In this document: positions 1-64,000 of the stretch, piece by piece
Layout of the letters: each line of letters starts with the position of its first letter
How positions within the stretch are numbered: position 1 is the first letter of the stretch
Assembly (NCBI GenBank): GCA_041661405.1
Contig: JBAZUL010000005.1
Coordinates: 3,164 to 67,163, forward strand
Reading direction: 5' to 3'
DNA: 64,000 bases
Source: Patescibacteria group bacterium
Lineage (GTDB): Bacteria; Patescibacteriota; Patescibacteriia; Patescibacteriales; JBAZCA01
Program-made: the position numbers and the translations under genes
Notes under the pieces: generated by a model
Seen by the model: the letters and a program-made list of their open reading frames with translations, nothing else
Database searches by the model: none
Told to the model about the DNA's origin: nothing

Positions 1-275
1 ATCGCTTCCAGGGAATAAAATTTTGTTTTGTAGTTTTTACCATCCGATGCAGTTATTAAGAAATCCTTAATAACTGATTCTTCGTCTATTTCACCCTTTT
101 CAAACAAATTTTTCAAATGCATATTGACATTTGGCACAGTCGTATCAAAAAGCTCCGCCATCCGTTTCTGCGGAAGCCAGATATTTTCCTCCGAATAAAG
201 GACTTCAATATTCACCGATCCGTCCGGCGCTTGATAAAAAGCGATTTGATTGTCGGGAATCTTATTTTTTTTCAT
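1..275 (-). CDS. RhuM-family (Fic/DOC-associated) protein, N-terminal part only; the ORF runs off the left window edge
   Basis: Own minus-strand translation from ATG at 275 gives MKKNKIPDNQIAFYQAPDGSVNIEVLYSEENIWLPQKRMAELFDTTVPNVNMHLKNLFEKGEIDEESV, which matches the RhuM N-terminal pattern from memory. It is absent from the ORF track because there is no stop inside the window. Confidence 0.6.
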   Translation of the reverse strand, partial: MKKNKIPDNQIAFYQAPDGSVNIEVLYSEENIWLPQKRMAELFDTTVPNVNMHLKNLFEKGEIDEESVIKDFLITASDGKNYKTKFYSLEA

Positions 276-289
276 GGCATTTTACGCCT

Positions 290-424
290 TTAAACAACTT
301 TTATCGAAAAATCCGCATTTTTAGGCATTATTATCATTTTGTTGACGTCAACAAAATGGTCAGCTATTTTTTGACCGATTGACTCAAAGTTTTTTGTCAG
401 CGCTTTTATTGTTTCTTTTTCCAT
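290..424 (-). pseudogene. 44-codon ORF resembling a collapsed DinD (DNA-damage-inducible protein D) gene
   Basis: Translation is MEKETIKALTKNFESIGQKIADHFVDVNKMIIMPKNADFSIKVV. The DHFVDVNKM motif is typical of the C-terminal half of DinD, but here it is joined to an N-terminal-like stretch and the ORF is far too short for the family. Confidence 0.3.
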
Positions 425-455
425 AATTCACATTTAATTTTATTTATTCAGCCGG

Positions 456-755
456 TTATGCTCTTCCGTTGCCCCGTTTTCCTTTCCTCCCGCCCTTTTC
501 TTTAATATAGTCCATGACCCGGCGCATGCCCTCGTTCATCATGACGAAAAAAGCCGCGGCTTCCCGGACTTTGCCGCGGAACGCCCGGATCGTATCTTTG
601 GCTTCATTGACGGTTTCGCGGAGGTCTTTGCTCATTTTAAAAACATTCCGGAAGCTCATGGCCAGGTAATACATAAGCCAGCAAAGAAAAAAGGCCACTG
701 CTCCGATAGAGGCGGCCAATACCAGATTTAAAATGTCGCGGCTGGTAGAAAACAT
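456..755 (-). CDS. small membrane-anchored protein (one N-terminal TM helix, charged coiled tail; DUF948/YtxH-like)
   Basis: 99-aa ORF with a hydrophobic N-terminus (LVLAASIGAVAFFLCWLMYYLA) and a basic C-terminal tail. Confidence 0.5.
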   Translation of the reverse strand: MFSTSRDILNLVLAASIGAVAFFLCWLMYYLAMSFRNVFKMSKDLRETVNEAKDTIRAFRGKVREAAAFFVMMNEGMRRVMDYIKEKGGRKGKRGNGRA

Positions 756-826
756 GTTATTGGTTGATTAGTTAATTAGTTAATTTATTTAAGCGAAATT
801 TCCCGATTAACCAATCAATCAGTGAG

Positions 827-1144
827 CTAATCCAGCTTTTCCTCTATCTCTATTTTAATGCCCCCGACTTTTTTGGCGATGAAATTATAGATAGCGGCGA
901 GAACATAGCCGATCATCCAGCCAAAAGCGCCGCAAACAATAAAAGTCAAAACGCCAAAAAGGATTCCGGCGGCAACATGGAAAAAGACGACCGCGACGAT
1001 TGATCCGGCAAAACTTGACTGGGCTATTATATTACCGCCGACAAAAATAGCGAGCACAATGCTGACAAAAAATCCGATGGTTCCGTAAACCGCGCCGATA
1101 ATTTTAGCCAGGCTCGTTTTATTGATTTTTTTTATTTCGGTCAT
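827..1144 (-). CDS. small integral membrane protein, unknown function
   Basis: 105-aa ORF with three Gly/Ala/Val-rich hydrophobic segments, co-oriented and tightly packed with pheT. Confidence 0.55.
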   Translation of the reverse strand: MTEIKKINKTSLAKIIGAVYGTIGFFVSIVLAIFVGGNIIAQSSFAGSIVAVVFFHVAAGILFGVLTFIVCGAFGWMIGYVLAAIYNFIAKKVGGIKIEIEEKLD

Positions 1145-1153
1145 AATTTTCTT

Positions 1154-3628
1154 TTAAAAGTCCCTCACCTTCGCGCCGAACTTATCAGCCAGATGCTTAA
1201 CCAAAGCGTTTTGCACCTCTTCAACTTCTTCGGATTTCATGGTTCGGCCGGCCTGGTAAATTATATGGAAAGCGAGGCTCTTCTTTCCGGCCGCGAGATT
1301 CTTTCCTTCATAAACGTCAAAAACTTCGGCGCTCTTAACCAGTTCGGAAAATTTTTCTATCTCTTCTTTCATGTCATTATACAATATTTTAGCGTCAAGG
1401 ACAAACGAGAGGTCGCGGATGACTGGCGGATATTTTTCAAACTCGGAATAACCGGTTGGCTGGGGGAAAAACTGCGCGAGCGCGCTAAGGTCAATTTCAG
1501 CCAATCCCGCCTCTTTTTTCACTCCGGCGCGCTTCGCGATCCGGGAGTCAAAACCTCCCGCCGTTCCTATCACAACGCCGTTGGTTTCAATTCCAGCCGC
1601 CCGAACGCCGTCCATCCAACCCGGCTTTTCGTCCAGGAGTCCGAATTTCGCTTTTAACCCGAGGCTTTCCAGAAGAAAACCGATAATTGATTTCAGCTTT
1701 AAAAAAACCTCGTCCGCTTCTCCGCCGGCAACGGCAATGGCGAGCCGCTCGGCCTGCGCCAGAAGTTTATCTTTTCCCGAAGCGTCCTTATTCAGTTCTC
1801 CGGGACGGTTAGAATAAACCGTGCCTATCTCAAAAAGGCTGATCCGCTCCCGGCGAGCCTGGTTCTTTTTTATGTTTTCCACAAGGTTGGGGACAAGGGT
1901 CGGCGCTAAAAGGTTCATAGTTTCGGCAATCGGGTTTAATAGCCTTATCGCCGATCCGGCATCAATCTGGAGCTTATTAAGCTGTTCCTCGCTGACAAAA
2001 GAATAATTATAACTCTCGGTCAGGCGGGCGCCAAAAGCCAGGATCTGCCTGATTTTCTTTTTTAGTTCCCGCGCTTTCTCGCGCGGCGCCTGGTTCAGGC
2101 TGATTTCCGGCATGGCCGGCGTTATTTTATTGTAGCCGTAAATCCGCGCCACTTCTTCAACAATATCTTCCCTTATCGCGATATCTTTGCCCGCCCGCCA
2201 GGTCGGGATTGTAATAATTAGCCCGCTGCTTTTCTTCGCGACCGCGAAACCGAGGCTTTTTAATATCCGCGAAACTTCAGCTTCCGGAATTGCTTCCCCG
2301 ATCCGCTCTTCAATCCAGCTTAATTTTATTTCCAGCGGCCCGGTATTTTGCGAAAAATTTCTCTCATCAACCGCTTCGCTAATTACCCTTGCTGAAGGGC
2401 AGATTTCCTTAATCAACTGAACAACGCGGTAAAGGGCGATCGCGGCCAGGCTGGGGTCAAGGGATTTTTCAAAACGCATTGATGATTCGCTCCGGACACC
2501 GAAAAAACGCGAAGTTTTTCTTATGGTAGCAAAATCAAAATTAGCTGATTCAAGGACAATGGAATCAGTCTCTTCCGAAATTTCCGAAAAAGCGCCGCCC
2601 ATTACTCCGGCGATTGCGATTGGTTTTTCTTTATCGGCGATGACAAGCGTTTCATCGTTTAATTCGCGCTCTTTGCCGTCCAGCGTAGTTATGGTCTCGC
2701 CTTTTTTCGCTTTTCTTACGTTTATATAACATTCAAAAATCTCTTTTTTATTTAGATCCGGCTCGAGCTTGGCGAGATCAAAAGCGTGCATGGGCTGGCC
2801 GATGTCAAGCATGACATAATTAGTGGCGTCAACGATATTATTTATCGGCCGGACTCCGGCGGCTACAAGTCTTTGGCTTAACCAGTCTGGCGAAGTTCCA
2901 ATTTTTATTCCGCCCATGGCGAGCGCCATGTACCTCGGCGCTAATTTTTTATCTTCAACCGCCACTTTAATAACCGCGAGCTTGTCGTCAGTTTTTATTT
3001 TCAGTTTGCCGGATTTCTGCCCCGATAGCGCGCTGTTAATTTCTTCGGCTTTTTTCGTCAGCCTGGCGTTTAAAAAAGCGGCGATTTCCCGAGCCACTCC
3101 GACGTGCGACCAAAGATCCGGCCGGTTGGTTATGGATTTATTATCCACTTCAAAAAGGACATCGCTTAAGCCGAGGACTTCGGAAAGCGGCTTTCCGGTT
3201 TTGGCGTTTTTATCTAAAATCAGGATGCCTGAGTGGTCGTCGCCGAGTCCGAGTTCATCAGGCGCGCATAACATGCCGTTTGATTTTACTCCCCGGACTT
3301 CCACCTCTTTGATTTCAAGGCCGTTAGGCAGAATCGCGCCAATCAAAGCCAAAGGAACCATCTGGCCGGCTTCTATGTTCGGCGCGCCGCAGACGATTTC
3401 CAACTTTTCTTTTCCGGTATCAACCAAAGCCAGCCGCAAACGGTCGGCGTCAGGATGCTTTTTTACCTCTATAATCTTCGCGGCAATGACATTCTTAAAC
3501 TTATCCGCCTGGCTTAATACGCCCTCAATTTCCACGGTGTGCAAAGTTAAAAGCCGCGCCAGTTCTTCGGGCGTTATATTTTTCGGAATTTCCACGTAAT
3601 CCTTTAGCCAGTTGAGTGATAAATACAT
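1154..3628 (-). CDS. pheT: phenylalanine--tRNA ligase beta subunit
   Basis: 824 aa. N-terminus MYLSLNWLKDYVEIP, tRNA-binding, B3/4 and B5 regions and C-terminal FDVYEGK motif are all typical of PheT. It lies adjacent to pheS. Confidence 0.95.
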   Translation of the reverse strand: MYLSLNWLKDYVEIPKNITPEELARLLTLHTVEIEGVLSQADKFKNVIAAKIIEVKKHPDADRLRLALVDTGKEKLEIVCGAPNIEAGQMVPLALIGAILPNGLEIKEVEVRGVKSNGMLCAPDELGLGDDHSGILILDKNAKTGKPLSEVLGLSDVLFEVDNKSITNRPDLWSHVGVAREIAAFLNARLTKKAEEINSALSGQKSGKLKIKTDDKLAVIKVAVEDKKLAPRYMALAMGGIKIGTSPDWLSQRLVAAGVRPINNIVDATNYVMLDIGQPMHAFDLAKLEPDLNKKEIFECYINVRKAKKGETITTLDGKERELNDETLVIADKEKPIAIAGVMGGAFSEISEETDSIVLESANFDFATIRKTSRFFGVRSESSMRFEKSLDPSLAAIALYRVVQLIKEICPSARVISEAVDERNFSQNTGPLEIKLSWIEERIGEAIPEAEVSRILKSLGFAVAKKSSGLIITIPTWRAGKDIAIREDIVEEVARIYGYNKITPAMPEISLNQAPREKARELKKKIRQILAFGARLTESYNYSFVSEEQLNKLQIDAGSAIRLLNPIAETMNLLAPTLVPNLVENIKKNQARRERISLFEIGTVYSNRPGELNKDASGKDKLLAQAERLAIAVAGGEADEVFLKLKSIIGFLLESLGLKAKFGLLDEKPGWMDGVRAAGIETNGVVIGTAGGFDSRIAKRAGVKKEAGLAEIDLSALAQFFPQPTGYSEFEKYPPVIRDLSFVLDAKILYNDMKEEIEKFSELVKSAEVFDVYEGKNLAAGKKSLAFHIIYQAGRTMKSEEVEEVQNALVKHLADKFGAKVRDF

Positions 3629-3676
3629 ATTCTTGATTCGTTAAATTCGTTTCTTATTCGCGTCAATTCGTGATTC
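3629..3676 (-). repeat. phased CGAAT-word array in the pheS-pheT intergenic leader
   Basis: Plus-strand ATTCG occurs at 3636, 3645, 3656 and 3666, giving 9, 11 and 10 bp spacing. The array fills the whole 48-bp gap before the pheT start. Confidence 0.7.
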
Positions 3677-4723
3677 TTAGAATTGCTCCAAAAACCTTAA
3701 ATCTCCGCTGTTAAACAGCCTTATGTCTTCAATGCCGTATTTTAACTGGACAATTCGGTTTAAGCCAAAGCCAAAAGCAAAACCGGTGTATTTTTCCGAA
3801 TCAATTTTTCCGGCTTTTAGCACGTTCGGATGAACCAGCCCGGCGCCGAAAATTTCCAGCCAGCCGGTTTGTTTACAGAGCCTGCAACCCTGGCCATGAC
3901 ATAAAAAGCAGGTTACTTCCCCGTTAAAACCGGGCTCCACGAACGGGTAAAACTTCGGCCGCAGGCGCACTTCCGTTTCCGGGCCGTATAAATGCCTGGC
4001 CATAGCCACCAGCACGCCTTTTAAATGCCGGATATTTATATTCTTATCAATCATCAGGCCTTCCAGCTGGTAAAAAGTGTGCTCGTGCCGGACATCGGTC
4101 GCTTCCGAACGGAAACATCTGCCGGGAACGACGCACCGGAGCGGAGCGCCGTATTTCAGCATTGACCGAACCTGCATGGGCGAGGTATGGGTGCGCATGA
4201 CAAGATCGGGCTGGCCGTCTTCTTCGCCTTTGACATTAAGGCCTTTCGGGTCAATGTAAAAAGTGTCCTGCATATCCCGAGCCGGATGCCACTTCGGGAT
4301 GTTTAACGCCTCAAAGCAAAAATAATCGCTTTCCAGTTCCGGCCCTTCCAAAACCATGAAATTAAGGCTCTGAAAAAAGTCTTCTAAATCTTCGCGCACG
4401 ATCGTTATCGGATGGAGATGGCCGCGGGCGATTTTTTTTCCCGGCAGGGTCGCGTCAGTAAACCCTCGCTTTTTCGCGGCGTTTTCAAAAACTTCTTTAG
4501 CTTCTTCAAATTTTTCCCTTATCGCGATTTTCAATTCATTAGCGAGCTGACCCGCCTCTTTCTTTTCCTCGTCTGTGAGCTTAGCGACATCTTTTAAAAC
4601 TCCGGCCAGCTCGCCTTTCCGCCCGAGAATTTTTATTTCCAGCTCGCGCAAAGCTTCCGCGTCTTTTACTTCTGACAGCTTGCTTAATATTTCAGTTTTT
4701 AATTTTTCAATTTTATCTTTCAT
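3677..4723 (-). CDS. pheS: phenylalanine--tRNA ligase alpha subunit
   Basis: 348 aa with class II aaRS motifs (FRSEATDVRHEHTFYQLEG, GFAFGFGLNRI) and a C-terminal DLRFLEQF. Confidence 0.95.
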   Translation of the reverse strand: MKDKIEKLKTEILSKLSEVKDAEALRELEIKILGRKGELAGVLKDVAKLTDEEKKEAGQLANELKIAIREKFEEAKEVFENAAKKRGFTDATLPGKKIARGHLHPITIVREDLEDFFQSLNFMVLEGPELESDYFCFEALNIPKWHPARDMQDTFYIDPKGLNVKGEEDGQPDLVMRTHTSPMQVRSMLKYGAPLRCVVPGRCFRSEATDVRHEHTFYQLEGLMIDKNINIRHLKGVLVAMARHLYGPETEVRLRPKFYPFVEPGFNGEVTCFLCHGQGCRLCKQTGWLEIFGAGLVHPNVLKAGKIDSEKYTGFAFGFGLNRIVQLKYGIEDIRLFNSGDLRFLEQF

Positions 4724-5166
4724 AACATTTTTTCAGTCCTTTTATAACTCACCAGAAAAAATTCCAGAATACTTAAACCTAAAACTAAAAACCCCAGGTT
4801 CGCCCAATTAAACAAATCTTCGGACAGAAGGATTAGCGCGACAATAACCAGGGCGGCGAATAAAAACGACTGGCGGAAAGCTTCAATGACCGAACGCGCC
4901 GCGAGCTGGCGTTTAAAAGCGATAAAGCGGATTACAAAACCGAAGATGGCGGCCGCGCCGGTTATGGCAATAAAAAGCGAGGAATAAAAAAGGGTAAAGC
5001 CGACCCAATTAGTAATCTCCGGATTGACAGTCCAGGCGACGTAAGAAAAAACCGCGAAGCAGGCGGCCGTCGCCAGAGTCATGATAAATAGATACAATTT
5101 CAGACCCATGGGTATCGTGGATGGCGATTTACGAATTATAAAAATTTCCGCGCATCCATAAATCAA
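4720..5166 (-). CDS. integral membrane protein, unknown function (4 predicted TM helices)
   Basis: 148-aa hydrophobic ORF whose stop overlaps the pheS start by 4 nt (ATGA). An internal start at MGLKLY is possible. Confidence 0.55.
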   Translation of the reverse strand: MIYGCAEIFIIRKSPSTIPMGLKLYLFIMTLATAACFAVFSYVAWTVNPEITNWVGFTLFYSSLFIAITGAAAIFGFVIRFIAFKRQLAARSVIEAFRQSFLFAALVIVALILLSEDLFNWANLGFLVLGLSILEFFLVSYKRTEKML

Positions 5167-5243
5167 TCTTTAATAATATGCTATCACTTTACCGCCAATT
5201 TTTCAATCACCCGGGAGTCGGTGTGGCCTGTCCGGTAAAACGG

Positions 5244-8200
5244 CTACCGGCTCACCTTCCTAAACTCGCATATCCCTTTAAAGTCGCACCAGTCGCAGGC
5301 AAAACCCGGCTTAGGGGTAAAGTCGCAGGAGCGGATGCCTTCAATTAAAGAAAAAGTAATTTCTTCAAATTTTAAAACGTCCTTTTCCTTGGCTGAAAAA
5401 GAAACCGCCGTCCCGTTATCAAGATAATAATAAGCAAGTTCGGAAACTTTATGGTTAAAAAGGCTTTCCACGGCGATCTTATACAAAATCAATTGCTTCT
5501 TTTCGTCAAAAGAAAGTTTCTCTTTGGCTGATCCGGTTTTATAATCAAGGATGCGGACGGTTCCGTCAGCGAGGCGGTCAACCCGGTCAATAATTCCGCG
5601 GAACATGTAATCGCCTAACCGGACGGCGAAACTTTTTTCAAGATACAAAGGATCGGGCCAGCCGTTTTCTTCAAGGCTTTGATAAAACATTTTAAGCGAT
5701 TCCCGGCCTTTCTTTTTATAGCCCTCTCTCTGCTCTTTATTATCATAGCCGTCGTTTTCCCAGCGGTTTTCAAAAATTTCCATGAGTCTTTTCTGATCCG
5801 GTTTTTTTACCGCCTTTTCTCCGGCGCCGAAAAGCCCTTGCTGGGCAGTATCGCCTTTCATCAGAGTGAAAAGGAAATCCCTTAGAATGCCGTGCATGAC
5901 CCGGCCGTAAGTAAATACCGGTTTGCCGGGCGTCGGAATTTTTAAGATATAGCTAAATTTATATTGCAATGGGCAGGTCGCGTAAGTTTCGGTCTGGGAA
6001 AAAGAAAATTTCTGGGGGAGAAAATATTTTTCAACGCAACCCGGAGCTTTTTCCGGCGCGCCGGCGAGATCTCTTAAAAATTCGCTTGCGGCGCTCTTTG
6101 CCGCCGGAGATGCCGGTCGCGCGGAAATATCATCCATTCCGGCTTCGGCTAAAAAGCGGGAAATTTTTTTCTTTTTCGCTCCGCCATAATCTTCGGCGCT
6201 CGTAAAAAATAATTTTTCTTTGGCCCGGGTCATGGCGACGTAAAAAAGCCGGCGCTCTTCTTCTAAATGCGCGTCTCCGCTCTCGGGCAATTTTTCCCGG
6301 ACTAAAGCGTCGGGAATGGAAATTTTTTCACCCCTCCCGATAGTCGGAAATTTTTTATCAACGACGTTAGCGATGAAAACGTATTTGAATTCTTTGCCTT
6401 TGGCGGCGTGCACAGTCATCACCTTAACCGTATCGGCGTCGTCCGCGAGCGTATTTAAGGAGCCGGTTTCGCCCGATTCCATTTCCAAAGCCAAAAGTTC
6501 CATAAATTCCCTTAACCGCAAATCCGGGTCGTTATCTTCGTAAAACTTTATCCTTTTAAAAAACTGGCCGATCTGGTTAAAAATTTCCTTGTCGCGGTCA
6601 AAATCATAGTCCTTAATAAGTCCTGATTCGTTAATGAAATTTAAAAAAATCCGCGAAGGCTTTTCCCGGCGCGATAATTCCGAGTGCCTGCCGATCATGG
6701 CGACTAATTTTCCGGCGCGCGCGGCCGATTCCGAACTTATCTTCGGAACAGCGGCGATATTTAAGATTCCCTCGTACATGGACCAGCCTTTAGCGCGGAC
6801 GAAATAATTAATTGCGATAATATCAGCGTGGCTCGCGCGGAAAGCCGGTATATTTAAAACCCGATAGAGAGCCGATGATTCATGGTAATTATCCAGCAGT
6901 TTAAAATACGCGATAATATCTAAAATCGCCGGCTTATAGTAAAGCCCTCTCTGCGAAACAAAATCCACTGGAATATCGCGCCGCTTCAGCTCGGCGATAA
7001 ATTTTCCGGCCGTATCGTTGGCGCGGGTGAGGATCGCGAAATCAAACCAGGCCGCCTCTTTGTTGGAATTTTTCAGAGCTACAATTTTTTCAACTGTTCC
7101 GCGGGTTTCATCCGCTTCATCCGCGAAACGCAAATGATCCACTTCGCCTTTTTCCTTTTTATTCGCTTTTAAATCCTTGCTAATCTTTAATTTTACTTCC
7201 AGCCGGTTCGGGTCGTTATGCTTGATAAATTCATAAGCCTTATCCAGTATCGCCTGTCCGGAGCGGTAATTGACGCTTAATACCACTGCCCGGGCTTTGG
7301 GAAAATCGTCTTTAAACTGCATGATATTGCTCATGGACGCGCCCCTGAAGCGGTAAACGCTTTGGTCGTCATCCCCGACCACGACCAAATTTTTCTTTTC
7401 TCCGGCGAGGATTTTTATCATCTCATACTGCGCCCAGTTAGTGTCCTGAAATTCGTCCACCATGATATACTTAAACTTTTTCCGGTAAAAATCAAGGATG
7501 TTGGGACGCTCTTTAAACAATTTAAGCGTATAATAAATCAGGTCGCCAAAATCAAGATAGCCGTTATCCAAAAGCAGTTTATTGTAAACATGATAGGCGT
7601 TCGCGAGCTCAATGATTCTCGCCGCTTCCATGCCGTCAATTTTATTTTCATCTTCATCTTCGGTTTTGGTCTTAGGTTTAGATTCGGGTTTTGATGCGGA
7701 TTTAGAATTTTTCGTTTTGGAATTTGAAATTTTATTGGAAATTGGAAATTGGAAATTGGAAATTTTTTTTGTCTTACTTCCCGACAGCATCGCGTCGCCG
7801 TCCTGCTCCAGTCCGCTCGCGTATTCTAAGTATTCGGCCGGAGTTATATCTTCGTCTTTTAAACGGGAAAAATGTTTTAAGAGTTCATGGATAAATTTGG
7901 TAGGATTGCCGAGCGGCCGGTAATAATCAAGATTAAATTCATTTAAATTCTTTTTAACCATTACCCAAGCCTCGGTTTCGGTAATCACCTTAAAATCGCC
8001 GGGCAGGCCGATGTCTAAAGCGTGCTCGCGCAAAATCCGGGCGCAAAAATCATGAAAAGTTGAAATCCAGCGGTCAACATAACCGTAAGGCAATAACTTA
8101 TCGGCCCGTTCGTCCATTTCCTCGGCCGCTTTGCGCGTAAAAGTGATGAGTAAAATATCTTCCTGCTTAGCTAATTTCTTTTCAATTAAAAAAGCCAGCC

Positions 8201-8318
8201 GGTTAATAAGAACGGTAGTCTTTCCGGTTCCGGCGCCGGCCACGATTAAAAGCGGCCCGTCCGTATGCGTCGCCGCTTTCAGCTGTTCGGGGTTTAATTT
8301 TTTTAACGAAGCATCCAT
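5244..8318 (-). CDS. UvrD/PcrA-type SF1 helicase fused to a C-terminal PD-(D/E)XK (Cas4/AddB-like, Cys-cluster) nuclease domain
   Basis: 1024 aa. Walker A is AGAGTGKT and the DEFQDT and VGDDDQSVYRFRGA helicase motifs are present. The C-terminus carries TCPLQYKF, a DRVDRL...ILDYKTG nuclease core and a terminal CDWCDFKGIC cysteine cluster. Confidence 0.9.
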   Translation of the reverse strand: MDASLKKLNPEQLKAATHTDGPLLIVAGAGTGKTTVLINRLAFLIEKKLAKQEDILLITFTRKAAEEMDERADKLLPYGYVDRWISTFHDFCARILREHALDIGLPGDFKVITETEAWVMVKKNLNEFNLDYYRPLGNPTKFIHELLKHFSRLKDEDITPAEYLEYASGLEQDGDAMLSGSKTKKISNFQFPISNKISNSKTKNSKSASKPESKPKTKTEDEDENKIDGMEAARIIELANAYHVYNKLLLDNGYLDFGDLIYYTLKLFKERPNILDFYRKKFKYIMVDEFQDTNWAQYEMIKILAGEKKNLVVVGDDDQSVYRFRGASMSNIMQFKDDFPKARAVVLSVNYRSGQAILDKAYEFIKHNDPNRLEVKLKISKDLKANKKEKGEVDHLRFADEADETRGTVEKIVALKNSNKEAAWFDFAILTRANDTAGKFIAELKRRDIPVDFVSQRGLYYKPAILDIIAYFKLLDNYHESSALYRVLNIPAFRASHADIIAINYFVRAKGWSMYEGILNIAAVPKISSESAARAGKLVAMIGRHSELSRREKPSRIFLNFINESGLIKDYDFDRDKEIFNQIGQFFKRIKFYEDNDPDLRLREFMELLALEMESGETGSLNTLADDADTVKVMTVHAAKGKEFKYVFIANVVDKKFPTIGRGEKISIPDALVREKLPESGDAHLEEERRLFYVAMTRAKEKLFFTSAEDYGGAKKKKISRFLAEAGMDDISARPASPAAKSAASEFLRDLAGAPEKAPGCVEKYFLPQKFSFSQTETYATCPLQYKFSYILKIPTPGKPVFTYGRVMHGILRDFLFTLMKGDTAQQGLFGAGEKAVKKPDQKRLMEIFENRWENDGYDNKEQREGYKKKGRESLKMFYQSLEENGWPDPLYLEKSFAVRLGDYMFRGIIDRVDRLADGTVRILDYKTGSAKEKLSFDEKKQLILYKIAVESLFNHKVSELAYYYLDNGTAVSFSAKEKDVLKFEEITFSLIEGIRSCDFTPKPGFACDWCDFKGICEFRKVSR
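7718..7764. repeat. heptamer tandem repeat (GGAAATT) x4 perfect plus degenerate copies, inside the helicase ORF
   Basis: Perfect units lie at 7737-7743, 7744-7750, 7751-7757 and 7758-7764. On the coding strand they encode ISNFQFPISN within a Lys/Ser/Asn low-complexity insert. Confidence 0.9.
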
Positions 8319-8537
8319 ATTTTTCTTATGCCATTATCCCGACATTTTCTTTCCCTTTCCGCTCGCCGAATTTGCCAACTTTACTCAATCGGGTCTATAA
8401 TATAGCCAAACCTTAATATCCGTATTTTATTTAATTTTAGGAGTATAGTCAAATAAACTCGCATATTAAGAAGTCAGACGAGATATAGTAAAAGCGAAGG
8501 CGGGCTGAATCACTAAAGTTATAAACCTGAAAAATAA

Positions 8538-9044
8538 TTTCAATTTATAATTACTCAACTTAACCCAACAATCCAACAAATTTATCAAATACTTGAGGGA
8601 ATCAATTTTCCAGAATGTGACGGCTGTTCAAAATGTTGTTATTTACCTTGGATTCTGAAAGAAGAATATAATTATCATCTTAATAATTTTAGCAAGACTA
8701 CTAAGAAAATAGCTTCTGTTGCTTTTATTAATCTTTCCAGATGTAAATATGCCAAAGGAAATAAATGCCATCTTTATGAAGACAGACCCTTGGATTGCAG
8801 ATTGTTTCCGCTTGACATAATAGAAGAAGATAAAAAATATTGGTGGTGTATATTTACTTTTTGCTCCAAACACAATGAAATTAAGAAAAAATTTATTCCA
8901 CTGATTCCTAAACTTGAAAAAGTTTTTACTTCGGGAATATTTAAACAATACAAAAACCAAATTGCTATTACAAAAAAAATCTATCCTCCATATCGGTTAA
9001 AGCAATATAAAAAAATCAGAGAATTCAAAAACCACCTCAGTTGA
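8538..9044 (+). CDS. YkgJ-family CxxCxxCC cysteine-cluster protein; start codon unresolved (possible pseudogene or non-canonical start)
   Basis: My own extension of track ORF 8790..9044 shows the frame open from 8538. It encodes PECDGCSKCCYLPW...CKYAKGNKCHLYEDRPLDCRLFP, matching the YkgJ/PF03692-type pattern. There is no in-frame ATG/GTG/TTG upstream of the Cys motif, only ATT, ATA, ATC and CTG. Confidence 0.55.
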   Translation, partial: FQFIITQLNPTIQQIYQILEGINFPECDGCSKCCYLPWILKEEYNYHLNNFSKTTKKIASVAFINLSRCKYAKGNKCHLYEDRPLDCRLFPLDIIEEDKKYWWCIFTFCSKHNEIKKKFIPLIPKLEKVFTSGIFKQYKNQIAITKKIYPPYRLKQYKKIREFKNHLS

Positions 9045-9055
9045 GATGGTTTGTG

Positions 9056-9128
9056 AAGTGGAGCCAAGGGCCCTCTATCCGAATGTTAAGTGCGGATTCC
9101 TCGCCATGAGGTGGCCCCTTGAACTCCA
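9056..9128. other. 73-nt three-way-junction hairpin of unknown function
   Basis: GTGGAG(C)CAAGGGCC at 9056-9071 pairs with GGCCCCTTG(AA)CTCCAC at 9112-9128. This encloses two small hairpins, ATCCG..CGGAT and CCTC..GAGG. Confidence 0.35.
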
Positions 9129-9224
9129 CGAAAATATTATACCAATTTTTATGCAAACAAAAAAGCCCGATTCCCGTTAGGGTTTCGGACTTTGGGAGTT
9201 CAATAGAATCCGCACTTAACATTT
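9082..9224. repeat. 143-bp element bounded by perfect 18-bp inverted repeats (MITE-like or alternative RNA pairing)
   Basis: AATGTTAAGTGCGGATTC at 9082-9099 is the exact reverse complement of 9207-9224. The left arm sits inside the loop of the 9056-9128 hairpin. Confidence 0.6.
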
Positions 9225-9299
9225 TTAGTATAGCAAATCTATACCTTGTGTCAATACCTTAAAATAACCCTAATTATTAAATAAATTTTTTAAATAAAC

Positions 9300-10613
9300 T
9301 TAAAACCTCAATAACTTCCCAAACTTCTTCTCTTCATCCTTATACGGCCCGATAATCGCGAGGTTAAGGTTTTGGGTTTTAAAAATCTCCCGCGCCAAAT
9401 CGCGGATCTCTCCGGCTCGCACCCCGTCCACTTTGCGGAAAAATTCTTTCGGGGTGAGTATTTCTTTTTTATAATCCGGCGCGCCTCCCGAGGCTTCGGC
9501 TTTTTCCAAGGCCAAAACCGCCTGCCGGCCGTACCAGGAAGCGATGGAGTCGGATGATTCAAGATGGATAGCCATCCGGCCCTTTACGAGATCCTTAACT
9601 CTTCTTAACTCCGCCGTTTTTACCGGCTCCCGGGCGATTCTTTTTAATTCCCGGAGGATTATTTCAATTGATTCTTCAATTTTTTCCACGCGCAATCCGG
9701 CCTGAGCCGCGAAATATCCGCTATCGCTGTAAAACTCGCTCTGGGCCCGGACGTAATATGCGAGGCCGCGGCGCTCCCGCAATTCAGTAAAAAGCCGGGA
9801 GCCCATGGAGCCGCCTAAAATCACGCCGAGCATCTTCTCAGCCATCTCGGTTTCAGCGCCGTAAGGAAAAGACCGTACGCCGAGCATGAGATGAGCCTGG
9901 TCGGTTTTTTTATAACTCACTTTTACCCGGGGATTTTTTTGCGCTTCAATAACCGCGGCTTTTTTAATCCTCCGCGCTTTACCTAATCCGGAAAAATATT
10001 TTAGAAGAAGATTATGGATTTTTTTCTCGTTAATATTCCCGGCCGCGGCAATTATCATGTTCCCGGCGCCGTACTGCGATGAAACATAGCTTAAAAAATT
10101 TTCGCGCCGCAAACCCGTAATAGTTTTTTTCGTTCCGATAATTTCCCAGCCGGCCGGAGAGTCGCCGTAAAGGCATTCTTCAAAAACATCATCAATATGC
10201 ATGATCGGATTATCTTCGTACATGTTTAGCTCTTCAATTATAACGCCTTTTTCCCGTTCAATTTCCCGGGCGTCAAACTTTGAATTCTTCATCATGTCGC
10301 TTATGATCTCAACGCCTTTTTCCAGGTTTTTTACGCCGACTTTGACCCAGAAACCGGTAAATTCTTTAGTGGTAAAAGCGTTGTTTTCCGAACCGATGGA
10401 ATCAAAAGCATTGGCAATCGCCTGGGCGGTCGGCCGCTTCCGGGTGCCTTTGAAAAACATGTGTTCTAAAAAATGGGATACCCCGTTATTTTCCCGGTTT
10501 TCAAATTTTGAGCCGGTCGCAACCATGATTAAAACCGTCGCCGTCTCGGTTCCTTTTACGGGCGCGGTTATAATCTGCAGGCCGTTTTTCAGGGTGCTTA
10601 ATTTATAATTCAT
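9300..10613 (-). CDS. M16 (pitrilysin/insulinase) family zinc peptidase
   Basis: 437 aa with the inverted zinc motif HFLEHMFFKGT (HxxEH) near the N-terminus and a two-domain M16 layout. Confidence 0.9.
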   Translation of the reverse strand: MNYKLSTLKNGLQIITAPVKGTETATVLIMVATGSKFENRENNGVSHFLEHMFFKGTRKRPTAQAIANAFDSIGSENNAFTTKEFTGFWVKVGVKNLEKGVEIISDMMKNSKFDAREIEREKGVIIEELNMYEDNPIMHIDDVFEECLYGDSPAGWEIIGTKKTITGLRRENFLSYVSSQYGAGNMIIAAAGNINEKKIHNLLLKYFSGLGKARRIKKAAVIEAQKNPRVKVSYKKTDQAHLMLGVRSFPYGAETEMAEKMLGVILGGSMGSRLFTELRERRGLAYYVRAQSEFYSDSGYFAAQAGLRVEKIEESIEIILRELKRIAREPVKTAELRRVKDLVKGRMAIHLESSDSIASWYGRQAVLALEKAEASGGAPDYKKEILTPKEFFRKVDGVRAGEIRDLAREIFKTQNLNLAIIGPYKDEEKKFGKLLRF

Positions 10614-10855
10614 ATTTTAGCTAACTTTAAATAATAAATTCCATAACCCGCGTATTCCGCCAAAATAACACACCTTGGCTATTAAATTCAGATAATAATA
10701 AATCTACCAGATTTTCCCGGAAATTTCAAGGTAACATCGCTTGAGAAACCGGTTATTAAAACCCAATAAATCCGCCTTGGGGACGGATCAAGCTTTCACG
10801 TTTAAAAGCAATACTCCGGTTTCCGCGATAATAACAATAGACAAACCCGGATATT

Positions 10856-13800
10856 TTATTTTGAAGCGCCGGAGTACGCGATTGCCCGGACAATGTCCCA
10901 GTCGGAAGAACCGTCCGGCGCGCGCTTAAAAACATTTTTAAAGGTAAGCAAAGCGGCGGCCTCTTTCAATATTGAACGGCTGGCCGGACGAAGCCCATAA
11001 GCCATGATCATTATGGCGTTCTGATCAATATTATTTGTTGAAGCATTCCTTGAAAAAATCTTCATAAAATTGTCTTTGGCTTTTTTTTCGGCTTGCGCGC
11101 TTTTTTTATCCGGCCAGCGGCCGCCGGCGATTTTAATTATATCCTGCCAATCATAAATTGTTCGGGGCAAATTTCCGCCATTAGCGGAAATAAATGAGCC
11201 TATTACTCCGGCCCGCTCGCCGGAGCCCAGCCTTCTGGTCGTCGGCGTTCCGTAATAAATGAAATAGGCTAAAGCGTATTTTTCCGACTGGCTCACTGTT
11301 TCTTTACTTTTTCCCTTTTCCATCAGATTCGCGTATAATCCTTTGCCTTTATCATCCAGTGGAACCAGTTGATCAAAGCTGGTGACTGAAATAGCCTCGG
11401 ACAAACTGATTTCTCCGGCCAGACTGGAGTTAAGCCCATAAAGGCTCGAGTAGCCGGGATAATTAAAAATTTTATCTCCTAAAACCTCTTTGGAAAAATT
11501 ATTAGCATTAATGATATTTTCTAAATTGACGGCCGTATTCGCGTCCGTAAATCTTCCGGCCGATCCGCCGCTTGCAGAATCGCCTCCGGTCCATCCTCCG
11601 CCGCCTCCGCCGGAATTTGTTTGATAAACGCAGGATTCGGTTAAAACCGGATCCCCCCCGCTGCAACCTTCAGGCAATCCGGAAAGCGCTGTTCTTTGCC
11701 TGGTGTTGTCCGGTTGGCAGGCTGACCAGTCGGAATAAGCGAAACTTTCACAAACAACTACATTCCCTGCCAAGCAAGAACCGTCAGTCTGGCAGGTTCT
11801 GTTCGCGGGACAGCCGCACCGTGAGCAGTCGTTCTTTAAAATGCCCTGGTCGCAAAATTGGGGTTTAACGGCGGAGCATTGATTATAAGGGGTGGAGTCG
11901 GAGCAGACTTGGCTTGGTAGTATTAAATCAACAAATTGCTTCTTTATTTCCGCGACTTGATTAATGCCCATATTTGGATTTAATGACCACCCGTAAAATC
12001 CGACATTGTCCGTTATGTCTGAATTTTTGATAAAAAAATCATATTGTTTCTGAAGGCTATTTTCAGCGTTCATATCCGGAATTGGATCCTTGTCCGGATC
12101 TCTTCTGTTAAAAGCCCGTAGCGTGATGATTACCGGAAAATTACTTTTTTTATTCGCCTTAAAAAATTTAATCAGGTCTTCTTGCGATTTTTCAATTTTT
12201 CCACGGACGTAATGATGGATATCTAAAATATCAAATGCTTTTTCGGTATAATAATTGTCATAACCCTCTTGAGTATTTATGTTCGTGTTTAAAAAAATTG
12301 GATGGACAGGATCAATATTTTTTATGAAGCGGTATGTGTATTCCTGGGATGATTTATTGACTTTTTTTATCTTTGGCTCGTCAAATGTCATCCAGGCTAA
12401 AACTGCATCATTATTTTTCCATTTATTTATAAAGTCGGAGATGGATATGTCTTGACCGCTGTCCGACTTTATGATTTTGGTAGGCCGCCAGCTACCCTCG
12501 CCTGTTTTACAAATGCCATCGCTCGTACAGTCCGACCTGTCGTCGCAAGAGCATTTATTGAAAATAACGACTGAAACCATTACTTTCATGGAATGCTTTT
12601 TAGCTAAGTCCAAATATTTACTTATTTCTTCATCTTTCCATTTAGCAATATTACTGTCTTGGATGGTGTTAATGCCGGCTTCTTGAAAAAATTTTAACTC
12701 TTCATCAGACGTGTCCCTTTTTACCTGCCACATCACCTTGATCGGAGCAGAAAGAGAAAATGAACAGTTGCCGTTGTTCTGGCAAGAAAAATTTTCGGGA
12801 CAGCCGCACCGTGAGCAGTCGTTCTTTAAAATGCCTTGGCTGCAGAATTGGGGTTTGGCGGCGGAACATTGATTATAAGGGGTGGAGTCGGAGCAGACTT
12901 GTCCCCGGTTTTTACAAATTTCAAACACGGGCGAAGCATCAAGCTTAAAGGAACCGGATGTTATCTTATTACCCTGATAATCATACCGTTCGCAACCGGC
13001 GTCAATACCCCCTATTGCCGCGGATTCCGGTTTTGCCGACCACAATACGGTTGTCTTCTTGTCCTTAAACTCAAAGCTAAACTTGAATATATCCGGACTG
13101 GAAAGATTTTTTTTATAAATTACCCTGTCATCAAAAAAATTCATTAAAGCGGCGAAAGCTTTGAGGTTCCTTTCGATAGGCTGTCCATTGTCTTCGATTA
13201 ATGCGCCGTCATTACTGCCTTCGCCGACTCCGTTATTGGAAAACCATATAATAGGACTGACATCCATCATAAGCAATTGCGAAACTTTTTTCACCATTTC
13301 ACGGCCGCTCTCCTGCCCTTCCCTGGATCCGATCTCGTTGGAAAAAACCGGCTTAGTGTCTTTGCTTTTATCCTTTATGTAGTTGATTATTCTGGCGATG
13401 TTAGACGAATCCTGGTAATGATGGAAATTGATCAAATCCCCGATACCGAAGATTTCCGCCTCAACCAGCGCTTTGCCATTCGTAAAAGCTATGCCTTGAC
13501 CCTCGGTATTCCGGGATAAATTATCAAGGACATATCCCTGCAGGCCGCCATCCGCGACTTTAATTTCCGGATCAATATCATGCACGGCTTTTACCGCGGT
13601 CTTAAATAAACGAATATACTGGTCCGGCGTACCGCACCAGAAAAAAGGAGAATTCATCTCATTCTCTATCACGACAGTTTCAAAATTAACGCCCTTATCT
13701 TTGAAATGTTTTATGGTTGATTTAACGAAGGTGTAATAATTCTTGCTGTAAGCATGTTCCGCGTTGTATTCCGGACTCAGATCTTTAGGCAGCGCGGAGG

Positions 13801-14302
13801 CTTTGTAATTCGCTTCGGTTTCTTTTTTGCATACGATTTTCGGGGTAATCGGCTTTCCCCTGTCGTTTCGCACTCCCCCCGCAACGGGATATAGCGCCCA
13901 ACTGCCTTCTCCTGTTTTCGCGTTTGCCAAACCGGTCCGGATTGAAGGAATAACTTTTTTCCCGGCTCCGTTAAGATTCACTATCTGTTTTTCCTGCGCG
14001 TTGCTCCATTTAAAATTGTTCACATTTCCATCCCCGTCGTATTCCGGAGCTTTGGGCTGGAAAACAGCCCAGGAAATAGCTGTTCTTACGTAGGAGGCTT
14101 TAATATTAAACCGCGGATCATCATATTCTTTAAAGTAGAAAAATCCAAAGTTAATATTCCGCTCTTTCGGCTCTTCAGCTCTGGATTTCATAACAAAATT
14201 AATATCCGCGCCAGGGCTTTTAACTAAAAAATATCCGGCGGCCAGAAACAGAACAGTCGCGGCTAAAGAAGGGATTATCCTTTTCGTTGTTCTCGTCTCC
14301 AT
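10856..14302 (-). CDS. large secreted multidomain protein: two clan GH-A-like (TIM-barrel glycosidase-like) modules, duplicated Cys-rich modules, a TSP1-like module, a Gly-rich linker and a C-terminal repeat domain
   Basis: 1148 aa with an N-terminal TM/signal (IIPSLAATVLFLAAGYFLV). VVIENEMN and TFDEP motifs resemble clan-A catalytic strands. The module QVCSDSTPYNQCSA.KPQFC.QGILKNDCSRCGCP occurs twice, followed by YSDWSACQP..RQR..C and a GGGGGG linker. Confidence 0.8.
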   Translation of the reverse strand: METRTTKRIIPSLAATVLFLAAGYFLVKSPGADINFVMKSRAEEPKERNINFGFFYFKEYDDPRFNIKASYVRTAISWAVFQPKAPEYDGDGNVNNFKWSNAQEKQIVNLNGAGKKVIPSIRTGLANAKTGEGSWALYPVAGGVRNDRGKPITPKIVCKKETEANYKASALPKDLSPEYNAEHAYSKNYYTFVKSTIKHFKDKGVNFETVVIENEMNSPFFWCGTPDQYIRLFKTAVKAVHDIDPEIKVADGGLQGYVLDNLSRNTEGQGIAFTNGKALVEAEIFGIGDLINFHHYQDSSNIARIINYIKDKSKDTKPVFSNEIGSREGQESGREMVKKVSQLLMMDVSPIIWFSNNGVGEGSNDGALIEDNGQPIERNLKAFAALMNFFDDRVIYKKNLSSPDIFKFSFEFKDKKTTVLWSAKPESAAIGGIDAGCERYDYQGNKITSGSFKLDASPVFEICKNRGQVCSDSTPYNQCSAAKPQFCSQGILKNDCSRCGCPENFSCQNNGNCSFSLSAPIKVMWQVKRDTSDEELKFFQEAGINTIQDSNIAKWKDEEISKYLDLAKKHSMKVMVSVVIFNKCSCDDRSDCTSDGICKTGEGSWRPTKIIKSDSGQDISISDFINKWKNNDAVLAWMTFDEPKIKKVNKSSQEYTYRFIKNIDPVHPIFLNTNINTQEGYDNYYTEKAFDILDIHHYVRGKIEKSQEDLIKFFKANKKSNFPVIITLRAFNRRDPDKDPIPDMNAENSLQKQYDFFIKNSDITDNVGFYGWSLNPNMGINQVAEIKKQFVDLILPSQVCSDSTPYNQCSAVKPQFCDQGILKNDCSRCGCPANRTCQTDGSCLAGNVVVCESFAYSDWSACQPDNTRQRTALSGLPEGCSGGDPVLTESCVYQTNSGGGGGGWTGGDSASGGSAGRFTDANTAVNLENIINANNFSKEVLGDKIFNYPGYSSLYGLNSSLAGEISLSEAISVTSFDQLVPLDDKGKGLYANLMEKGKSKETVSQSEKYALAYFIYYGTPTTRRLGSGERAGVIGSFISANGGNLPRTIYDWQDIIKIAGGRWPDKKSAQAEKKAKDNFMKIFSRNASTNNIDQNAIMIMAYGLRPASRSILKEAAALLTFKNVFKRAPDGSSDWDIVRAIAYSGASK
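11806..11911. repeat. intragenic 106-bp repeat, copy 1 (encodes Cys-rich module 2)
   Basis: Aligns base-for-base with 12796-12901 with 7 mismatches by hand count. Confidence 0.85.
12796..12901. repeat. intragenic 106-bp repeat, copy 2 (encodes Cys-rich module 1)
   Basis: Near-identical to 11806-11911 and 990 bp away, in the same gene and the same frame. Confidence 0.85.
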
Positions 14303-14499
14303 ATTTTTCCCGGGTTGCGCTTTCGCATTTTCCCTTTCGCGATGATCACAAACCCGAATAAATAATCAACTTGGAACTTTCCTCCTTAATATTCATGAAC
14401 TCAATCTTAAAAACCCTTCATTAAGGATTCATTAAAGCAAATCTAGCCTGAATTTTAAAAAAAATCAAGTTCGCTAGTCTGCTAGTTTCTTCATCATTC

Positions 14500-14889
14500 T
14501 CACTTCCAAAAATTTTCCCTTATCTCACTTATATCCTTTTTCACCCGCCCGGTAAGCTCTTCTTCGTTTTTAAATTTTATCGCTTCCCTCATTTTCTCCC
14601 CGATTTCCACGCTGATTTCTTTCCCGTACAAGTCTCCGGAAAAATCTAAAATATGCGCTTCCAGCGTTTCCCCGCCCGGCAGGATAAACAAAGCCGCCCG
14701 ATAGTCCGCCCCGCCGAATCTAACGCGGCCGAAATAAACCCCGCTTTCAATTTTTTCTTTTAAAAAAATATTAGCCGTCGGAAACCCAAACTCCGCCCCC
14801 TTGCCCTTGCCTTTAATGACTATGCCTTTAACTGTTTTCATACATAACAAGAGGGCGAATTCACCCTCTAATAAACAATATTTATCCAT
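14500..14889 (-). CDS. stand-alone riboflavin kinase (RibF C-terminal-domain type)
   Basis: The motifs GKGKGAEFGFPTANI, GVYFG, LEAHILDFSGDLYG and IKFKNEEEL match the riboflavin kinase domain. An alternative start at 14841 (MKTVKG) is plausible. Confidence 0.8.
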   Translation of the reverse strand: MDKYCLLEGEFALLLCMKTVKGIVIKGKGKGAEFGFPTANIFLKEKIESGVYFGRVRFGGADYRAALFILPGGETLEAHILDFSGDLYGKEISVEIGEKMREAIKFKNEEELTGRVKKDISEIRENFWK

Positions 14890-14896
14890 ATTCTTC

Positions 14897-15050
14897 TATG
14901 CGGAACGATTTATTTCATTTTCGAAGCGAGGCTTGTGTCGCGCTGACAAAGCGACTCCTAATTCGTGAAGAAACCATATAGTATTACAAAATTATCAGAA
15001 AGTCTGCTTAGACTTCCGGAGCGAGAAAATGAAATAAATCGTTCCGCATA
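14897..15050. repeat. 154-bp element with perfect 26-bp terminal inverted repeats flanked by CTTC direct repeats (MITE-like)
   Basis: TATGCGGAACGATTTATTTCATTTTC at 14897-14922 is the exact reverse complement of 15025-15050. CTTC lies at 14893-14896 and 15051-15054. Internal hairpins are GTCGC..GCGAC and AAGTCTgcttAGACTT. Confidence 0.75.
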
Positions 15051-15055
15051 CTTCC

Positions 15056-15652
15056 TCATTTCTCGTACTCCAAAATCGCCCCGAGCACTTTTGAGTCCTC
15101 TCCGAGCGGTTCCATGTAGATGACCTGCGAGCGGACGACATTCATACTGCCGGTCGGGCCGTGCGTTTCTTTTCCGCGTTTTACGAGCTTCAGGCTGGCG
15201 GTCTCGTCAACTTCTTTTTTATCGTCCCGGGTCTGCTCGTAATTATAGTAAACATTTTCAATCACAATCGGGTCGGCTTTAGTGTCTTTAACCTGGCCGT
15301 AAAAAATTTCTCCGTCCACCATCTTAACCGCGTACCAGCCGCTGGCCGCGGCAAAATTATTTTCCGGCATGCCGGCTGTCGGCGCTCCGCGGAAAAATAT
15401 CCACCAAGCCCCAAAACCGGCTAAAGCGAAAACCGCGAGGACGAATAAAATCCTCCAAACCGAACCGCCCGAGTTTTTTTCAACCGGCCGGGATATTTTC
15501 TGAAGATCCTTTTTATTTTCTTCTCTTTCCTGCCCGTAAATATTTTCTATCGGATCTTCTTTGGGTTTTTTGAAAAATTTCTTTTTCCGCTCCATCTCTT
15601 TCCGCTCCATCTCCTCTTTTAAATTTACGGTTTGGGAAAAATTGTCAGCCAT
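15056..15652 (-). CDS. membrane-anchored hypothetical protein
   Basis: 198 aa with a charged N-terminus containing a MERKE repeat, one TM helix (VWRILFVLAVFALAGFGAWWIFF) and an extracytoplasmic domain. Confidence 0.6.
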   Translation of the reverse strand: MADNFSQTVNLKEEMERKEMERKKKFFKKPKEDPIENIYGQEREENKKDLQKISRPVEKNSGGSVWRILFVLAVFALAGFGAWWIFFRGAPTAGMPENNFAAASGWYAVKMVDGEIFYGQVKDTKADPIVIENVYYNYEQTRDDKKEVDETASLKLVKRGKETHGPTGSMNVVRSQVIYMEPLGEDSKVLGAILEYEK

Positions 15653-15753
15653 ATCATTAGTTCAAAGTTCTCCGCCCATGGCGGATCCGCCTTTGGCGGA
15701 AAAGTTAAAAATATTTTTTCCGGCTTTCCATGTTTAACCGGAATTATAAATTA

Positions 15754-16794
15754 TTACTGGTTGCCATTTTCGGCCACCGGAGCTTGAACAGGGTCGGACT
15801 CAGAAGCCGGCGCCGGATTACCCGGTAATTCCATAATCTTAACATCTTCCGGCTCGCTCTGTCCGGTCTGGGCGTTTTCCCCGGTTTCGGAATTATTATT
15901 GCCAGAGCCGGCGTTATCACCGGACGGCAACGGAGTTTCCGCGCCTTCACCAGCATTAACATCTTGAGTCTCCGCGCCATCCGCCGCCGCTGAATTTTCC
16001 CCGTTGGCGCTCCCTTCCCCTGAATCACAGGCATCGCCAATACCGTCGGCGTCAGTATCTTCCTGCCCCGAATTGGCAGAGTTCGGACAATTATCGTTCG
16101 CGCCAAAAATATTATCAGAATCCGGGTCATTCTCGGCGATATAACTATTGTAAATTTCAGTCAGGCTATCTGAGTCCGAACCGTTGCTCCCGTCGGTTGA
16201 ATTCGTTCCGCTGGGAACGGCGGCGGTTAATGCCGCAATATCCGCCGTAGCCGGCAGTTCAATTTTTTTAACCGGGCTATAGCCGGGAAAAACCGCGCCG
16301 GCCAAATCAAGGGTCTTTCCAATCAGTCCCGAATATTCGGTTACTTCCTCCCTTTTCTTCAGTCCTTCAGCCAAAGCTTTTTCTTTTTCCGCCGATAAGT
16401 TTTTTATTCTGGCGCCGCGGATGTCTTTAAATTCGTCCGCCAGCCAGACCCCCAAATCTCCTTCCAGGTCGCGGGAAACTTTTATGGTTTTTTCGCGGAT
16501 CCCGTATTGCCAGGCGTTATTGACGGCGGAGATGTCAAGATATGTAAAAGTAACAAAAAAATATTTTTCGTCGCTCTCAATTTTCTCAATTTTAAAATCC
16601 ATGTCATGGCTTTCCAAATCAACCGTCAGAAGAAGCGAATTATCCACCCCTTCAACGCGCGTTTGTTTTTGGCCGATGGCATCCGGCTCGGCCGCGAAAA
16701 CTCCGGCTCCGAATATAAAAATTACGGCAAAAATAATCATTGTCGCGTTATTATACTTAATGAAATCAATGATTTTAGAGGCGGATTTTGGCAT
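15754..16794 (-). CDS. secreted/anchored protein with thrombospondin type-3-like calcium-binding repeat
   Basis: 346 aa with an N-terminal TM helix. The C-terminal region DPDSDNIFGANDNCPNSANSGQEDTDADGIGDACD fits the TSP3 DxDxDGxxDxxD pattern. Confidence 0.7.
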   Translation of the reverse strand: MPKSASKIIDFIKYNNATMIIFAVIFIFGAGVFAAEPDAIGQKQTRVEGVDNSLLLTVDLESHDMDFKIEKIESDEKYFFVTFTYLDISAVNNAWQYGIREKTIKVSRDLEGDLGVWLADEFKDIRGARIKNLSAEKEKALAEGLKKREEVTEYSGLIGKTLDLAGAVFPGYSPVKKIELPATADIAALTAAVPSGTNSTDGSNGSDSDSLTEIYNSYIAENDPDSDNIFGANDNCPNSANSGQEDTDADGIGDACDSGEGSANGENSAAADGAETQDVNAGEGAETPLPSGDNAGSGNNNSETGENAQTGQSEPEDVKIMELPGNPAPASESDPVQAPVAENGNQ

Positions 16795-16895
16795 ATTTAA
16801 TGTTTTGCTTTTATCCCTTTCATTATACTATTTTTTACTTTTCCCGGCAACTCTCTCTCGTTTAGTTGCGCGCTCAGCATCAGACTTCTCCGCCC

Positions 16896-18335
16896 TCATT
16901 CGCGGCTTTCTTCTTTGGTAAATTTTACTTTCACCAGCCTGCCGACGAGATTTTTTCCGCGGGCCGCTCTACTGTTTTCGTTCCCCTGATCAGCCGCGCC
17001 GCCCATGATCCGCGATTTATGGAAACAAACGTCAAAGTAATGTTCCGATTTGCCGATAAGTTTATCGCCCGACTTTTTCCCACTCACGACTACTATAAGA
17101 CCGCGGCCGATAAATCTCTTTTCATACTCGCGAGACAATCTATCACCGAGCGCTTTAAGCTTTTTTACCCGTTCGCGTTTTATTTCATCGCTAACGGCTC
17201 CCGGCATTTTCGCGGCCGGAGTTTTTTCGTGCGCTGAAAATGGAAAAACATGCAAACGGCTGAACTTCATTTCTTTTATAAAATTATAAGTGTCCATGAA
17301 ATCAGCTCCTGTTTCACCGGGGAATCCGATGATCACGTCCGTAGTAAGCGCCACATCCGGCGCGGCCTTTCTTATTTTTTCCACCCGCTCGCGGAAAAAT
17401 TCACGATCATACGGCCGGTTCATGAGCTTTAAAATCTTGTCCGAACCCGACTGCAAAGGAATATGCAGATGCTTGCACATTTTCTTGTCCTCGGCCATCA
17501 AGCCGATCAGTTCCCCGCTCACTTCGGTAATTTCAATAGAGCTCAGCCTGATCCGTCCTAAATTTTTTATTTTAAAAATTTTTTTAAGCAAACCTCCCAG
17601 ATTTATTTTTCCCTCGGATCCGCTGATTCCGCATTTTTTCCCCGCCTTGATATCAGACAGGTTTTTAAAATCTTTTCCGTAAAGCCCGAGATGGATTCCG
17701 CACAAAACAATCTCCCGGTAGCCGCTCCCGGTCGCCTCGCCGATTTCCTTAAGTATTTCATCCATGCCCCGACTTTTTAGTTTTCCCCGGGCGTAGGGAA
17801 TTACGCAGTACGAGCAATACTGTTCGCACCCGTCCTGGACTTTAATAAAATATCTTGATTTGTCATTAAGCGCGAGACTCCCGCCGGAACCATGGCTTAA
17901 AAACAGCTCCGGATTCTCGCCGGAACTTTGAACTTTCTTGTCCTCCGTAGCTTTCTTGTCCGCCATAGCTTCAGCGAAGGAGGATAACTTTAAATTTTGA
18001 ACTTTGAACTTTGCGATAACAGCATCCATTTCCCGGTCATCCTTAACGATTATCAAGCCGTCCTTTCTGTGTTCATGCGCCTCATAAACCTTTGGCCAAC
18101 AGCCCATTACCGCGATTTTGGCCTTTGGGTTTTCCTTCCGCGCCCGATTAATCGTCCGCCTTCCCTTTTGGATAGCTGTTTTGGTTACGGCGCAAGTATT
18201 GATAATTGCCAGGTCAGCGTTTTTTTTAACCAGGCTAAAACCGGCCGCCCCCAGTTTGCCGGCCAAGGATCGCGAGTCATACTGGTTAACTTTACAGCCG
18301 AGTGTGTAGATTTTATAGCTATTACCCTGAGCCAT
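16896..18335 (-). CDS. mtaB: radical-SAM methylthiotransferase, MtaB-like (MiaB family) with C-terminal TRAM-like region
   Basis: The N-terminus YKIYTLGCKVNQYDS, the radical SAM motif CEQYCSYCVIPYARG and the MTTase layout are present. The start is set at the ATG at 18335 because the track start at 18452 would overlap tRNA-Thr. Confidence 0.85.
   Translation of the reverse strand: MAQGNSYKIYTLGCKVNQYDSRSLAGKLGAAGFSLVKKNADLAIINTCAVTKTAIQKGRRTINRARKENPKAKIAVMGCWPKVYEAHEHRKDGLIIVKDDREMDAVIAKFKVQNLKLSSFAEAMADKKATEDKKVQSSGENPELFLSHGSGGSLALNDKSRYFIKVQDGCEQYCSYCVIPYARGKLKSRGMDEILKEIGEATGSGYREIVLCGIHLGLYGKDFKNLSDIKAGKKCGISGSEGKINLGGLLKKIFKIKNLGRIRLSSIEITEVSGELIGLMAEDKKMCKHLHIPLQSGSDKILKLMNRPYDREFFRERVEKIRKAAPDVALTTDVIIGFPGETGADFMDTYNFIKEMKFSRLHVFPFSAHEKTPAAKMPGAVSDEIKRERVKKLKALGDRLSREYEKRFIGRGLIVVVSGKKSGDKLIGKSEHYFDVCFHKSRIMGGAADQGNENSRAARGKNLVGRLVKVKFTKEESRE
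17923..18012. repeat. repeat-element-derived segment inside the mtaB linker: 14-bp direct repeats flanking a GC hairpin
   Basis: GAACTTTGAACTTT occurs at 17923-17936 and again at 17999-18012. Between them is a CCTCC..GGAGG hairpin. The 15-mer CTTGTCCTCCGTAGC at 17937-17951 recurs at 31896-31910. Confidence 0.7.
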
Positions 18336-18390
18336 CTTATTTTTAAAATGCTCCTGCCAAAAAGCAAGAGCATCAACGTATTCTGGATAA

Positions 18391-18421
18391 ATTGACAATT
18401 GGAAATTGACAATTGGAAATT
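18391..18421. repeat. 14-mer tandem repeat (ATTGACAATTGGAA x2.2) between mtaB and tRNA-Thr
   Basis: Units lie at 18391-18404 and 18405-18418, followed by a partial third unit. Confidence 0.85.
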
Positions 18422-18422
18422 C

Positions 18423-18497
18423 TGGAGCCGTCTGTCGGACTCGAACCGACAACCTACCGCTTACAAGGCGGTTGCTCTACCATTGAGCTAAGACGGC
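18423..18497 (-). tRNA. tRNA-Thr (anticodon UGU), CCA encoded
   Basis: Manual cloverleaf: acceptor GCCGTCT/AGACGGC, D arm AGCTCAATGGTAGAGC, anticodon stem ACCGC/GCGGT with loop CTTGTAA, T arm GTCGGTTCGAGTCCGAC, then TCCA. Confidence 0.9.
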
Positions 18498-18636
18498 AAA
18501 AAAATGACGAATAACAATTGCCGAATTACGAACACATCTCAGCTTACTCATTTCATTCGACAATCATCATTCGCCATTCGGTAATTTCCATGTGGGTCGT
18601 ATCCCGCCATTCGGGCGGGATGACCTTCTGTCTTTG

Positions 18637-18709
18637 TGGGTCGTACTGGATTCGAACCAGTGACCTTCTCCTTAAAAGGGAGCTGCTCTACCAGCTGAGC
18701 TAACGACCC
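18637..18709 (-). tRNA. tRNA-Lys (anticodon UUU)
   Basis: Manual cloverleaf: acceptor GGGTCGT/ACGACCC, D arm GCTCAGCTGGTAGAGC, anticodon loop CTTTTAA, T arm ACTGGTTCGAATCCAGT, discriminator A. CCA is not encoded. Confidence 0.9.
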
Positions 18710-18922
18710 GCAAAACTAAAAATCTGCCCGGAGCAGATGTTATTATATTAACAAAATAATTAAAATTATGCAAATCCACGCTGATTTGTTTGTTTTCACG
18801 ACTTCCCTGGACGCGGACGACGCATAACCTGAGGAAAAACATGCAAAAAGAATGAAAAAACGGGGCTTGTTAAAGAAAGAAAAAACCTGTAACATGTAGC
18901 TATAATTTTAACTCTTTTTTCC

Positions 18923-20314
18923 ATGGCCATCCCAAGTGTAATTGAAAAAATGCCGCCGCAGAATGTTGAGGCCGAAGAATCGCTTCTCGGATGTCTTTTA
19001 ATTGATAAAGACGCGATTATCAGGGTTGCGGACATTGTCTTTGAAAAAGATTTCTATAAAGAAAGCCACGAGCTTATCTACAGGGCAATGAAAGAGTTGT
19101 ATACCCGGCGCGAACCGATTGATATCCTGAGCCTCACCAACCGCCTTGAAGAAAGAAACGAGCTTAGCCAGGTCGGCGGCCGGACTTACTTCGCCCACCT
19201 TTCCACCGCCGTCGCCACTTCCTCGCACATCGTCCACTACGCGCAGATTGTTCATCGGAAGTCCACGTTAAGGAGACTCATTGAAACCGCCGCCCAAATC
19301 GGCGAAATGGGCTACCGCGAGGATGAAGACCTGGAAAAAATCCTTGACGAAGCCGAGCAGAAAATATTCGCCGTTTCCCAAAAATACGTAAAAAATATTT
19401 TTATCCCGATTGACAGCCTTTTAACCGAAGCCTTTGACCGGATTGACGAACTCCATAAGCAGTCGGGAAAGCTCAGAGGCATTCCGACCGGCTATTATGA
19501 ACTGGACGACATGCTCGCCGGATTGCAAAAATCCGATTTAGTGATTTTAGCCGCCCGGCCGAGCGTCGGGAAAACTTCGCTCGCCCTTGATATCGCCCGC
19601 CAGTCGGCAATAAAATCCAAAGCTTCGGTCGGGCTTTTTTCCCTGGAAATGTCAAAAGAACAGCTCGTTGACCGGATGCTCTGCGCTCAGGCCGGCGTGA
19701 GTCTTTGGAAAATGCGGACCGGAAAACTCTCGGATCGCGAAGAAGACAATGATTTTGCCCGCATCGGCGAAGCTATGGGCCGGCTTTCCGAAGCGCCGAT
19801 CTATATAGACGACAGCGCCAACACGTCAGTCATGGAAATAAGAACAAAGGCCCGGCGCCTGCAGATGGAACGGGGCCTGGATATGATCATTATTGACTAC
19901 CTCCAACTCATGGAAGGCCGGGGAAAATATTCGGATAACCGTACGCAGGAAGTCTCGGAAATCACCAGGGGATTAAAAGGCATTGCCCGCGAACTCGGCA
20001 TCCCGGTTGTCGCCCTTTCCCAGCTTTCGCGCGTAGTTGAGCAGAGCAAACCGGCCATCCCGAAACTCTCGCACCTCCGCGAATCCGGCTCCATTGAACA
20101 GGACGCCGACATCGTCATGTTTATTTACCGCAAAGCTTCGGACCGGAATTACCGGCTAGAAGACCTCTCGGACGAAGACCGCTACAAGGCCGAAATCCAT
20201 ATCGCCAAACACCGGAACGGACCGACCGGACGGGTGGATTTGTATTTTGACGAACAGACCACCAGCTTTAAAAACCTGGATTCAAAGTCCAAAACCGACA
20301 TCCCGCAATTTTAA
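18923..20314 (+). CDS. dnaB: replicative DNA helicase
   Basis: 463 aa. PPQNVEAEESLLGCLL is the typical DnaB N-terminus. Walker A is ARPSVGKTS, and IIIDYLQLM and the SQLSR motif are present. Confidence 0.95.
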   Translation: MAIPSVIEKMPPQNVEAEESLLGCLLIDKDAIIRVADIVFEKDFYKESHELIYRAMKELYTRREPIDILSLTNRLEERNELSQVGGRTYFAHLSTAVATSSHIVHYAQIVHRKSTLRRLIETAAQIGEMGYREDEDLEKILDEAEQKIFAVSQKYVKNIFIPIDSLLTEAFDRIDELHKQSGKLRGIPTGYYELDDMLAGLQKSDLVILAARPSVGKTSLALDIARQSAIKSKASVGLFSLEMSKEQLVDRMLCAQAGVSLWKMRTGKLSDREEDNDFARIGEAMGRLSEAPIYIDDSANTSVMEIRTKARRLQMERGLDMIIIDYLQLMEGRGKYSDNRTQEVSEITRGLKGIARELGIPVVALSQLSRVVEQSKPAIPKLSHLRESGSIEQDADIVMFIYRKASDRNYRLEDLSDEDRYKAEIHIAKHRNGPTGRVDLYFDEQTTSFKNLDSKSKTDIPQF

Positions 20315-20490
20315 GCTAATTCAATAATTAAATAAGCGAGCAAATTTATAGCAATTTTTTACGAGGACTTAGCCAGCTCAGAAAAATAAAATTGATAAAA
20401 GAATACTTAGGTCATCACACGCGCTATAATGGGAAGCATTCACGCGCTTCCGCAGTAAAAATTGCGATAAATTTGCGAGCGACTCTCCAC

Positions 20491-20763
20491 ATGTTCAACA
20501 AACTAAAACAGCTAAAAGATTTAAGAAGCCAGGCCAAAACCATCCAAAACGTCCTTGCCGAAGAAACCATTGAAGCGGAAAAAAGCGGAATAAAAATCAT
20601 CATGAACGGCAACATGGAAGTCCAATCCATCGTTATCAACGACGGCATCGCCAAAGAAAGCCTTGAGGGAATACTGAAAAGCCTCATAAACGACGCCATA
20701 AAAAAGACCCAGAAAGTCATGGCCAAAAAAATGCAGGAAATGGGCGGACTCCCCGGATTTTAA
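20491..20763 (+). CDS. ybaB: YbaB/EbfC family nucleoid-associated protein
   Basis: 90 aa from the internal ATG (MFNKLKQLKDLRSQAKTIQ...). The length and pattern fit YbaB and it lies immediately upstream of recR, as usual. The track start at 20392 adds a non-conserved extension. Confidence 0.85.
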   Translation: MFNKLKQLKDLRSQAKTIQNVLAEETIEAEKSGIKIIMNGNMEVQSIVINDGIAKESLEGILKSLINDAIKKTQKVMAKKMQEMGGLPGF

Positions 20764-20847
20764 TTACACAACCGTAACTTGAAACGCGTAACGGGTTTGA
20801 CTTTTCGCATTTTTTTCTTCAATCAAACAACAATTCGCTAAATACAA

Positions 20848-20903
20848 ATGCGTTATGCGTTATGCGTTATGCGTTATGCGTTATGCGTTATGCGTTATGC
20901 GAC
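20848..20903. repeat. heptamer tandem repeat (ATGCGTT) x7 perfect plus 1 degenerate, directly upstream of recR
   Basis: Units begin at 20848, 20855, 20862, 20869, 20876, 20883 and 20890, with a degenerate ATGCGAC at 20897. The recR ATG is at 20905. Confidence 0.95.
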
Positions 20904-20904
20904 G

Positions 20905-21507
20905 ATGAAGTATCCCAAAAGCATTGAAAATCTCATAAGACATTTTTCCACTCTGCCGACTGTCGGTCCAAAAACCGCCGAGCGGTATGTTTTTTATTTG
21001 CTTAGCCGGCCGGCCGAAGAATTAAAAATTTTTGGCGAAGCGGTCGCTGGCCTAAAAAGCAATATCAGCGCCTGCCCCGGTTGTTTGACATTAGTTGAAA
21101 ACGGCGGTTGTCTGGTCTGCTCGGACGCGAAGCGCGACCCTGGCCAGCTTTGCATTGTAGCTGACCCAAGAGATCTCGCAGCCATTGAAAGCACAAAAAA
21201 CTTCAAGGGTTATTACCTGGTCCTGGGCGGGGAAATAAACGCCATTGAAGGCGTTCGGCCGGACAGCCTGAATATTAATGAACTCCTGAAAAAACTAAAA
21301 TCCGGCCGGGTCAAAGAAACGATTCTCGGCCTAAACCCGACGCTGGAAGGCGAAACTACGGCCATGTATTTGTCCCGGCTGATTAAAAATTCTTTTCCTT
21401 ATGTTAAAATCACCCGGCTGGCTCGCGGCCTCCCGATGGGCGCGGACATTGAATACGCCGACGAAATGACTTTGTCAAACTCGTTGAAATACAGAAGCGA
21501 AATTTAA
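20905..21507 (+). CDS. recR: recombination protein RecR
   Basis: MKYPKSIENLIRHFSTLPTVGPKTAERY (HhH), a C4 zinc finger CPGC...CLVC and a Toprim region. The start is placed after the heptamer repeat. Confidence 0.9.
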   Translation: MKYPKSIENLIRHFSTLPTVGPKTAERYVFYLLSRPAEELKIFGEAVAGLKSNISACPGCLTLVENGGCLVCSDAKRDPGQLCIVADPRDLAAIESTKNFKGYYLVLGGEINAIEGVRPDSLNINELLKKLKSGRVKETILGLNPTLEGETTAMYLSRLIKNSFPYVKITRLARGLPMGADIEYADEMTLSNSLKYRSEI

Positions 21508-21511
21508 GATT

Positions 21512-21551
21512 AAAAAAACCGCCCAATGTTTTTCGGGGCGGAATTTTTTTT
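21512..21551. terminator. bidirectional rho-independent terminator between convergent recR and rplU
   Basis: An A-run at 21512-21518, stem CCGCCC (21519-21524) / GGGCGG (21536-21541) and a T-run at 21544-21551. Confidence 0.75.
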
Positions 21552-21561
21552 GAAAATTTTT

Positions 21562-21876
21562 TTACGCGGCTATTTTCGTAATTTCCACTTTGGTGTAAGC
21601 CTGCCGGTGGCCCTTGGTCCGTAGATAGCGGATCTTATTTTTGTATTTTACCACGGTAATTTTTTTGCCCTTAGCGGTTTCAACGATTTTTCCGGTTACT
21701 TTTTCGCCGAGGCTCGGAGCGCCCAAATCCAACTTTTCACCGTCGTCCGAGGCGATCATCAAGGTATCAAATATCACGGAAGCGTCTTTTTCGCCGTCCA
21801 ATTTTTCAATCCTTAAAGACTGCCCTTCTTTGACTTTATATTGTTTTCCTCCGGTTTTTATTACTGCGATAGACAT
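21562..21876 (-). CDS. rplU: 50S ribosomal protein L21
   Basis: 104 aa. MSIAVIKTGGKQYKVKEGQSLRIEKL and KGHRQ.YTKV are typical of bL21. Confidence 0.95.
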   Translation of the reverse strand: MSIAVIKTGGKQYKVKEGQSLRIEKLDGEKDASVIFDTLMIASDDGEKLDLGAPSLGEKVTGKIVETAKGKKITVVKYKNKIRYLRTKGHRQAYTKVEITKIAA

Positions 21877-21962
21877 ATCGGATCAATTTTCAATTTTCAA
21901 TTTTCCCGCCTGCGCCAAGGCTTCGGCGGGCAGGCAATTTCCAATTCCGATAATTCGGAATT
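21877..21962 (-). promoter_or_regulatory. structured rplU leader: two hairpins plus a (GAAAATT)x3 array
   Basis: The minus strand reads AATTCCGAattaTCGGAATT hairpin, then CCCGCC..GGCGGG hairpin (21905-21930), then three heptamers (plus CAATTTT at 21884, 21891 and 21898) ending 7 nt before the ATG. Confidence 0.4.
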
Positions 21963-22111
21963 AAAAACTTAATGTAAACTGATTATTGTAAGTTTTAAAT
22001 TAAAAAATAAGCTTTTGGAAGCTTTTCTATATTATACAGATTTTCTCTTGCTTGTCAACCGCCGCCATGCCATTTGTCCGGACACGGCGGCTTAGTCGTT
22101 AGAGCCTGCCG

Positions 22112-22417
22112 CTAGTGGTGATGATGACAGCAACAGCAACCATCCTCTTTTTTATCCCAGAAAGCCTCAGCCTCTTTTTCCATCTTTTCCAGCCGTTCGT
22201 AGTAATCGGGAAACTCTTTCATGTGCGCCAAAGCGATTTTTCCGGTCATGATTTCATTATCATCGGTTACGTTAGTGACCGGATCAACGGTTCCATGTTC
22301 CAGTTCAACATCCATGCCGGCCCGGAACTGCTCAAGGTCGTACTTATTAAAATCAACGCCGATTTTTTCTCCTACCCGCTTCGCGTCTTCAACGCTAAAA
22401 TGTTTTTTCTCGCTCAT
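22112..22417 (-). CDS. DUF5661-like small protein with C-terminal CCCCHHHH tail
   Basis: 101 aa from the ATG at 22417 (MSEKKHFSVEDAKRVGEKIGVDF...MDVELEHGT...IALAHMKEFPDYYERLEKME), ending ...EDGCCCCHHHH. The longer track ORF overlaps the upstream gene. Confidence 0.7.
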   Translation of the reverse strand: MSEKKHFSVEDAKRVGEKIGVDFNKYDLEQFRAGMDVELEHGTVDPVTNVTDDNEIMTGKIALAHMKEFPDYYERLEKMEKEAEAFWDKKEDGCCCCHHHH

Positions 22418-22430
22418 AATCGTAAAATTA

Positions 22431-23525
22431 TTAATTACTACTAATGCAATCTTCCCCCGAAAGGGCGGTCGGGATAAAATCCGCCTTATCCGACTCAAGG
22501 TTAGTACAGGACCGGTACGCGCTCCCGTCGTCTTTTGTAAGCTCATAATAATAAGCTTTGCTTCCGGCAGGGAGATTAAGCGCGTTATTGCCCGGAGTCG
22601 GGTCGTCAAATTCCTTTTTCTCCTCATCCCAGCAGGTTTCCATTTTAAAACGCGCGTCACTACAGGGTCCGAGTTTATTGACCGGATCAACCATGAGCGG
22701 TTTTAACCCTAATTCGCCGGCGAAATTTTCCTGCCAGCTCGGCCAGACCGAAATCGTTCGTCCCTTTAAATATGTGCCGGATTCCAGTTTCGGGTAATAT
22801 CCGCGCCCGTAATAGTTATTCAAGGCGATTTTTATTTCCGCGAGATCGGAAAGCCGGATCGTGTCCCGGACCAAGCGGGCTTTTTTACTCAGGCAGTATC
22901 CGCCGACCGGACAGTCTTTGTTAAAAAGGCATTTAATCACGCATTTATTTCCCTCGCAGACTTGTCCGTCCGGACAGGCTCCGGCTGAACAGCTTTTTAC
23001 TTCGCCGATATTTTCGCATTTATTCGCCGCGCCATTGTCATTCATGAGGTTTACATTGAATTTCCAGTGATCTAAAATCTGCCCGAGAATATCCATAGTC
23101 GCCTGATCCGCGTCCTGGTTATAGGAAATTATGTAAATATTGGAATAATAATTTTCATAGATTCCGTCCCCGTTATTGTCAATGACGTTGGCCGCGTTGA
23201 CGTATACCGTCCGACCGTCGCGCACCGCCTGATAGCCGTCTACGACAAGCGACTGGGGAGCGCCTTTTATGTCAACATTCTCCGAATACCACCTCAGGGG
23301 AGATAAATGTCCGGGGTTAGGCATGACCCGGATGGCGATGGCGTCGGACGAAGATCCCTCATCAGCCAAAACAGCGACCGACATTTTGTCCGCTCCGAAA
23401 AAATAAAAAACACAGCCGAAAATAACCGCGGCCGAAATCAGCGCCTTTAATTTTAAGCTCCGGCCGGCGAGAACACCGCTCTGCGAAAGCCGAAAAAAGA
23501 GACCAATATAAGATATCCGCTTCAT
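22431..23525 (-). CDS. secreted Cys-rich protein with a pilin-like globular segment
   Basis: N-terminal signal/TM, a Cys-rich block (CSAGACPDGQVCEGNKCVIKCLFNKDCPVGGYC), then RDTIRLSDLAEIKIALNNYYGRGYYP, which resembles the post-helix motif of type IV (pseudo)pilins. The start may be 23525 (MKRISY) or 23591. Confidence 0.7.
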   Translation of the reverse strand: MKRISYIGLFFRLSQSGVLAGRSLKLKALISAAVIFGCVFYFFGADKMSVAVLADEGSSSDAIAIRVMPNPGHLSPLRWYSENVDIKGAPQSLVVDGYQAVRDGRTVYVNAANVIDNNGDGIYENYYSNIYIISYNQDADQATMDILGQILDHWKFNVNLMNDNGAANKCENIGEVKSCSAGACPDGQVCEGNKCVIKCLFNKDCPVGGYCLSKKARLVRDTIRLSDLAEIKIALNNYYGRGYYPKLESGTYLKGRTISVWPSWQENFAGELGLKPLMVDPVNKLGPCSDARFKMETCWDEEKKEFDDPTPGNNALNLPAGSKAYYYELTKDDGSAYRSCTNLESDKADFIPTALSGEDCISSN

Positions 23526-23669
23526 GTTCCAATTATAACACAAAGCATAAATATTGAAAACTATATGCGGCTTATTTGTCGGGCTACGCAAAATCCCTGC
23601 CTGCCCCGGGCGGGGAACTGCCGACTTCGTTTTAGCTAAGAAGCTCGTTTAATAGAGCGTTCACATATG

Positions 23670-23740
23670 TCGGGCTGCGCGGAATCGAACCGCGGCTACA
23701 AGACCCCCAGCCTCGCGTACTGCCACTATACTACAGCCCG
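23670..23740 (-). tRNA. tRNA-Pro (anticodon GGG)
   Basis: Manual cloverleaf: acceptor CGGGCTG/CAGCCCG, D arm GTATAGTGGCAGTAC, anticodon stem CGAGG/TCTTG with loop CTGGGGG, T arm CGCGGTTCGATTCCGCG, discriminator A. Confidence 0.85.
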
Positions 23741-23800
23741 ATAGAAATTGGCGATTTTATTGTCTGCGCCAACAACTATTTGTTTTATTCGCATTAACTC

Positions 23801-24104
23801 GCGGAAATTGGCGTTTTACAAAAAGGCTTCGCCAATAATGCGCTGGTTAAATTTTGGCTTTAATCCAATGGATGCTATCCCGAAAACGGGACAGAGAACC
23901 TAAGAATTCATCTCGCAGTGGAATAAGCGAATTGCCGATTCACCGGGGGACAATTCTTGAAGGCGATTTTATCCTTTGAGCCTACCCTTTCCCGCACGCG
24001 GAAAAGAGAAACGGCCAGCCAAAATTATACAATTTGATCCAAAATTTATGCCAGCTTGGCGAAGCCTTCTTGGCGCGAAACCCCTTTAAAAGCGAATTTC
24101 CCGC
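23801..24104. ncRNA. candidate structured RNA of about 300 nt, class unknown, strand unresolved
   Basis: Nested long-range helices: 23801-23809/24095-24104, 23823-23835/24056-24068 (13 bp perfect), 23843-23846/24051-24054, 23850-23859/24017-24026 (10 bp perfect) and 23902-23908/23952-23958. There are several internal hairpins and no credible ORF. Confidence 0.35.
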
Positions 24105-24141
24105 CTGATTACATCTTAACACGATTTTTCCAAAAGTAAAG

Positions 24142-24813
24142 TTAAATACTGCCGTCCAAATACCCGATCACTTCCTCAAAATCCTTAGCCGAAAAATCGG
24201 CTTTTTCCATCACGCTTCTTCGGCTCGCATTTTCGGTAAACGCGATAAACTTATTTGCCGCGCCGGACGCTTTCATCTCATAATCCGTCCAGCCGTCGCC
24301 GATCGCGCAAATTTCACCATCCAGATTCAGGGCGCGAAGCTGTTTAATTTTCCCCCCGGTTTGGCTCAAAAAATTTGATTTGTCGTATCCGATTATTTTC
24401 CCGCCATTGTCAAAAATAAAAGTGTTGGCGCAAACATTTTCAGGGCTTAGGCCTAGCTCTTTGGCGATTGGATCTACGTAATCCTTAAATCCTCCGGAAA
24501 AAATATAAATATTTTTAGCATGGTTTTTCAAATACTCGCGGTTGCGCGCGAATGATTCGGTAATATGTCCGCTTAGCATGGAAATGAATTCTTCCAATTC
24601 TTTTTTTCCCGCTTTTAGTATAGCCATCCGTCGGAGAAGCGATTCGCCGAAATCCAGTTTCCCTTCCATGCCTAAATTAGTAATCGTTGAAAATTCTTCT
24701 ACGAGCCGTTCCCGCTCCGGATTATTTTTCAGGGTCAAAAAAAACAGCTCATCCAAACATTCAATCTGAACCAAAGTGCTGTCAAAATCTATTACTAGAT
24801 ATTTATTTTCCAT
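24142..24813 (-). CDS. serB: HAD-superfamily phosphoserine phosphatase-like hydrolase
   Basis: 223 aa with the motif I sequence VIDFDSTL (the DxDST typical of PSP), plus GDGWTD. It is the last gene of the serA-serC cluster. Confidence 0.7.
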   Translation of the reverse strand: MENKYLVIDFDSTLVQIECLDELFFLTLKNNPERERLVEEFSTITNLGMEGKLDFGESLLRRMAILKAGKKELEEFISMLSGHITESFARNREYLKNHAKNIYIFSGGFKDYVDPIAKELGLSPENVCANTFIFDNGGKIIGYDKSNFLSQTGGKIKQLRALNLDGEICAIGDGWTDYEMKASGAANKFIAFTENASRRSVMEKADFSAKDFEEVIGYLDGSI

Positions 24814-24834
24814 AGCCAGAGCGCCTGATTATAT

Positions 24835-25917
24835 TTATTTTCCCATTTCATCAATCGCGGCGGTCAAAGCCTTAAAATCCTCCAGCGTATGCGTCGGAAA
24901 ATTCGCCAGCCGGAAATGGGTTTCTTTCATGTCTTTATAGCCTTTCCCGCTTACAATCCCCCGCGCGTTAAGCTGTTTATGAAACTCTTCGCCGGTTACA
25001 CCTGCCGGAAGTTTAATACAGAGTACAGACAGCGCCCGGTATTTGTCATCCTTGGCATGGACTTCCATGTTTTTACTCTTTGCCCAGTCATACAGGTAAG
25101 CGGCCTTTTCCCGGGTTTCCTTTTCAATCTGCTCCATGCCCTTATTTTTAAATCTCTCGGCCTGTTTCGCGAGCAAATAAATCCCTAAAACATTCGGTGT
25201 TTCAAAGGTCTGGTCTTTCGCGCCGTATTGCTCAAGGTTGGCGATGGAATGGACCGGCCCGATGTCTTTTCCCTCTTCGGCCATTTTTAGGGCTTTGGCT
25301 TTGGCGCGCTCATTAACGATTAACACCCCTAACCCGGCCGGCAGCCCGAACCCCTTCTGCACGGAAAAAAACCAAGCGTCAGCAAGATTAAAATTTATTT
25401 TATGCGCTCCGGCCGCGGATACAATATCTATGGCGATTAACATATCCGGATATTTTTTCCTGAAAGCCTCCAGTTCGTCTTCGCGAAGACTAACTCCGGT
25501 CGGCGTTTCCGTATAAGTCAAAGCCGCCAGCTCGCAACCTTCCGGTATTTCTTCCTCAGCGTAATTAAACCCCATGCCCGATTCCACTTCTTTAATCACG
25601 GCGTCTTTGCCGATTTTTTTCAGGGTATTGGCAAAGCGCTTGGAAAACGAGCCAAAAATAAAATGCTGGCTTTTTTTCGCGACCAGGTTGCGGCCGATGA
25701 TTTCCATGCATTCGGTCGCCGAAGAAACAAAATAAATCGTAAAACCGTCCGGAATAGCAAGAAACTCTTTAACATTTTCTCGCGCGGCCTGAAACATGGC
25801 GAGAAAATCCTTGTGGCGGTGCGAAAGCGACAAAATATTTTTGTCTAAAGCCTCGCGAACATCATTTTTTACGTCCTCTGAAACGGCCGACGGCCCGACA
25901 TTAAAAGTTAGATACAT
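24835..25917 (-). CDS. serC: phosphoserine aminotransferase (class V aminotransferase)
   Basis: 360 aa. The N-terminal FNVGPSAV...SLSHRHKDF pattern and operon context between serA and serB support the call. Confidence 0.8.
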   Translation of the reverse strand: MYLTFNVGPSAVSEDVKNDVREALDKNILSLSHRHKDFLAMFQAARENVKEFLAIPDGFTIYFVSSATECMEIIGRNLVAKKSQHFIFGSFSKRFANTLKKIGKDAVIKEVESGMGFNYAEEEIPEGCELAALTYTETPTGVSLREDELEAFRKKYPDMLIAIDIVSAAGAHKINFNLADAWFFSVQKGFGLPAGLGVLIVNERAKAKALKMAEEGKDIGPVHSIANLEQYGAKDQTFETPNVLGIYLLAKQAERFKNKGMEQIEKETREKAAYLYDWAKSKNMEVHAKDDKYRALSVLCIKLPAGVTGEEFHKQLNARGIVSGKGYKDMKETHFRLANFPTHTLEDFKALTAAIDEMGK

Positions 25918-25933
25918 AAATAATTTTTAATTT

Positions 25934-26878
25934 TTAATTCATATTAACGCTCCCGGCCTTCCGTCCTTCAGCCATAAACCGGCAGACTTTCTCGCTCGTG
26001 GAAATAGCGACATCAACCTGCGCTTCTTCGGTTGAAGCGCCGATATGCGGGGTAAGAATTACGTTCGGCAATCCGGCGAGTTCGCATTCCATTTTTTCGT
26101 CATTGGTTTTTGGCTCGTTAGCGTAAACGTCAATTGCCGCTCCGGCGAGATGGCCGGATTTTAAGGCTTCTGCCAGAGCCATTAAATCAACAACGTTCCC
26201 GCGGGCGAGATTGATGATGTAGCTTCCCTTTTTCATCAACGCCAGTTTTTCGGCGTTAATAAGATTGGGTGCCGAGGCATGGAGCGATACGACGTCAGCG
26301 ACGGCCAGAAGCTCTTCCAGAGTCTTCATCTTTTTCGCGTTGCCCATCGGGAGTTTATCAAAAACGTCAAAGAATATAACTTTCATGCCGAGCGCTTCGG
26401 CTAAAACCGAAAGTTGGGAGCCGATGTTGCCGTAGCCCACTATGCCTAAAGTTTTTCCCCGGACTTCATAAGAACCTTTGGCTGATTTTTTCCAGTCTCC
26501 GGCGTGCATTTCCCGGTTGCGGTCGCCGATTTTTCGCAGTAAGGAAATAATCAGGCCAATACCTAGTTCGGCAACGCTTCGCGTTGAAGAAAAAGGCGCG
26601 TTAAAAACGCAGACTCCGGCTTTAGAGCAGGCCGCTAAATCAACCTTATTCAGTCCGATAACATACCCGCCAATGACTTTTAGACTATCGGCGGCGGACA
26701 AAATTTCTTCGTCAATTTCAGTCTTTGAGCGGATGCCGAGCGCGTCAACGCCCTTTATTTTTTCCTTTAACTCGTTCTTAGGCAAAGTGCCTTTGATTAA
26801 TTCCACTTCAAAATCGCGCTCTTCAAAATACTTTTTCGCGAGCTCGCTGATTCCTTCTAACAGTAGTACTTTTGGCAT
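25934..26878 (-). CDS. serA: D-3-phosphoglycerate dehydrogenase (short form, no ACT domain)
   Basis: 314 aa D-isomer 2-hydroxyacid dehydrogenase with NAD motif GIVGYGNIGSQ and catalytic region TPHIGASTEEAQ. Confidence 0.85.
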   Translation of the reverse strand: MPKVLLLEGISELAKKYFEERDFEVELIKGTLPKNELKEKIKGVDALGIRSKTEIDEEILSAADSLKVIGGYVIGLNKVDLAACSKAGVCVFNAPFSSTRSVAELGIGLIISLLRKIGDRNREMHAGDWKKSAKGSYEVRGKTLGIVGYGNIGSQLSVLAEALGMKVIFFDVFDKLPMGNAKKMKTLEELLAVADVVSLHASAPNLINAEKLALMKKGSYIINLARGNVVDLMALAEALKSGHLAGAAIDVYANEPKTNDEKMECELAGLPNVILTPHIGASTEEAQVDVAISTSEKVCRFMAEGRKAGSVNMN

Positions 26879-26993
26879 AGGTTTATGTTGATCTAATTAA
26901 TAACAAATTTGGAAACAGGAGAGGACGTTTCCATGCGAAGGCCAGGTGTAACAAAAGCCTTCTACAAAGAATCGTCCTCTCCGGGGCGCGGGG

Positions 26994-27203
26994 TCACTCA
27001 TCCCAGTTTTCATTATCTGGGAGATCGTTATCCCGCGCCTCCTCCTCCAGAGGAGGCGCTTTTTTCTCCTCAACGGTTCCCTCGGACGCCCGAGGAGATT
27101 TAGGCGCCCGAATTTCGGTCGGTGCATTCAAGCAGCGAATGCACCGACCGGTGTCCTGATTCAAGTGCCCGCCATCGCCTGACGGGCAAAAAATAAAAGA
27201 CAT
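26994..27203 (-). CDS. GC-rich small ORF A (69 aa), Cys/His N-terminal half and acidic tail
   Basis: The SD and start read GGGGAGGTGAGAGATG. First-position G periodicity suggests coding. It contains perfect 13-bp (27117-27129/27137-27149) and 10-bp (27035-27044/27050-27059) palindromes. GC is about 55 percent by hand count. Confidence 0.5.
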   Translation of the reverse strand: MSFIFCPSGDGGHLNQDTGRCIRCLNAPTEIRAPKSPRASEGTVEEKKAPPLEEEARDNDLPDNENWDE

Positions 27204-27335
27204 CTCTCACCTCCCCGGCGGCCCATCCTTGCGGCCGCCTTTTTGATTATTAATGCCACCGAACAAAAAACCAGAAACCAATTCTTATTGATTTCCACTT
27301 TCTTGTCCACTGCTATTTTTAAAAGGAACAAAATT
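27204..27335 (-). promoter_or_regulatory. leader of sORF A (paralogous to the leader of sORF B)
   Basis: Shares with 27633-27766 the AATTTTGTTCCTTT box, a 17-bp hairpin (27261-27277/27292-27308), TTAAYAA..AAAGGCG and a GC hairpin abutting the SD. Confidence 0.55.
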
Positions 27336-27419
27336 ATATAAATTCTGTTATTAGAATTGGAACCCGGAGACGTTCCTGAAAGATAGAACACATCTTCCAA
27401 AAGCTTCTCCGGGGCACCG

Positions 27420-27632
27420 CTATTCGTCAACGAGGCCGAGTACTTCGGCCACGGTCTCGCTGACCGTGGTTGGCCAGTAAACTATCAGAATAGCGGCCTC
27501 AACCGGCGTAAAAGCCGGCTGAATTTCTTCGTGACCCCGGTCATCCGGAACCACAATCCCCCCGATTTCCGGGGGTAAGGGGCGTGTTGTTCTCTGCCGG
27601 CACCCCTCGCCGGCGGACTCATTATTAAACAT
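27420..27632 (-). CDS. GC-rich small ORF B (70 aa)
   Basis: The SD and start read GGAAAGGAGAGGAGATG. It contains several perfect internal hairpins, for example CCACGGTCagcgaGACCGTGG. It may be coding or a structured RNA. Confidence 0.45.
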   Translation of the reverse strand: MFNNESAGEGCRQRTTRPLPPEIGGIVVPDDRGHEEIQPAFTPVEAAILIVYWPTTVSETVAEVLGLVDE

Positions 27633-27766
27633 CTCCTCTCCTTTCCGGCGCGCCCCTATCCGAGAGGGGGCAACGCCTTTGTTAATTCCAACGAACAGGA
27701 AACCGGAAACTAAACGCGTTTACTTTCCGCTTTCCTGTCCGCTGATCATTTTAAAGGAACAAAATT
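27633..27766 (-). promoter_or_regulatory. leader of sORF B (paralogous to the leader of sORF A)
   Basis: The hairpin at 27693-27709/27724-27740 aligns with that of leader A. It differs at four stem positions where G-C pairs in B replace A-U or G-U pairs in A, so pairing is kept. Confidence 0.55.
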
Positions 27767-27799
27767 ATTGAAAGGGATTAACGCAATCTAATCCATTTT

Positions 27800-28693
27800 T
27801 TATGTAAATAATCCCGTACTCAAATACTTCTCCCCTCTATCCGGAAAAATCGTTACTATGTTCCCTTTATCAATTTTTTCCGCAATTTTTAAGGTCGCGA
27901 GCATGGCGGCGCCGGACGACATGCCGACAAAAATCCCTTCTTCGGCAATAATTCTCCGCGCCATCCTAAAAGCCTCTTCCGTGTCAATCATAATAACATC
28001 GTCCAATTTTTCGCAGTCATAAATCTCCGGGACAATCGCCTCTTCCATGTTTTTTAATCCCTGGATGTAGTGCTCCTTAACCGGTTCAGCCGAAACGATT
28101 TTCACCGCCGGATTTTTCTTTTTTAAATAAGCGCCAATACCCATGAGCGTTCCCGACGTTCCGAGGGCGGCGGTAAAATAATCAATCTTCCCGCCCATGT
28201 CGCGCCAGATTTCCCGAGCCGTTGTTTCGTAATGGGCGATCTTATTATATTCGTTGCTAAACTGGTTCGGGTTAAAATATTTATCCGGATTTTCCGCCGC
28301 GAGCTCCCTTACTTTCATTATAGCTCCGTCCGTGCCTTTTGTCTTGTCAGTTAAAATTACTTCCGCGCCGAACGCTTTAATCATCTTAATCCGTTCCGGA
28401 GAAACCGCCGCGCTCATTACTATTTCAACCCTATAGCCGCGCGCCGCCCCAATCATGGCGAGCGCGATTCCGGTATTGCCGGAAGTCGCTTCAATAATAA
28501 TTTTTTCCTTATTAAGCTTCCCTTCTTTTTCTCCCTGTTCCAGCATTTTTAAGGCGATCCGGTCTTTTATGCTTCCGCCCGGATTAACACCCTCAATTTT
28601 AGCGTAAATATTCACGCCCTTTTTTTTATTCAGTTTATTGATTTTTACCATCGGCGTCCGGCCGATTGTATCAAGGATGTTGTTATAAATCAT
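27800..28693 (-). CDS. cysK: cysteine synthase (O-acetylserine/O-phosphoserine sulfhydrylase)
   Basis: 297 aa with PGGSIKDR (PLP lysine region), TSGNTGIALA and GTSGT motifs. Confidence 0.9.
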   Translation of the reverse strand: MIYNNILDTIGRTPMVKINKLNKKKGVNIYAKIEGVNPGGSIKDRIALKMLEQGEKEGKLNKEKIIIEATSGNTGIALAMIGAARGYRVEIVMSAAVSPERIKMIKAFGAEVILTDKTKGTDGAIMKVRELAAENPDKYFNPNQFSNEYNKIAHYETTAREIWRDMGGKIDYFTAALGTSGTLMGIGAYLKKKNPAVKIVSAEPVKEHYIQGLKNMEEAIVPEIYDCEKLDDVIMIDTEEAFRMARRIIAEEGIFVGMSSGAAMLATLKIAEKIDKGNIVTIFPDRGEKYLSTGLFT

Positions 28694-28875
28694 ACAAATA
28701 AAATCCGTCCCTTTTGAGGACGGTTTCTTTTTTACAGTCTGCTGTTCATGGGTTTTTTAACTTTCAGACTTAGACTTTTGACTTATGGGAAACCATCCTT
28801 AAAACCGGCTTGCTACCCGAGCCGCCGCATCCGCCTGAAAGAGACATTTTAAAGATGGTTATGTTCATAATTATA
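28694..28875 (-). promoter_or_regulatory. structured cysK leader of about 180 nt (candidate riboswitch or attenuator, class unknown)
   Basis: A 14-bp P1-like helix (28790-28803/28846-28859, one G-U) encloses a GC-rich core. An AAGTC word array follows, then hairpin CCGTCC..GGACGG (28705-28723) plus a U-run 11 nt before the ATG. Promoter-like TTGACA/TATAAT elements lie at about 28880-28915. Confidence 0.4.
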
Positions 28876-28961
28876 TGCTAAATAATTTTTACTCAACTGT
28901 CAATAGCGCCGAGCGCGAGAGAGAGGCGTCCCGTAGCCGCCCCGCATTTTGCGGGGCGGGA

Positions 28962-29600
28962 CTAGGCGCGCGGGGCTGCTTTGGTGATTGATCTGAACAA
29001 ACTATCAACCGTATAACCCTTTTCCATCTGCGCGTAATAATCAATGGTTATATCCGCGAGCTTTTCATAACGCCCGGTTCGGTATTTTAATAATTCCGGA
29101 TAGCATCTTTTTAAGGCTAAAACCGGGTCTTCGCCGGGATTAGCATTATACGACTTACCCCAAAGTATCGGTTTTGGATTGTCAAAATATTGTTTAATTT
29201 TTTTCTCAATCACCGTTTCCGGCGTATCAAAATAAATTATTTTGGTCAGCTTTTTCATCCTGGCTATCAATTTTTCAGCCAAATAAGCAACGCTTCCGGT
29301 CGTGTCAATTACAATATTTTCTCCTGCCCCGTTTTCAACGGCGTCCAGCGCTTTTTGCAGATTCTCCGCTTCCAATTCAAGATAACGACGGCTGTTCTCG
29401 GCGCATCTTCCATCATAAGGCTGTCCGAGCCAGCGGCTCATGTCTTTAATCCCCGAATAGCCGAGTTTTTTCAGTTCCGATTCCAGTCCGGCCTCAATCA
29501 TGTCATCAATACCGAACCTTTTAAATCCTTTTTCTTTTTCCAATTTTCCCGACCAGAACGATTTTCCGACTCCGGACATGCCGATTAAAGAGATAAACAT
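28962..29600 (-). CDS. shikimate-kinase-like P-loop kinase of unknown substrate (paralog of the aroK domain at 40964)
   Basis: From MFISLIGMSGVGKSFWSGKLEKEKGF (Walker A) through GIDDMIE and IDTTGSV, the layout is SKI-family. It is the last gene after thrC. The track start at 29651 adds 17 hydrophobic residues. Confidence 0.65.
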   Translation of the reverse strand: MFISLIGMSGVGKSFWSGKLEKEKGFKRFGIDDMIEAGLESELKKLGYSGIKDMSRWLGQPYDGRCAENSRRYLELEAENLQKALDAVENGAGENIVIDTTGSVAYLAEKLIARMKKLTKIIYFDTPETVIEKKIKQYFDNPKPILWGKSYNANPGEDPVLALKRCYPELLKYRTGRYEKLADITIDYYAQMEKGYTVDSLFRSITKAAPRA

Positions 29601-29675
29601 ATTTCTAAGCAAACAGTAAATAATAAACAGCGAACAGTATCTTTTAACCACTGCTTACTATTTACTGTTTATTGG

Positions 29676-30959
29676 TTACTGGTTGCTTAATAATATCTTT
29701 TTTACTTCCTCATAATCATTCTTAACGCAAATCTTTCTTTTCTCCAGCTTCGCTAAATTAGCAATCTCTTTAGAGTCGTCAACTTCAATGCCGGTGTGCT
29801 TTTTTATTACGTCAGCGAACTTTATTGGCGAGGCCGTGGAAAAAATAACTTTGGTATAATCATTAGAACCTTCTTTTTCCGCTCCGGCAAAAGCCACGGC
29901 CGTATGCGGATCAAGCAAGTATCCGTATTTTTCGTAAACTTTTTTTATTATAGCCGCTGTTTCCGCGTCTTCCACCCTTTCGGCTTTAATTACTTTGCGG
30001 AATTCTTCCGGGTCATTATTGAATACTTTTTGGATGCGGATAAAATTGCTCGGGTTGCCGATGTCCATGGCGTTGGAAAGGGTCGCGACCGTCGCCCGCG
30101 GTTTAAACTCTCCTGTCTCGTAATATTTTTTCGCCGCGTCATTAGCGTTGGTAACGGCTAAAAACCGGCTGAAAGGAAATCCCATTTCCCTAGCGAAAAC
30201 TCCGGCGCAAAGGTTGCCGTAATTGCCGCAAGGCACGACGAATTCCAGCTTCTGATCAGCCAGTTGGGAATAGACATAAGCGTAATAAACCATTTGCGGG
30301 AGGAGCCGGCCGACGCTTATGGAATTAGCCGCCGTAAGGTTTAATTCTGCTAAGTCCGGATCATTAAACGCCCGCTTAGCGAACGCCTGGCAGTCGTCAA
30401 AAACGCCTTCAATTTCTATTGTCGTTACATTCGGTTCTACGCGGGTTAACTGCTCTTCCTGCAGTTTGGAAACCATGCCTTTGGGATAAAGGATGATGAC
30501 TTTCACGTTCGGTACGCCGCCGAAGCCGTGCGCTACAGCGCCGCCCGTATCGCCCGAAGTCGCGACTAAAATCGTCGCGGTCCGGTTTTCTTTTAGAAGG
30601 ATCCGGCCCATGAACCGCGCGAGAACCCGCGCCGCCACGTCCTTAAACGCGAGCGTCGGACCATGGAACAGCTCAAGCACCTGGTAATCGCCGATCTTTT
30701 TCAAAGGCAGGGGAAAATTTAAAGCCTCAGCCATTATTTCCCGGAGTTCGGCTTCGCTAAAATCATCGCTAACCCATTTTAAAAGCGTTTTTGCCGCGGC
30801 TTCGGCCAAAGGCTTTCCTTTTAAATTTTCCAGCTCTTTTGCCGTTAATTTTGGAAAAAATTCGGGAAAATAAAGCCCCCCGTCCGGGGCGAGGCTTTTT
30901 AGCATGGCTTCCCGGAAGGTTGCTTTTGGCGATTTTCCGTTCAGGCTGTAAAAATTCAT
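29676..30959 (-). CDS. thrC: threonine synthase
   Basis: 427 aa. The N-terminus FREAMLKSLAPDGGLYFP, the PLP-lysine region FHGPTLAFKDVA and SGDTGGA fit the long ThrC class. Confidence 0.9.
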   Translation of the reverse strand: MNFYSLNGKSPKATFREAMLKSLAPDGGLYFPEFFPKLTAKELENLKGKPLAEAAAKTLLKWVSDDFSEAELREIMAEALNFPLPLKKIGDYQVLELFHGPTLAFKDVAARVLARFMGRILLKENRTATILVATSGDTGGAVAHGFGGVPNVKVIILYPKGMVSKLQEEQLTRVEPNVTTIEIEGVFDDCQAFAKRAFNDPDLAELNLTAANSISVGRLLPQMVYYAYVYSQLADQKLEFVVPCGNYGNLCAGVFAREMGFPFSRFLAVTNANDAAKKYYETGEFKPRATVATLSNAMDIGNPSNFIRIQKVFNNDPEEFRKVIKAERVEDAETAAIIKKVYEKYGYLLDPHTAVAFAGAEKEGSNDYTKVIFSTASPIKFADVIKKHTGIEVDDSKEIANLAKLEKRKICVKNDYEEVKKILLSNQ

Positions 30960-30974
30960 AAAATCCTAAAAAAT

Positions 30975-31020
30975 GCAAAAATACTAAATTTCGTATTTCG
31001 CATCTTTCGTATTTCGTAGA
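30975..31020 (-). repeat. ACGAAAT-word array in the thrC leader
   Basis: Plus-strand (A/C)TTTCG occurs at 30988, 30995, 31004 and 31011. Confidence 0.6.
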
Positions 31021-31021
31021 G

Positions 31022-31435
31022 TTATTTCTTCTCGTCTTTATTTAATTTATAATTAAAACTCTCAACGAGCGCGATCCAGCTGGCTTCTATAATATTTAAC
31101 GACACTCCGGCCGTTTCCCAACTGTCTTTTCCGTCGGTTGATTCAATCGCTACCCGGACTTTGGCCGCGGTGCCGTCGTTTGAAGGAAGCACCCGGACTT
31201 TGTAATCCGTCAGTTTCATCTTTTTTAAGCCCGGATAAACCCTTTCCAGAGACATTCTTAAAGCGTTATTTAAAGCGTCAACCGGCCCGACCCCGGCCGC
31301 CGTATTCCTTTCTTTATCAGCGCCAACTTTTATCCCGACCTCAGCCTCGGCCGTTGGTTCGCCCCAGTCCCGCTCTTTATGGACGCTCACCCGGTAATCC
31401 ATGAGCTCAAAGAATTTTTTTTCTTTGTTAGGCAT
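31022..31435 (-). CDS. stand-alone LeuA_dimer-type (IPMS/citramalate synthase C-terminal allosteric) domain protein
   Basis: The 137-aa sequence ...AEAEVGIKVG...AAGVGPVDALNNALR...LTDYKVRVLPSNDGTAAKVRVAIESTDGKDSWETAGVSLNIIEASWIALVESFNYKL closely matches the regulatory domain of CimA/LeuA. No catalytic barrel is present. Confidence 0.75.
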   Translation of the reverse strand: MPNKEKKFFELMDYRVSVHKERDWGEPTAEAEVGIKVGADKERNTAAGVGPVDALNNALRMSLERVYPGLKKMKLTDYKVRVLPSNDGTAAKVRVAIESTDGKDSWETAGVSLNIIEASWIALVESFNYKLNKDEKK

Positions 31436-31566
31436 ATTATTTAGAGTTATTATCCCCTTGTAATATTAATCTAGCACATACTCCTAAAAATTCAATCCTC
31501 AACCCTTAACTAATCCGTCTTCCAAATTTTCCCTGTCATGCCTATGGATAAGGTAAAAGTTGAGGA

Positions 31567-31610
31567 GAAGAGGAAGAGATCGGCTTTTTCGCGTCCGTCT
31601 CTTCCTCTTC
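31567..31610 (-). terminator. 13-bp perfect hairpin after sORF63 (terminator-like)
   Basis: GAAGAGGAAGAGA at 31567-31579 pairs with TCTCTTCCTCTTC at 31598-31610. Only a weak U-tract follows on the minus strand. Confidence 0.45.
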
Positions 31611-31629
31611 CCGGGAGGGGCGAGGGCGA

Positions 31630-31821
31630 CTAAAATCCGCCGCCCTCAACCCCGGCTTCCAAACAGATCGCGCGCGCGCCACCCAGTTGGGCGGCGACGT
31701 GCTTGTGGCCGCCACAAAGGCAAGCCACAACCTGCTTGGAAGGGGGTTTTCCCTCCCTTTCCAAGTGCTCCCGGAGGAGGCGAATTGCCTCCTCCAAGGA
31801 TGGTTTTTCTTTGGGGGTCAT
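31630..31821 (-). CDS. GC-rich small ORF (63 aa)
   Basis: The SD and start read GGGAAAGGAGGTGATAACATG. First-position G periodicity is visible. Internal perfect palindromes include a 9-bp one at 31773-31781/31787-31795. Confidence 0.5.
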   Translation of the reverse strand: MTPKEKPSLEEAIRLLREHLEREGKPPSKQVVACLCGGHKHVAAQLGGARAICLEAGVEGGGF

Positions 31822-31972
31822 GTTATCACCTCCTTTCCCCCGAATTTGAAAAAAACAATAAATCTCCTATACAACCCCAGCCTCTTCTAAACTTAATCTT
31901 GTCCTCCGTAGCCTTGGCAAAGGAGGAAAAGGCCAAAGTAATATCCGCGATTTTTTTGAAAGAACATTAAAC

Positions 31973-31999
31973 AAAAATACCGCCCCGGTTGCGGGCGGC
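31973..31999 (-). terminator. attenuator terminator of the Thr/Ile/Met-rich leader
   Basis: The minus strand reads GCCGCCCgcaaccgGGGCGGTATTTTTG. Its 5' arm (31989-31999) is perfectly complementary (11 bp) to 32055-32065 inside the leader ORF. Confidence 0.6.
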
Positions 32000-32027
32000 T
32001 TTCAACTTTTCTTCTAACTTTCAGCTT

Positions 32028-32138
32028 TTAACTTTGAACTTTTAACTTTGTTCTGCCGCCCGCAATTAAAACCCCGGTCATAATAATTCCGGTCATCATC
32101 ATAATGGTCTTAATTGTGGTGGCAATAAATTTCATCAT
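32028..32138 (-). CDS. 36-codon leader peptide rich in Thr, Ile and Met (alternative reading: small hydrophobic peptide)
   Basis: Own translation gives MMKFIATTIKTIMMMTGIIMTGVLIAGGRTKLKVQS. It is below the ORF-track size cutoff. It is preceded by TTGACA-17-TTAAAT, with the ATG 6 nt after the -10 (leaderless geometry). Confidence 0.5.
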   Translation of the reverse strand: MMKFIATTIKTIMMMTGIIMTGVLIAGGRTKLKVQS

Positions 32139-32144
32139 GCTTAT

Positions 32145-32173
32145 ATTTAATCAAACATAGCCAAGGCTGTCAA
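32145..32173 (-). promoter_or_regulatory. sigma70-like promoter for the Thr/Ile/Met leader
   Basis: On the minus strand, TTGACA (32173-32168), a 17-nt spacer and TTAAAT (32150-32145). Confidence 0.5.
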
Positions 32174-32219
32174 CAATGGCGGGCGTGGCTGACTTTCTTT
32201 CTTTGAGCTAAAATTAACT

Positions 32220-32450
32220 TTACTGTTTCAAGCTCCCCCGTTTTCCATAAGCTCTTATTGCCTCGTCTTTTTCTTCTTCAGTGGTTATTCCTTCATTTTT
32301 GCTTTCTTCATTAACCCGCTTTATCCCGCGAGCTTCCATGCACCCAGGATGCATGCAAGCCTCGGTACAGGTGAGCGCCTCTTCTTTTTTCCCAACTTCT
32401 CCAGTCATCGGTTGTTCTTCGCCGACAATCTCTTTTGGTTTCTCATTCAT
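32220..32450 (-). CDS. small ORF D (76 aa), Glu/Lys-rich with a CTEACMHPGC motif
   Basis: ORF with a TATAAT-containing upstream region. The Cys motif is encoded by an 11-bp near-palindrome, GCTTGCATGCA..TGCATGGAAGC. Confidence 0.4.
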   Translation of the reverse strand: MNEKPKEIVGEEQPMTGEVGKKEEALTCTEACMHPGCMEARGIKRVNEESKNEGITTEEEKDEAIRAYGKRGSLKQ

Positions 32451-32613
32451 ATAATTAGTTTATTATTAAATCCCTATCTTATTTTTGATTATAGCTAACA
32501 GCCGGACTTTTGAAAAGAGGCGCAAGAAAATCTCCCGCGCGGAATGGGAGAATGAATGGGATAAATGAACGCGTGCTTCAACTATCCATCCGCGCGGATT
32601 TGCCTTGCCAAGG

Positions 32614-32859
32614 CTATTTGGCTTTTTCCTCCTTGATAATTCCGAGTTCAAGATGACGAGCCCGATACATCTCACTTACCGGGTTCACCTCCTGCTCCCG
32701 GGCAGTCTTCGCCCGGTCGCAGTCCCTTTCCGAGTGCGCCCTCTCAAAGCGGCGCACCAGTTTTTCTTTTTCGGCCTGACTCAGCATATTGCCGAACTGG
32801 CCGATCTCCAGCCCGCACCTACTACAGCAGACTGGAACAAAAAAACTTATTGAAACCAT
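32614..32859 (-). CDS. GC-rich small ORF C (81 aa), with an N-terminal CCSRCG motif
   Basis: The SD and start read GGGGAGGAAGAGATG, preceded by a GC hairpin and a TTAACAA..AAACGGGCGG box homologous to the leaders of sORFs A and B. Confidence 0.5.
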   Translation of the reverse strand: MVSISFFVPVCCSRCGLEIGQFGNMLSQAEKEKLVRRFERAHSERDCDRAKTAREQEVNPVSEMYRARHLELGIIKEEKAK

Positions 32860-33094
32860 CTCTTCCTCCCCGGCAACCCTCTCACGGGCCGCCCGTTTGT
32901 TGTTAACAAATACTTTGCCCTCGCCAACTTTCTGATTTCTATCGCAACGATTCGCGCTTTAATTAGATCCTTCTCCCGAGGACTCGGGATCAGGATGACA
33001 AATAAAGGGAAACATAAATAGAAAGCATAAAGCTGGCAAGGACTATGCTGAATTTGAAAGAGCGGACTGATATATTAATTATACTTGATTAAAT

Positions 33095-33180
33095 CAGTAT
33101 TCCGCGACATTCGTGCCATTCGTTTCTATTCGCGCAAATTCGCTTGCCTCGGCTTGCCAAAGGCAAGACGGGTTAATTCG
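33095..33180. repeat. phased CGAAT-word array around a GC hairpin
   Basis: Plus-strand ATTCG occurs at 33109, 33118, 33128, 33138 and 33176 (spacing 9, 10 and 10 bp, then 38). The hairpin CTTGCCaaaGGCAAG lies between. Confidence 0.7.
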
Positions 33181-33189
33181 TGTATTTAC

Positions 33190-33220
33190 AAAAACCGTCT
33201 CCCCTTTTCCCTGAGACGGC
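33190..33220 (-). terminator. rho-independent terminator of the pheA-tyrA operon
   Basis: The minus strand reads CCGTCTCagggaaaagggGAGACGG followed by TTTTT. It begins 46 nt after the tyrA stop. Confidence 0.75.
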
Positions 33221-33265
33221 CTGCGTTGTAATTGGAATATATTATAAATAAAATATAACAATCTG

Positions 33266-34294
33266 TCAAGCCTGCCGCCGGTAAGACTCATTCATAATCG
33301 CCCGATAAACTTCCCTGATCAGTTGCTCGTCCAGCTTGAATTTTTTTATTTTGTCCTTAATTATTTCCTCTTCCCTTTTTTTATCAATAACCGGCAGGCC
33401 TTTTTTTCGCTTAATCCGGCCAATGGCTTTTACTTCGGCAAAGCGGTTGCCTAAAAGTCCGAATATCCGGTTGTCAATCTTATTAATCATCCCCCGCCGA
33501 AACCCGAGCTCGTCTTTCGCTCCGGCTTTCCTAATCCGGCTATCCATTAATTCGCAGGCAATCATGAACTTAGCGCGCACGGCAGAAGCGTAGGGATTAT
33601 AATTATGCATGTCGTAGAACAACTGCCAGTTGTCCGAAGTCGTATGCGGGAGGATAGAAAGAAGATCAGTATAGCCGGGAGTAAAAATTTTCTGTTCCCG
33701 CGCTCCGGCGCCGAGTAACGCCCGGCCGACAAAATGGACTAAGCCTAAAGTATAGGCGTTTTGGCGGTCATGATCTTCGGGAGTGGTAATAATAACTTCT
33801 AGTCCCAGGCCAGTTAAAAATTTTCTCGCCATGCTGAGCCGTCGGCTATCAATCCTTATTGGGCATAAGACAATCTGCAGTCCTTTCAATTTCCAGGCTT
33901 GTTTTAAAAAATTGAATTTTGTCGTTACCGGACCGAACTGCGGATGAGTTCCCATGATTAATACATTTTCAGGCAAATATTTCTTAAGCCAGCCGCAAGG
34001 ATAAACTTTAACTGAACAGGTATCAACGATCAAAGCGCCCGGCTTTACGTCTGGCGCGATTTTTTTTATCACCTTTTCGGTCTGCGATATGGGGACAGCG
34101 AGAATTATTAAATCGCAGGCGGCCGCTTCTTTTAAGCTTACTATTCCAGCGCTGATTTTTTTCGCTTTAGCAATATCATCTTTGGAAAACCCGCTGTCAT
34201 AAACCTTAACCTGAGCCTTTCCGGAAAAAACGCTCGCGGCCAACTTTCCAAAACGGCCGAATCCGATAATAGCGACTGTTTTCTTACCGGTCAT
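33266..34294 (-). CDS. tyrA: prephenate dehydrogenase with C-terminal chorismate mutase (AroQ) domain
   Basis: The N-terminus VAIIGFGRFGK is a Rossmann motif within a PDH core. The C-terminal 90 aa (RRGMINKIDNRIFGLLGNRFAEVKAIGRIKRKKGLPVIDKKREEEI) fit the AroQ CM helix pattern. Confidence 0.85.
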   Translation of the reverse strand: MTGKKTVAIIGFGRFGKLAASVFSGKAQVKVYDSGFSKDDIAKAKKISAGIVSLKEAAACDLIILAVPISQTEKVIKKIAPDVKPGALIVDTCSVKVYPCGWLKKYLPENVLIMGTHPQFGPVTTKFNFLKQAWKLKGLQIVLCPIRIDSRRLSMARKFLTGLGLEVIITTPEDHDRQNAYTLGLVHFVGRALLGAGAREQKIFTPGYTDLLSILPHTTSDNWQLFYDMHNYNPYASAVRAKFMIACELMDSRIRKAGAKDELGFRRGMINKIDNRIFGLLGNRFAEVKAIGRIKRKKGLPVIDKKREEEIIKDKIKKFKLDEQLIREVYRAIMNESYRRQA

Positions 34295-34865
34295 AATTAT
34301 TAACCGCCGCGATAAAGGTGGTAAAATTGAATTTCAAATCCTGAATCCCCTCTTCGGAGAGTTCCAATCCGTAAAGTTCAGCGCAGATTTTCGGCGCGAT
34401 AACGGCCGTGGTTTCGGAAATCACTCCGTCGGCTAAATCTTTGGCCGCCGTTGCCGTATCCGGATATTCGTTTAACTCGGCTTCAGGCCATTTTCTTTTT
34501 AAATACATCCGGCATTGTCTTAGCGCCTGCTGGTGCGAAGTGATGGCGTCAATTTTTTTCAGATCCGCGCCTTTTTTTACGAGGAGATTCATCTTTATAT
34601 CAATCTCAAACATTTTTTCAATCTGAAAAACATGGCGAGCCATGGCGTGCACGGCTTCAATGACGATTCCGCCGTTGGAATTTTCTATGGGAAAAATGCC
34701 AATGTTAATTTTCCCCTTATCAAGCGACCGCAAAACGTTTTCCACCGAAGTAAGGTATTCCAGCTCGTAATTTTCCACCTTTTCCAAAGCGCAGTAATGT
34801 TTGGCGGCTTCTTCGGTAAAACTTCCCCGGTTCCCCGAAACGCCGATAATGATTTTTTCCGGCAT
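34284..34865 (-). CDS. pheA: prephenate dehydratase, catalytic PDT domain only (no ACT domain)
   Basis: 193 aa. IIIGVSGNRGSFTEEAA and the TSHQQALRQC region are typical of PDT. The length leaves no room for the regulatory ACT domain. Confidence 0.85.
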   Translation of the reverse strand: MPEKIIIGVSGNRGSFTEEAAKHYCALEKVENYELEYLTSVENVLRSLDKGKINIGIFPIENSNGGIVIEAVHAMARHVFQIEKMFEIDIKMNLLVKKGADLKKIDAITSHQQALRQCRMYLKRKWPEAELNEYPDTATAAKDLADGVISETTAVIAPKICAELYGLELSEEGIQDLKFNFTTFIAAVNNYDR

Positions 34866-34894
34866 ATTATTAAAGTTATTATTAATCTGTCTTT

Positions 34895-34923
34895 AGCTTA
34901 CCTATATTAAGCAAATTTTTCAA
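34895..34923 (-). promoter_or_regulatory. possible pheA-tyrA promoter
   Basis: On the minus strand, TTGAAA (34923-34918), a 17-nt spacer and TAAGCT (34900-34895). The -10 is weak. Confidence 0.3.
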
Positions 34924-34947
34924 CCCTCGGCCGAATTCCGCAATCCC

Positions 34948-34976
34948 TTGACACGTCTTTTGAAAATGTGTATTAT
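34948..34976 (+). promoter_or_regulatory. sigma70-like promoter of the aromatic supraoperon
   Basis: TTGACA (34948-34953), an exact 17-nt spacer and TATTAT (34971-34976). Confidence 0.6.
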
Positions 34977-35005
34977 TTAAAAAGTTGCAAAAATACATTT
35001 TTATT

Positions 35006-35086
35006 ATGAAAATCGTCCAATTGTGGTTTAGCTACTTTTACTTTTACTTTACCCTTACTACAAGGCCGGTTTTTTGCATTAGCTAA
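35006..35086 (+). CDS. aromatic-rich leader peptide (26 aa)
   Basis: Own translation gives MKIVQLWFSYFYFYFTLTTRPVFCIS. Eight of nine consecutive codons (W7-F15) are Trp, Phe or Tyr. It is below the ORF-track cutoff. Confidence 0.7.
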   Translation: MKIVQLWFSYFYFYFTLTTRPVFCIS

Positions 35087-35109
35087 CAGCATACATTAAA
35101 AAGATTAAA

Positions 35110-35136
35110 CCCGGCCCAATAGATGGCCGGTTTTTT
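35110..35136 (+). terminator. attenuator terminator downstream of the aromatic leader peptide
   Basis: CCGGCC (35111-35116) pairs with GGCCGG (35125-35130) and is followed by T6 (35131-35136). An identical GGCCGG at 35064-35069 inside the leader ORF can pair with 35111-35116 as an antiterminator. Confidence 0.65.
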
Positions 35137-35163
35137 GTTAATTCGGGACTTCTGTCCTATAAT
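35135..35163 (+). promoter_or_regulatory. possible second (internal) promoter just after the attenuator
   Basis: TTGTTA (35135-35140), a 17-nt spacer and TATAAT (35158-35163), 21 nt before the aroA' ATG. Confidence 0.35.
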
Positions 35164-35184
35164 ACTTCTAAATAGCAAAACCCT

Positions 35185-35979
35185 ATGCCAAGCAAAAAAG
35201 CACTACTGTCAAAAATCATTAACCCGCTATCCGGACGGACGGTTATTGTTCCCATGGATCACGGCGTTACCGACGGACCGATTCCGGGTCTCTTAAAAAT
35301 GGATGAGACCATTAAAAGGGTAAAGGAAGGCGGCGCTGACGCGATTATTATTCATAAAGGCATTTTTAAATTATATAAAGAAGTAATCGGCGATCTCCCG
35401 GCTCTGATCCATATTTCAGCCTCAACCGGCATGGGCGTTTCTTTAAAAAAAGTTTTAGTCGCGACCGCCAAAGAAGTTAAAAATTTAGGCGCGGCCGGAG
35501 TTTCGGTGCATCTAAATATCGGCAACCAATACGAGCCGGAAATGCTTCGCGATCTGGGGATAGTGGCGCGCGAATGCGAAGAAGAGGGTTTACCCCTGCT
35601 CGCCATGATGTACCCGAGAAACATTATTGACGGAAAAATCATCAATTATAACGACGCGGAAAAGGTCGGCCACGCCGCCCGCTTAGCCGCCGAACTGGGT
35701 GCTGATATAGTCAAAGTCCCTTACACCGGCGACGCTAAAAGTTTCGGCGAAGTGGTTCGCGGCTGTCCCATACCGGTTGTAATCGCCGGCGGAGCCAAAG
35801 GATCGGAAGAGGCAATGCTTTCTTCAATCCGGGATTGCGTCCTTGCCGGAGCGGCCGGAGTTTCAGTCGGCCGAAATGTTTTCCAATCCGAAGACGTTTC
35901 CGGCATGGTTAAAAAAGTCCGGGAAGCGGTATATGACGCCGCGGCTGTATCAGCCAACGCTAAAACATCGCGTAATTAA
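35185..35979 (+). CDS. 2-amino-3,7-dideoxy-D-threo-hept-6-ulosonate (ADH) synthase, archaeal-type AroA' (class I aldolase/DhnA family)
   Basis: 264 aa. VIVPMDHGVTDGP, IIHKG, LLAMMYPR, AARLAAELGADIVKVPYTGD, PVVIAGG and GAAGVSVGRNVFQ closely follow my recollection of M. jannaschii MJ0400. It is adjacent to aroB'. Confidence 0.8.
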   Translation: MPSKKALLSKIINPLSGRTVIVPMDHGVTDGPIPGLLKMDETIKRVKEGGADAIIIHKGIFKLYKEVIGDLPALIHISASTGMGVSLKKVLVATAKEVKNLGAAGVSVHLNIGNQYEPEMLRDLGIVARECEEEGLPLLAMMYPRNIIDGKIINYNDAEKVGHAARLAAELGADIVKVPYTGDAKSFGEVVRGCPIPVVIAGGAKGSEEAMLSSIRDCVLAGAAGVSVGRNVFQSEDVSGMVKKVREAVYDAAAVSANAKTSRN

Positions 35980-35992
35980 AATTTAAATTTTT

Positions 35993-37003
35993 ATGTCTAA
36001 AACATTCTGGTATCAGCCCCCGGTCTGGGATAAAAAACTGGTTACCGCGGCCATTGAATCGGGCTTTTCAGCAATCTACGTCCGGCCGGAAGACATAGCC
36101 CGGACTAAAGAGCTGTCTTTAGCCAAAGTCATTTCAACCGTCGCGCCAGCTGATTTTATTATCGGCGAGAATGTTGACGAAGTGATTATTAAAAACAAGG
36201 AATCAGAAAACAGGGCTGTCGCGCATCAGGGGAAAATCCCGGTTATCATCCGCAATGTTGACTGGACCATTATCCCTTTGGAAAATCTCATCTCAAAAAC
36301 TTCCAACCTGATCCAGCATGTCCGGAGTTGTGATGAAGCAAAACTGGCTTTTGAAACTCTGGAAACCGGCTGTGACGGCATACTGCTTGAAACCAGCGAC
36401 TTGAATGAAATAAAAAAAACCGCCGGCCTGATAAAAGACGCCCAAAACGAAAAGTTAAAACTTATCCAGGCTGAAATTACTTCCATAGAACAGCTCGGAT
36501 TGGGCGACCGGGTCGTTGTTGATACTTCTTCTATATTATTTCCCGGCCAGGGCATGCTTATCGGCGACTCTTCCAAAAGTATGTTTTTAGTATATAATGA
36601 AAACGTGGAGACTCCCTACTGCGATCCGCGGCCTTTCCGGGTAAACGCCGGCGGCGCCCACGCCTATATCCGCCTGCCCGGCGACAAAACCAAATATCTT
36701 GGGGAATTAAAAAGCGGCCTGAAAGCCCTTACCGTTGACCGGGAAGGCAATACCGAAGAAGTTATCATCGGCCGGGTAAAGATTGAAAAACGCCCCATGC
36801 TCATTGTCCGGGCCAAAGCCGGAGAACGGGACATGAGCCTTGTCATGCAGAACGCCGAAACCATCCGCCTAACCGGAATTGACGGACAGCCGATTTCAGT
36901 TACTAAATTAAAACCGGGCGACCGGGTGCTCGCCTTCCTGCAGGAAGAAGGCGTCGGAAGGCATTTCGGACAAAAAATTAAAGAGACAATCACTGAGAGG
37001 TAA
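35993..37003 (+). CDS. 3-dehydroquinate synthase II, archaeal-type AroB'
   Basis: 336 aa. The N-terminal W...KK.VTAAIESG pattern and the RPFRVNAGGAHAY motif are characteristic of the DHQS-II (MJ1249-like) family. Confidence 0.85.
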   Translation: MSKTFWYQPPVWDKKLVTAAIESGFSAIYVRPEDIARTKELSLAKVISTVAPADFIIGENVDEVIIKNKESENRAVAHQGKIPVIIRNVDWTIIPLENLISKTSNLIQHVRSCDEAKLAFETLETGCDGILLETSDLNEIKKTAGLIKDAQNEKLKLIQAEITSIEQLGLGDRVVVDTSSILFPGQGMLIGDSSKSMFLVYNENVETPYCDPRPFRVNAGGAHAYIRLPGDKTKYLGELKSGLKALTVDREGNTEEVIIGRVKIEKRPMLIVRAKAGERDMSLVMQNAETIRLTGIDGQPISVTKLKPGDRVLAFLQEEGVGRHFGQKIKETITER

Positions 37004-37026
37004 TACAATTTTTTTCAATAATACAT

Positions 37027-37055
37027 CGCCGCCGTTTGCTTGCTAAACGGCGGCG
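37027..37055 (+). other. perfect 11-bp GC hairpin between aroB' and ask
   Basis: CGCCGCCGTTT (37027-37037) pairs with AAACGGCGGCG (37045-37055). No U-tract follows, so a terminator role is doubtful. Confidence 0.4.
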
Positions 37056-37099
37056 AAAATGATAACTTGGAAAAATAACAGCTTCTAATTCCGTCATAT

Positions 37100-38488
37100 A
37101 TGGCAAAAAACGGAAAAATCATCGTTAATAAATTCGGCGGCGGGATCATGATTGAAAAGCATATCCCCTTTACCGATGAAAGATTAAGAGAGCAGATTAA
37201 AGCTGGCTTCCGGCCTGTTGTTGTCGTTTCGGCTTTAAAAGGCGTCACCGACCGGATCATCCATTTCCTCGCCGGACTGAAACAGGAAGTCTGCCGCAAT
37301 CAGCAAATCGGCGGCAATACCGACAAATATTCCCGCCGGCTGGTAAGCCCTTTTGTCGCCGAATTAAAGGAAGAGCATCTTAGACTTCTGGAACAAGTCG
37401 GAGTCTTAAGGGAAGAGCGGAAAAAAGCCATGGCCGACATGGATAAAATTTTCTTCCGGCTGGAAAATGATTTAAACGCCCTCCTTCATTTCGGATTCTT
37501 AAATGTTTTTGATGATAAGATCTCGGCCTATGGCGAAAAGCTGGCCGGGGTTTTTTTTACCGCCTATCTTAATTCCAAAGGCTTTACGGCCCGGACGATC
37601 ATGGCCGAAGACATTCCGATCATGACCGACGATTGTTTCCGCGACGCTAATATTGATTACAAAGTTTCGGAGAAAAACGCGAGAAAAAAAATCCTGAAAA
37701 CCGAAGGCATCCCGGTCATCCCTGGCTTTACCGGAAAAACCGCCAACGGGAATATAACAACGCTCGGCCGCGGCGGAACCGATACGACCGCCTGCTTTTT
37801 GGGAGCGGCCTTGAGGGCCGACAAGGTGATTCTTTGGAAAGACGTGGACGGCGTATTGTCCGCCGACCCGAAAATCGTTCCCTCCGCCAAAACCGTCCCT
37901 TTTATCAGCTACGCCGAAGCTGAAGAATCCGGTAAAGTCATCCATGATAAAGCTATCCAATATATAAAAATGTTTAAAACTCCGGCCGAAGTGGCGGCCA
38001 TTTCCGATCCAACGAAAAAAACTCTGGTCGGTCCGGCTAAAGATAAAAAGGAAGGCCCGAAAATCGTCAGCTTTAAAAAAGGGCTCTCGCTTCTCATTAT
38101 CACCGACGAAAAAATGAACCAACGCGGCTACCTCGCCCATGTTGCCGGGCTCCTGGCCGCCCGTAGAATAAACCTGGACACGATCAGGAATACCCGCGAT
38201 AAACTACATATTGTCGCCGAAAGCTATAACGGACCGATTGAGGAGGCGATAAAAGATTTAAAAGAAGAAATCGCCAAACTAAAAATCATTCCGGTAAATA
38301 TGGTTATTTTGATCGGCAGTCTTGACTGGAAAATGGTCAACCGCTTTAACGACGTATTAATAAAACTCTGTCCGGACGCGGAACTCGGCGCTTTTCCCTA
38401 CCGGAATTGCGTCCGGCTGGAAGCCATAGTCCGAGCCGAAGACACGGAAAAAATGGTTCGGGCTTTGCATGAGGAATTTATAAAATAA
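37100..38488 (+). CDS. ask: aspartate kinase
   Basis: 462 aa. VNKFGGGIM is a KFGG motif, GRGGTDTTA is present, and there are C-terminal ACT-like repeats. Confidence 0.9.
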   Translation: MAKNGKIIVNKFGGGIMIEKHIPFTDERLREQIKAGFRPVVVVSALKGVTDRIIHFLAGLKQEVCRNQQIGGNTDKYSRRLVSPFVAELKEEHLRLLEQVGVLREERKKAMADMDKIFFRLENDLNALLHFGFLNVFDDKISAYGEKLAGVFFTAYLNSKGFTARTIMAEDIPIMTDDCFRDANIDYKVSEKNARKKILKTEGIPVIPGFTGKTANGNITTLGRGGTDTTACFLGAALRADKVILWKDVDGVLSADPKIVPSAKTVPFISYAEAEESGKVIHDKAIQYIKMFKTPAEVAAISDPTKKTLVGPAKDKKEGPKIVSFKKGLSLLIITDEKMNQRGYLAHVAGLLAARRINLDTIRNTRDKLHIVAESYNGPIEEAIKDLKEEIAKLKIIPVNMVILIGSLDWKMVNRFNDVLIKLCPDAELGAFPYRNCVRLEAIVRAEDTEKMVRALHEEFIK

Positions 38489-38494
38489 AATTTT

Positions 38495-39583
38495 ATGAAA
38501 AAATTCAGAGTCGGCATTCTCGGCGCCACCGGCATGGTCGGCCAAAATTACATAAGACTGCTTAATGGCCACCCTTGGTTTAAAGTTACCTACGTCGCGG
38601 CATCAGCCAATTCGGCCGGAGTAACTTATTTTGATTCCATAATCGGCCGCTGGCAAATGGCGACCGCCGTCCCCAAAGATGTAAGATCTTTGGTTGTCCA
38701 GGATGTCGCTAATATTAAAGAAGCGAAAAAGCATTGCGACTTTGTTTTTTCGGCTTTTGAGATGCCGGACAAAAGCCTGGTTAAGGAAATGGAGGAAAAA
38801 TACGCGGCCGCGGGAATTCCTGTTGTGTCAAACGCCTCGGCCAACCGGTTTACCGATGACGTGCCGATGCTCATCCCGGAAATAAACCCCCATCACATAG
38901 ACATCATCCCGGTTCAGAAAAAAAACCGCGGCTGGAAAAAAGGCTTTATTGTTGTCAAACCCAACTGCAGTCTTCAAAGCTATATTACTCCGGTTTTTGC
39001 CCTCATACAGGCGGGATATCCGGTTGAAAAAATATTTATCACCACCCTGCAGGCAGTATCCGGCGCCGGCTATCCGGGCGTTCCGTCGCTTGACATGATT
39101 GGTAATGTCGTGCCTTTCATTCCGGGCGAAGAAGAAAAGACTGAAGAAGAGCCGCTAAAAATCCTTGGGGAAATAAAAGACGGAATATTCCAAAAAGCCG
39201 CCTCGCCGGCGATTTCCGCCCATTGCAACCGGGTGCCGGTGATTGACGGACATTTAGCCTGCGTCAGCCTGAAATTCGCGGAAAAAAAACCGGCTCGGGA
39301 AAAAATCCTTAAAGTCTGGAAAGAATTCAGAGCCCTGCCGCAGACCTTGAAACTGCCCATGGCGCCGGAACAGCCGATCCTCTACCGCAACGAGCATAAC
39401 CGCCCCCAGCCGAGAAAAGACCGCGACCGGGAAAAAGGCATGGCCGTTACTGTTGGGCGGCTCCGGGAATGTAAAATCTTTGATTACAAATTCGCCGCCT
39501 TAAGCCATAATACGGTTCGCGGCGCCGCCGGCGGAGGAATATTAAACGCGGAACTCTTGGTAAAGAAAGGATACATAAAATGA
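38495..39583 (+). CDS. asd: aspartate-semialdehyde dehydrogenase
   Basis: 362 aa. VGILGATGMVGQ and the active-site region KPNCSLQ are present, with a C-terminal HNTVRGAAG. Confidence 0.9.
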   Translation: MKKFRVGILGATGMVGQNYIRLLNGHPWFKVTYVAASANSAGVTYFDSIIGRWQMATAVPKDVRSLVVQDVANIKEAKKHCDFVFSAFEMPDKSLVKEMEEKYAAAGIPVVSNASANRFTDDVPMLIPEINPHHIDIIPVQKKNRGWKKGFIVVKPNCSLQSYITPVFALIQAGYPVEKIFITTLQAVSGAGYPGVPSLDMIGNVVPFIPGEEEKTEEEPLKILGEIKDGIFQKAASPAISAHCNRVPVIDGHLACVSLKFAEKKPAREKILKVWKEFRALPQTLKLPMAPEQPILYRNEHNRPQPRKDRDREKGMAVTVGRLRECKIFDYKFAALSHNTVRGAAGGGILNAELLVKKGYIK

Positions 39584-39652
39584 ATTTTTGATTTTTGATT
39601 GCCGATTTTTGGATATAAATTTTTCCAAAATCAAAAATTGAAAATCAAAAAT
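39584..39652. repeat. AT-rich imperfect palindrome built from TTTTTGA heptamers (asd-aroA spacer)
   Basis: TTTTTGATTTTTGATT...AATCAAAAATTGAAAATCAAAAA arms lie around the loop TATAAATTT. Confidence 0.7.
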
Positions 39653-39668
39653 CTTTCTCTGAAAAATT

Positions 39669-40967
39669 ATGTGTTCTTACCAAGTCCATATTTTAAAACG
39701 TCCAATAAAAAAAATAATAACTCTGCCCGGTTCCAAGAGTTTTACCAACCGCGCTCTCATCATGGCCGCATTGGCGGACGGGCGTTCCGCGCTAACTGGC
39801 GCCTCTCTATCGGATGACAGCCGGGCAATGATTTCTGCTTTGAAAAAGATTGGAATTAGAATTACCAATTCCGGAAAAAATATTACGGTTTACGGAGAAG
39901 GCGGCCGATTCCGGTTATTCAACGGAAAAATAAATGTTGGCGCGGCCGGAACCGCCGCCCGTTTTCTTCTCTCATTATGCGCCCTGGTTCCCGGAGAAAT
40001 TATTCTTGACGGCTCGGAGCGGATGAGGCAAAGGCCGATTAACGAACTGGTGAGCGCCCTGCGTAAAATCGGAGCAAAGATCCAGTACCAAAAAAAGGCC
40101 GGTTGTCTGCCGGTTAAAATCAGGGGCGAAAACTTAACCGGCAGAAAAGTAAAAATGCCGGGAAAAATATCAAGCCAATTTTTAACTTCCCTTCTTTTAA
40201 TCTCCCCGTTTTTAAAAAACGGGATTGAAATAAGCGTAATCGGCAGACAAATTTCCCGATCATACATTGATATGACTTTAGCCGGTTTAATGGAGCATGG
40301 AATTAAAGTAAAAAACCATAATTATAAAAAATACGAGATTAAGCCGGGCGCCCGCTATAAACCGGGAAAATACGAAATTGAAAGCGACGCTTCAGGCGCG
40401 AGTTATTTTTTCGCTTTAGCCGCTTTAACCGGCTCCGCGATCCGGGTAAAAAATATCTCTCCTGATTCATCCCAGGGCGACGTAAAATTCTGCGACTTGC
40501 TCCGAAGAATGGGATGCGAAGTTAAAAAAAACGCGCGCCAAAAATGGATTGAAGTCCGGGGGAAAAAACAATTGCGCGCTATAACCGCGGACATGGAAAA
40601 TATGCCGGACACGGCGCAGACTCTCGCCGTTGTCGCCGCCTTTGCCAAAGGTAAAACCAAAATCACCAGACTCTCCACGTTAAGGCACAAAGAAACCGAC
40701 CGGCTAATAGCTTTGAAAACCGAACTTTCTAAAATGGGCATAAAATCGCAAACCACGAAGGATTCCATAGTTATAGCAGGCGGCCAGCCGCGCGGAGCGA
40801 AAATTAAAACCTACGATGATCACCGCATGGCCATGGCTTTCGCCGTTGCCGGAGCGCGGATTCCGGATGTAATCATTGAAAACCCGGGCGTTGTTTCAAA
40901 GTCGTTTCCGGAGTTTTGGAAAATGCTGAAGAAGGCGGGCGTTAAAATAACCAATAAAAACAAATGA
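39669..40967 (+). CDS. aroA: 3-phosphoshikimate 1-carboxyvinyltransferase (EPSP synthase)
   Basis: 432 aa. LPGSKSFTNRALIMAAL, the LGNAGTA-like VGAAGTAARF, and the RHKETDR and DHRMAMAF motifs are present. Confidence 0.95.
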   Translation: MCSYQVHILKRPIKKIITLPGSKSFTNRALIMAALADGRSALTGASLSDDSRAMISALKKIGIRITNSGKNITVYGEGGRFRLFNGKINVGAAGTAARFLLSLCALVPGEIILDGSERMRQRPINELVSALRKIGAKIQYQKKAGCLPVKIRGENLTGRKVKMPGKISSQFLTSLLLISPFLKNGIEISVIGRQISRSYIDMTLAGLMEHGIKVKNHNYKKYEIKPGARYKPGKYEIESDASGASYFFALAALTGSAIRVKNISPDSSQGDVKFCDLLRRMGCEVKKNARQKWIEVRGKKQLRAITADMENMPDTAQTLAVVAAFAKGKTKITRLSTLRHKETDRLIALKTELSKMGIKSQTTKDSIVIAGGQPRGAKIKTYDDHRMAMAFAVAGARIPDVIIENPGVVSKSFPEFWKMLKKAGVKITNKNK

Positions 40968-42301
40968 ACATAGTTCTGATCGGCTTCATGGGTTCGGGAA
41001 AAACCAGCGTCGCGAAAATCCTGGCTAAAAGACTCGGGCGTGAAGCTATTGAAATGGACGATCTGATTTTAAAAAAGAGCCGGAGAAAAAGCATAAACGA
41101 AATCTTTGAAAAAGACGGCGAAAAAATGTTTAGGTCGCTGGAAGCGCGCGCGGCCAAAGAATTGTCTTTCGCGGATAATAAAATTATTTCCACGGGCGGC
41201 GGAATTGTCATGAATAAAAAAAACATGGCGAGCCTGAAAAAAAACGGCAAAATAATTTATTTAAAAGACAGCTTTGAAAGAATTAAACAAAGGCTTAAAA
41301 AAGACCAGACCCGTCCGCTCATGGTCAGCCGGGAAAAAGCCAAAACTCTTTTTCAAAAAAGACAGCCCCTGTATTCGCGATACGCCGATGAAATCATTGA
41401 CTGCGTCCGCGATTCTGATCTTAATCATATCAGCCGGGAAATCATTAAGCAATTAAAAACTGATATTAAAATAACTTGCTTAAGCATCGGCGACCCGATA
41501 AGACAATCGCTTTCGCCGGCCATGCATAACGCCGGCTACCGGGCTTTAAAAATCGATCATCTTTATATTTACCTCTCGGCCAGGGTTCGTCCCAAGGAAC
41601 TGAAAAACACCGTAAAAGCCTTTCGATCGCTTGGGATCCGCGGCGTATCAGTAACTATTCCGCACAAAATTGAGGTAATGAAATATTTGGATAAAATTGA
41701 CAAAATTGCCAAAGCTATCGGGGCGGTAAATACGATCGTGAATGACAACGGACGGTTAACCGGATATAATACCGACTGGCTCGGAGCGATAATTCCCCTG
41801 GAAAAAGCCGCCGGGAAAAAAGGTCTTAAAAATAAAAAGACGGCTATTATCGGCGCCGGGGGAGCGGCTCGGGCTATCGCCTACGGCGTTGCGAAAAAAG
41901 GCGCCAAGCTAAAAATCTTCGCCCGCGATTTGGTCAAGGCAAAAAAACTCGCCCGCGAATTTAAGGCTGAATCCGGCGATTTTTCGCGCCTCCATGAAGT
42001 AAGAAATTATGATATAATTATAAACGCCACTCCAATCGGCATGGCTCCGCGCGAAAAAGAATCGCCCGTGCCGGAAGAACTATTGCATAAAGGACAAATC
42101 GTTTTTGACGCGGTGCATACGCCTTATAAAACCAAACTTTTAACACAGGCCGAAAAAAAAGGCGCGAAAATTATTCCCGGGGTTGAAATGGTATTATGCC
42201 AGGGCGCGGCCCAGTTTGAATTATATACCGGAAAAAAAGCGCCGGTTAGCGCTATGAAAAAAGCTTTAACCGACTCGCGATTTTTACGCCACTTTTTCTA
42301 A
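40964..42301 (+). CDS. bifunctional shikimate kinase / shikimate 5-dehydrogenase (AroK-AroE fusion)
   Basis: The N-terminal 170 aa carry IVLIGFMGSGKTS and STGGG (AroK). The C-terminal 270 aa carry GDPIRQSLSPAMHNAGY, VTIPHK, GAVNT, GYNTDWLG and GAGGAARA (AroE). Confidence 0.9.
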   Translation: MNIVLIGFMGSGKTSVAKILAKRLGREAIEMDDLILKKSRRKSINEIFEKDGEKMFRSLEARAAKELSFADNKIISTGGGIVMNKKNMASLKKNGKIIYLKDSFERIKQRLKKDQTRPLMVSREKAKTLFQKRQPLYSRYADEIIDCVRDSDLNHISREIIKQLKTDIKITCLSIGDPIRQSLSPAMHNAGYRALKIDHLYIYLSARVRPKELKNTVKAFRSLGIRGVSVTIPHKIEVMKYLDKIDKIAKAIGAVNTIVNDNGRLTGYNTDWLGAIIPLEKAAGKKGLKNKKTAIIGAGGAARAIAYGVAKKGAKLKIFARDLVKAKKLAREFKAESGDFSRLHEVRNYDIIINATPIGMAPREKESPVPEELLHKGQIVFDAVHTPYKTKLLTQAEKKGAKIIPGVEMVLCQGAAQFELYTGKKAPVSAMKKALTDSRFLRHFF

Positions 42302-42335
42302 AAAAGTAGCAAAGTGCAAACTAATAAATACTCCT

Positions 42336-43010
42336 ATGAATCTCCGTATATGCGCGGTTGTCACCGGAAAAAACTTAAAAGAATTTCTTGCAAACCTGAA
42401 AAAAGCCCAAAAGCAAACCGATTGGGTTGAGTTAAGGGCGGATTATATAAAAAATTTCAATGTTCATGATATTGCGAAAATAAAAGCGGCGGTCAGCAAA
42501 CACGCGATATTCACCTGCCGAAAACCGGGCGAGGGAGGAAATTTCAGGAGCTCGGAAAAAGAACGGCTCGCCATCCTAAACGCCGCGCTAAAATCCGGTT
42601 TTGATTTCGTGGACATTGAACTGTCAGCCATCTCAAAAGTTAAAATTCCGGCCGCGCCAATCAGTTCCAAAATAATCTGTTCATTCCATGATTTTAATAA
42701 AACTTCGAGCCTTAGCCAGCTTAAAAAAATCGCCGAAAAAATGGAAAAAACTAAAGCTCAAGTCATTAAAATTGTCACCATGGTAAAAACCGAATCTGAC
42801 AACCAAAAACTTTTTGAACTTCTGGCCGGGAAAAAAAGCGGCATGGAAATGATTGTTTTGGGCATGGGCGAAAAAGGAAAAATCACCCGCCTTTTATCCC
42901 CGCTCAGGGGCGGCTACCTCACTTTTGCTTCAGCGAGTGTTGCCACGGCGCCTGGACAGATAAGCGTCAAAGAATTAAAATCAATATATAAAAAAATGGG
43001 ATTAAAATAA
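42336..43010 (+). CDS. aroD: type I 3-dehydroquinate dehydratase
   Basis: 224 aa. ICAVVTG...VELRADY, ...SFHDF and MVKT (Schiff-base Lys region) fit the type I DHQase pattern. Confidence 0.85.
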   Translation: MNLRICAVVTGKNLKEFLANLKKAQKQTDWVELRADYIKNFNVHDIAKIKAAVSKHAIFTCRKPGEGGNFRSSEKERLAILNAALKSGFDFVDIELSAISKVKIPAAPISSKIICSFHDFNKTSSLSQLKKIAEKMEKTKAQVIKIVTMVKTESDNQKLFELLAGKKSGMEMIVLGMGEKGKITRLLSPLRGGYLTFASASVATAPGQISVKELKSIYKKMGLK

Positions 43011-43015
43011 TCTAT

Positions 43016-44089
43016 ATGAACACATTCGGAAAACTATTCACAATCACCACTTTCGGCGAATCGCACGGATTGGGCGTAGGAGTCGTTGTTGACGGCTGTC
43101 CGGCCGGTTTAAAAATCACCGAAGCTGACATCCAAAAAGAACTTAACCGGAGAAAACCGGGACAATCAAGCATTACCACCTCCCGAAAAGAAGATGATAA
43201 AATCCGGATCATGTCCGGGGTGACCGATGGAAAAACCACCGGCGCTCCGATAATGATGCTCGCGGAAAACCGCGACGCCCGATCCGAAGATTATGGCCAG
43301 CTGAAAGAAGTTTACCGGCCGGGTCACGCGGATTTTACTTATGAGGCTAAATACGGCCACCGTGAATGGCGCGGCGGCGGACGGGCTTCGGCGCGGACCA
43401 CGCTCGCGCAAGTCGCGGCTGGCGCGATCGCTAAAAAATATTTAAAAGAAAAACTTAACGTGGAAATTCTCGGCTTTGTTGACCAGGTCGGTGAAATCAA
43501 AGCCGCTATTGATTACAACAAACTGAGTTTAAAAAAAGTTGAAGCTAACCCGGTTCGCTGTCCGGATGAAAAAATTGCCAAGGAAATGATTAAATTCATT
43601 ACCGCCTTAAAATCCGGGGGCGATTCAACCGGCGGAGCTGTTTTTGCGATTATTAAAAATGTTCCTTTAGGCCTCGGCAGTCCGGTTTTTGATAAACTGC
43701 CGGCTGACTTAGCTAAGGCGATGATGGGCATTAACGCGGCCAAAGGCTTTGAAATCGGTTCGGGATTCAGGGCGGCGGAAATGCGCGGGAGCGAACATAA
43801 TGACCGGTTTTATACTACTAAAGGCAAAGTAAGAACTAAAACTAACTTTGCCGGCGGCGTTTTAGGCGGAATTTCAACGGGCGAAGACATTTATTTCCGC
43901 GTCGCTTTTAAGCCGACTTCAACGATTGCCAAAGCGCAAGACACAATAGACCGCCGCGGCAAGCAGGTTGTCCTGAAAGCCGCCGGGCGGCACGACCCCT
44001 GTATCGTCCCCCGCGCCGTCCCCATAGTAGAAGCCATGGCGGCGCTCGTGATTATGGATCATTATTTACAATGGAAGGCGTATAAATGA
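43016..44089 (+). CDS. aroC: chorismate synthase
   Basis: 357 aa with the signatures TFGESHG, RPGHADFTY, GGGRASARTT and GRHDPC. Confidence 0.95.
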   Translation: MNTFGKLFTITTFGESHGLGVGVVVDGCPAGLKITEADIQKELNRRKPGQSSITTSRKEDDKIRIMSGVTDGKTTGAPIMMLAENRDARSEDYGQLKEVYRPGHADFTYEAKYGHREWRGGGRASARTTLAQVAAGAIAKKYLKEKLNVEILGFVDQVGEIKAAIDYNKLSLKKVEANPVRCPDEKIAKEMIKFITALKSGGDSTGGAVFAIIKNVPLGLGSPVFDKLPADLAKAMMGINAAKGFEIGSGFRAAEMRGSEHNDRFYTTKGKVRTKTNFAGGVLGGISTGEDIYFRVAFKPTSTIAKAQDTIDRRGKQVVLKAAGRHDPCIVPRAVPIVEAMAALVIMDHYLQWKAYK

Positions 44090-44099
44090 ATCTAGCCGC

Positions 44100-44128
44100 T
44101 TGACACCAATTACCCTTTTTGCTATAAA
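44100..44128 (+). promoter_or_regulatory. sigma70-like promoter for the trp T-box leader
   Basis: TTGACA (44100-44105), a 17-nt spacer and TATAAA (44123-44128), starting 11 nt after the aroC stop. Confidence 0.6.
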
Positions 44129-44134
44129 TAAAAT

Positions 44135-44420
44135 AGAACATTTACAGAAATAATATCCACAGCCAGATCCCGGTCTTTCCGGGAATGGGTCTGGCTTTTC
44201 TCCCGCTAATCCGGGAGAAGGATGGCTTTTGCATGAGTGAAAGCCCGGCTTCCTCCGTAACCAAAGGATAACTGAATTCCACGCGGACTCGTTCTGAGCC
44301 TGCCGAAGGAGTCAGTGAAAGCGTCCCGCCCGAGGCGGGAAAAAAAGGTGGCACCGCGGGATAACCTCTCGTCCTTTTATCCAAGTATTTTATTTGGGTA
44401 AAAAGATGAGAGGTTTTTTT
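44135..44420 (+). promoter_or_regulatory. T-box riboswitch leader (presumed tRNA-Trp-responsive) with terminator
   Basis: The T-box sequence AAAGGTGGCACCGCGGGA (core at 44347-44358), AGTGAAAG elements, a stem III-like CCCGCCcgaGGCGGG, and a terminator AACCTCTC (44363-44370) / GAGAGGTT (44408-44415) plus T7, directly before trpE. Confidence 0.75.
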
Positions 44421-44439
44421 ATTGCCTAACTGCAATATT

Positions 44440-45873
44440 ATGGCTTTGCCGAAAATAACCCTAAAAAACAAAAAACCGACTTATATCAAATTCGCCGAGG
44501 ATTTAGATTTCTTCGGGCTGTTCAAAAAAATTGAACAGGAGTTTGATAATTGTTTTATCCTTGAATCTCTCGGCGACGGAGGCGACCGGGCGCGTTATCA
44601 TGTCATCGGTTTTGGACCGGAAATAATTTTATCGGCTCGCGGCCATGAATTAAAAATAACCGATTGCCATGAAAATAAGGCCAACGCCAAAAAAACAAAC
44701 ACTAAAATTAAATCAAAAACTTATCCATCTAATAACCCTTATTACGCCCTGCGGGAAATTGTTCCGCGCGACATAATCTCGCGCCAATATTCCGGCGGCC
44801 TCATCGGCTATATCGCTTACGAGGGCATGAATTATTTTGAACCGGCCATTGATTTAAAACTTCATCCTGATTTTCAACAGTTTAAATTCGGGGTTTATAC
44901 CGACGGACTCGTTTACGATAAAATGACCGGCGAAGCGTCTTATTTTTATTATGACAACGACCGCTCGGCGTTAATCAGGGAAATCGCTTTCACGAAAAAA
45001 TCCAGCACCAAAACTTCCCCCGGCGCCCGCCAAAACGGAGTTAAAGTAAAATTCATCCGGGACACAAAAACCGAAAAAGCGCACGCGGCCATGGTAAAAA
45101 GGATAAAAAAAGATATCGTGGACGGAAAAATTTTCCAGTGCGTCGCCGGGTTTAAAAGCGAATTTAAGATAAGCGGCTCGGACATTTTAATTTACGAAAG
45201 GCTCCGGGAGGTCAATCCGTCGCCGCACATGTTTTACATAAAATTCGGCCGGGAAAAAGTAATCGGCGCTTCGCCCGAGCTTTTATTCCGCTTGCGCGAA
45301 GGGGAAATGGAGACTTTTCCACTGGCCGGGACAGCGGCCCGGGGAGGCAATCTCTCCGAGGACAAAAAACTGGCCCGCCAGTTATTATCCGATCCGAAAG
45401 AAATCGCCGAGCATTCCATGCTCATAGACTTGCACAGGAACGACATCGGCCGGGTGGCTAAATTCGGGACAGTTAAAGTGAAAAACGCGATGGCCATAAA
45501 AAAATTCAGCCATGTCCAGCATATCTCTTCCGAAGTGTCCGGCGTAATCAAAGAGAGCGAGGACATGTTCTCCGCCCTGGCCGCCAATTTCCCGGCCGGC
45601 ACTCTTACTGGCGCGCCGAAAATTGAGGCCATGAAAATAATCGCCCGCGAAGAAAAGGAACCGCGCGGCCCCTACGGCGGAGCCGTCGGCCATTTCGGCT
45701 TTTCGGGCGAATGCACCTTTGCCATCCCCATCCGCACGCTTTTCATCTCCGGCAATCGCGGTTTTACCCAGACTGGCGGCGGGATTGTTTATGACTCAAA
45801 ACCGGAAAATGAGTACCGGGAAATAATAAACAAGCTTGCGGCTATGAAAAAAGTTTTAAAGGAATTTAAATAA
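44440..45873 (+). CDS. trpE: anthranilate synthase component I
   Basis: The ATG at 44440 (MALPK) is preferred over the TTG at 44422. FILESL, SPELLFR, LAGTAARG and GGAVGHFGF.G..TFAIPIRT match chorismate-binding family motifs. Confidence 0.9.
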   Translation: MALPKITLKNKKPTYIKFAEDLDFFGLFKKIEQEFDNCFILESLGDGGDRARYHVIGFGPEIILSARGHELKITDCHENKANAKKTNTKIKSKTYPSNNPYYALREIVPRDIISRQYSGGLIGYIAYEGMNYFEPAIDLKLHPDFQQFKFGVYTDGLVYDKMTGEASYFYYDNDRSALIREIAFTKKSSTKTSPGARQNGVKVKFIRDTKTEKAHAAMVKRIKKDIVDGKIFQCVAGFKSEFKISGSDILIYERLREVNPSPHMFYIKFGREKVIGASPELLFRLREGEMETFPLAGTAARGGNLSEDKKLARQLLSDPKEIAEHSMLIDLHRNDIGRVAKFGTVKVKNAMAIKKFSHVQHISSEVSGVIKESEDMFSALAANFPAGTLTGAPKIEAMKIIAREEKEPRGPYGGAVGHFGFSGECTFAIPIRTLFISGNRGFTQTGGGIVYDSKPENEYREIINKLAAMKKVLKEFK

Positions 45874-45899
45874 GCCATGAACGCGGAGCGACAATCACC

Positions 45900-46502
45900 A
45901 TGAAAATTCTAATAATTGACAACTACGACTCTTTCACCTATAACCTCCATCAGCACATCGGGGAAATTTTGGCTTCAACCGGCCGGCCTTTTGAGTTAAT
46001 CGTAAAACGCAATGACGAAATATCGGCCAAAGAAATAAAAAAAGCCGGTTTTGATAAAATTGTTATTTCTCCGGGACCGGGCGATCCGGCTGATCCGGCC
46101 TATTTCGGCGTATGCGCGGATATAATTACGGATATCGGAAAGAAGACGCCGGTCTTAGGGGTTTGCCTCGGCATGCAGGGCATCGCCCATTATTTTGGCG
46201 GAAAAGTCGTTAAAGCCGGATTGCCTATGCACGGAAAAACCAGTAAAATTAAGCATAATGGAAAAGGGTTATTTAAAAACCTCCCCGAGAACCTGGAAGT
46301 CATGCGCTACCACTCACTTATTGCCGAAGAATCAACACTGCCCGATTGCCTTGAAATTACCGCACGGACGGCTGACACAGGAGAAATCATGGGGCTCGCG
46401 CATAAAAAATATCCAATAGCCGGCATCCAATTCCATCCCGAATCGTTCGCAACCGAGGGAGGAAAAATATTATTAAAGAATTTTCTTTTCAAGAGCCAAT
46501 AA
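45900..46502 (+). CDS. trpG: anthranilate synthase component II (glutamine amidotransferase)
   Basis: 200 aa. MKILIIDNYDSFTYNL, GVCLGMQ (catalytic Cys) and QFHPES. Confidence 0.9.
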   Translation: MKILIIDNYDSFTYNLHQHIGEILASTGRPFELIVKRNDEISAKEIKKAGFDKIVISPGPGDPADPAYFGVCADIITDIGKKTPVLGVCLGMQGIAHYFGGKVVKAGLPMHGKTSKIKHNGKGLFKNLPENLEVMRYHSLIAEESTLPDCLEITARTADTGEIMGLAHKKYPIAGIQFHPESFATEGGKILLKNFLFKSQ

Positions 46503-46503
46503 T

Positions 46504-47544
46504 ATGATTAACCAGCTAATTGAAAAACTGAAAAGTAAAAACGGCCTTGATAAAGAAGAAGCTTATGCTCTGCAAAACGAGATTATCGGCGGTAAAACCG
46601 GCAAGGAAAAAATAATCAAAATTTTTCAACTTTTGGATGAAAAAGGCCTTTCCGAGGAAGAACTGTCGGGAATCCTCGCGGCTACCCGAGACAATATGAT
46701 CCGGGTAAACATAAATTTTGACTGCCTGGATAACTGTGGCACCGGCGGCGACGGTTTTAATACTTTTAACATTTCCACAGTTTCAGCCGTCGTTCTGGCC
46801 GCCGCCGGCATTCCGGTCGCGAAGCACGGCAACCGGGCGGCGACGAGCAAATGCGGCTCGGCTGATGTCCTTGAAAAACTCGGAATAAAAATTAACCTTA
46901 ACGCAGGGCAGGCGAAAATCTGCCTGGAAAAATCCGGCATAGTATTTATGTTCGCCCCGAATTTTCACCCGGCTTTAAAGTTTGTCAAAGAAGCGCGGTC
47001 AGAATATGGCAAAAAAACCTACTTTAATATCCTCGGGCCGATGCTAAATCCGGCCGGCGCCTCGCATCAGCTTATCGGAGTGGCTGACGCCGGAAAAATA
47101 AATTTGATTGGCAAAGCGCTTATCGCCGCCGGATCAAAAAGAGCGATAATCGTCCGCGGCGAAGAAGGATTGGATGAGATTAGCGTTGAAAATGATACGC
47201 TGATCAGCGATTTTAAAGCTGGTCCTGAATTAAATAGCGCGTCCGCTTTTGAGTTCAACCAATATAAAATTAACCCCTCCGATTTCGGCCTGAACGCCCA
47301 TAAACTGGAAGAAATTAAAGGAGGAGACGCTGATGAAAGCGCGAAAATATTTTTAGATATTTTAAAAAATAAAGCTACGGAAGACCAAACTGACGCCGTG
47401 CTGTTAAACGCTTCCGCCGGTATGCTCGCGTTCGGCCGGGTAAAAGATTTAAAGGAAGGAATCGGGCTGGCCAGGGAAATAATCACTTCGGGCAAAGCCT
47501 TGAGAAAACTGGAAAAATTCATAAAAACATCAAACAGCTTATGA
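46504..47544 (+). CDS. trpD: anthranilate phosphoribosyltransferase
   Basis: 346 aa. CGTGGDGFNTFNIST, KHGNRA.TSK.GSADVLE and NILGPMLNP. Confidence 0.9.
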   Translation: MINQLIEKLKSKNGLDKEEAYALQNEIIGGKTGKEKIIKIFQLLDEKGLSEEELSGILAATRDNMIRVNINFDCLDNCGTGGDGFNTFNISTVSAVVLAAAGIPVAKHGNRAATSKCGSADVLEKLGIKINLNAGQAKICLEKSGIVFMFAPNFHPALKFVKEARSEYGKKTYFNILGPMLNPAGASHQLIGVADAGKINLIGKALIAAGSKRAIIVRGEEGLDEISVENDTLISDFKAGPELNSASAFEFNQYKINPSDFGLNAHKLEEIKGGDADESAKIFLDILKNKATEDQTDAVLLNASAGMLAFGRVKDLKEGIGLAREIITSGKALRKLEKFIKTSNSL

Positions 47545-48341
47545 ATACAACCTACCGAAAAACCAAAACGATTTTAGATAAAATCTGCGATAACAAAGTT
47601 TTGGAAGTGGAAAAAAGGATGAACGCGGACACCCTTGAGGTTCTTAAAGAAAAAATTAAAACTAATGGTTTTGAAAAACGGGATTTTTACGCGGCGCTTG
47701 CCAATCCCGGCCTTTCGCTGATTGCTGAAATTAAATTTTCCTCCCCTTCGGCCGAAGGCCGGATTTTTAGCTCCGTTAAACCGGAAGAAATAGTAAAAAC
47801 TTACGAAAAACACGGAGCCAGGGCAATATCCGTTTTAACCGATGAAAAATTTTTTCTTGGCAAGCTTGAATTTATTTCCCGGGTCAGGGCGGCCTGCAAC
47901 CTGCCGATTCTAAGGAAAGATTTTATCATTCATCCTTACCAGCTTTACGAGGCCAAAGCTTGCGGCGCCGACGCGGTTCTTTTGATAGCCTCAATCCTGG
48001 AAAAAGCGCGATTAAAGGAACTATATAGTCTGGCCGGCGAATTAGGATTGGATGTATTAATGGAAATCCATGACGCGCATGAACTTAAAACAGCTCTGGA
48101 ACGCGCCCCAAAAATAATCGGCATCAATAACCGGGATTTAAAAACCATGAAAATAGATTTAAATACATTTTCCCGATTATCAAAGCTTATTCCGGCGAAC
48201 ATAATCAAAGTCGCTGAATCCGGAATTAAAACCCGCGAAAACGCTGAACAAATGAGAAAATCCGGAGCCGATGCCATCCTTGTCGGCGCAACGCTCATGC
48301 AAGCGAAAGACATCGGAAAAATGATTGACACGCTAATATGA
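47541..48341 (+). CDS. trpC: indole-3-glycerol phosphate synthase
   Basis: 266 aa. IAEIKFSSPS, ISVLTDEKFF.G, LRKDFI and INNRDL.T motifs. It overlaps trpD by 4 nt. Confidence 0.9.
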   Translation: MNTTYRKTKTILDKICDNKVLEVEKRMNADTLEVLKEKIKTNGFEKRDFYAALANPGLSLIAEIKFSSPSAEGRIFSSVKPEEIVKTYEKHGARAISVLTDEKFFLGKLEFISRVRAACNLPILRKDFIIHPYQLYEAKACGADAVLLIASILEKARLKELYSLAGELGLDVLMEIHDAHELKTALERAPKIIGINNRDLKTMKIDLNTFSRLSKLIPANIIKVAESGIKTRENAEQMRKSGADAILVGATLMQAKDIGKMIDTLI

Positions 48342-49075
48342 AAATCAAGTTCTGCGGAATAACCAATATAGAAGACGCGAAAAACGCCATTAATCTGGGT
48401 GCTGATTATCTTGGGTTTATTATTGATTTTCCTCAAAGCCCGAGAAGCATAACCCTAGAACAGTTTATGGCATTATCCGCAAAAGTACAAAATTGCGACT
48501 CTGGAATACTGTCTGAGGCTAACCAGATTCCAAATTCCCAGCCTCGCCGGCAGGCAGGCAAATTCCAAATTCCAAAAATCGTTGCCGTCACTGTCGACAT
48601 GGCTGAAAACAAACTAAATAAATTTCTTGACTCTAACCTGATAGACATTCTCCAGTTTCATGGCAATGAAACCCCGGAATTATGCGGACGTTTTAAAAAC
48701 AGGGCGGAAGTTTGGCGATTATTTAAAATCAGTCCTGACGATAATTTAGAAAAAACTATATCGGATCTTAAAAGATTTAAAGGAAAAATTGACCGGTTTT
48801 TAATTGACTCCGCGAGCGCTGACGATAAAGCCAAAGGCGCGGCTAAAAAATTTGATAATTTTTCCCTGTTCAAAAATTTTGAACAGGCGGGTTATCCTCT
48901 TGTACTCGCTGGCGGAATCAACCCGGATAATGTAAAATTATATATAGAAAAATTAAACCCGGAAATAATTGATGTTGCGAGCGGAATTGAAGATCGCCCG
49001 GGGAAAAAAAGTTTAAAAAAAATGAAAGAATTAATTAAAATAGTAAATAAATACAACCGTAAAAAAGCTAATTAA
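48338..49075 (+). CDS. trpF: phosphoribosylanthranilate isomerase carrying an in-frame insertion of about 29 aa
   Basis: MKIKFCGIT, GADYLGFI...SPR, LQFHGNE, LAGGINPDNV and DVASGIE are present. The insert QNCDSGILSEANQIPNSQPRRQAGKFQIP (48488-48574) has no counterpart in canonical PRAI as I recall it. Confidence 0.85.
   Translation: MKIKFCGITNIEDAKNAINLGADYLGFIIDFPQSPRSITLEQFMALSAKVQNCDSGILSEANQIPNSQPRRQAGKFQIPKIVAVTVDMAENKLNKFLDSNLIDILQFHGNETPELCGRFKNRAEVWRLFKISPDDNLEKTISDLKRFKGKIDRFLIDSASADDKAKGAAKKFDNFSLFKNFEQAGYPLVLAGGINPDNVKLYIEKLNPEIIDVASGIEDRPGKKSLKKMKELIKIVNKYNRKKAN
48488..48574. repeat. word-array plus GC-hairpin repeat element inserted in-frame in trpF
   Basis: ATTCCAAATTCC (48527-48538) and AATTCCAAATTCC (48561-48573) flank GCCTCGCCggcaGGCAGGC. 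The motif GGCAGGCAA(A/T)TTCCAA(A)TTCC also occurs at 21929-21948 in the rplU leader. Confidence 0.7.
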
Positions 49076-49101
49076 AAATCCGCGTTATTCGCGTCATTAT
49101 T

Positions 49102-50349
49102 ATGAACATCTTTATTAAAACCAAATACGATGCCGACCGGACCGGGCATTTCGGCCGGCTGGGCGGACGCTACGTTCCGGAAATGCTCATTCCCGCTTTG
49201 GAAGAACTGGAAAAAGCTTATGAGGATGCTAAGCGCGATCCGAGGTTTTTAGCCGATCTCATGGATCTTTATGAGAATTACGATGGCCGACCCACTCCGC
49301 TCTATTTCGCCGCGAACCTTACCAAGCGTTTGGGCGGGGCAAAAATTTTCATAAAAAACGAAGGACAGAATCTGACCGGCGCCCATAAAATAAATCACTC
49401 TCTCGGCCAGGCCCTGCTCGCGAAACGGATGGGTAAAAAACGCCTTATTGCCGAGACCGGAGCCGGACAGCACGGCCTCGCCACCGCGACCGTCGCCGCC
49501 AAATTCGGCTTAAAATGCGCGGTTTACATGGGCAAAGTGGACTATCACCGCCAGCGGCCGAATGTTTTTTGGATGGAGCAGTTAGGCGCTGAAGTTATTC
49601 CGGTTCTGCACGGCACGCAAAGATTAAAAGACGCGGTAACCGCGACGCTCCAGGACTGGATAGAAAATGTGGATGACACTTACTATTTGCTCGGCTCGGC
49701 TTTGGGTCCTCACCCCTACCCTTCCATGGTCCGGGATTTCCAGACCATTGTAGGACTGGAAGTAAAGAAACAGCTGAAAGAAAACTATAACATAAAAAAA
49801 CCGGATTACATTGTCGCCTGCGTCGGCGGCGGATCCAACGCCATCGGCATATTTAATCCTTATCTGGACGACAAAGATGTTAAACTCATCGGCGTAGAAG
49901 CCGGCGGCCGGGGCATAAAAAATGTCGGCGATCACGCAACGCGCTTGCAAAAAAACCAAAAGCTCGGCGTGGTTGAAGGCTATAAGTCATTTTTTATCCA
50001 GGACGAAGACGGCCAGATCCAGAATACCCATAGCATTTCCGCCGGACTGGATTACTCCGGAATCGGCCCGGAACACGGCCTCCTTTATTTAAAAGGCCGG
50101 GTTGAATACAAATACGCCACTGACAAAGAAGTTATCGCCACTTTTAAACTGCTCGCCCGGACCGAAGGCATAATTCCCGCCCTGGAATCGGCTCACGCCG
50201 CCGCTTACGCGATAAAACTCGCCCCCAAGCTCAGTAAAAATAAAACCGTTGTCATAAACCTTTCCGGCCGCGGCGACAAGGATATTTTTATCGTGGCCGA
50301 AGCCTTGGGCGACAAAAAATGGAAAGAATATTTAAAAAGTAAAATATGA
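49102..50349 (+). CDS. trpB: tryptophan synthase beta chain
   Basis: 415 aa. GRLGGRYVPE, NLTGAHKINH (PLP Lys), ETGAGQHG and GGGSNAIG. Confidence 0.95.
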   Translation: MNIFIKTKYDADRTGHFGRLGGRYVPEMLIPALEELEKAYEDAKRDPRFLADLMDLYENYDGRPTPLYFAANLTKRLGGAKIFIKNEGQNLTGAHKINHSLGQALLAKRMGKKRLIAETGAGQHGLATATVAAKFGLKCAVYMGKVDYHRQRPNVFWMEQLGAEVIPVLHGTQRLKDAVTATLQDWIENVDDTYYLLGSALGPHPYPSMVRDFQTIVGLEVKKQLKENYNIKKPDYIVACVGGGSNAIGIFNPYLDDKDVKLIGVEAGGRGIKNVGDHATRLQKNQKLGVVEGYKSFFIQDEDGQIQNTHSISAGLDYSGIGPEHGLLYLKGRVEYKYATDKEVIATFKLLARTEGIIPALESAHAAAYAIKLAPKLSKNKTVVINLSGRGDKDIFIVAEALGDKKWKEYLKSKI

Positions 50350-51146
50350 ACAAAATCAATTCACAACTCAATAAAATTAAACGTGAAAATCGTCTTGGCC
50401 TAATGACCCACATCGTCATCGGCTATCCGAGTCTTAAAGAAAGCCTTGGACTTGCCAAGCTCATGGCTCGTTTGGGTGTTGATTTTATTGAACTTCAGCT
50501 TCCCTTTTCCGACCCCATGGCTGACGGCCCGACAATCATGGCCGCCAATAAGGCCGCGCTGGATAATGGCACGAAAGTAAAAGACTGTTTTAAAGTCATG
50601 AAAGAGTTGTCGCGCCAAGTTGATATTCCCCTGATTTTTATGGGTTATTTTAATACTGTCCATAGCTACGGCGCGGAAAAATTCTGCTGCGACGCGCGAC
50701 AGGCCGGAGCGAGCGGCCTTATTTTTCCCGACATTCCATTAGAAGAAGAAAAAGAAGAGCACTTTATTAAGAGCGCAAAAATGAACAATCTAATTCCCAT
50801 CCGCCTCCTTTCTCCGGCTTCCACTCCTCTGCGAATGAAAAAAAACGCCGAAGTAGCCGACGGCTTCCTTTACTTTGTCGGCCGCAAAGGCACGACTGGC
50901 GCTAAAGCCAGACTGGACAGCGAACTTAATTTTCATCTCAAAAAATTAAAAAAATACTTCAATATTCCGATCGCGGTCGGATTCGGCATTTCCAAACCCG
51001 AACACATCCGCGCTTTAAAAGGCCGCGCGGAAATTGCCGTAATCGGTTCGGCCTGCTTAAACGCCTACGATTCGTCGCCCAAAGGACAGGGGCTAAAGGC
51101 AATGGAAAAATTTTTAAAACCCCTTATCCGAGAAGCTGGAAAATAA
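50346..51146 (+). CDS. trpA: tryptophan synthase alpha chain
   Basis: 266 aa. IELQLPFSDPMADGPTI and the GFGIS motif. It overlaps trpB by 4 nt. Confidence 0.95.
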   Translation: MNKINSQLNKIKRENRLGLMTHIVIGYPSLKESLGLAKLMARLGVDFIELQLPFSDPMADGPTIMAANKAALDNGTKVKDCFKVMKELSRQVDIPLIFMGYFNTVHSYGAEKFCCDARQAGASGLIFPDIPLEEEKEEHFIKSAKMNNLIPIRLLSPASTPLRMKKNAEVADGFLYFVGRKGTTGAKARLDSELNFHLKKLKKYFNIPIAVGFGISKPEHIRALKGRAEIAVIGSACLNAYDSSPKGQGLKAMEKFLKPLIREAGK

Positions 51147-51189
51147 TAAGAAGCCGGGCGCTCCTAGTCTTATTTTCGCAAAATTAATC

Positions 51190-51234
51190 ATGGGACAAGC
51201 GGATTTTACGAATAACGCATCCATCTTGTCCCAT
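51190..51234. terminator. 10-bp perfect hairpin between trpA and the convergent sORF pair
   Basis: ATGGGACAAG (51190-51199) pairs with CTTGTCCCAT (51225-51234) over a 25-nt loop. The flanks are weakly T-rich, so its function is uncertain. Confidence 0.4.
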
Positions 51235-51246
51235 ATACGATGAGGC

Positions 51247-51390
51247 TCATGTCTGGACAGTCTGTCCGGTTTTTGCCTCGTTAACGTTTTGAGTCCGGTC
51301 TCCGCTTTGGCAGAAAAGGCATTCGCCTTTTACCGCTTTCGGAAGTCCGGGATTCCCCACGAAATATGTGTAAGCTTTATCTTTTTTCAT
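51247..51390 (-). CDS. small ORF E2 (47 aa) with a CLFC motif
   Basis: Own call gives MKKDKAYTYFVGNPGLPKAVKGECLFCQSGDRTQNVNEAKTGQTVQT. The SD and start read GGAGGAAGATAATG. Its start overlaps the end of E1 by 14 nt. Confidence 0.45.
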   Translation of the reverse strand: MKKDKAYTYFVGNPGLPKAVKGECLFCQSGDRTQNVNEAKTGQTVQT

Positions 51391-51580
51391 TATCTTCCTC
51401 CGTAAGCTGTCGGGCGGCCACGGCATAAGCCTGATCCGCCCGTCTAGCGCTAGCATAATGCCAGTTGCCATTTTCATCTTTCACCCGGACATTCTGTCCG
51501 GGTTCTGGCGACCAATATACTTCAATCGGGTCGCCTTTCATGCTCACCGAATACCAATCCTTTTCATATCTGTCTCTCAT
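51377..51580 (-). CDS. small ORF E1 (67 aa from the second ATG)
   Basis: MRDRYEKDWYSVSMKGDPIEVYWSPEPGQNVRVKDENGNWHY... The second ATG is preferred because GGAGGGCGAGATG provides an SD. The ORF is GC-rich and contains several 6-7 bp perfect palindromes. Confidence 0.5.
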   Translation of the reverse strand: MRDRYEKDWYSVSMKGDPIEVYWSPEPGQNVRVKDENGNWHYASARRADQAYAVAARQLTEEDNEKR

Positions 51581-51707
51581 CTCGCCCTCCATATTTCTTC
51601 GGCGCCGCCTGGCTCCGGTAAATCGGAACTTTCGCGGACAACCGATTTAGTATATAACGAAAAAATAAAAAATATTTTACATACGCTCTCAACCATAACG
51701 CGGCAAC

Positions 51708-51744
51708 AAAAAACCGTCTCAATTATTCTGAGACGATTTTTTTT
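51708..51744. terminator. bidirectional rho-independent terminator after ridA
   Basis: CGTCTC (51715-51720) pairs with GAGACG (51731-51736), flanked by an A-run (51708-51713) and a T-run (51737-51744). Confidence 0.75.
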
Positions 51745-51776
51745 AATATATCCGCTGATTGTTTACCATCTGCAGG

Positions 51777-52172
51777 CTATCCGGACAAGCTCTGTTCCGC
51801 GATCTCGGCTACTGTTTCTATTTCAATCATAGCGCCTTTGGGAAGACCAGCGACCTGGATCGTAACCCGAGCCGGATAAGGCTCGGAAAAATATTCCCCG
51901 TAAATTTCGTTCGCTTTAGCAAAATCATTAAGGTCAATTAAGTACATAGTGGAACGAACCACGGCGCCAAAATCCAAACCAACTTCGGCCAAAATAGCTT
52001 TTATGTTTTCCAAAACCTGCCGGGCTTCGGCCTCAATTCCGCCGGAAACCATCTCGCCGTCCGGCCGCAAAGGAATCTGGCCGGAAATAAATAACAGGTT
52101 CCCGGTTCTTACAGCCTGGGAATAAGGGCCGATAGCTTTTGGAGCGTTTGATGTAGTAATTACTTGTTTCAT
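51777..52172 (-). CDS. ridA: RidA family reactive enamine/imine deaminase
   Basis: 131 aa. APKAIGPYSQAV, GQIP and ARV..QVA.LPKGA.IEIE match the YjgF/RidA pattern. Confidence 0.9.
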   Translation of the reverse strand: MKQVITTSNAPKAIGPYSQAVRTGNLLFISGQIPLRPDGEMVSGGIEAEARQVLENIKAILAEVGLDFGAVVRSTMYLIDLNDFAKANEIYGEYFSEPYPARVTIQVAGLPKGAMIEIETVAEIAEQSLSG

Positions 52173-52173
52173 A

Positions 52174-53223
52174 TTATTTCTGCCGCTCCGGCCTTAACGC
52201 TCTGACCGCCGCTCCGGCCTGCCACATCTCGGATTCGCGCATTTCTTTTAATTCATTATCCAGTTTTGCCCGGTAATCCGGATCGCTATTGGCTTTTAGA
52301 ACCACGTCGGTTTGTTCTCCGCTTTTTACCCGGGCGTACAAATCTTCAAAAACCGGCTCCACCGCCTTGCGGAATTCATGGCGCCAGTCCAGCGCGCCGC
52401 GCTGGGCGGTCGTTGAGCAGTTAGCGTACATCCAGTCCATGCCGTTTTCGGCGACTAACGGAATTAAGCTCTGGGTCGCTTCTTCAACTGTCTCGTTAAA
52501 AGCTTCACTCGGCGAATGACCCATCTTCCGCAAAAGGTTATATTGGGCTTCCATGATGCCGGCCAAAGCGCCCATTAAAACTCCGCGTTCGCCGGTTAAA
52601 TCGCTATAAACCTCCTTCTGGAAAGTGGTCGGAAACAGGAATCCGGAACCGACCGCGATTCCGAGAGCCTTTGCCCGGTCTTCAGCCTTGCCGGTCGCGT
52701 CCTGAAAAACCGCGTAGCTTGAGTTAAGCCCTTTGCCTGCGACGAAAAGGCGGCGGAGCGAAGTGCCCGATCCTTTAGGCGCGACTAAAATCACGTCCAC
52801 GTCGGACGGCGGGATTATTCCGGTCTTATCTTTATAAGTAATGCCGAAACCATGGGAAAAATATAAAGCTTTGCCTTTGGTTAAATGTTTTTTTACTGTC
52901 GGCCAAAGGGTAATCTGCCCGGCATCGGATAATAAATAGCAGATAATCGTTCCTTTTTCCAGCGCTTCTTCAATCTCAAATAAATCTTTGCCCGGCTTAA
53001 AACCGTCCGCTACAGCCTTGTCATAAGACGCCGAGGGTTTTCTTTGGCCGACAATTACGTTAATCCCGTTGTCCTTCAGGTTCAGAGACTGTCCGGGACC
53101 CTGCACCCCGTAGCCGATAACAGCCACCACCTCGTCTTTTAAAACTTCCCGCGCTTTTTCCAGAGGAAACTCTTCCCTGGTTACCACTTCCTCCATCACC
53201 CCTCCAAAATTTATTTGCGCCAT
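52174..53223 (-). CDS. ilvC: ketol-acid reductoisomerase (class I)
   Basis: 349 aa. VIGYGVQGPGQSLNLKDNG, the FSHGF motif and a C-terminal knotted-domain pattern. Confidence 0.95.
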   Translation of the reverse strand: MAQINFGGVMEEVVTREEFPLEKAREVLKDEVVAVIGYGVQGPGQSLNLKDNGINVIVGQRKPSASYDKAVADGFKPGKDLFEIEEALEKGTIICYLLSDAGQITLWPTVKKHLTKGKALYFSHGFGITYKDKTGIIPPSDVDVILVAPKGSGTSLRRLFVAGKGLNSSYAVFQDATGKAEDRAKALGIAVGSGFLFPTTFQKEVYSDLTGERGVLMGALAGIMEAQYNLLRKMGHSPSEAFNETVEEATQSLIPLVAENGMDWMYANCSTTAQRGALDWRHEFRKAVEPVFEDLYARVKSGEQTDVVLKANSDPDYRAKLDNELKEMRESEMWQAGAAVRALRPERQK

Positions 53224-53265
53224 AATTTTTAATCTTAATTGATTAAACTTTATAAAAAACTAATA

Positions 53266-54975
53266 TTATTTGCAAATCAACGTGTCCTTCAGAGCCTGTC
53301 CCGGCGGCACCATGGGAAAAACGTTCGCCTCGGGTTCAACCATAAATTCAAGAAATATTGAATCTTTGCTTAGAGCCGCTTTTTTAATCATCGGTTCAAC
53401 CTGATCCAGCCTGGCAATCCGGTAAGCTTCAATCCCGTAGCTCTCGGCGATTTTAACAAAATCCGGATTTTGAAGGGGCGTGCACATGTAGTTTTTCTTA
53501 AAAAACAGTTCTTGCCATTGCCTGACCATTCCTAAAAATCCGTTATTGACCATTATTATTTTAACCGGCAGTTTGTACTCCATTACCGCGCCGAGTTCCT
53601 GCATGTTCATCTGAAATCCGCCGTCGCCCATAATAGACCAAACCTGTTTTTCCGGCCTGGCGATTTGCGCCCCGACTGCCGCCGGAAGGCTATAGCCCAT
53701 GCACCCGAGTCCTCCGGAAGACAGAAACTGGCCGGGATAATTAAAATTAAAATAATGAGCCGTCCACATCTGGTTCTGGCCGACATCAGACACGACTATT
53801 GAATCTTTGGCCGCCTGCCGCGAAATCTCTTCAATCACTTCAAAAACGAACATGTGATTGGTTCTTTTCAGCCTGGCTTCGGTTTTTATCTTATCAAGGC
53901 AGGTTTTTTCTTCCATTTCGCAAATCTTGTCAATCCAGCCTTTTCTCCTTTCAGCGCCCGCTTTCCCGGCCGTCTTTGAATTTAACATCCTGATCGTATC
54001 TTTGCAATTACCCAGAAGCGCCGCGTCAGCCGGAACGTTTTTTCCGATTTCCCGCGGATCAATTTCCAGATGGATAATTTTCGCCCGCTTAGCGTAATGT
54101 TCAAGGTTGCCGGTTATCCGGTCGGAAAATCTCGTTCCGATAGCGATTATCAGGTCGGCGTTATGGACGGCTAAATTAGCGTAAGCCATGCCATGCATGC
54201 CCACCATGCCGAAATTTAACGGATGACTATCCGGCAAAACGGAAAGTCCGAGCAATGTCGTAACAAAAGGCAAATCGTTTGACTCAACGAATTCTTTAAA
54301 CTCCTCCGAAGCGCCGGATAAAATTATTCCGTGGCCGGCGATTACTACCGGCTTTTTTGACCCGTCAATAAGCGCCAGGGCTTTTTCCATTTCTTTATTA
54401 AAATCCTTCACGATCTTTTTATCCGCGCCGTCATCCGGAGCTGTTTTGTCGTCTTTAGGATAAACAAAATCTTTTACTTCAGCCTTAATTACGTCCACCG
54501 GCAAATCAATATGCACCGGCCGTGGCCGTCCGGATCGGGCGAGATAAAAGGCTTCCTTCACAATTCCCGGCAGGTCTTTCACGTCTTTGACAAAATAATT
54601 TTTTTTCGTGATCGGGCGGGTAACTTCGGTCATTTTTATTTCCTGAAAAGCGTCAGTGCCGTAAATTTTCGTTGAAACCTGCGCCGTAATCGCCACCATG
54701 CCGATTGAGTCCATGTAAGCGTTCGCTATGCCTGAGATAAGGTTGGTCGCGCCGGGTCCGGATGTGCTTAAACACACCCCTGGTTTTCCGGTAACGCGAA
54801 AATAAGCATCAGCCGCCATGGCCGCGCCCTGCTCGTTTCTCGGAAGGACATGCTTAATTTGCGGATAGCTGGATAACCGGTCATGGAGAGGGATAGTCAC
54901 TCCTCCCGGATAGCCGAAAATCACCTCCACCCCTTCCTCCAGTAATGACTTTATTAATATGTCAGCGCCGATCAT
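53266..54975 (-). CDS. ilvB: acetolactate synthase large subunit
   Basis: 569 aa ThDP enzyme. GADILIKSLLEEGV..IFGYPGG, GPGATN and GLGCMGYSLPAAVGA...GDGGFQMN. No ilvN-like small subunit lies adjacent. Confidence 0.9.
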   Translation of the reverse strand: MIGADILIKSLLEEGVEVIFGYPGGVTIPLHDRLSSYPQIKHVLPRNEQGAAMAADAYFRVTGKPGVCLSTSGPGATNLISGIANAYMDSIGMVAITAQVSTKIYGTDAFQEIKMTEVTRPITKKNYFVKDVKDLPGIVKEAFYLARSGRPRPVHIDLPVDVIKAEVKDFVYPKDDKTAPDDGADKKIVKDFNKEMEKALALIDGSKKPVVIAGHGIILSGASEEFKEFVESNDLPFVTTLLGLSVLPDSHPLNFGMVGMHGMAYANLAVHNADLIIAIGTRFSDRITGNLEHYAKRAKIIHLEIDPREIGKNVPADAALLGNCKDTIRMLNSKTAGKAGAERRKGWIDKICEMEEKTCLDKIKTEARLKRTNHMFVFEVIEEISRQAAKDSIVVSDVGQNQMWTAHYFNFNYPGQFLSSGGLGCMGYSLPAAVGAQIARPEKQVWSIMGDGGFQMNMQELGAVMEYKLPVKIIMVNNGFLGMVRQWQELFFKKNYMCTPLQNPDFVKIAESYGIEAYRIARLDQVEPMIKKAALSKDSIFLEFMVEPEANVFPMVPPGQALKDTLICK

Positions 54976-55032
54976 AAATTTCTCATAACTCGTAACGCGT
55001 AGCTCATAACAAATAAATTAACTTTCCGCGCT

Positions 55033-56652
55033 TTATCTATTATCAACCGCGTTTTTTCTATATGCCTCCAGCATCCTCGTCATCTTTCTCGCTGGGATCT
55101 TTACCGTTTTTAGTCTTTTCTTAATTTCGTTCTTTGATAATTTTACATTCAGCCTCCGTTTCGGGATATCAATCTCAATCATATCGCCGTCCCGGATTAC
55201 GCCGATTACGCCGCCGAGGTACGCTTCGGGTTCAATATGCCCGATGGCCGCTCCGCGGGTTCCGCCGGAAAATCTTCCGTCAGTTATCAGGGCGCATTTT
55301 AACCCGGCGCCGGTTATCGCCGCGGTCGGAGTAAGCATCTCGGGCATGCCCGGCGCGCCAGCCAGCCCCATGAAATTTATAACAATCACATCGTTGTTTT
55401 TTATTTTTTTATCGCGCACGGCTTTTAACACCGCTTCTTCGTTATCAAACACCTTGGCCGGTCCGGTTATTTTCATCATGTCCGGCTCCACGGCTGTTTG
55501 TTTAACCACTGACGAGCGCGCCAAATTGCCTTTTAAAACCGCGATCCCGCCTTCTTTATAAAAAGGATTACTAAGCGGCCTTATCACTTTATCGTTTTTC
55601 ACTTTAGCCGACTTGGCAATCTGCTTAATTTTTTTTCCATTAATAGTCTTGGCTTCCAGTAAATATTTTTCCAAACGATTTAACACCGCCGGAATGCCTC
55701 CGGCCTTATCTAGTTCTTCCATAACATAAGGCCCAGCCGGCCGGATATGGCAGATATTAGAGGTTGTCCGCGCCAAATCGTCAAATACATGGAGCGGTAA
55801 ATCTATTCCGCATTCTTTGGCAATGGCCGGTAAATGCAAGGCCGTATTGGTTGAACCGCCGATGGCCATATCCACCCGCACGGCGTTTAAAAAGGCGTTT
55901 TTCGTCATGATGTCTTTTGGCCGGACATTCTTTTTCACCAGTTCCACGATTCGCCTGCCAGTCGCGTAAGCCTGTTTTTTCTTTTTAGGATCCACGGCTA
56001 AGGTCGTAGCGCATCCGGTTACGCTCATTCCAAGCACTTCGGTCATGGCCGCCATGGAATTGGCGGTAAAAAGCCCGGCGCAGGATCCGGCTCCGGGGCA
56101 GGAATTACATTCTATTTCCATGGCGTCTTTTTTCGTCAATTTTCCGGCTTCGTATTGCCCGACCGCTTCAAAATCGGAAATTACATCCATTTTTTTTCCG
56201 TTCACAATGCCGGCTTTCATCGGACCGCCGGTTAAAATCGCCGTTGGCAGGTTCAGCCGCCCGGCCGCCATAAGCATGCCCGGCGTTATCTTATCGCAAT
56301 TCGTCACTCCAACCCAGCCGTCCAAAGAATGGGACAGGGCCATGATTTCAATATTATCGGCAATATGTTCCCGGCTCGGCAGGCTAAGGCGCATTTCAAC
56401 ATACATGGCAATGCCGTCGCAGACTCCCGGCACGCCCCATTCAAAAGGAACGCCTCCGGCAGAGCGAATACCCCGCTTCACTTCTTCAGCCAGTTCGCGC
56501 AAATGGATATGCCCGGGAATTATGTCATTAAAAGAGTTAGCCACGCCGATAAAAGGCTTTTTAAAATCTTCGCCTTTTAACCCGCTCGCCCGGAGCAAAG
56601 CCCGGTGCGGCATGGTAGCGATACCTGTTTTTAGTTTTTGCGATGGAAGCAT
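55033..56652 (-). CDS. ilvD: dihydroxy-acid dehydratase
   Basis: 539 aa. [25 protein letters not shown] and SPEA-like motifs. Confidence 0.95.
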
Positions 56653-56656
56653 AATT

Positions 56657-57556
56657 TTATACGTAAGTTAACCACTTTTTATATTTATCATTTTCCCCCG
56701 ACACAATCCGCATAAATTTTTCATTCAGTTTCGCGGTTATCGACCCCATTTTCCCGTCGGCAATCCGGCAATCATTTATTGATCCGATCGGCGTTACTTC
56801 GGCCGCCGTGCCGGTAAAAAAGCACTCATCGGCTGACAAAGCTTCGTCCATGGTAATTGTTTTTTCTTCGGTTTCATATCCAAGCTCCCTGGCCAGTTCA
56901 ATAATGGATTTTCTCGTAATCCCGGCGAGGATTGTCCCGAGTTTGGGCGTAATTAGTTTTCCATCTTTTACCAGGAAAAAATTTTCTCCCGGCCCTTCGG
57001 CGATATTTCCGTTAAAATCCAGAAGCAAAGCCTCGTCATAGCCTTCGCCGTTGACCTGTAAAAAAGACAGGATGGAATTGACGTAATGGCCGCAGATTTT
57101 CGCGTCAGCCACGGACGATTGCGGATGGATCCGGATATAATCGGCTACTTTCACTTTTATCGGATCAGCGCTTAAATATTTGCCCCAAGGCCAGGCGGCG
57201 ATAATCCCTTCCACCGGACAGCCTAACGGGCTGATGCGCAGTTCGCCATAACCGTAATAAATTAGCGGCCGGATGTAGCCTTGCTTTAATCCGTTGATTT
57301 TTACGGTTTCAATTATCGCGTTTTTAAACTCTTCTTTAGTCCACGGCATTTTCATTTTTATGGCGTTAGCCGAATAGTAAAGCCGGTCAATATGCTCGTC
57401 CAGGCGGAAAATAGCCCCGCCCCGCGAAGCCTCGTAAACGCGGATGCCTTCAAAAACTCCGGAGCCGTAATGGAGCGAGTGGGACAGGACGTGGACTTTA
57501 ACGTCCTCCCAGAGCTTCATCTCCCCGTTTTGCCAGATGTATTTAGTCGTTTGCAT
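56657..57556 (-). CDS. ilvE: branched-chain amino acid aminotransferase
   Basis: Start at [13 protein letters not shown]...[14 protein letters not shown] (57556). The track start at 57667 overlaps the upstream gene by 110 nt. Fold-type IV motifs EGPGENFF and GITR are present. Confidence 0.9.
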
Positions 57557-57557
57557 A

Positions 57558-59408
57558 TCATTTTCTCTTATTACACAAAATATTATATCCCCGCTCAAAC
57601 GCCTCAATTGACGCGACGATGATATCCGGCGAGGTGGCGGTGGCGATGACTTTATTTTCAAATTCATCTTTTAAATTCATGGTTACCTCAACCGACGCGT
57701 CAGTTCCCTTGCGGTCAATTTTCACGTCATAATCAATGAGCCAGTAATTCGGCAGTTTTTCGCTCTTTATCACTTCCCGCGCGGCTTTCATTATCGCGTC
57801 CACCGGACCGACGCCTAAAGTTTTCGCTTTGCAGATATGTTTTTCGTTAATCCTGACGCAAACTTCAGCCTCGGCCTTACCGGATTTGGAAGTCGTCACC
57901 TTAAAATCTTCCACTTTAATAATTTTCTTCGCGCCCGGGTCGGTCTTTAAGATGGCTTCTATGACATGCTGTAAATCCGATTTCCGCATCTTGTCTTCTT
58001 TCTTAAAAAAATTCTCCACTTCTTCCTGGATGGCTTCCAAATATTTTTTCGTCAAATCAACTCCGAATTTTTCTTTTACTGTTTTATTGGTCTGTTTCAG
58101 ATTCGGCATTCTAGCGAATAGCACTTCTGTTTTATCTTTTTCCGCCGAAGCCTGGATTTTATAAAGCTTCATTTTCAGATAACGGTCAACTTCCGAAAGC
58201 TTCGGCTCTATGGATGGCGGCGAAGGCAAGATTCGGAGCATAGTCAAAGGATCTTTTAAGCCATGCCCCGTAAGCGAGCATACCACGACATCATTCTCCT
58301 TTATCCGGCGCTCGTTAACCATCTTTTTTAAGGCCGCCAAAGGCAGGGCTGAAGACGGCTCAACAAAAATGGATTCTTCGCCCGCGAGCTCTTTTTCCGC
58401 TTCAAGAATCTCTTCATCGGAAATTTCCAAAGCCATTCCTTTGGTTTCATAAATCGCTTTTAATACTTTTACGCCGTCAAAGGGATTATTTACCGCTACG
58501 GCCGAAGCTATCGTATTAAGTTTAGTTAAGGGCGTGATGTCTTTTTTTCCTTTTTTAAACGCCTCCACCACGGCGTTAGATCCCCGGGGCTGGACAGCTA
58601 TCACCTTAGGCAGTTTATCAATTAATCCGAGATTGTAGTATTCTTTCATGCCTTTGTAAATCGCCGCCAGGTTGGTTCCGACTCCGACCGGACCGATTAA
58701 ATAGTCCGGAGCGTTCCAGTTTAACTGCTCTACTATTTCATATCCTTGGGATTTTTGCCCTTCGGCCCGAAAGGCGTAATCACCGGCCAGATAAAAACCA
58801 TATTTTCTCGCGATCTCTTCCGCCAATTTAGCGCAAATACTGTAAGGCGCCCGGACCTGAATCATTCTCGCGCCATACGCCAGAGTCTGAGTCAATTTCC
58901 CCAAAGGCGTTCCTTCGGGGATAACAATATAGGCCGGCAAACCCGCCTGAGCCGCGTAGGCGGAAACCGAAGCCGCCATATTCCCGGTTGAGGCGACAAC
59001 AATCGCTTTGGCTCCGATTTCAAGCGCCTTGGTTATTTCAACCATGGTGCCGCGATCTTTAAAAACTCCGGTCGGGTTGGTGGTCTCGTCTTTAAAATAA
59101 ATATTTTTAATTCCGAGCTTTTTGGCGATTCTTTTTGATTTTTTCAGCGGCGTTCCTCCCTCGTTCAGGCTCACCAGCTTGCTTAAATCAAGAATAGGGT
59201 AAAAATTCAGGTATTTGGTCGCGGAAATCGGCGCGCTTCTCAGGTTATATAAATTAAGCCGGGCTCCGATAAATTTCCAGTCATAAGAAACATCCAAAGG
59301 ACCGCCGCACTTAAGACAGGTCGTGGATGTTTCTTTTTCATCCCAAACCGCGCCGCATTTTACGCATTTCAGCTGGTAGAATTTATTGTTGTTAGCGCTG
59401 GCTTTCAT
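57558..59408 (-). CDS. ThrC-family PLP enzyme (N-terminal Zn-ribbon) fused to a C-terminal LeuA_dimer-type allosteric domain
   Basis: 616 aa. CVKCG...CLKCGG ribbon, FKDETTNPTGVFKDRG (PLP Lys) and ASTGNMAAS. After about residue 400 comes a linker, then AEAEVCVRI...TLGVGPVDAIMKAAREV...LIDYDVKI..KGTDASVEVTM...SPDIIVASIEAFERGYN, which aligns with 31022..31435 and with the LeuA/CimA C-terminus at 62751. Confidence 0.8.
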   Translation of the reverse strand: MKASANNNKFYQLKCVKCGAVWDEKETSTTCLKCGGPLDVSYDWKFIGARLNLYNLRSAPISATKYLNFYPILDLSKLVSLNEGGTPLKKSKRIAKKLGIKNIYFKDETTNPTGVFKDRGTMVEITKALEIGAKAIVVASTGNMAASVSAYAAQAGLPAYIVIPEGTPLGKLTQTLAYGARMIQVRAPYSICAKLAEEIARKYGFYLAGDYAFRAEGQKSQGYEIVEQLNWNAPDYLIGPVGVGTNLAAIYKGMKEYYNLGLIDKLPKVIAVQPRGSNAVVEAFKKGKKDITPLTKLNTIASAVAVNNPFDGVKVLKAIYETKGMALEISDEEILEAEKELAGEESIFVEPSSALPLAALKKMVNERRIKENDVVVCSLTGHGLKDPLTMLRILPSPPSIEPKLSEVDRYLKMKLYKIQASAEKDKTEVLFARMPNLKQTNKTVKEKFGVDLTKKYLEAIQEEVENFFKKEDKMRKSDLQHVIEAILKTDPGAKKIIKVEDFKVTTSKSGKAEAEVCVRINEKHICKAKTLGVGPVDAIMKAAREVIKSEKLPNYWLIDYDVKIDRKGTDASVEVTMNLKDEFENKVIATATSPDIIVASIEAFERGYNILCNKRK

Positions 59409-59442
59409 AAAAATGGCTGTTAGTTTTTAATTTATCCCTTCT

Positions 59443-59470
59443 ATAAAAAATACCACCTATGTTGGTGGCA
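59443..59470 (-). terminator. attenuator terminator of the Ile/Leu/Val leader
   Basis: The minus strand reads GCCACCaacataGGTGGT followed by ATTTTTTAT. Upstream GTGGCAGTTT can pair with AAACTGCCAC (10 bp) to sequester the 5' arm. Confidence 0.6.
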
Positions 59471-59504
59471 GTTTTTTCTTTTTTGTTCAATCGTGAAACT
59501 GCCA

Positions 59505-59570
59505 CTAGGTGGGTATAATCAAGCTTACTACTACTACAATATCCAGAATTTTTGGCAGTTTTTCGGTCAT
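59505..59570 (-). CDS. Ile/Leu/Val-rich leader peptide (21 aa)
   Basis: Own translation gives MTEKLPKILDIVVVVSLIIPT. Ten of twelve consecutive codons are Ile, Leu or Val. It is below the ORF-track cutoff. Confidence 0.7.
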   Translation of the reverse strand: MTEKLPKILDIVVVVSLIIPT

Positions 59571-59576
59571 GTGTAT

Positions 59577-59605
59577 ATTCTAAATCTTTCCCATAAAGGT
59601 GTCAA
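59577..59605 (-). promoter_or_regulatory. sigma70-like promoter for the ILV leader (leaderless geometry)
   Basis: On the minus strand, TTGACA (59605-59600), a 17-nt spacer and TAGAAT (59582-59577). The leader ATG is 6 nt downstream. Confidence 0.55.
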
Positions 59606-59640
59606 GGGATCCGTCCGCTGGAAATGGTCCGGACAGCGAT

Positions 59641-60798
59641 TCATATCCCGGCCAATATTTTTTCTCCCATCGCGCGGGTTCCGAGGAGTTTTTTCGGATT
59701 ATCCCCGGCCGAAAATAAATCCCCGGTTCGGTAGCCCTTGACAAGGGTTTGTTCCACCGCCTTTTCAATGGCTTTTGCCCCTTTTTTGGCGCCGATATGG
59801 CGAAGCATTAACGCTCCGGTCAAAATCCGACCTAAGGGATTGGCCTTGTCTTTGCCCGCGAGAGTCGGCGCTGTCCCGGCTCCGGATTCAAACATGGCCG
59901 CTTGCGTTTCCGGGTTAACGGCCGAAGAGCACATTAACCCCATGCTCCCGAGCGCCGCGGCCGCCCCGTCGGATAATATGTCGCCGTGCTCGTTGCCGCA
60001 GGCAATCACTCCGCTTAATTTCGCCGGAGTAAAAAGCATGGAGTTGGCCGAATCCACCAATTGATGAATCAGTTTGACATCGGGAAATTCATCAGCGCCG
60101 ATTTTAGTTACAATTTTCCTCCATAAATCATAACGGGCCATGACATTGGCCTTATCCACGGAGATGAGCGGCAATTTTAATTCCCGGGCGTAATTAAAAC
60201 AGGCGCGGATATATTTTTCCACCGTGGATTTCCTGTAATAAGCCATGTCAACGATAATCTCGTCATCCGAAGAAACATCCTGCTTTAATTTTAAGCCGAT
60301 TTTATTTTTTATCTCTTCCGGAATTTCATGCCTTAAATCAAGATTGCCAAAATAGCTGTCTTCAAGAAGAAACCTGACCCAAAATTGAGTTACGCCTTCT
60401 TCGGGAATATTTTCCGGCTTTACCATTGAAAGATAATCCAGGGATTTGTAATAAATCATCGGCCGGAAATTTAAGAGGAGTCCCATTTCTTTTCTTAAAG
60501 TTAAAAGCGCCCGGGCTTCAGGCATCATTTCCGGTTTTTCTTTGCCAATAGTTTTGTCAAATTTCGGGTCGCCGACTCCGCCGAAAAAAATCGTCCCGAT
60601 TTCCACGGCCTTTTTAAAAGACTCTTCAGGCATTGTATCGCCGAATTCCTCATAAGCGTTCCAGCCCATGGGAGTTTTTATAAATTCAATTTCCAGGTTG
60701 TCCAGTTTCGCCGCCGCGATAACAATCCGGCAGGCTTCGGCCATCATCTCCGGACCGGCGCCATCGCCGGGAACAAGAGCGATTATTTTTTTTGTCAT
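59641..60798 (-). CDS. leuB: 3-isopropylmalate dehydrogenase
   Basis: 385 aa. IALVPGDGAGPEM, the NxxGDILSD-like GNEHGDILSD, and the family layout. Confidence 0.95.
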   Translation of the reverse strand: MTKKIIALVPGDGAGPEMMAEACRIVIAAAKLDNLEIEFIKTPMGWNAYEEFGDTMPEESFKKAVEIGTIFFGGVGDPKFDKTIGKEKPEMMPEARALLTLRKEMGLLLNFRPMIYYKSLDYLSMVKPENIPEEGVTQFWVRFLLEDSYFGNLDLRHEIPEEIKNKIGLKLKQDVSSDDEIIVDMAYYRKSTVEKYIRACFNYARELKLPLISVDKANVMARYDLWRKIVTKIGADEFPDVKLIHQLVDSANSMLFTPAKLSGVIACGNEHGDILSDGAAAALGSMGLMCSSAVNPETQAAMFESGAGTAPTLAGKDKANPLGRILTGALMLRHIGAKKGAKAIEKAVEQTLVKGYRTGDLFSAGDNPKKLLGTRAMGEKILAGI

Positions 60799-62726
60799 AA
60801 TATTTCCGTTGCCAGCCGGAGCATCACTCCGGTACTGCCGTTGTTCTTAATTAGCTCTTTTTGATGTTCTGACAACTTAAAACCGTATTCTTTCCCGCCA
60901 TTGCTTTTAACTATTCCATTCTTCCAATCCGCTTCCAGACGATCCGGTCTGGCTTTAAACAGTTCGTCAATTTCTTCCGGTTTAAGCTCAACGCATAAAA
61001 GGCCGTTGTTAAACATGTTTTCGTAAAAAATCCGGGCGAAAGAAGGGGCGAGGACGCATTTTATGCCGGCTGATTCAAGCGCCCAGGGCGCGTGCTCCCG
61101 GCTTGACCCGCAACCGAAGTTTTCGCCGGCGACGATGATTCGTGATTCAAATATTTTTTTTCTTTCCTCGGCGGGTATTGACGCGTCTTCAAGGCAATGT
61201 TTCGCGAGTTCCGCCTTGTCGGTTTCAGTTAAATAACGCGCCGGGATGATCTGGTCGGTATCAACGTTCTTTTCCGGTAAATAAAAAACCGCTCCCGAAA
61301 AAATGGACTCTTTCCCGCTGATAGCGGCTTTGAGTAAAATCCCGTAATCCGGCAGCCTATATTTTTTTTCTTTCCAGCCGGTTAATGACATGGGCTTATT
61401 TTCAGCGTTCAGAGAATCTATAAACTCTTTCACTTTTTTCCCCAGCTCCAAATCCGGTTCAGTTATCTCGCCGCGCGCAGCCGCGAGCGCCGCGGTAAGG
61501 GGCGAAGCTAAATGAACCATTCCGCCTTTTCCCATCCGGCCGGGAAAATTCCGGTTGGTCGTAGAAACGCAAACCTCGCCGGGAGCGATAACGCCATTGC
61601 TCATTCCGAGGCAGGCGCCGCAGGTCGGAGCGGAAACAAGACAGCCGGCTTCCAGAAAAATTTCAACCAGCCCTTCGCGCGCGGCTTTGGCGTAAATATG
61701 CTGGCTGGCTGGCACGATAATACAGCGGACATTCTCATGAACGCCTTTCGCTAAAATTTTAAAAACTCCGGCCGCGATCCTTAAATCTTCTATCCGGCCG
61801 TTGGTGCAGGAGCCGATATAGACCTGATCTATCTTTTTACCCGAAAGTTTTTTTACGCTCACCACGTCTTCGGGCGAATAATTATCAGTAATCGCCGGTG
61901 TCAGTTTCTGCGCGTCAATCTCAATCACCCGATCATATTCAGCTCCCTTGTCGCTGTTCCATTTTTTTAGGTCATTTAAAGCCTCTTCTTTTGAACTATG
62001 ATTTTTTTCCAGCGCCGGCCAAAGATATTCAACGGTTTTTTCGTCAATGGGCATCATACCCGAACTGGCTCCGGCTTCAACCGCCATGTTTGATATTGTC
62101 ATCCGGCCTTCCATGCTCATATTTTTAATTGCCGCTCCGCCGAATTCCAAAACCGCGTTAGCCGCCCCTTTAACTCCGATTTCTTTTATGAGATATAAAA
62201 CTAAGTCTTTAGCAAAAACGTTGATTGATAGTTCTCCGTTAAAATTCACCCGAATGACTTTTTGCGGAGGGCAAACCCATAAGCCGGTTACGAGCGCGTT
62301 TTCCAGATCAGTCGTCCCGACCCCGGCGGTAAAAGCGCCGAAAGCGCCGTGGGTTGAAGTATGCGAGTCGCCCATGATGCCAATTTGGCCCGGCCGAATC
62401 CAGCCTTTTTCTGGAATAACAGCGTGGCAAATCCCGTTCCGACCGACTTCTAAAAATTCAATGCCCATCTCCCGCGCCCAGTCTCTTATAATTTTCGCTT
62501 GTATGGCCGAAGCCGTATCCTTTGCCGGATTAACATGGTCAACCATAAGCTTAATCCGGTTGGGATTAAAAACCGAATTAATGCCGCGGGCTTTCATGTC
62601 CAGAATCGCGTTCGGGGTGGTAATTTCATGCCCCCAAACCCAGTCCAAAGCTAAAACCAGCCTGCCGCCTGGCAGAATTTTTTTTGCATGAGCGTCAATA
62701 ATTTTTTGATAAGCGGTTTTTGACAT
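60795..62726 (-). CDS. leuCD: fused 3-isopropylmalate dehydratase large+small subunits (LeuC-LeuD single polypeptide)
   Basis: The aconitase-type domain carries Cys ligands ([16 protein letters not shown]), then a linker, then a swivel domain with [13 protein letters not shown]. The ATG at 62726 ([11 protein letters not shown]) is preferred over the TTG at 62747. Confidence 0.9.
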
Positions 62727-62750
62727 ATTTAATGCGCCAAACGCCAAAGC

Positions 62751-64000
62751 CTATAAACTAGCCAGGTACCAGCTAAGACAATTAGCAAAAGCCTGAGCCG
62801 AAGCCTGATTAGTGTCAATATGCACGGCCCGGCCGGAAAACGTGCGGTTCGCGTCATCATTAATTCTGATCCGGCCGTAAACATCGGCCAAAGCGTCCGA
62901 CCCGGAGCTAACCGCCACCGGCCGCCAGTCGTCAAGATCTATCTTAACATCTTTTAAGCGGGGATAAAAATCTTCGGCCGCCCGGACGACCGAGCGCATG
63001 ATAGCGTCAAAAGGTCCGACCCCGACCGAAGCGCTAATCCCTTCTTTGCCGCCGATTTCAACGATAACGGTCGCGGTCGGAAGCGTCCCTTCTCCGCCAA
63101 TAGCCTGACAGCGCTTAATTTTAATCGGAAACGGAATCACGTCAATAGTTTCGTGGACAATCGCCGCCAATTCCCGATCCGAGAGAGGTTTGCCGGCCAT
63201 GGCCTCGGAAATTTTTGTTGATTGTTCGTAGGTCTTTTGCAGTTCGTCTTTCCCCAGCGCGTAGCCCATCTCTTCTAATCTTTTCCTGAGCCCTTCGCGG
63301 CCGGACGACTGGTTGATTACGGTTTCCACGTTTTTATGCCCGTAAATTTCCGGGCGCCAGCTGTAATAAGCGCTGTCCATTCCCTGTTCGCGGGCCCGGG
63401 CTTCAATGGCCTGATGGGTGCCGGACGAACAGATAGAATTTTGCGAGCCAATTACGACCCAATGCCGCGGAACAGTCATACCGACGGCGTTGGCGGTGAA
63501 ATTAACGATTTTAACGCAAAGCTCCGGCTTAAAATCAATCTTAAAATTTTTAAAAACATCCTGCCTGGTATTCAGGTTCATAATCACAGCTTCAAATTTT
63601 GTCATGCCCGAACGTTCGCCCAAGCCGAAGAATGTCCCTTCAATTATGTCCGCGCCGTTTACGATTGCCGCGAGGGCGTTATGCGTAGAGTGATCAGAAT
63701 CATTATGGCAATGCACGGAGATAAGGGCATTTTTCCGGTTAGAAACATTTTTTTCTATGTCCGCAATTAAATCCCCGAATTCCGAACCAACGCGCAGTCC
63801 GGTCGTGTCCGGAATATTTACGACATCCGCTCCGGCATTAATCACGGCTTCTACCAGGCGGAATAAAAATTTCCGACTGGTCCGTCCCGCGTCTTCGGGC
63901 GAATATTCCACGCTCTTAAAACCGAGGCTCTTGGCGTAGCGAACCATGGCCGTCGCCTGATCAATGGTCCAGTTTTGTTTTCCTTCGGTCGTATCGCCAT
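62751..64000 (-). CDS. 2-isopropylmalate synthase / citramalate synthase family enzyme (5' end beyond the window)
   Basis: HCHNDSDHSTHNALAAIVNGADIIEGTFFGLGERSGMT (DRE-TIM metal site) and a C-terminal LeuA_dimer domain (VGVGPFDAIMRSV...). The frame stays open to position 64000. Confidence 0.85.
   Translation of the reverse strand, partial: GDTTEGKQNWTIDQATAMVRYAKSLGFKSVEYSPEDAGRTSRKFLFRLVEAVINAGADVVNIPDTTGLRVGSEFGDLIADIEKNVSNRKNALISVHCHNDSDHSTHNALAAIVNGADIIEGTFFGLGERSGMTKFEAVIMNLNTRQDVFKNFKIDFKPELCVKIVNFTANAVGMTVPRHWVVIGSQNSICSSGTHQAIEARAREQGMDSAYYSWRPEIYGHKNVETVINQSSGREGLRKRLEEMGYALGKDELQKTYEQSTKISEAMAGKPLSDRELAAIVHETIDVIPFPIKIKRCQAIGGEGTLPTATVIVEIGGKEGISASVGVGPFDAIMRSVVRAAEDFYPRLKDVKIDLDDWRPVAVSSGSDALADVYGRIRINDDANRTFSGRAVHIDTNQASAQAFANCLSWYLASL

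Follow-up and report, generated by a model that had tools for sequence, protein, structure and literature searches.

A Patescibacteria aromatic operon that probably makes dehydroquinate from aspartate semialdehyde and encodes its own precursor supply

The route from DKFP and L-aspartate semialdehyde (ASA) to 3-dehydroquinate was reportedly described by White in 2004 in Methanocaldococcus jannaschii, with MJ0400 acting as ADH synthase and MJ1249 as dehydroquinate synthase II (DHQS-II). According to the activity data compiled in PMC4162585, the pair MJ0400 and MJ1249 works with ASA and DKFP. The AroA′ homologue of H. salinarum acted as an FBP aldolase in vitro, but had no transaldolase activity with ASA and DKFP; the authors suggested that F-1,6-P might be a precursor, and the genes for ASA were not co-regulated with the pathway (PMC4162585). 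Another related system is GriI/GriH of Streptomyces, which forms 3-amino-4-hydroxybenzoate from ASA and DHAP, also by means of a DhnA-type aldolase and a DHQS-II-family cyclase that build a six-membered ring from ASA (PMC10179220).

The window analyzed here is a stretch of 64,000 nucleotides from an 80,372-bp contig of a Patescibacteria MAG, to which the identical proteins are assigned at NCBI. The best source-named matches of its PheS were almost all from Patescibacteria lineages, with two labelled only 'bacterium'. Considering all the evidence jointly, the best explanation is that the window probably encodes a Patescibacteria (CPR) aromatic operon which reaches dehydroquinate by way of aspartate semialdehyde and includes the genes supplying this precursor. 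The gene identities, gene order, conservation and RNA elements were established in the analysis. The genes of the operon are the following:

35185–35979, + strand, ADH synthase AroA′ (2-amino-3,7-dideoxy-D-threo-hept-6-ulosonate synthase), 264 aa; NF005556, PDB matches, NJ tree
35993–37003, + strand, 3-dehydroquinate synthase II AroB′; PF01959 373.5 bits, NF002627 400.7 bits (cut-off 392)
37026–37056, 12-bp GC-rich hairpin with no T-run after it, in the 96-nt aroB′-ask gap
37100–38488, + strand, aspartate kinase (Ask); AA_kinase 128 bits, weak ACT, TIGR00657 220.2 bits (cut-off 208.7)
38495–39583, + strand, aspartate-semialdehyde dehydrogenase (Asd), archaeal/fungal type; TIGR00978 385 bits (cut-off 301)
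39669–40967, + strand, EPSP synthase aroA; TIGR01356 445.8 bits
40964–42301, + strand, shikimate kinase-shikimate dehydrogenase fusion aroK-aroE; Pfam SKI, Shikimate_dh_N and SDH_C
42336–43010, + strand, type I 3-dehydroquinate dehydratase aroD; PF01487 195.6 bits
43016–44089, + strand, chorismate synthase aroC; PF01264 470 bits

The four ORFs pointed out in the initial annotation were found exactly at 35185–39583 on the + strand, with ask and asd placed, as it had claimed, exactly between aroB′ and aroA. All four were already named correctly by the NCBI pipeline. Each enzyme of the operon is of a known kind, and the novelty lies in the conserved AroA′-AroB′-Ask-Asd arrangement and in the contexts of ask-asd; no publication was found describing this arrangement or the host lineage carrying it.

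AroA′ is a DeoC/LacD aldolase which passed the model of the NCBIfam ADH-synthase subfamily (NF005556, 289.6 bits, cut-off 241) and narrowly missed the equivalog TIGR01949 (289.4 vs. 299.45). Compared to PDB entries, it scored 246 bits with MJ0400 versus 120 with class I FBP aldolase and 110 with LsrF, and it shares 51.7% of its residues with MJ0400, as against 33% with T. tenax FBA. Residues D25, Y143 and K177 align with D33, Y153 and K184 of MJ0400, these catalytic residues being common to the whole DhnA family. In an NJ tree, AroA′ was grouped with MJ0400 and all the DHQS-II-adjacent homologues. Profile searches and tree thus agree with the ADH synthase identity proposed beforehand, as the protein goes with the MJ0400 type and not with FBP aldolases or LsrF. 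Concerning the other two enzymes of the module, the best PDB match of Ask was M. jannaschii AK, with only 106 bits, while Asd matched 1ys4, presumably the M. jannaschii ASADH entry, with 299 bits; in that alignment Asd shows Cys in its PNC motif and His in its SHNT motif, which we take to be the catalytic residues.

A different interpretation of the first two genes is that they encode a 3-amino-4-hydroxybenzoate synthase of the GriI/GriH type, or else a class I FBP aldolase next to an unrelated DHQS-II paralogue. Since the GriI/GriH homologues use ASA and DHAP (PMC10179220), linkage to ASA alone cannot separate the two chemistries, nor do the D/Y/K residues shared by the DhnA family. However, the product of GriI/GriH is a secondary-metabolite precursor rather than dehydroquinate, and the window proteins remained far below the corresponding models (BagB/FevI, 171.7 bits vs. 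cut-off 500; BagC/FevH, 157.2 vs. 750) and also below those for archaeal FBA (140.7 vs. 430) and LsrF (142.8 vs. 297), while passing the ADH-synthase and DHQS-II models. The clustering of AroA′ with MJ0400, the presence in the operon of all the later shikimate steps with no other dehydroquinate source, and its predicted control by a Phe/Tyr/Trp leader also argue against it. This interpretation was therefore disfavoured, and we consider it highly improbable.

The absence of DAHP synthase and classical AroB from the operon, noticed initially, extends further: neither these enzymes nor a second DhnA-type aldolase were found among the scanned window ORFs of at least 150 aa, or in the flanks read (about 4 kb to the left and 6 kb to the right). 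With all the later shikimate steps and an adjacent DHQS-II in one operon, neither DAHP synthase nor AroB is needed. The enzyme substrates are proposed from family membership and gene context; the attenuation mechanism and the evolutionary direction considered below are likewise proposals. Ask would phosphorylate aspartate, and Asd would reduce the product to ASA. From DKFP or a keto-sugar phosphate like it, AroA′ would then transfer a three-carbon keto fragment onto ASA, and AroB′ would oxidatively deaminate and cyclise the resulting compound to dehydroquinate, which AroD, AroE, AroK, AroA and AroC, encoded in the same transcription unit, would convert to chorismate.

Concerning the keto donor, the initial annotation had seen no candidate DKFP-forming enzyme in the window; indeed, none was found there, in the contig flanks or in any aro-linked locus, and these loci have no uncharacterised gene in common. 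The second substrate of AroA′ could be a glycolytic keto-sugar phosphate (fructose 1,6-bisphosphate, fructose 1-phosphate) or another donor different from DKFP, in which case no DKFP-forming enzyme would be needed. The lack of a second DhnA aldolase in the window, the flanks and the aro-linked loci, and the small size of Patescibacteria genomes, which offer few spare enzymes, favour this possibility. On the other hand, AroA′ shares more than half of its residues with MJ0400, and DKFP could come from methylglyoxal and hexose phosphate, as White and Xu reportedly found in 2006, by way of a housekeeping aldolase encoded elsewhere. The H. salinarum homologue, which cleaved F-1,6-P and was inactive with ASA plus DKFP, suggests that the keto donor may differ between lineages, but the only enzymatically characterised pair, MJ0400 and MJ1249, uses ASA and DKFP (PMC4162585). 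So, a donor other than DKFP can be regarded as possible, but rather unlikely.

Like the M. jannaschii route, the operon combines the same two enzyme families with the canonical aroD/E/K/A/C steps, in a cluster devoid of DAHP synthase and AroB. It differs in having a CPR bacterium as host, in its predicted control by a leader-peptide attenuator, and in the presence of ask and asd inside the operon, these genes being absent from the neighbourhood of AroA′/AroB′ in all four archaeal loci examined. As to the description of the shikimate entry as archaeal-type, the families do match MJ0400 and MJ1249, but the label is historical, as the AroA′/AroB′ pair is widespread in bacteria, with confirmed occurrences in at least 577 stretches from GTDB species representatives. 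In Desulfobacterota, Spirochaetota, Nitrospirota, Armatimonadota and others, aldolase and DHQS-II are likewise mostly adjacent, often followed by pheA, aroD, aroE and aroA, while in Aquificota AroB′ mostly occurs without an adjacent AroA′.

The order AroA′-AroB′-Ask-Asd is shared by at least 12 separate loci from Patescibacteria (L002, L003, L004, L005, L048/L087, L085/L086, L088, L113, L146, L151), and by this recurrence the aro/ask-asd linkage is not due to chance. Variants were also observed. In L005 (Ca. Roizmanbacteria), a fused, ACT-less Ask-Asd of 678 aa lies directly 3′ of AroB′; in L002, a bacterial-type asd_B (376 bits) replaces the archaeal type with the linkage kept, a non-orthologous displacement; in L153, dapA, LL-DAP aminotransferase (dapL) and a lysA-like gene are inserted between AroB′ and Ask; and in L162 and L163 AroA′-AroB′-Ask is present with no Asd detected. 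Among 74 AroA′/AroB′ loci outside Patescibacteria or unassigned, none had asd nearby and only one, L036 (Armatimonadia), had an aspartokinase-like gene, an unrelated ACT-less ORF directly after AroB′ that appears to be an independent recruitment. The four-gene module is thus essentially Patescibacteria-specific.

The Ask clade is itself Patescibacteria-wide, as the named homologues among the best 120 listed were almost all from these lineages. In 68 of the 82 loci of the clade, asd follows Ask. In 53 of the 82, ask-asd lies divergently next to nspC (480 bits, cut-off 409) and a carboxynorspermidine-synthase-like gene, frequently with agmatinase as well, and another five have the arginine-decarboxylase side only. 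CASDH takes ASA as the aminopropyl donor (PMC10413350). These polyamine-linked cassettes, which occur in genomes of the Paceibacteria type, contain the same Ask clade (44–58% identity) and a close Asd (62–74%, mostly about 70%), and follow the same logic of ASA supply genes beside an ASA consumer; they differ in the consuming pathway, polyamine synthesis, and in orientation, which is divergent instead of co-directional as in the aro operon. In an NJ tree (no support values), the polyamine-linked Asks formed one derived clade, with the aro-linked Asks branching below. Together with the recurrence of the four-gene order, the location beside carboxyspermidine-pathway genes indicates that ask-asd behaves as a supply cassette. 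It is probably a native Patescibacteria two-gene unit for ASA supply, located in these small genomes beside whichever pathway consumes ASA: AroA′/AroB′ in the host lineage, carboxyspermidine dehydrogenase and decarboxylase in most relatives, and in L153 dapA, dapL and lysA in addition.

Alternatively, ask-asd could be housekeeping genes of general use to the genome, serving Thr, Lys, DAP or polyamine synthesis, and brought into the aro operon only through island packing and without specific coupling to AroA′. The operon lies in an island of about 40 kb (about 24.1–64 kb) that packs many amino-acid pathways around it (serA/C/B, cysK-like, thrC, tyrA, pheA, aro, trp, ilv and leu genes). Threonine synthase (thrC) and a possible homoserine kinase are encoded 5–6 kb upstream, so ASA may also be used for Thr and the cassette may not serve aro exclusively; moreover, the ask-asd pair of L144 has housekeeping genes as neighbours and no ASA consumer close by, and a promoter-like site lies downstream of the attenuator. 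Against this, the four-gene order is kept with differing other flanks, including the island-less loci L002, L005, L113, L146 and L151; the L005 fusion and the different Asd type of L002 occupy the same slot; the aspartokinase of L036 was recruited independently; and elsewhere the cassette adjoins CASDH/nspC, again an ASA consumer. On these grounds we consider the housekeeping explanation improbable, and favour the reading of the gene order as a substrate supply line, advanced in the initial annotation.

Upstream of aroA′, the following elements were located:

34948–34976, + strand, promoter-like TTGACA, 17-nt spacer and TATTAT (11/12 matches), about 30 nt 5′ of the leader ORF
35006–35086, + strand, leader peptide ORF MKIVQLWFSYFYFYFTLTTRPVFCIS, with 8 of 9 consecutive residues aromatic
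35064–35069, + strand, attenuator region 1, GGCCGG, inside the leader ORF (sequence)
35110–35136, + strand, attenuator region 2, CCCGGCCC (35110–35117), and region 3, GGCCGG (35125–35130), then T6 (terminator scan)
35135–35163, second promoter-like site 3′ of the attenuator

The aro operon is thus preceded by a leader peptide, beginning MKIVQLWFSYFYFYF, and by alternative hairpins, regions 2 and 3 pairing as an intrinsic terminator and regions 1 and 2 as an antiterminator, with similar ViennaRNA energies (−12.0 and −12.6 kcal/mol, respectively). The leader was unique in the window, as no other of the 778 small ATG ORFs exceeded five aromatics in any nine-residue stretch. Similar aromatic leaders recur in L048/L087, L085, L088, L004, L005 (two), L113, L151 and L153, in line with the aromatic attenuation announced from the first reading. 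The attenuators of L048, L085 and L088 have identical stems and different loops; conservation but no covariation of the stem was seen across relatives, and the whole leader folded no better than shuffled sequence (z = −0.03). A ribosome-mediated attenuator would set aro operon expression as follows: a shortage of charged Phe-, Tyr- or Trp-tRNA would stall the ribosome in the WFSYFYFYF run, leaving region 1 free to pair with region 2, which would prevent formation of the terminator at 35111–35136. The second promoter-like site, together with the hairpin before ask, suggests that ask-asd could also have attenuation-independent expression.

The enterobacterial pheA, pheST and trp operons are controlled by leader-peptide transcription attenuators. 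The present one resembles them in its short ORF with a run of aromatic codons, mutually exclusive hairpins, a T-run and biosynthetic genes downstream; it differs in combining codons for Trp, Phe and Tyr within a single leader, and in its predicted three-region design. The mixed codon run suits an operon of the common pathway. No literature report of leader-peptide attenuators in Patescibacteria was found.

The claim that all is under aromatic attenuation applies to the aro genes, but not to the trp genes, which have their own promoter-like site and Trp T-box:

44100–44420, + strand, separate trp control region (promoter-like, stem I, T-box motif, terminator)
44422–51146, + strand, trpE, trpG, trpD, trpC, trpF, trpB, trpA (Pfam/NCBIfam for trpE, trpG and trpD)

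Matches to Trp_syntA and PALP were obtained on the host contig, trpC and trpF were assigned solely by position and ORF length, and trpE likely starts at the in-frame ATG at 44440. The promoter-like hexamers, picked by eye, are TTGACA (44100–44105) and TATAAA (44123–44128). The T-box has a short stem I (44160–44196) with UGG at 44186–44188, and a terminator at 44365–44420; its Rfam score of 45.1 bits (E 5.7e-9) does not reach the gathering score, which is 93. It is present in L087 and L088 too, and in alignment A3 the UGG was invariant, with covarying stem positions on either side.

Two further aromatic genes lie on the other side of the leader:

33266–34294, − strand, prephenate dehydrogenase-chorismate mutase fusion (tyrA-CM); Pfam PDH_N and CM_2, NCBIfam models for both
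34284–34865, − strand, prephenate dehydratase, catalytic domain only, 193 aa; Pfam PDT 151 bits

The dehydratase aligned to positions 4–181 of the 284 of NF008865 and has no ACT domain. The transcription of tyrA-CM is divergent from that of the aro operon.

At the head of the aro operon, the plus strand of the window reads as an uninterrupted series of ORFs, which encode the following proteins:

35185-35979, plus strand: ADH synthase (AroA'), a DeoC/LacD-family class I aldolase of 264 aa (NF005556)
35993-37003, plus strand: dehydroquinate synthase II (AroB', DHQS-II) (PF01959, NF002627)
37100-38488, plus strand: aspartate kinase (Ask), with AA_kinase and a weak ACT domain (TIGR00657)
38495-39583, plus strand: aspartate semialdehyde dehydrogenase (Asd), archaeal/fungal type (TIGR00978)

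The assignment of the first gene to ADH synthase, made in the initial annotation, was borne out by HMM searches and by phylogeny. The aldolase scored above the subfamily cut-off of NF005556 (289.6 bits vs 241) and just under that of the strict equivalog TIGR01949 (289.4 vs 299.45). Its matches among solved structures (phmmer against the PDB) were MJ0400, the M. jannaschii counterpart of AroA' (245.8 bits), T. tenax fructose-bisphosphate (FBP) aldolase (119.7) and LsrF (110.2); its identity was 51.7% to MJ0400 and 33.0% to FBP aldolase. In a small neighbour-joining (NJ) tree, the window aldolase and all the DHQS-II-adjacent homologues cluster with MJ0400, far from FBP aldolase. Scores, identity and tree favour MJ0400 over the grouping with FBP aldolases or LsrF that the initial annotation had named, together with a canonical DAHP synthase and AroB elsewhere, as the outcome contrary to its assignment. 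Three other identities were considered and rejected on their profile scores: class I FBP aldolase (archaeal model NF040816, 140.7 bits vs a cut-off of 430), LsrF thiolase (NF006081, 142.8 vs 297) and a GriI/GriH-type 3,4-AHBA synthase pair (BagB/FevI model NF041223, 171.7 vs 500; BagC/FevH model NF041224, 157.2 vs 750). Residues D25, Y143 and K177 of the window aldolase align with Asp33, Tyr153 and the Schiff-base Lys184 of MJ0400, which we take to be class I aldolase catalytic residues (Morar et al. 2007). As they are common to the whole DhnA family, they indicate catalytic competence and not specificity.

Concerning the other three genes, AroB' starts 14 nt past the end of AroA' and matches over its full length, and it exceeds the curated cut-offs of both PF01959 (373.5 bits vs 22.2) and NF002627 (400.7 vs 392), in agreement with the earlier DHQS-II call. 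Ask passes TIGR00657 (220.2 bits vs 208.7) and scores under the equivalog TIGR00656 (230.9 vs 402); it is a divergent protein, with a best solved relative at only 106 bits. The Pfam ACT match of the window Ask is weak (20.5 bits, gathering score 27), and the Ask versions of L005 and L036 (L numbers denote homologous loci from other genomes or metagenomes) are without any ACT region. Asd passes the equivalog TIGR00978 (385.2 bits vs 301.2) and matches PDB 1ys4, presumably the M. jannaschii enzyme, with 298.7 bits; other structures of this dehydrogenase, presumably fungal, are also close. The PNC-motif Cys and the SHNT-motif His, which we take to be the catalytic residues of Asd, are present in the alignment. 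The existing NCBI annotation (GenBank proteins MFA6106498 to MFA6106533) already names ADH synthase, aspartate kinase and Asd as such; for AroB', the NCBI name DHQS-II was taken from close homologues.

From family membership, Ask and Asd would make L-aspartate semialdehyde (ASA), AroA' would condense it with a C3 keto fragment, and AroB' would then form dehydroquinate. In M. jannaschii, the pair MJ0400 plus MJ1249 converts ASA, the keto-sugar phosphate DKFP and NAD to dehydroquinate (PMC4162585). The proposed mechanism is weakest at the keto donor: no DKFP-forming candidate was found in the window or as a conserved gene among the aro-linked loci, and the AroA' homologue of H. salinarum cleaved F-1,6-P and showed no activity with ASA plus DKFP (PMC4162585). 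A second DhnA-type aldolase, sought as a DKFP-forming gene in the window and all the CPR loci, was not found, and the readable contig flanks beyond the window contained no metabolic candidates for DKFP formation; the initial annotation had likewise seen no such candidate in the window. Nor was any uncharacterised ORF shared among the aro-linked loci: those of L151 and L153 are singletons, as is the one of L004, a 798-aa ORF without Pfam domain (12601-14997, on a 547-kb contig) which lies between ask and asd and has no homologue in the other fetched loci. The window also contains thrC and a weak homoserine-kinase-like gene, and ASA may also feed threonine in this genome. For this reason, to call ask-asd dedicated to the aromatic route would be too strong; what the data support is co-supply and a predicted co-regulation.

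Downstream of Asd, aroA is followed by fused aroK-aroE, by aroD and by aroC, which reaches to 44089, and then by trpE through trpA. Upstream, in the divergent direction, lie genes for a prephenate dehydratase without ACT domain and for a fusion of tyrA with chorismate mutase. No DAHP synthase, classical AroB or second DhnA-type aldolase was found in the window or in the readable flanking contig sequence, so that the absence of the first two from the cluster, already pointed out in the initial annotation, extends to those flanks. With AroA'-AroB' and the aroA, aroK-aroE, aroD and aroC genes, all seven steps to chorismate are predicted to be encoded without DAHP synthase or classical AroB. The window also encodes pheS, pheT, dnaB, recR and tRNAs, and the named best PheS matches belong to Patescibacteria, Kuenenbacteria, Falkowbacteria or Parcubacteria (two are labelled only 'bacterium'). 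The exact PheS, PheT and DnaB sequences are NCBI MAG proteins with the label Patescibacteria. Since housekeeping genes with such relatives lie on the same contig, the operon belongs to a CPR chromosome and did not arrive there through misbinning.

To follow the distribution of the module, an alignment of DHQS-II was used to scan the species representatives of GTDB, which gave at least 577 confirmed stretches. Among the best 80 of these at least 577 loci, the AroA'-AroB' pair was common in Desulfobacterota, Spirochaetota, Nitrospirota, Armatimonadota and archaea, the Aquificota loci mostly had AroB' without adjacent AroA', and Ask plus Asd followed AroB' only in the clade of the window (L002, L003 from Paceibacterota, L004, L005 from Roizmanbacteria, and L048). 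Scanning metagenomes with an alignment of Ask brought in L085-L088, L113, L146, L151, L153, L162 and L163; the last two lack long ORFs when read with table 11 and are better translated with code 25, giving AroA'-AroB'-Ask. At loci labelled Gracilibacteria or Peregrinibacteria, code 25 was tried in case it hid the module, and L006-L012 and L019 still showed only a lone DHQS-II homologue. In L006-L010, L012 and L019 these homologues are 50-57% identical, and the available flanks (up to 10 kb) contain neither AroA', Ask and Asd nor any further aro gene. The order AroA'-AroB'-Ask-Asd, to which the initial annotation had given meaning, recurs in L002-L005, L048, L085-L088, L113, L146 and L151. In L153, dapA, an LL-DAP aminotransferase gene and a lysA-like gene are inserted between AroB' and Ask.

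Three of the loci depart from the arrangement of the window in the enzymes themselves. In L005, a single 678-aa protein, in which an ACT-less kinase domain is fused to Asd, lies directly 3' of AroB'; in L002, a bacterial-type asd_B (376 bits) occupies the slot of the archaeal/fungal-type Asd; and in L036, an Armatimonadia MAG, AroA'-AroB' are directly followed by an unrelated aspartokinase-like ORF (11028-11894; 288 aa), which is ACT-less and of canonical bacterial type. The L036 kinase looks like an independent recruitment of ASA supply. The fusion, the non-orthologous Asd and the separate kinase speak for the linkage as such being under selection.

The window Ask belongs to a clade whose named members, among the 120 best homologues listed, come almost entirely from Patescibacteria lineages. 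In this clade asd directly follows ask at 68 of 82 loci, and two kinds of neighbours can be distinguished. AroA'/AroB' lie directly upstream of ask-asd at 10 of the 82 loci, while a carboxynorspermidine-synthase-like gene and nspC are adjacent and divergent at 53, where agmatinase and a gene resembling arginine decarboxylase are often present as well; the decarboxylase side alone is found at 5 and neither type at 14, 13 of which are on short contigs (about 1.3-4.2 kb). The one long exception, L144, where ask-asd stands among housekeeping genes, breaks the prediction of an ASA consumer beside every ask-asd pair. For carboxyspermidine dehydrogenase, the aminopropyl donor is ASA (PMC10413350). 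Most simply, ask-asd can be read as a cassette for ASA supply that is retained beside ASA consumers.

The polyamine arrangement was that of a Paceibacteria-type cluster present in L082-L084 and 50 further loci (4372-13570 in L082), with agmatinase, nspC and the carboxynorspermidine-synthase-like gene, divergent ask-asd, and the arginine-decarboxylase-like gene beyond. Judging from gene content, this cluster implies a putative spermidine synthesis via the carboxyspermidine route in many CPR genomes. In an NJ tree of Ask (without support values), the aro-linked Asks are basal, and the polyamine-linked ones make up a single derived clade whose sister is the window group. The identities of the window Asd, about 70% (62-74%) to polyamine-linked Asds, 40-48% to most other aro-linked Asds and 59% to that of L003, are consistent with this placement. 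Three linked claims can be formulated, although we regard them as tentative and rather doubtful: that ask-asd is a portable ASA cassette with AroA'/AroB' as its original partner and the spermidine-linked version derived, that the aro-linked lineages contradict the picture of CPR bacteria as auxotrophs, and that the keto donor can be found by profiling. In detail, Patescibacteria ask-asd would possibly stand outside the classical aspartate-family network, with the spermidine-linked version now predominant in Paceibacteria; the aro-linked lineages would possibly carry, besides the aromatic genes, those for serine, threonine and branched-chain amino acids on the same contig; and the tiny genomes of this clade could possibly reveal the DKFP source or the keto donor of bacterial AroA'.

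Upstream of AroA', the elements of a leader were located as follows:

34948-34976: strong promoter-like site, TTGACA, 17 nt, TATTAT
35006-35086: 26-codon leader ORF encoding MKIVQLWFSYFYFYFTLTTRPVFCIS
35111-35136: intrinsic terminator

The leader ORF has 8 aromatic residues in 9, and it is the sole ORF with more than 5 in any 9-residue stretch among the 778 small ATG ORFs of the window. Region 1 (GGCCGG, 35064-69), inside the ORF, can pair with CCCGGCCC (35110-17) at -12.6 kcal/mol, and this antiterminator overlaps the competing terminator (-12.0 kcal/mol). Region 1 begins 14 nt after the last aromatic codon, and the stop codon lies 15 nt past it. With this geometry, a ribosome stalled at the aromatic codons would leave region 1 free, and a terminating ribosome would cover it. 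Leader ORFs with aromatic runs precede AroA' in nine further locus groups (L048/L087, L085, L088, L004, L005, L113, L151, L153 and L002), with two in tandem in L005 and a less clear one in the very AT-rich L002. The hairpin plus T-run is documented for the window, L048/L087, L085, L088 and L005, and was read from the sequence in L002 and L004. The stems are conserved and do not covary, compensatory changes being absent. With all the structural elements in place and conserved in relatives, the aromatic leader is a predicted leader-peptide transcription attenuator. A riboswitch or T-box before the aro operon was also considered, and Rfam at gathering thresholds found none; the predicted control element is the leader peptide. 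The whole-leader fold was no better than that of shuffled sequence (z = -0.03), only the local alternative hairpins being informative. Past the attenuator terminator there is a promoter-like site (TTGTTA, 17 nt, TATAAT; 35135-35163), and the gap between aroB' and ask contains a GC-rich hairpin of 12 bp without T-run (37026-37056). Through one or the other, ask-asd or the entire operon could be expressed independently of attenuation. The prephenate dehydratase (34284-34865, minus strand) has only 193 aa, without the usual ACT domain. Considering this enzyme and the ACT-less Ask-Asd of L005, transcriptional attenuation seems to replace allosteric feedback in these genomes.

Concerning the trp genes, another control region was found before trpE:

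44100-44420 (window): trp control region with promoter-like hexamers, T-box motif, terminator and short stem I
17690-17843 (L087): T-box-like leader
17835-17988 (L088): T-box-like leader

Rfam RF00230 scored 45.1 bits on the trpE leader, under its gathering score of 93. The T-box motif, the terminator and a conserved UGG in the stem I bulge are shared by the window, L087 and L088; the UGG (44186-88) is invariant, the flanking stem covaries, and stem I is unusually short. The leader resembles a T-box for Trp in which stem I is shortened, and may be a reduced T-box variant of Patescibacteria. The initial annotation had placed everything under aromatic attenuation; this stands, as a prediction, for the aro operon with its aromatic leader, but not for the trp genes, which have their own promoter-like hexamers and T-box-like leader.

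Neither the two enzyme families nor the route and its bacterial occurrence are new, and the genes are already named correctly in the database. The main texts of Price et al. 2018 and of GapMind contain no discussion of the route. In the open-access literature, which makes this weak evidence, no description was found of the conserved AroA'-AroB'-Ask-Asd module; nor, within the same literature, of the Ask-Asd fusion, of the same ask-asd cassette attached to polyamine or lysine genes, of the aromatic leader-peptide attenuator, or of all these together occurring in Patescibacteria, and nothing relevant was found there on CPR aromatic biosynthesis or CPR carboxyspermidine genes. To our knowledge, the basis of the ASA/DKFP entry to aromatic biosynthesis is a single in vitro reconstitution, that of M. 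jannaschii. New chemistry is not shown here; what is added is independent genomic evidence that the bacterial enzymes have ASA as their physiological substrate (conserved linkage, fusion, Asd replacement and Armatimonadia recruitment) and a good system for the missing step, the small genomes of this group being a good place to seek DKFP formation. Minimal genomes appear to put precursor-supply genes beside the consuming pathway, the same cassette serving aromatic, polyamine or lysine pathways depending on the genome. Some CPR bacteria have complete gene sets, under predicted regulation, for aromatic amino acids, tryptophan and branched-chain amino acids, which bears on their dependence on hosts.

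CPR bacteria are generally described as amino-acid auxotrophs, and for a group with this reputation the window contains an unusual amino-acid-biosynthesis island of about 40 kb (about 24100-64000), with serB/C/A, a cysK-like gene, thrC, tyrA-CM, pheA, aro, trp, ilvC/B/D/E, leuB, a fused leuCD and leuA. Fusions of biosynthetic enzymes are frequent (aroK-aroE, aroA-aroC of 788 aa in L003, leuC-leuD), and fused genes are located at:

L003: 4477-6372 and 6814-9180
window: 40964-42301 and 60795-62747

Adjoining thrC, a P-loop kinase gene (AAA_33; 28962-29651, minus strand), conserved in L048 and L087, matches weakly the Desulfovibrio-type shikimate-kinase-like homoserine kinase (41.9 bits vs a cut-off of 197) and may encode a non-canonical ThrB. 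A stand-alone 137-aa LeuA_dimer/citramalate-synthase C-terminal domain (31022-31435, minus strand) is kept in L048, L087 and L088. Beside it, about 1.8 kb containing only short ORFs (31436-33265) may represent the remains of a gene or else some element not yet recognised; a decayed homoserine dehydrogenase was sought in these fragmentary ORFs, with no Pfam match. Within the ilv/leu cluster, in the place expected for threonine dehydratase, the gene at 57558-59408 (minus strand) encodes a threonine-synthase-family PLP enzyme (NF006050, 311 bits) with a C-terminal LeuA_dimer allosteric domain fused to it.

Follow-up and report, generated by a model that had tools for sequence, protein, structure and literature searches.

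A threonine synthase-like enzyme fused to a LeuA-type regulatory domain in Patescibacteria, a putative replacement for threonine dehydratase

Known enzymes around threonine and isoleucine

We begin by considering the class-II threonine synthases (TS, EC 4.2.3.1; PDB accession codes: 1UIM/1V7C for T. thermophilus, 2ZSJ for A. aeolicus, 2D1F for M. tuberculosis and 6CGQ for B. subtilis), which have the fold and the PLP lysine in common with the fusion protein described here. The N-terminal Zn ribbon of the fusion is likewise found in the Zn-ribbon ThrC of archaea. Residues T88, N154, S155, V156, N157, N188, A189, G190, R242 and S248 of the class-II enzymes (T. thermophilus TS numbering) are, however, all changed in the family to which the fusion belongs; the fusion adds a LeuA-type linker and regulatory domain of 230 residues; and the gene context is ilv/ridA in the family instead of hom/thrB.

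The threonine dehydratase IlvA (EC 4.3.1.19) matches the fusion in the reaction that we propose for it and in its pathway position, i.e., the first ilv gene, feedback-regulated, with a product handled by RidA. IlvA and TdcB belong with the fusion to the PLP fold type II superfamily, and the split between IlvA and TdcB-TdcF is mirrored in the family by fused, regulated forms and unfused forms accompanied by RidA. The fusion is nevertheless no family-level homologue of IlvA, and its regulatory module is a LeuA_dimer domain whereas that of IlvA is the ACT-like Thr_dehydrat_C. The homologous C-terminal linker and regulatory domain are those of CimA and LeuA, with the GxGPxDA and SPD...AS motifs conserved, but there they are joined to a DRE-TIM (HMGL-like) catalytic domain and not to a PLP enzyme. 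A profile of the family's regulatory domain, compared with the PDB, matches 3F6G/3F6H over profile residues 65-182 (E 2.7e-13), and no other LeuA or CimA chain of the PDB is matched by it at E < 0.01. These two entries represent the regulatory domain of the citramalate synthase of Leptospira, reported to bind isoleucine (Zhang et al. 2009, Biochem J).

Canonical class-II ThrC acts weakly as a threonine dehydratase, and through this activity ilvA mutants of B. subtilis are rescued once thrC is derepressed (bioRxiv 10.64898/2026.09.15.751699), and the ThrC of Microcystis aeruginosa produces 2-ketobutyrate from threonine in vitro (PMC12172450). Release of 2-oxobutanoate is thus within the reach of the ThrC scaffold, and the B. 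subtilis rescue shows that over-expression of such an enzyme can sustain the synthesis of isoleucine in vivo. A mammalian ThrC homologue, THNSL2, has phospho-lyase activity. All of these are side activities, and the enzymes concerned keep the canonical active site and lack a LeuA_dimer domain. The family, in contrast, is a distinct ancient clade in which the pocket is rebuilt, a regulatory domain is dedicated to the enzyme and the gene context is one of ilv and ridA. Deletion of cimA in M. marburgensis, according to the paper on that organism, gives an isoleucine auxotroph despite its own thrC; a heterologous IlvA was used there, and we discard the case as an example of a ThrC-derived route. 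The ThrC of other methanogens carries the canonical signature in our contig comparison.

With these systems in view, we consider it probable that the fusion is an isoleucine-inhibited biosynthetic threonine dehydratase that arose from a class-II threonine synthase and replaces IlvA non-orthologously. The function is inferred, without an assay.

Domain architecture of the fusion and the LeuA_dimer copies of the window

The fusion gene (57558..59408; ORF and Pfam) lies, like every feature given below, on the minus strand of the window, i.e., the whole 64-kb stretch of DNA analyzed, and encodes 616 residues. Its parts, directly observed, follow each other from a Zn ribbon through a PLP domain derived from ThrC and a linker of helices to the LeuA_dimer regulatory domain. 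At the N-terminus, the Zn ribbon (residues 11-42; 59283..59378) is read directly from the sequence, with its cysteines arranged as C15-x2-C18-x12-C31-x2-C34 (CxxC-12-CxxC). It is followed by the ThrC-like catalytic domain of PLP fold type II (residues 79-381; 58266..59174; Pfam PALP E 3.9e-77), in which the PLP lysine K117 (codon 59058-59060) aligns to K61 of 1UIM. The linker (residues 382-475; 57984..58265) has predicted helices with pLDDT mostly 66-92 and is conserved in the family alignment; from residue ~443 onward it aligns to the stretch lying before the regulatory domain in LeuA models, NCBIfam NF002085 covering residues 443-614 with its positions 336-502.

The regulatory domain itself (residues 476-610; 57579..57983; Pfam E 1.5e-22) scores 80.3 bits against PF08502, for which the cut-off is 24.9. 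Its GVGPVDA loop (residues 532-538; 57795-57815) is invariant in the family alignment, and among the single residues G532, V533, G534, D537, P594 and D595 do not vary. An AF2 model of the fusion (pLDDT 85.3, pTM 0.78) predicts the beta-beta-beta-alpha repeats of this domain with high pLDDT. Pfam finds no HMGL-like catalytic TIM barrel in the protein, and the LeuA models align to it with no more than their linker and regulatory portion. A protein identical to the fusion occurs in public MAGs under the name "threonine synthase [Patescibacteria group bacterium]".

A preliminary description, made from the letters alone, had called the gene a ThrC-family enzyme fused to a LeuA-type domain; the two Pfam matches (PALP 3.9e-77, LeuA_dimer 1.5e-22) bear this out. 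It had also taken the protein for a second, Zn-ribbon-type ThrC paralogue and counted three LeuA_dimer copies in the window (the fusion, a free ORF and a LeuA). Both statements hold, the CxxC-12-CxxC pattern being present and a separate canonical thrC lying in the window. This class-I thrC (29676-30959; Thr_synth_N, PALP and THR4_C) scores 261 against the TIGR00260 cut-off of 167, and threonine synthesis is therefore already covered. The free-standing LeuA_dimer ORF (31022-31435; 137 aa), 62 bp upstream of it, gives 146 bits to the C-terminus of the TIGR00977 citramalate synthase, and its closest relatives are CimA C-termini. We reject the idea that it is the tail of a broken cimA, since neither the ORFs nor a tblastn of 31300-33400 give HMGL-like remnants; a stand-alone LeuA_dimer gene is also kept in a relative.

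The third copy is in a leuA-like gene that extends from 62751 beyond the window end at 64000, upstream of the fusion together with leuB (59641-60798) and a fused leuCD (60795-62747). The gene is not truncated; it continues off the window and is complete, with 533 aa, in the overlapping contig L087. The 533-aa protein is below every NCBIfam cut-off for LeuA and for CimA, so that the two cannot be told apart, and it may act, solely or additionally, as a citramalate synthase that supplies 2-oxobutanoate. Pairwise, the three LeuA_dimer copies are only 27-31% identical (that of the fusion only ~30% to the other two), and hence they are not recent internal duplicates; a recent intragenomic copying of the domain is ruled out.

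The ilv operon, its putative attenuator and the gene neighborhoods of relatives

We turn our attention to the operon. The fusion is followed, over 51777..57556, by ilvE (56657-57556), which starts 1 nt past the fusion stop codon, ilvD (55033-56652), ilvB (53266-54975, without an ilvN), ilvC (52174-53223) and ridA (51777-52172), all identified with Pfam and NCBIfam. The same gene calls are found in contig L087. In front of the fusion, sequence and fold analysis delineates a promoter and a putative leader-peptide attenuator (59441..59605). The promoter (TTGACA-17-TAGAAT, -35/-10 at 59605-59577) matches 11 of the 12 consensus positions, and the leader ORF (59570-59505), MTEKLPKILDIVVVVSLIIPT, has 21 codons of which 11 are for Ile, Leu or Val. 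The anatomy is directly observed: segment 1 is AAACTGCCA (59561-59553), segment 2 is TGGCAGTTT (59504-59496), segment 3 is AAACTGCCACC (59474-59464), and GGTGG (59457-59453), with a T-run after it, forms segment 4. Because AAACTGCCA / TGGCAGTTT are repeated, the alternative pairings 1:2, 2:3 and 3:4 are possible, and the terminator hairpin has 7 pairs and the T-run. The z-score of the fold is only -1.5. A riboswitch or a T-box in place of the attenuator is rejected, there being no Rfam match in 51000-64000. Judged by its letters, the region thus has the promoter, the ILV-rich ORF, the alternative pairings and the terminator of a leader-peptide attenuator, while attenuation itself is inferred.

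These data agree with the further claims that the fusion is the first gene after an Ile/Leu/Val attenuator (promoter, 11/21 ILV leader codons, terminator with T-run), that it shares an operon with RidA (minus-strand order fusion-ilvE-ilvD-ilvB-ilvC-ridA), and that it sits in the ilvA slot of an ilv operon from which ilvA is missing. The 64-kb window contains no IlvA-type gene, its other PALP proteins being TrpB, CysK and the canonical ThrC, and ilvE comes directly after the fusion. The check for ilvA covered only this window and, from related loci, ~680 kb, as opposed to complete genomes.

The next question is how far the family extends. The architecture of PALP plus LeuA_dimer, which the preliminary description had proposed to survey, is not rare, with hundreds of database clusters sharing it, all of them labeled "threonine synthase" or "PLP-dependent enzyme". 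In the literature we found no description of this architecture, in keeping with the earlier statement that none was known. The family is present in Patescibacteria, NC10 (Methylomirabilis) and cultured Balneolaceae. In an NJ tree of 44 sequences, those bearing the family's active-site signature form one monophyletic clade with both fused and unfused members, the fused forms being a sub-clade of 27. For the unfused members from archaea (L032, L033, L057) the neighborhood is uninformative. The Zn ribbon is ruled out as the defining novelty, because canonical archaeal ThrC has it too and some family members (P0124, P0126, P0134, P0137 and a 567-aa Balneolaceae form) are without it.

Gene contexts were counted at 69 informative metagenomic loci of the family, with 55 canonical ThrC loci as the control; the latter came from a first contig scan that was dominated by the generic NPTGxFKDR motif, yielded mostly canonical ThrC and became the negative control. 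Genes for ilv or leu are found at 38/69 family loci versus 6/55 canonical ones, and RidA at 18/69 (15 of them adjacent and on the same strand) versus none of the 55, with Fisher p values of 2e-7 and 1e-5, respectively. The p values overstate independence, since the loci are phylogenetically related; the control loci are larger than the family loci. Immediately downstream of the family gene, ilvE is found at 24 of the 69 loci, and at none of them is there a second IlvA-like PALP ORF. In contigs of Gracilibacteria and other CPR, ilvE and more ilv genes come after the fusion. Ile-dominated leader peptides, among them MKKLVLNIIVVIIIIL, MKLFAYIFVVIIIL, MVQLIIVVIIIL and MRKSIQIISIIINTRS, precede relatives of the fusion, and Ile/Val-rich leaders and the position at the head of an ilv operon recur in several independent lineages. 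There are also two-gene cassettes of ridA and a family gene without any ilv genes, including those of the unfused members P0132 and P0129. The synteny and the link to RidA are direct observations, and the association of the family with RidA, absent from the canonical ThrC loci, extends beyond ilv operons. Neither ilv/leu genes nor ridA are nearby at 26/69 loci, and the NC10 and Balneolaceae copies stand alone.

These solitary members leave some room for a different fold-type II elimination or replacement enzyme, such as an L-serine dehydratase whose pyruvate would be used by acetolactate synthase, or one with homoserine or an O-acyl-homoserine as its substrate, with the LeuA_dimer domain sensing another amino acid. 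RidA also handles the 2-aminoacrylate formed from serine, and sequence by itself does not reveal the substrate pocket. However, the place of a first gene, with Ile-dominated leaders in front and ilvE right behind, speaks for a step specific to isoleucine, pyruvate needs no dedicated supply enzyme, and the regulatory domain resembles that of the Leptospira citramalate synthase, an isoleucine-binding one. Such an enzyme is unlikely in our judgment, though marginally less so than the other alternatives.

The catalytic domain and its proposed reaction

The fusion scores 248.8 against TIGR00260 (cut-off 167.1) and 311.3 against NF006050 (cut-off 303) of NCBIfam. Its closest PDB entries are class-II threonine synthases (alignments to 2ZSJ, 1UIM and 2D1F, E 1.8e-71 to 2.6e-64), and the top Foldseek matches are all TS, with 36-40% identity over the catalytic domain. 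It does not qualify as a member of the IlvA families (TIGR01127, 109 versus a cut-off of 379; TIGR01124, 95 versus 411), Pfam finds no PF00585 (ACT-like Thr_dehydrat_C) in it, and its similarity to IlvA and TdcB in the PDB is at the superfamily level only (E 1e-12 to 1e-13).

The remodeling of the active site is visible directly in the alignments. In the ASTGN(T to M) loop, M144 (58977..58979) stands where T. thermophilus TS has the invariant T88, and 120/120 relatives have this M. G209-D210-Y211...R214 (58767..58784) stand for N154-S155-V156-N157...R160, with one residue deleted and the Arg kept. The glycine-rich loop V243-G244-T245-N246 (58671..58682) stands, in the family alignment, for N188-A189-G190-N191. 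The family signature, i.e., M88, G154, D155, Y156, the N157 deletion, G189, T190 and D248, is found in all 120 relatives, as are the retained K61 and R160; position 188, Asn in canonical TS, is C or V in 110 of the 120, and 189-190 is always G-T as opposed to the canonical A-G. Representatives of the family follow the same pattern of replacements. The canonical signature (K61/T85/N87/T88/N154/S155/N157/R160/N188/R242), on the other hand, is essentially fixed in the TS of T. thermophilus, Aquifex and M. tuberculosis, with G190C and R242K as rare variants. It is fixed as well in the 55 canonical ThrC loci of bacteria and archaea, Zn-ribbon methanogen enzymes included, and N-S-[VIL]-N...R is found in all 55 and in the 3 PDB enzymes. 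On this comparison the PLP domain of the fusion is a derivative of ThrC, yet non-canonical as a threonine synthase.

We take T88, N154, S155, R160 and N188 to be the site in T. thermophilus TS that holds the phosphate of O-phosphohomoserine, an assignment said to go back to Omi and co-workers in 2003 and Murakawa and co-workers in 2011. If so, the phosphate pocket would have been rebuilt in the family by T88M, N154G, S155D, V156Y, one deletion and N188C/V, with Arg160 kept.

This bears on whether the enzyme might be an O-phosphohomoserine phospho-lyase, which would release aminocrotonate unhydrated and so form 2-oxobutanoate, phosphate and ammonia without passing through free threonine. The scaffold is that of a threonine synthase with R160 retained, and the RidA and ilv context would fit equally well because the released enamine is identical. 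Canonical TS is said to form 2-ketobutyrate from O-phosphohomoserine as a side reaction (Murakawa's group, 2011), and mammalian THNSL2 has reportedly been identified as such a phospho-lyase (Donini's group, 2006). Nevertheless, four of the five presumed phosphate-ligand side chains are replaced by ones that cannot donate hydrogen bonds, and an invariant negative Asp comes in at 155, which together should disfavor the binding of a phosphate ester. We hold the phospho-lyase to be unlikely, a shade more so than the alternative above. The preliminary description had left the substrate as threonine or O-phosphohomoserine; we favor threonine and disfavor O-phosphohomoserine, since the residues of the presumed phosphate site are gone and an Asp has come in. 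Its proposal of a repurposed threonine-synthase scaffold gains support from the family-wide replacement of canonically invariant residues, the position at the head of the ilv operon and the linkage to RidA, and its idea of a borrowed Leu/Ile-sensing domain agrees with the closeness of the fused domain to that of the Leptospira citramalate synthase.

Least likely of all is a true threonine synthase with an allosteric domain, i.e., a second, Ile- or Leu-regulated ThrC isozyme tuning threonine to branched-chain demand (compare the plant threonine synthase, which is activated by SAM): for all that the curated TIGR00260 and NF006050 cut-offs are exceeded, the top hits in sequence and in fold alike belong to threonine synthases and every database gives that name, residues invariant in each canonical ThrC examined are replaced family-wide, a canonical thrC is already in the window, RidA accompanies the family but 0/55 canonical loci, the enamine is not a released product of threonine synthase, and without IlvA threonine would remain unconnected to the co-transcribed ilv genes.

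For the threonine dehydratase that we prefer, the following steps can be envisaged, in which the substrate, the product, the role of the Asp and the identity of the effector are inferred only. The ThrC-type PLP domain would bind L-threonine as an external aldimine and eliminate its beta-hydroxyl, and the 2-aminocrotonate released would tautomerize to 2-iminobutanoate, the hydrolysis of which to 2-oxobutanoate and ammonia may be sped up by the RidA encoded in the operon. IlvB, IlvC, IlvD and IlvE would then convert 2-oxobutanoate into isoleucine. The new invariant Asp may pair with Arg160 and take the place of the phosphate ion, which in canonical threonine synthase steers the reaction towards the addition of water; with the Asp in this place, the enzyme would be switched to net elimination on an unphosphorylated substrate. 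The C-terminal linker and LeuA_dimer domain would dimerize and, on the model of citramalate synthase, bind isoleucine, which would thereby exert feedback inhibition, while transcription would be under the separate control of the Ile/Val/Leu leader-peptide attenuator.

A broader scenario is one that we hold with no more than even confidence. In it, a ThrC lineage became a dedicated threonine dehydratase through an Asp in the former phosphate pocket and then, with a linker and regulatory domain captured from CimA/LeuA, gained its sensitivity to isoleucine. It would be a widespread, unrecognized, non-orthologous replacement of IlvA, a third type of entry enzyme to isoleucine and a new pairing of catalysis and allostery, and the calls of "missing ilvA" and "two thrC" for CPR, NC10 and Balneolaceae genomes would be annotation errors.

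If the threonine dehydratase reading is true, the gap that the lack of ilvA leaves in the isoleucine pathway would be filled in many genomes of Patescibacteria/CPR, NC10 and Balneolaceae, the last with cultured carriers of the family in Rhodohalobacter and Fodinibius, and a systematic misannotation as "threonine synthase" would be corrected. The family would provide a natural case of a specificity switch in a PLP enzyme, from hydration (synthase) to elimination (dehydratase). The LeuA_dimer allosteric module would be portable across unrelated catalytic folds, with possible use in the engineering of feedback control and in biosensors, and classical leader-peptide attenuation would be documented in CPR bacteria.

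The fusion gene and its surroundings

We begin by considering the fusion gene itself (57558-59408, minus strand), whose 616-residue product carries an N-terminal Zn ribbon (CxxC-12-CxxC, seen directly in the sequence), a PALP domain (residues 79-381, Pfam E 3.9e-77) and a LeuA_dimer domain (residues 476-610, Pfam E 1.5e-22). Its catalytic part passes the NCBIfam threonine synthase models TIGR00260 (score 248.8, cut-off 167) and NF006050 (311, cut-off 303), the IlvA models give just 95-109 bits against cut-offs near 400, and residues 443-614 match the linker and regulatory part of LeuA models. The AlphaFold2 model is confident (pLDDT 85.3, pTM 0.78) and has class-II threonine synthases as its best PDB matches; public MAGs hold the identical protein, named "threonine synthase [Patescibacteria group bacterium]".

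Read along the minus strand, leuA-like, fused leuCD and leuB come first, then a 232-bp gap, and then the fusion, ilvE, ilvD, ilvB, ilvC and ridA, with ilvE starting 1 nt past the fusion stop codon. The gap contains a near-consensus promoter (TTGACA-17-TAGAAT), a leader ORF of 21 codons (MTEKLPKILDIVVVVSLIIPT), repeated AAACTGCCA / TGGCAGTTT segments for which alternative pairings are possible, and a hairpin with a T-run; this region has no Rfam match. A separate, canonical class-I thrC lies at 29676-30959, and no IlvA-type gene is found in the 64-kb window, which is not the whole genome. Given these domains, the operon, the attenuator, thrC and the lack of an IlvA-type gene, the observation made in the preliminary description (a Zn-ribbon-type ThrC paralogue fused to a LeuA-type domain, first after an attenuator and co-operonic with RidA, with no ilvA and with a free-standing LeuA_dimer gene beside thrC) is correct throughout.

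That free-standing gene (31022-31435, minus strand, 137 aa) lies 62 bp upstream of thrC and opens an apparent threonine operon (with 28962-30959), in which the next gene after thrC is an AAA_33 kinase-like ORF weakly matching a Desulfovibrio-type homoserine kinase model. Its product is most closely related to TIGR00977 citramalate synthase C-termini (50-60% identity) and may either act in trans as a regulatory subunit or be what is left of a lost cimA; in one other contig (L171) this stand-alone gene recurs, with 88% identity. The stretch 31436-33266 (~1.8 kb) has no convincing ORF, no HMGL-like remnants and no Rfam match at E < 0.2, an unusual length for non-coding DNA in a compact genome. 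In the branched-chain operon, leuC and leuD form one 650-aa gene (60795-62747, minus strand; Aconitase and Aconitase_C) and are separate in several related contigs, and ilvB (53266-54975) directly precedes ilvC without the small regulatory subunit ilvN between them (53223-53266), unlike the related operons of contigs L003 and L005, where an ACT-type ilvN is present. A dense amino-acid biosynthesis block (24142-51146) includes a complete trp operon (44422-51146), tyrA/pheA-like and serA/serC/serB-like genes, cysK and thrC; CPR bacteria are usually without such pathways, and the block is thus atypical of a genome labelled Patescibacteria.

The active-site signature

The fusion was aligned first with the T. 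thermophilus, Aquifex and M. tuberculosis enzymes and then with 120 relatives (residues are in T. thermophilus threonine synthase numbering). Across these relatives the PLP lysine K61, R160 and the EGQK motif are conserved, and the family always has T88->M, N154->G, S155->D, V156->Y and a one-residue deletion at N157; further changes are N188->C/V, A189-G190->G-T, R242 mostly to A, and S248->D. The control consists of 80 genome loci, taken from a scan in which ordinary ThrC turned out to predominate. The canonical pattern is present in 55, with rare variants at 189, 190 and 242 only, and these cover bacteria and archaea, including Zn-ribbon enzymes (Methanobacterium, Methanoculleus, Methanoperedens, Thermococcus, Bathyarchaeia); just four (Rhodohalobacter, two ANME/uncultured archaea and an Aenigmatarchaeote) carry the family signature. 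Neighbour joining places the signature sequences in a single clade (44 sequences), within which the fused proteins are a sub-clade of 27; unfused members (~350-440 aa) also occur.

A second divergent ThrC-like group is also off the canonical pattern, with its own fixed signature (L88, N154-N155, R157, Y160, S188-G-S/A, D248). Its members come from Acidimicrobiia, Nitrospirota, Dormibacterota and some archaea (loci L018, L029, L035, L036, L038-L043, L047, L051-L053, L055, L059 and L070).

We take T88, N154, S155, R160 and N188 to be the substrate-phosphate site of the T. thermophilus enzyme, where the product phosphate ion presumably then stays bound and directs the reaction towards threonine. 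This role is an assignment; the invariance and its family-wide loss are computed. Judged by its sequence, the catalytic domain of the fusion is not a canonical threonine synthase.

The next question is "what does it catalyze?" Most likely, the fusion dehydrates and deaminates L-threonine to 2-aminocrotonate, for which there are no biochemical data. We infer that the invariant Asp at 155 would pair with the retained Arg160 in place of the phosphate ion, turning a pocket for a phosphorylated substrate into that of a threonine dehydratase. A phospho-lyase acting on O-phosphohomoserine is disfavored, as the phosphate ligands are lost and an Asp is introduced.

Genomic context and the regulatory domain

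We turn our attention to the neighboring genes. Operons of ilv genes headed by the fusion are also found in Gracilibacteria and other CPR contigs (fusion-ilvE-ilvB-ilvN; fusion-...-ilvE-ilvD-ilvB-ilvN-ilvC-ridA; fusion-ilvE-ilvC-ilvB), and in both Rhodohalobacter and Methylomirabilis (NC10) the fusion is a lone gene. Scanning metagenome contigs for the signature gives 80 loci, 63 demonstrably fused and 69 with usable flanks. Among the 69, ilv/leu genes are present at 38, ilvE is directly downstream at 24, RidA occurs at 18 (15 of these adjacent on the same strand), and a second IlvA-like PALP ORF is found in the local flanks of none. Two unfused members form tight two-gene cassettes with ridA and have no ilv genes. 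The canonical ThrC loci, larger on average, have RidA at 0/55 and ilv/leu genes at 6/55 (Fisher p 1e-5 and 2e-7, respectively, versus the family); these values are only indicative, since the loci are phylogenetically related. At about a third of family loci the context offers no hint. RidA acts on the enamines/imines that PLP dehydratases release, hydrolysing them, and to our knowledge a synthase has no product of that kind. A true, regulated threonine synthase is disfavored by this RidA linkage, by the family signature and by the coexisting thrC.

Ile-dominated leader peptides recur upstream of family genes (NIIVVIIIIL, IFVVIIIL, LIIVVIIIL, IISIII, IIINIII), which argues for an isoleucine-specific first gene, and this Ile-specific context disfavors another elimination enzyme, e.g., a serine dehydratase. 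CPR contigs commonly have classical leader-peptide attenuators, with Ile/Val runs and terminators, upstream of the family gene (L003, L006, L091-L135), some leaders being purely Ile-rich, e.g., MRKSIQIISIIINTRS and MHSNQIIINIIIRHHRG.

The three LeuA_dimer copies of the window share only 27-31% identity. Among LeuA/CimA structures, the profile of the fused domain matches solely 3F6G/3F6H (E 2.7e-13), which we take to be the regulatory domain with which Leptospira citramalate synthase binds isoleucine; the GVGPVDA loop and the SPD...AS motif do not vary within the family. The profile also has a borderline PDB match to the anti-CRISPR AcrIIA4 (E 0.008, ~60 residues), probably chance or a generic beta-alpha fold resemblance.

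Proposed pathway and its significance

Combining this information, the 2-aminocrotonate released by the threonine dehydratase proposed here would be converted by RidA and water to 2-oxobutanoate, feeding IlvB/C/D/E; the LeuA-type domain is inferred to confer isoleucine feedback inhibition, and the attenuator would supply transcriptional control. Derepressed B. subtilis ThrC rescues ilvA mutants via promiscuous dehydratase activity (bioRxiv 10.64898/2026.09.15.751699) and Microcystis ThrC makes 2-ketobutyrate from threonine (PMC12172450), so the chemistry is accessible to a ThrC scaffold. The leuA-like gene (window 62751-64000, minus strand; 5057-6658 of the overlapping contig L087; 533 aa), the sole LeuA-family enzyme near the operon, is far under every NCBIfam cut-off (LeuA 325 vs 532, CimA 123 vs 450); it may use 2-oxoisovalerate or pyruvate, and a coexisting citramalate route therefore cannot be excluded.

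No description of the PLP plus LeuA_dimer architecture was found in the full-text literature, and a broader literature search found only the moonlighting-ThrC work. The family is large: at least 120 best matches to the fusion protein all share either its fused domain arrangement or the PLP part alone, and at least 120 further clusters surround the Balneolaceae form, under database names such as "threonine synthase" or "pyridoxal-phosphate dependent enzyme". We rate the reaction and the regulatory logic as known, and the catalytic lineage and the domain pairing as new, the function being inferred. The cultured Balneolaceae carriers (Rhodohalobacter sp. 8-1 and SW132, Fodinibius sp. AD559) offer experimental access to the family.

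Follow-up and report, generated by a model that had tools for sequence, protein, structure and literature searches.

That leader peptides attenuate ilv genes has long been in the textbooks. The enterobacterial trp, leu, thr, ilvGMEDA, and ilvBN leaders have a Shine-Dalgarno (SD) site and a 5′ UTR of about 25–30 nt, and segment 1 of their RNA lies over the regulatory codons. The leader of the ilv-leu operon of Staphylococcus aureus is also SD-dependent.

The attenuator of the Corynebacterium glutamicum ilvBNC operon is the closest precedent for the element described here. Its leader encodes IlvL (MTIIRLVVVTARRLP), the start codon of which is 1 nt away from the transcription start (Morbach et al., 2000, cited in PMC11857589). 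The leader RNA forms three hairpins, namely an anti-antiterminator, an antiterminator, and a terminator, and the 5′ hairpin has been argued to block leaderless initiation too (PMC11857589). In mycobacteria, leaderless short ORFs encoding polycysteine are reported to act as Cys-responsive attenuators (bioRxiv 10.1101/834739). For the S. aureus ilv-leu operon, a leucine-rich attenuator peptide has been described which works together with CodY (PMC5794164).

The library that we could search returned no paper on attenuation or leader peptides in CPR bacteria, and none on the biosynthesis of amino acids in Peribacteria. Here, we analyzed a stretch of 64,000 nt from a Patescibacteria group bacterium (GCA_041661405.1 JBAZUL010000005.1:3164-67163), hereafter called the window. 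All the features of the attenuator lie on its minus strand, within positions 59443–59605. We interpret them, with a probability of about 85%, as a ribosome-mediated (leader-peptide) transcription attenuator of the Ile/Val branch in an SD-less Patescibacteria/Peribacteria-like bacterium.

Genomic context and leader open reading frame

The gene order on the minus strand is leuA, a leuCD fusion, leuB, the leader, a gene encoding a ThrC-like enzyme fused to a LeuA_dimer domain, ilvE, ilvD, ilvB, ilvC, and a gene for the deaminase RidA. It bears out the position given in a preliminary description of this DNA, which had located an attenuator inside the leu-ilv cluster, with leuB on one side and the ThrC-like gene on the other. 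The ThrC-like gene (57558–59408, minus strand) encodes a protein of 616 aa that combines a threonine-synthase-like PLP enzyme with the allosteric domain of LeuA. Its ATG is at 59408, 37 nt past the terminator described below, and our promoter scan found no promoter-like site in the stretch between the terminator and this ATG. The genes predicted to be regulated extend over 51777–59408 (minus strand) and comprise the ThrC-like/LeuA_dimer gene, ilvE, ilvD, ilvB, ilvC, and RidA.

At the other end of the cluster, leuA runs past the edge of the window with a reading frame open to 63998. A frameshift of leuA within the window was considered and rejected, as the frame stays open up to the window edge. 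The nearest proteins belong to MAGs that carry the labels Patescibacteria group, Peribacteria/Peregrinibacteria, Parcubacteria, and Gracilibacteria. Comparison of the ThrC-like protein with viral contigs revealed no relatives, and a literature search on ThrC/LeuA-domain fusions found nothing relevant.

The leader ORF (59505–59570, minus strand) encodes the peptide MTEKLPKILDIVVVVSLIIPT in 21 codons followed by TAG (ATG ACC GAA AAA CTG CCA AAA ATT CTG GAT ATT GTA GTA GTA GTA AGC TTG ATT ATA CCC ACC TAG). An in-frame TAG is located 12 nt upstream of the ATG, and the ORF can therefore not be extended in the 5′ direction. Ile, Val, or Leu are specified by 11 of the 21 codons, including a run of four valines. 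According to the translation and to the simulation of ribosome stalling, the regulatory codons are I8, L9, I11, V12–V15, L17, I18, and I19, interrupted by D10 and S16 (59514–59549, minus strand). V12–V15 are all encoded by GTA (59526–59537), which is the rarest of the Val codons in the genes of the window (17%).

Distribution in related genomes

An alignment of the ThrC-like fusion was used as query against JGI metagenomes and the species representatives of GTDB; together with eight exact-protein look-ups, this yielded 168 loci. In low-GC CPR loci, a short Ile/Val/Leu-rich ORF is found 80–300 nt upstream of the ThrC-like gene. Such ORFs are present at about 45 CPR loci, among them 19 GTDB loci and further metagenomic ones; none was detected in the high-GC Methylomirabilota homologues examined. 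These comparative data, together with the translation, agree with the preliminary description, which had identified the ORF as an Ile/Leu/Val leader peptide.

The leader peptides of the relatives include MTKKLPKTLDIVVVVSLIIPT (98% relative), MIKKLPKNLDIVVVVSLIIPT (76%), MITRPQNILLVNLILPT, MNIVNLIIISIIIAT, MRPTITNIIIIIIIIATQVVG, MKRLVLIISVIIIIL, and many more. Their composition is conserved, while neither their sequence nor their length is. Conservation of composition without conservation of sequence reads as a signature of regulatory leaders. The relatives have also conserved runs of Ile/Val/Leu codons and a stop codon placed within the strand that forms the antiterminator (see below). When the window is compared with its relatives L081 and L001, the loops and the codons beside AAA-CTG-CCA vary, and the complementary segments are unchanged, synonymous positions included.

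Five loci with an unrelated upstream neighbour (L163, L164, and L166–L168) still have the leader, and two of them, L163 and L164, lack any further ilv gene downstream. The element thus accompanies the ThrC-like gene rather than being a terminator that belongs to leuB.

Promoter and predicted transcription start

A promoter lies directly upstream of the leader. Its −35 hexamer TTGACA (59600–59605, minus strand) is followed by a 17-nt spacer, the −10 hexamer TAGAAT (59577–59582, minus strand), and 6 nt (atacac) before the ATG at 59570. With 11 of 12 positions matching a sigma-70-like promoter, it is the top hit on both strands of the 12 kb scanned (52–64 kb). The scan recovers, on the minus strand and with its 6-nt gap, the TTGACA-17-TAGAAT promoter that the preliminary description had recognized just before the leader ATG. 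With the −10 hexamer at −12 to −7 and a discriminator of 6 nt, the predicted +1 is the A of the ATG (59570), with a C at −1. The promoter hexamers have been retained across diverging 17-nt spacers, and the −35 hexamer is invariant in L081, L001, and L082. These three relatives and L008 share the 6-nt gap and a pyrimidine at −1 followed by A at +1 (Y(−1)A(+1)), although their spacer and discriminator sequences differ.

Other leaders of this design occur in the genome. A Leu leader (L169) precedes leuA. Within the window, a Thr/Ile/Met leader at 32138 (minus strand) has a TTGACA promoter whose −10 hexamer ends 5–6 nt before the ATG; a 6-nt gap at this leader had been pointed out in the preliminary description. 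An aromatic leader at 35006 (plus strand) has a short SD-less UTR of about 29 nt. Separately, we observed a 32-codon ORF at 28868 (minus strand) which also has a TTGACA promoter with its −10 hexamer 5–6 nt from the ATG.

The distance from the end of the −10 hexamer of the top-scoring promoter to the start codon was recorded for 44 non-redundant related leaders. The distribution is bimodal. The gap is 6–11 nt in 24 of the 44 leaders, 18 of which fall within 6–9 nt, and 16–46 nt in the remaining 20. All the short-gap leaders start with ATG, and all those that start with GTG or TTG belong to the long-gap class. This is expected if leaderless initiation requires a 5′-terminal AUG. Judged from these promoter positions, leaderless geometry appears frequent among the relatives and not universal.

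The absence of an SD at the leader says nothing in this respect. No SD-like motif precedes any of the 47 long ORFs of the window, the start codons of which are set in A/T-rich sequence, so that its absence at the leader is no evidence of leaderless reading. Ca. Peribacter riflensis is listed among SD-scarce genomes and lacks the CCUCC anti-SD (PMC10783764). The preliminary description had suggested that leaderless initiation is the way in which these SD-less leaders are read. Our results do not support such a rule, given that SD-less starts are general in the window and that 20 of the 44 leaders have a long gap.

The same attenuator might operate with a leader that is not leaderless. The ORF would then be internal or preceded by a short UTR, and would be read by the SD-independent initiation that serves every gene of this genome, either on leuB read-through RNAs or on RNAs that start a few nucleotides upstream. 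SD-less internal initiation is the norm in this organism, as indicated by the 47 long ORFs and in line with the listing of Ca. Peribacter (PMC10783764), and both the long gaps of related leaders and the UTR of the aromatic leader are compatible with such a reading. Moreover, our terminator scan found no terminator between the leuB stop (59641) and the leader promoter. RNAs that read through from leuB and carry the leader as an internal ORF therefore probably exist too, and leaderless reading is perhaps only one of several modes. Against an exclusively non-leaderless reading, the promoter is close to consensus and stands exactly 6 nt from an ATG with C(−1)A(+1), and the 6-nt gap has been held in L081, L001, and L082 across diverged spacers and discriminators. 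The bimodal gaps and the distribution of start codons between the two classes also argue against it, as does the same geometry at the Thr/Ile/Met leader and the ORF at 28868. We regard a non-leaderless reading as a minority possibility, and a leaderless start of the window leader, predicted from the promoter geometry, as probable.

Alternative RNA pairings and their covariation

Four complementary segments follow each other in the leader RNA. Segment 1 (A), the protector or anti-antiterminator, is AAACTGCCA in codons 4–6 (59553–59561, minus strand). Downstream of the stop codon, the order is TGGCAGTTT, 21 nt, AAACTGCCACC, AACA, TAGGTGGTA, and TTTTTT, which ends at 59445. A repeat finder showed that AAACTGCCA (59561–59553) and TGGCAGTTT (59504–59496) are exact complements over 9 bp. 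In the same way, GTGGCAGTTT (59505–59496, from the G of the TAG stop) and AAACTGCCAC (59474–59465) are exact complements over 10 bp.

Segment 2, the 5′ strand of the antiterminator, consists of CCACCTA (B′) followed by GTGGCAGTTT (B) and extends across the stop codon (59496–59512, minus strand); its assignment is based on pairing, on the MFE fold, and on covariation. Segment 3 (C), AAACTGCCACC (59464–59474, minus strand), can pair with B in the antiterminator or serve as the 5′ arm of the terminator hairpin. Segment 4 (D), TAGGTGGTA (59451–59459, minus strand), likewise either completes the terminator hairpin as its 3′ arm or pairs with B′ in the antiterminator. The terminator scan predicts an intrinsic terminator with the hairpin TGCCACC-AACATA-GGTGGTA at 59470–59451, followed by a run of six U (T6 in the DNA, 59445–59450, minus strand).

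The preliminary description had listed four ordered complementary segments, the first in codons 4–6 and the second starting at the last base of the stop codon, and these positions are confirmed. It had compared them with the protector, antiterminator, and terminator alternatives of trp or ilv leaders. The alternatives hold, but the antiterminator is larger than described and the regulatory codons come only after the protector. The additional part is the pairing of CCACCTA (59512–59506; codons 20–21 and the TA of the stop) with TAGGTGG (59459–59453), which are exact complements over 7 bp. This B′:D pairing, which had been missed, adds to the antiterminator, in which both arms of the terminator are sequestered.

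Covariation was analyzed in a MAFFT alignment of 12 sequences. For the two-part antiterminator (B′:D and B:C, 20 pairs), 87% of the cells of the alignment can pair, compared to 28–53% when the partner strand is slid by 1–3 columns. Six pairs of the antiterminator have changed on both sides, in 19 cells. None of 500 shuffles matched the paired fraction, the number of double-change cells, or the covariation score. An anchored count in 18 sequences gave a similar picture, with 77% paired compared to 25–52%. In all 18 sequences, the 10 nt just 5′ of B are the window of the ORF that pairs best with the 3′ arm of the terminator, and the last leader codons are therefore constrained at the RNA level. 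The core of the terminator, CCACC/GGUGG, is invariant and hence uninformative, while the pair adjoining it is GC, GU, or AU.

The protector is less widespread. In the window, its duplex is equalled by 3 of 1000 mononucleotide shuffles (p = 0.003). This shuffle was used instead of a codon shuffle, which leaves the AAA, CTG, and CCA codons intact and is therefore too lenient for the protector (p = 0.01–0.03). The A:B pairing has statistical support in 6 of 18 close relatives (p ≤ 0.01 with 1000 shuffles each: the window itself, L081, L001, L082, L047, and L166), and was undetectable in the other 12 of these 18. The significant protectors always lie in codons 2–7 and have different, compensating sequences (AAACUGCCA, AGACCGC, GACCAACCAU, and UAACUAAUC). 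All six sequences that carry one fall in the short-gap class.

Folding with a modelled ribosome

In the absence of a ribosome, the MFE fold consists of the A:B helix and the terminator (−30.2 kcal/mol, z = −2.9). A ribosome was then placed on each codon in turn by masking 15 nt on the 5′ side and 12 nt on the 3′ side of the first A-site base, and the probability that the terminator helix forms was calculated; this folding is a thermodynamic and not a co-transcriptional model. Without ribosome, the terminator has a probability of 0.90–0.96. With the A-site on codons 1–11, it drops to about 0 and the MFE structure is a 17-bp bulged antiterminator (−23.5 kcal/mol). The probability is 0.06–0.35 on V12–V15, and 0.77–0.99 from S16 to the stop. 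With base pairs across the ribosome disallowed, the terminator probability stays at 0 up to and including S16, where the antiterminator prevails, and reaches 0.8–1.0 from I18 to the stop.

In this simple model, stalls at L17–I19 are predicted to favor termination, and the share of these codons in the control is therefore uncertain. A ribosome stalled late (V15–I19) leaves the protector free. When the upstream sequence was dinucleotide-shuffled 300 times, a complete ribosome-dependent switch arose once. Mask folding gave a similar switch in most of the 44 relatives, L004, L163, L090, L008, and L093 being set aside because a wrong T-run had been picked as terminator.

These results bear on another explanation, according to which the leu transcript merely ends at an intrinsic terminator or insulator, chance accounts for the short ORF and the complementary segments, and the ilv genes are expressed by constitutive leak-through. 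A hairpin with a U-run after leuB could indeed end an operon. This one, however, sits downstream of a strong promoter, and the next gene has no promoter of its own after it. The antiterminator covaries, the leader accompanies the ThrC-like gene at loci without leuB upstream, and the switch is rare among the shuffled sequences. We therefore consider a plain terminator very unlikely.

We also consider it very unlikely that the product of the ORF is a small hydrophobic (membrane) peptide with a function of its own, expressed between a dedicated promoter and terminator, rather than a regulatory leader. The stretch IVVVVSLII is hydrophobic, and a promoter and a terminator do flank the ORF. What the relatives conserve, however, is the Ile/Val/Leu composition and the RNA segments and not the sequence or the length of the peptide, and the final codons are constrained as partner of the terminator 3′ arm. 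In addition, the ORF is always found directly before a gene of the Ile pathway. The leader peptide might have a trans role besides attenuation, as has been reported for peTrpL of Sinorhizobium (PMC7298713).

Class assignment and proposed mechanism

The features by which a ribosome-mediated attenuator is recognized in a sequence are all found at this locus: an ORF with cognate codons, a terminator, a covarying antiterminator, a geometry that allows masking by the ribosome, and an anti-antiterminator. At gathering score, Rfam detected only tRNAs in the window, and the leader region gave nothing above noise at E ≤ 10. Among the curated leader families, which include Leu_leader, Thr_leader, Trp_leader, and His_leader, the best match was Thr_leader with 13.9 bits (E = 5.9), below its gathering threshold of 55. 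An uncharged tRNA, as in T-boxes, or an RNA-binding protein could also cause antitermination in place of a translating ribosome, and would use the same type of expression platform with alternative terminator and antiterminator hairpins. This is most improbable given that Rfam found no match at gathering score and no T-box even at E ≤ 10, that about 125 nt show neither a specifier loop nor a T-box architecture, and that the relatives conserve both the runs of Ile/Val/Leu codons and the placement of the stop codon within the antiterminator.

For the ribosome-mediated attenuator, we propose the following mechanism, in which both the termination event and the response to amino acids are inferred from the sequence and its folding. 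The near-consensus promoter would start the RNA at the leader AUG or 1–2 nt from it, and a 70S ribosome would probably initiate on the 5′-terminal AUG. When Ile-tRNA and Val-tRNA (and probably Leu-tRNA) are charged, the ribosome would reach the last codons or the stop and cover CCACCUA-GUGGCAGUUU (B′B). UGCCACC and GGUGGUA would then fold and, with U6, cause termination 37 nt before the ThrC-like gene. A ribosome stalled at I8, L9, I11, or any of the GUA codons V12–V15 would leave B′B free, B pairing with AAACUGCCAC and B′ with UAGGUGG. With both terminator arms held by B′B, RNA polymerase would enter ThrC-like-ilvE-ilvD-ilvB-ilvC-ridA.

If the ribosome is absent or gone, AAACUGCCA (nt 10–18) would pair with B and the terminator would be restored. 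The A:B helix should also hide the 5′ end required for leaderless initiation. The protector would be masked by an initiating ribosome or by a ribosome in the early codons, and not by a stalled one.

Significance

The attenuator of the window is of a known kind in a new lineage and with new sequences, and has apparently not yet been described in CPR bacteria. It extends the mechanism little, since a leaderless version with three hairpins has already been dissected in Corynebacterium. CPR and Peribacteria-like bacteria are usually seen as metabolically dependent. The window shows a Patescibacteria/Peribacteria-like lineage that possesses complete branched-chain, aromatic, and Thr/Ser pathways and places them under predicted ribosome-sensing RNA switches. 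The roughly 45 natural variants, with their covariation, could be used as a seed for an RNA family model and improve the annotation of CPR MAGs. They also provide sequence-level support for leaderless initiation in an SD-free organism. Finally, the constant presence of Ile-rich leaders hints at a role in the isoleucine pathway for the ThrC-like/LeuA_dimer fusion enzyme, which is widespread and uncharacterized.

A broader reading can be put forward only tentatively, and we hold it possible rather than likely. The Leu, Ile/Val, Thr/Ile/Met, and aromatic attenuators might form a family that provides autonomous control of amino-acid biosynthesis, many of its members being leaderless, with a protector that also gates the loading of the 70S ribosome. 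If this were true, a single helix would couple the translation status of the leader to both initiation and termination. Attenuation would then be the main, and perhaps the ancestral, logic of amino-acid sensing in a lineage with a minimal content of regulatory proteins.

Comparison with known systems

Like the S. aureus ilv-leu leader, the element of the window is a leader-peptide attenuator of branched-chain biosynthesis outside Proteobacteria. The S. aureus attenuator is unlike it in being Leu-specific and in acting with CodY. With the mycobacterial polycysteine leaders, the window leader would share a leaderless short ORF with a 5′ AUG as first cistron, the translation of which senses the supply of an amino acid for the downstream operon. 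There, the amino acid is Cys and the lineage is another one.

The resemblance to enterobacterial attenuators lies in a short ORF with cognate codons and in the 1:2, 2:3, and 3:4 alternatives with an intrinsic terminator in last position. Segment 2 is masked by a ribosome at the stop and freed by a stalled ribosome, as the model predicts for the window. The control would be multivalent (Ile/Val/Leu), as in ilvGMEDA. Unlike in enterobacteria, segment 1 of the window is at codons 4–6, upstream of the regulatory codons, and the leader has no SD and, according to our prediction, no UTR.

The likeness is closest with C. glutamicum ilvBNC. Both have an Ile/Val/Leu-rich leader before branched-chain genes, a start of transcription (predicted in our case) essentially at the start codon, and three alternative hairpins with a 5′-proximal anti-antiterminator, which in the window are known from sequence and folding. 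C. glutamicum belongs to the Actinomycetota, in contrast to the CPR/Patescibacteria phylum of the window, and the two leaders share no sequence similarity. The antiterminator of the window pairs with both arms of the terminator, and its host is without SD sites. Moreover, the window leader is located inside a leu-ilv cluster, where it precedes the ThrC-like/LeuA_dimer gene and not ilvB.

Attenuators of the leu-ilv cluster

The upstream region of leuA in the same strain, which lies just past the window's high end (L169), carries a Leu leader, MLIKLTVKLFNLLLLLPLRRVAVFS (L169:3283-3408), with leuA downstream. Its terminator, GCCACC(C)...GGTGG followed by T6, is the same as in the Ile/Val/Leu attenuator before the ThrC-like gene, and its minimum-free-energy fold (z = -2.6) contains a long two-part antiterminator. 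The leu-ilv cluster therefore has two attenuators, built on a common design.

The ThrC-like gene (window 57558-59408, minus strand) encodes a fusion protein that joins a threonine-synthase-like PLP domain to a LeuA_dimer allosteric domain; the closest solved structures to the PLP domain are 2zsj and 1uim. This fusion, also present at L001-L168 (loci from GTDB, JGI metagenomes and exact-protein look-ups), has a wide distribution in both CPR and Methylomirabilota. An Ile-rich leader always precedes it in CPR, even at L163 and L164, where no other ilv gene follows. This suggests, as a speculation, that the fusion may be an Ile-feedback-regulated enzyme forming 2-oxobutanoate in place of IlvA.

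Other leaders and a short ORF in the window

On the minus strand, the region at window 31972-32172 holds a Thr/Ile/Met-rich leader peptide, MMKFIATTIKTIMMMTGIIMTGVLIAGGRTKLKVQS (32138-32028), which is probably part of an aspartate-family attenuator. Its promoter has a TTGACA element, the ATG lies 5-6 nt past the end of the -10 element, and a GC-rich hairpin followed by T5 stands at ~32000-31972 (minus strand). The leader is followed downstream by a LeuA_dimer-domain protein that stands alone (31022-31435) and by a canonical thrC (29676-30959).

The aromatic leader peptide, MKIVQLWFSYFYFYFTLTTRPVFCIS (35006-35086, plus strand; region 34949-35136), is followed by the terminator CCCGGCC-8-GGCCGG plus T6 (35110-35136, plus strand) and an aro operon comprising a DeoC-type aldolase, DHQS-II, aspartate kinase, Asd, EPSP synthase and a shikimate kinase-dehydrogenase fusion. 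Since its promoter (TTGACA-17-TATTAT) is located ~29 nt upstream of the ATG, this leader is not leaderless.

A further minus-strand region (28696-28910) contains a 32-codon ORF, MNITIFKMSLSGGCGGSGSKPVLRMVSHKSKV (28868-28770), with the start geometry TTGACA-17-TAGCAT-6-ATG and a hairpin and T-run behind it (28723-28696, minus strand). No clear codon bias was detected across its 32 codons; the genes that follow resemble a PALP enzyme (cysK-like), serA, serC and serB.

Biosynthetic content and translation starts

A single stretch, window 24142-63998, encodes near-complete Leu/Ile/Val, aromatic amino acid, Thr and Ser pathways, an unusually rich repertoire for a genome labelled Patescibacteria/CPR (the label being the MAG taxonomy as given). 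Start codons in the window sit in A/T-rich surroundings (e.g. 'aaaat ATG'), and none of its 47 long ORFs has a Shine-Dalgarno (SD)-like motif upstream. This absence is consistent with Ca. Peribacter, published as SD-scarce (PMC10783764).
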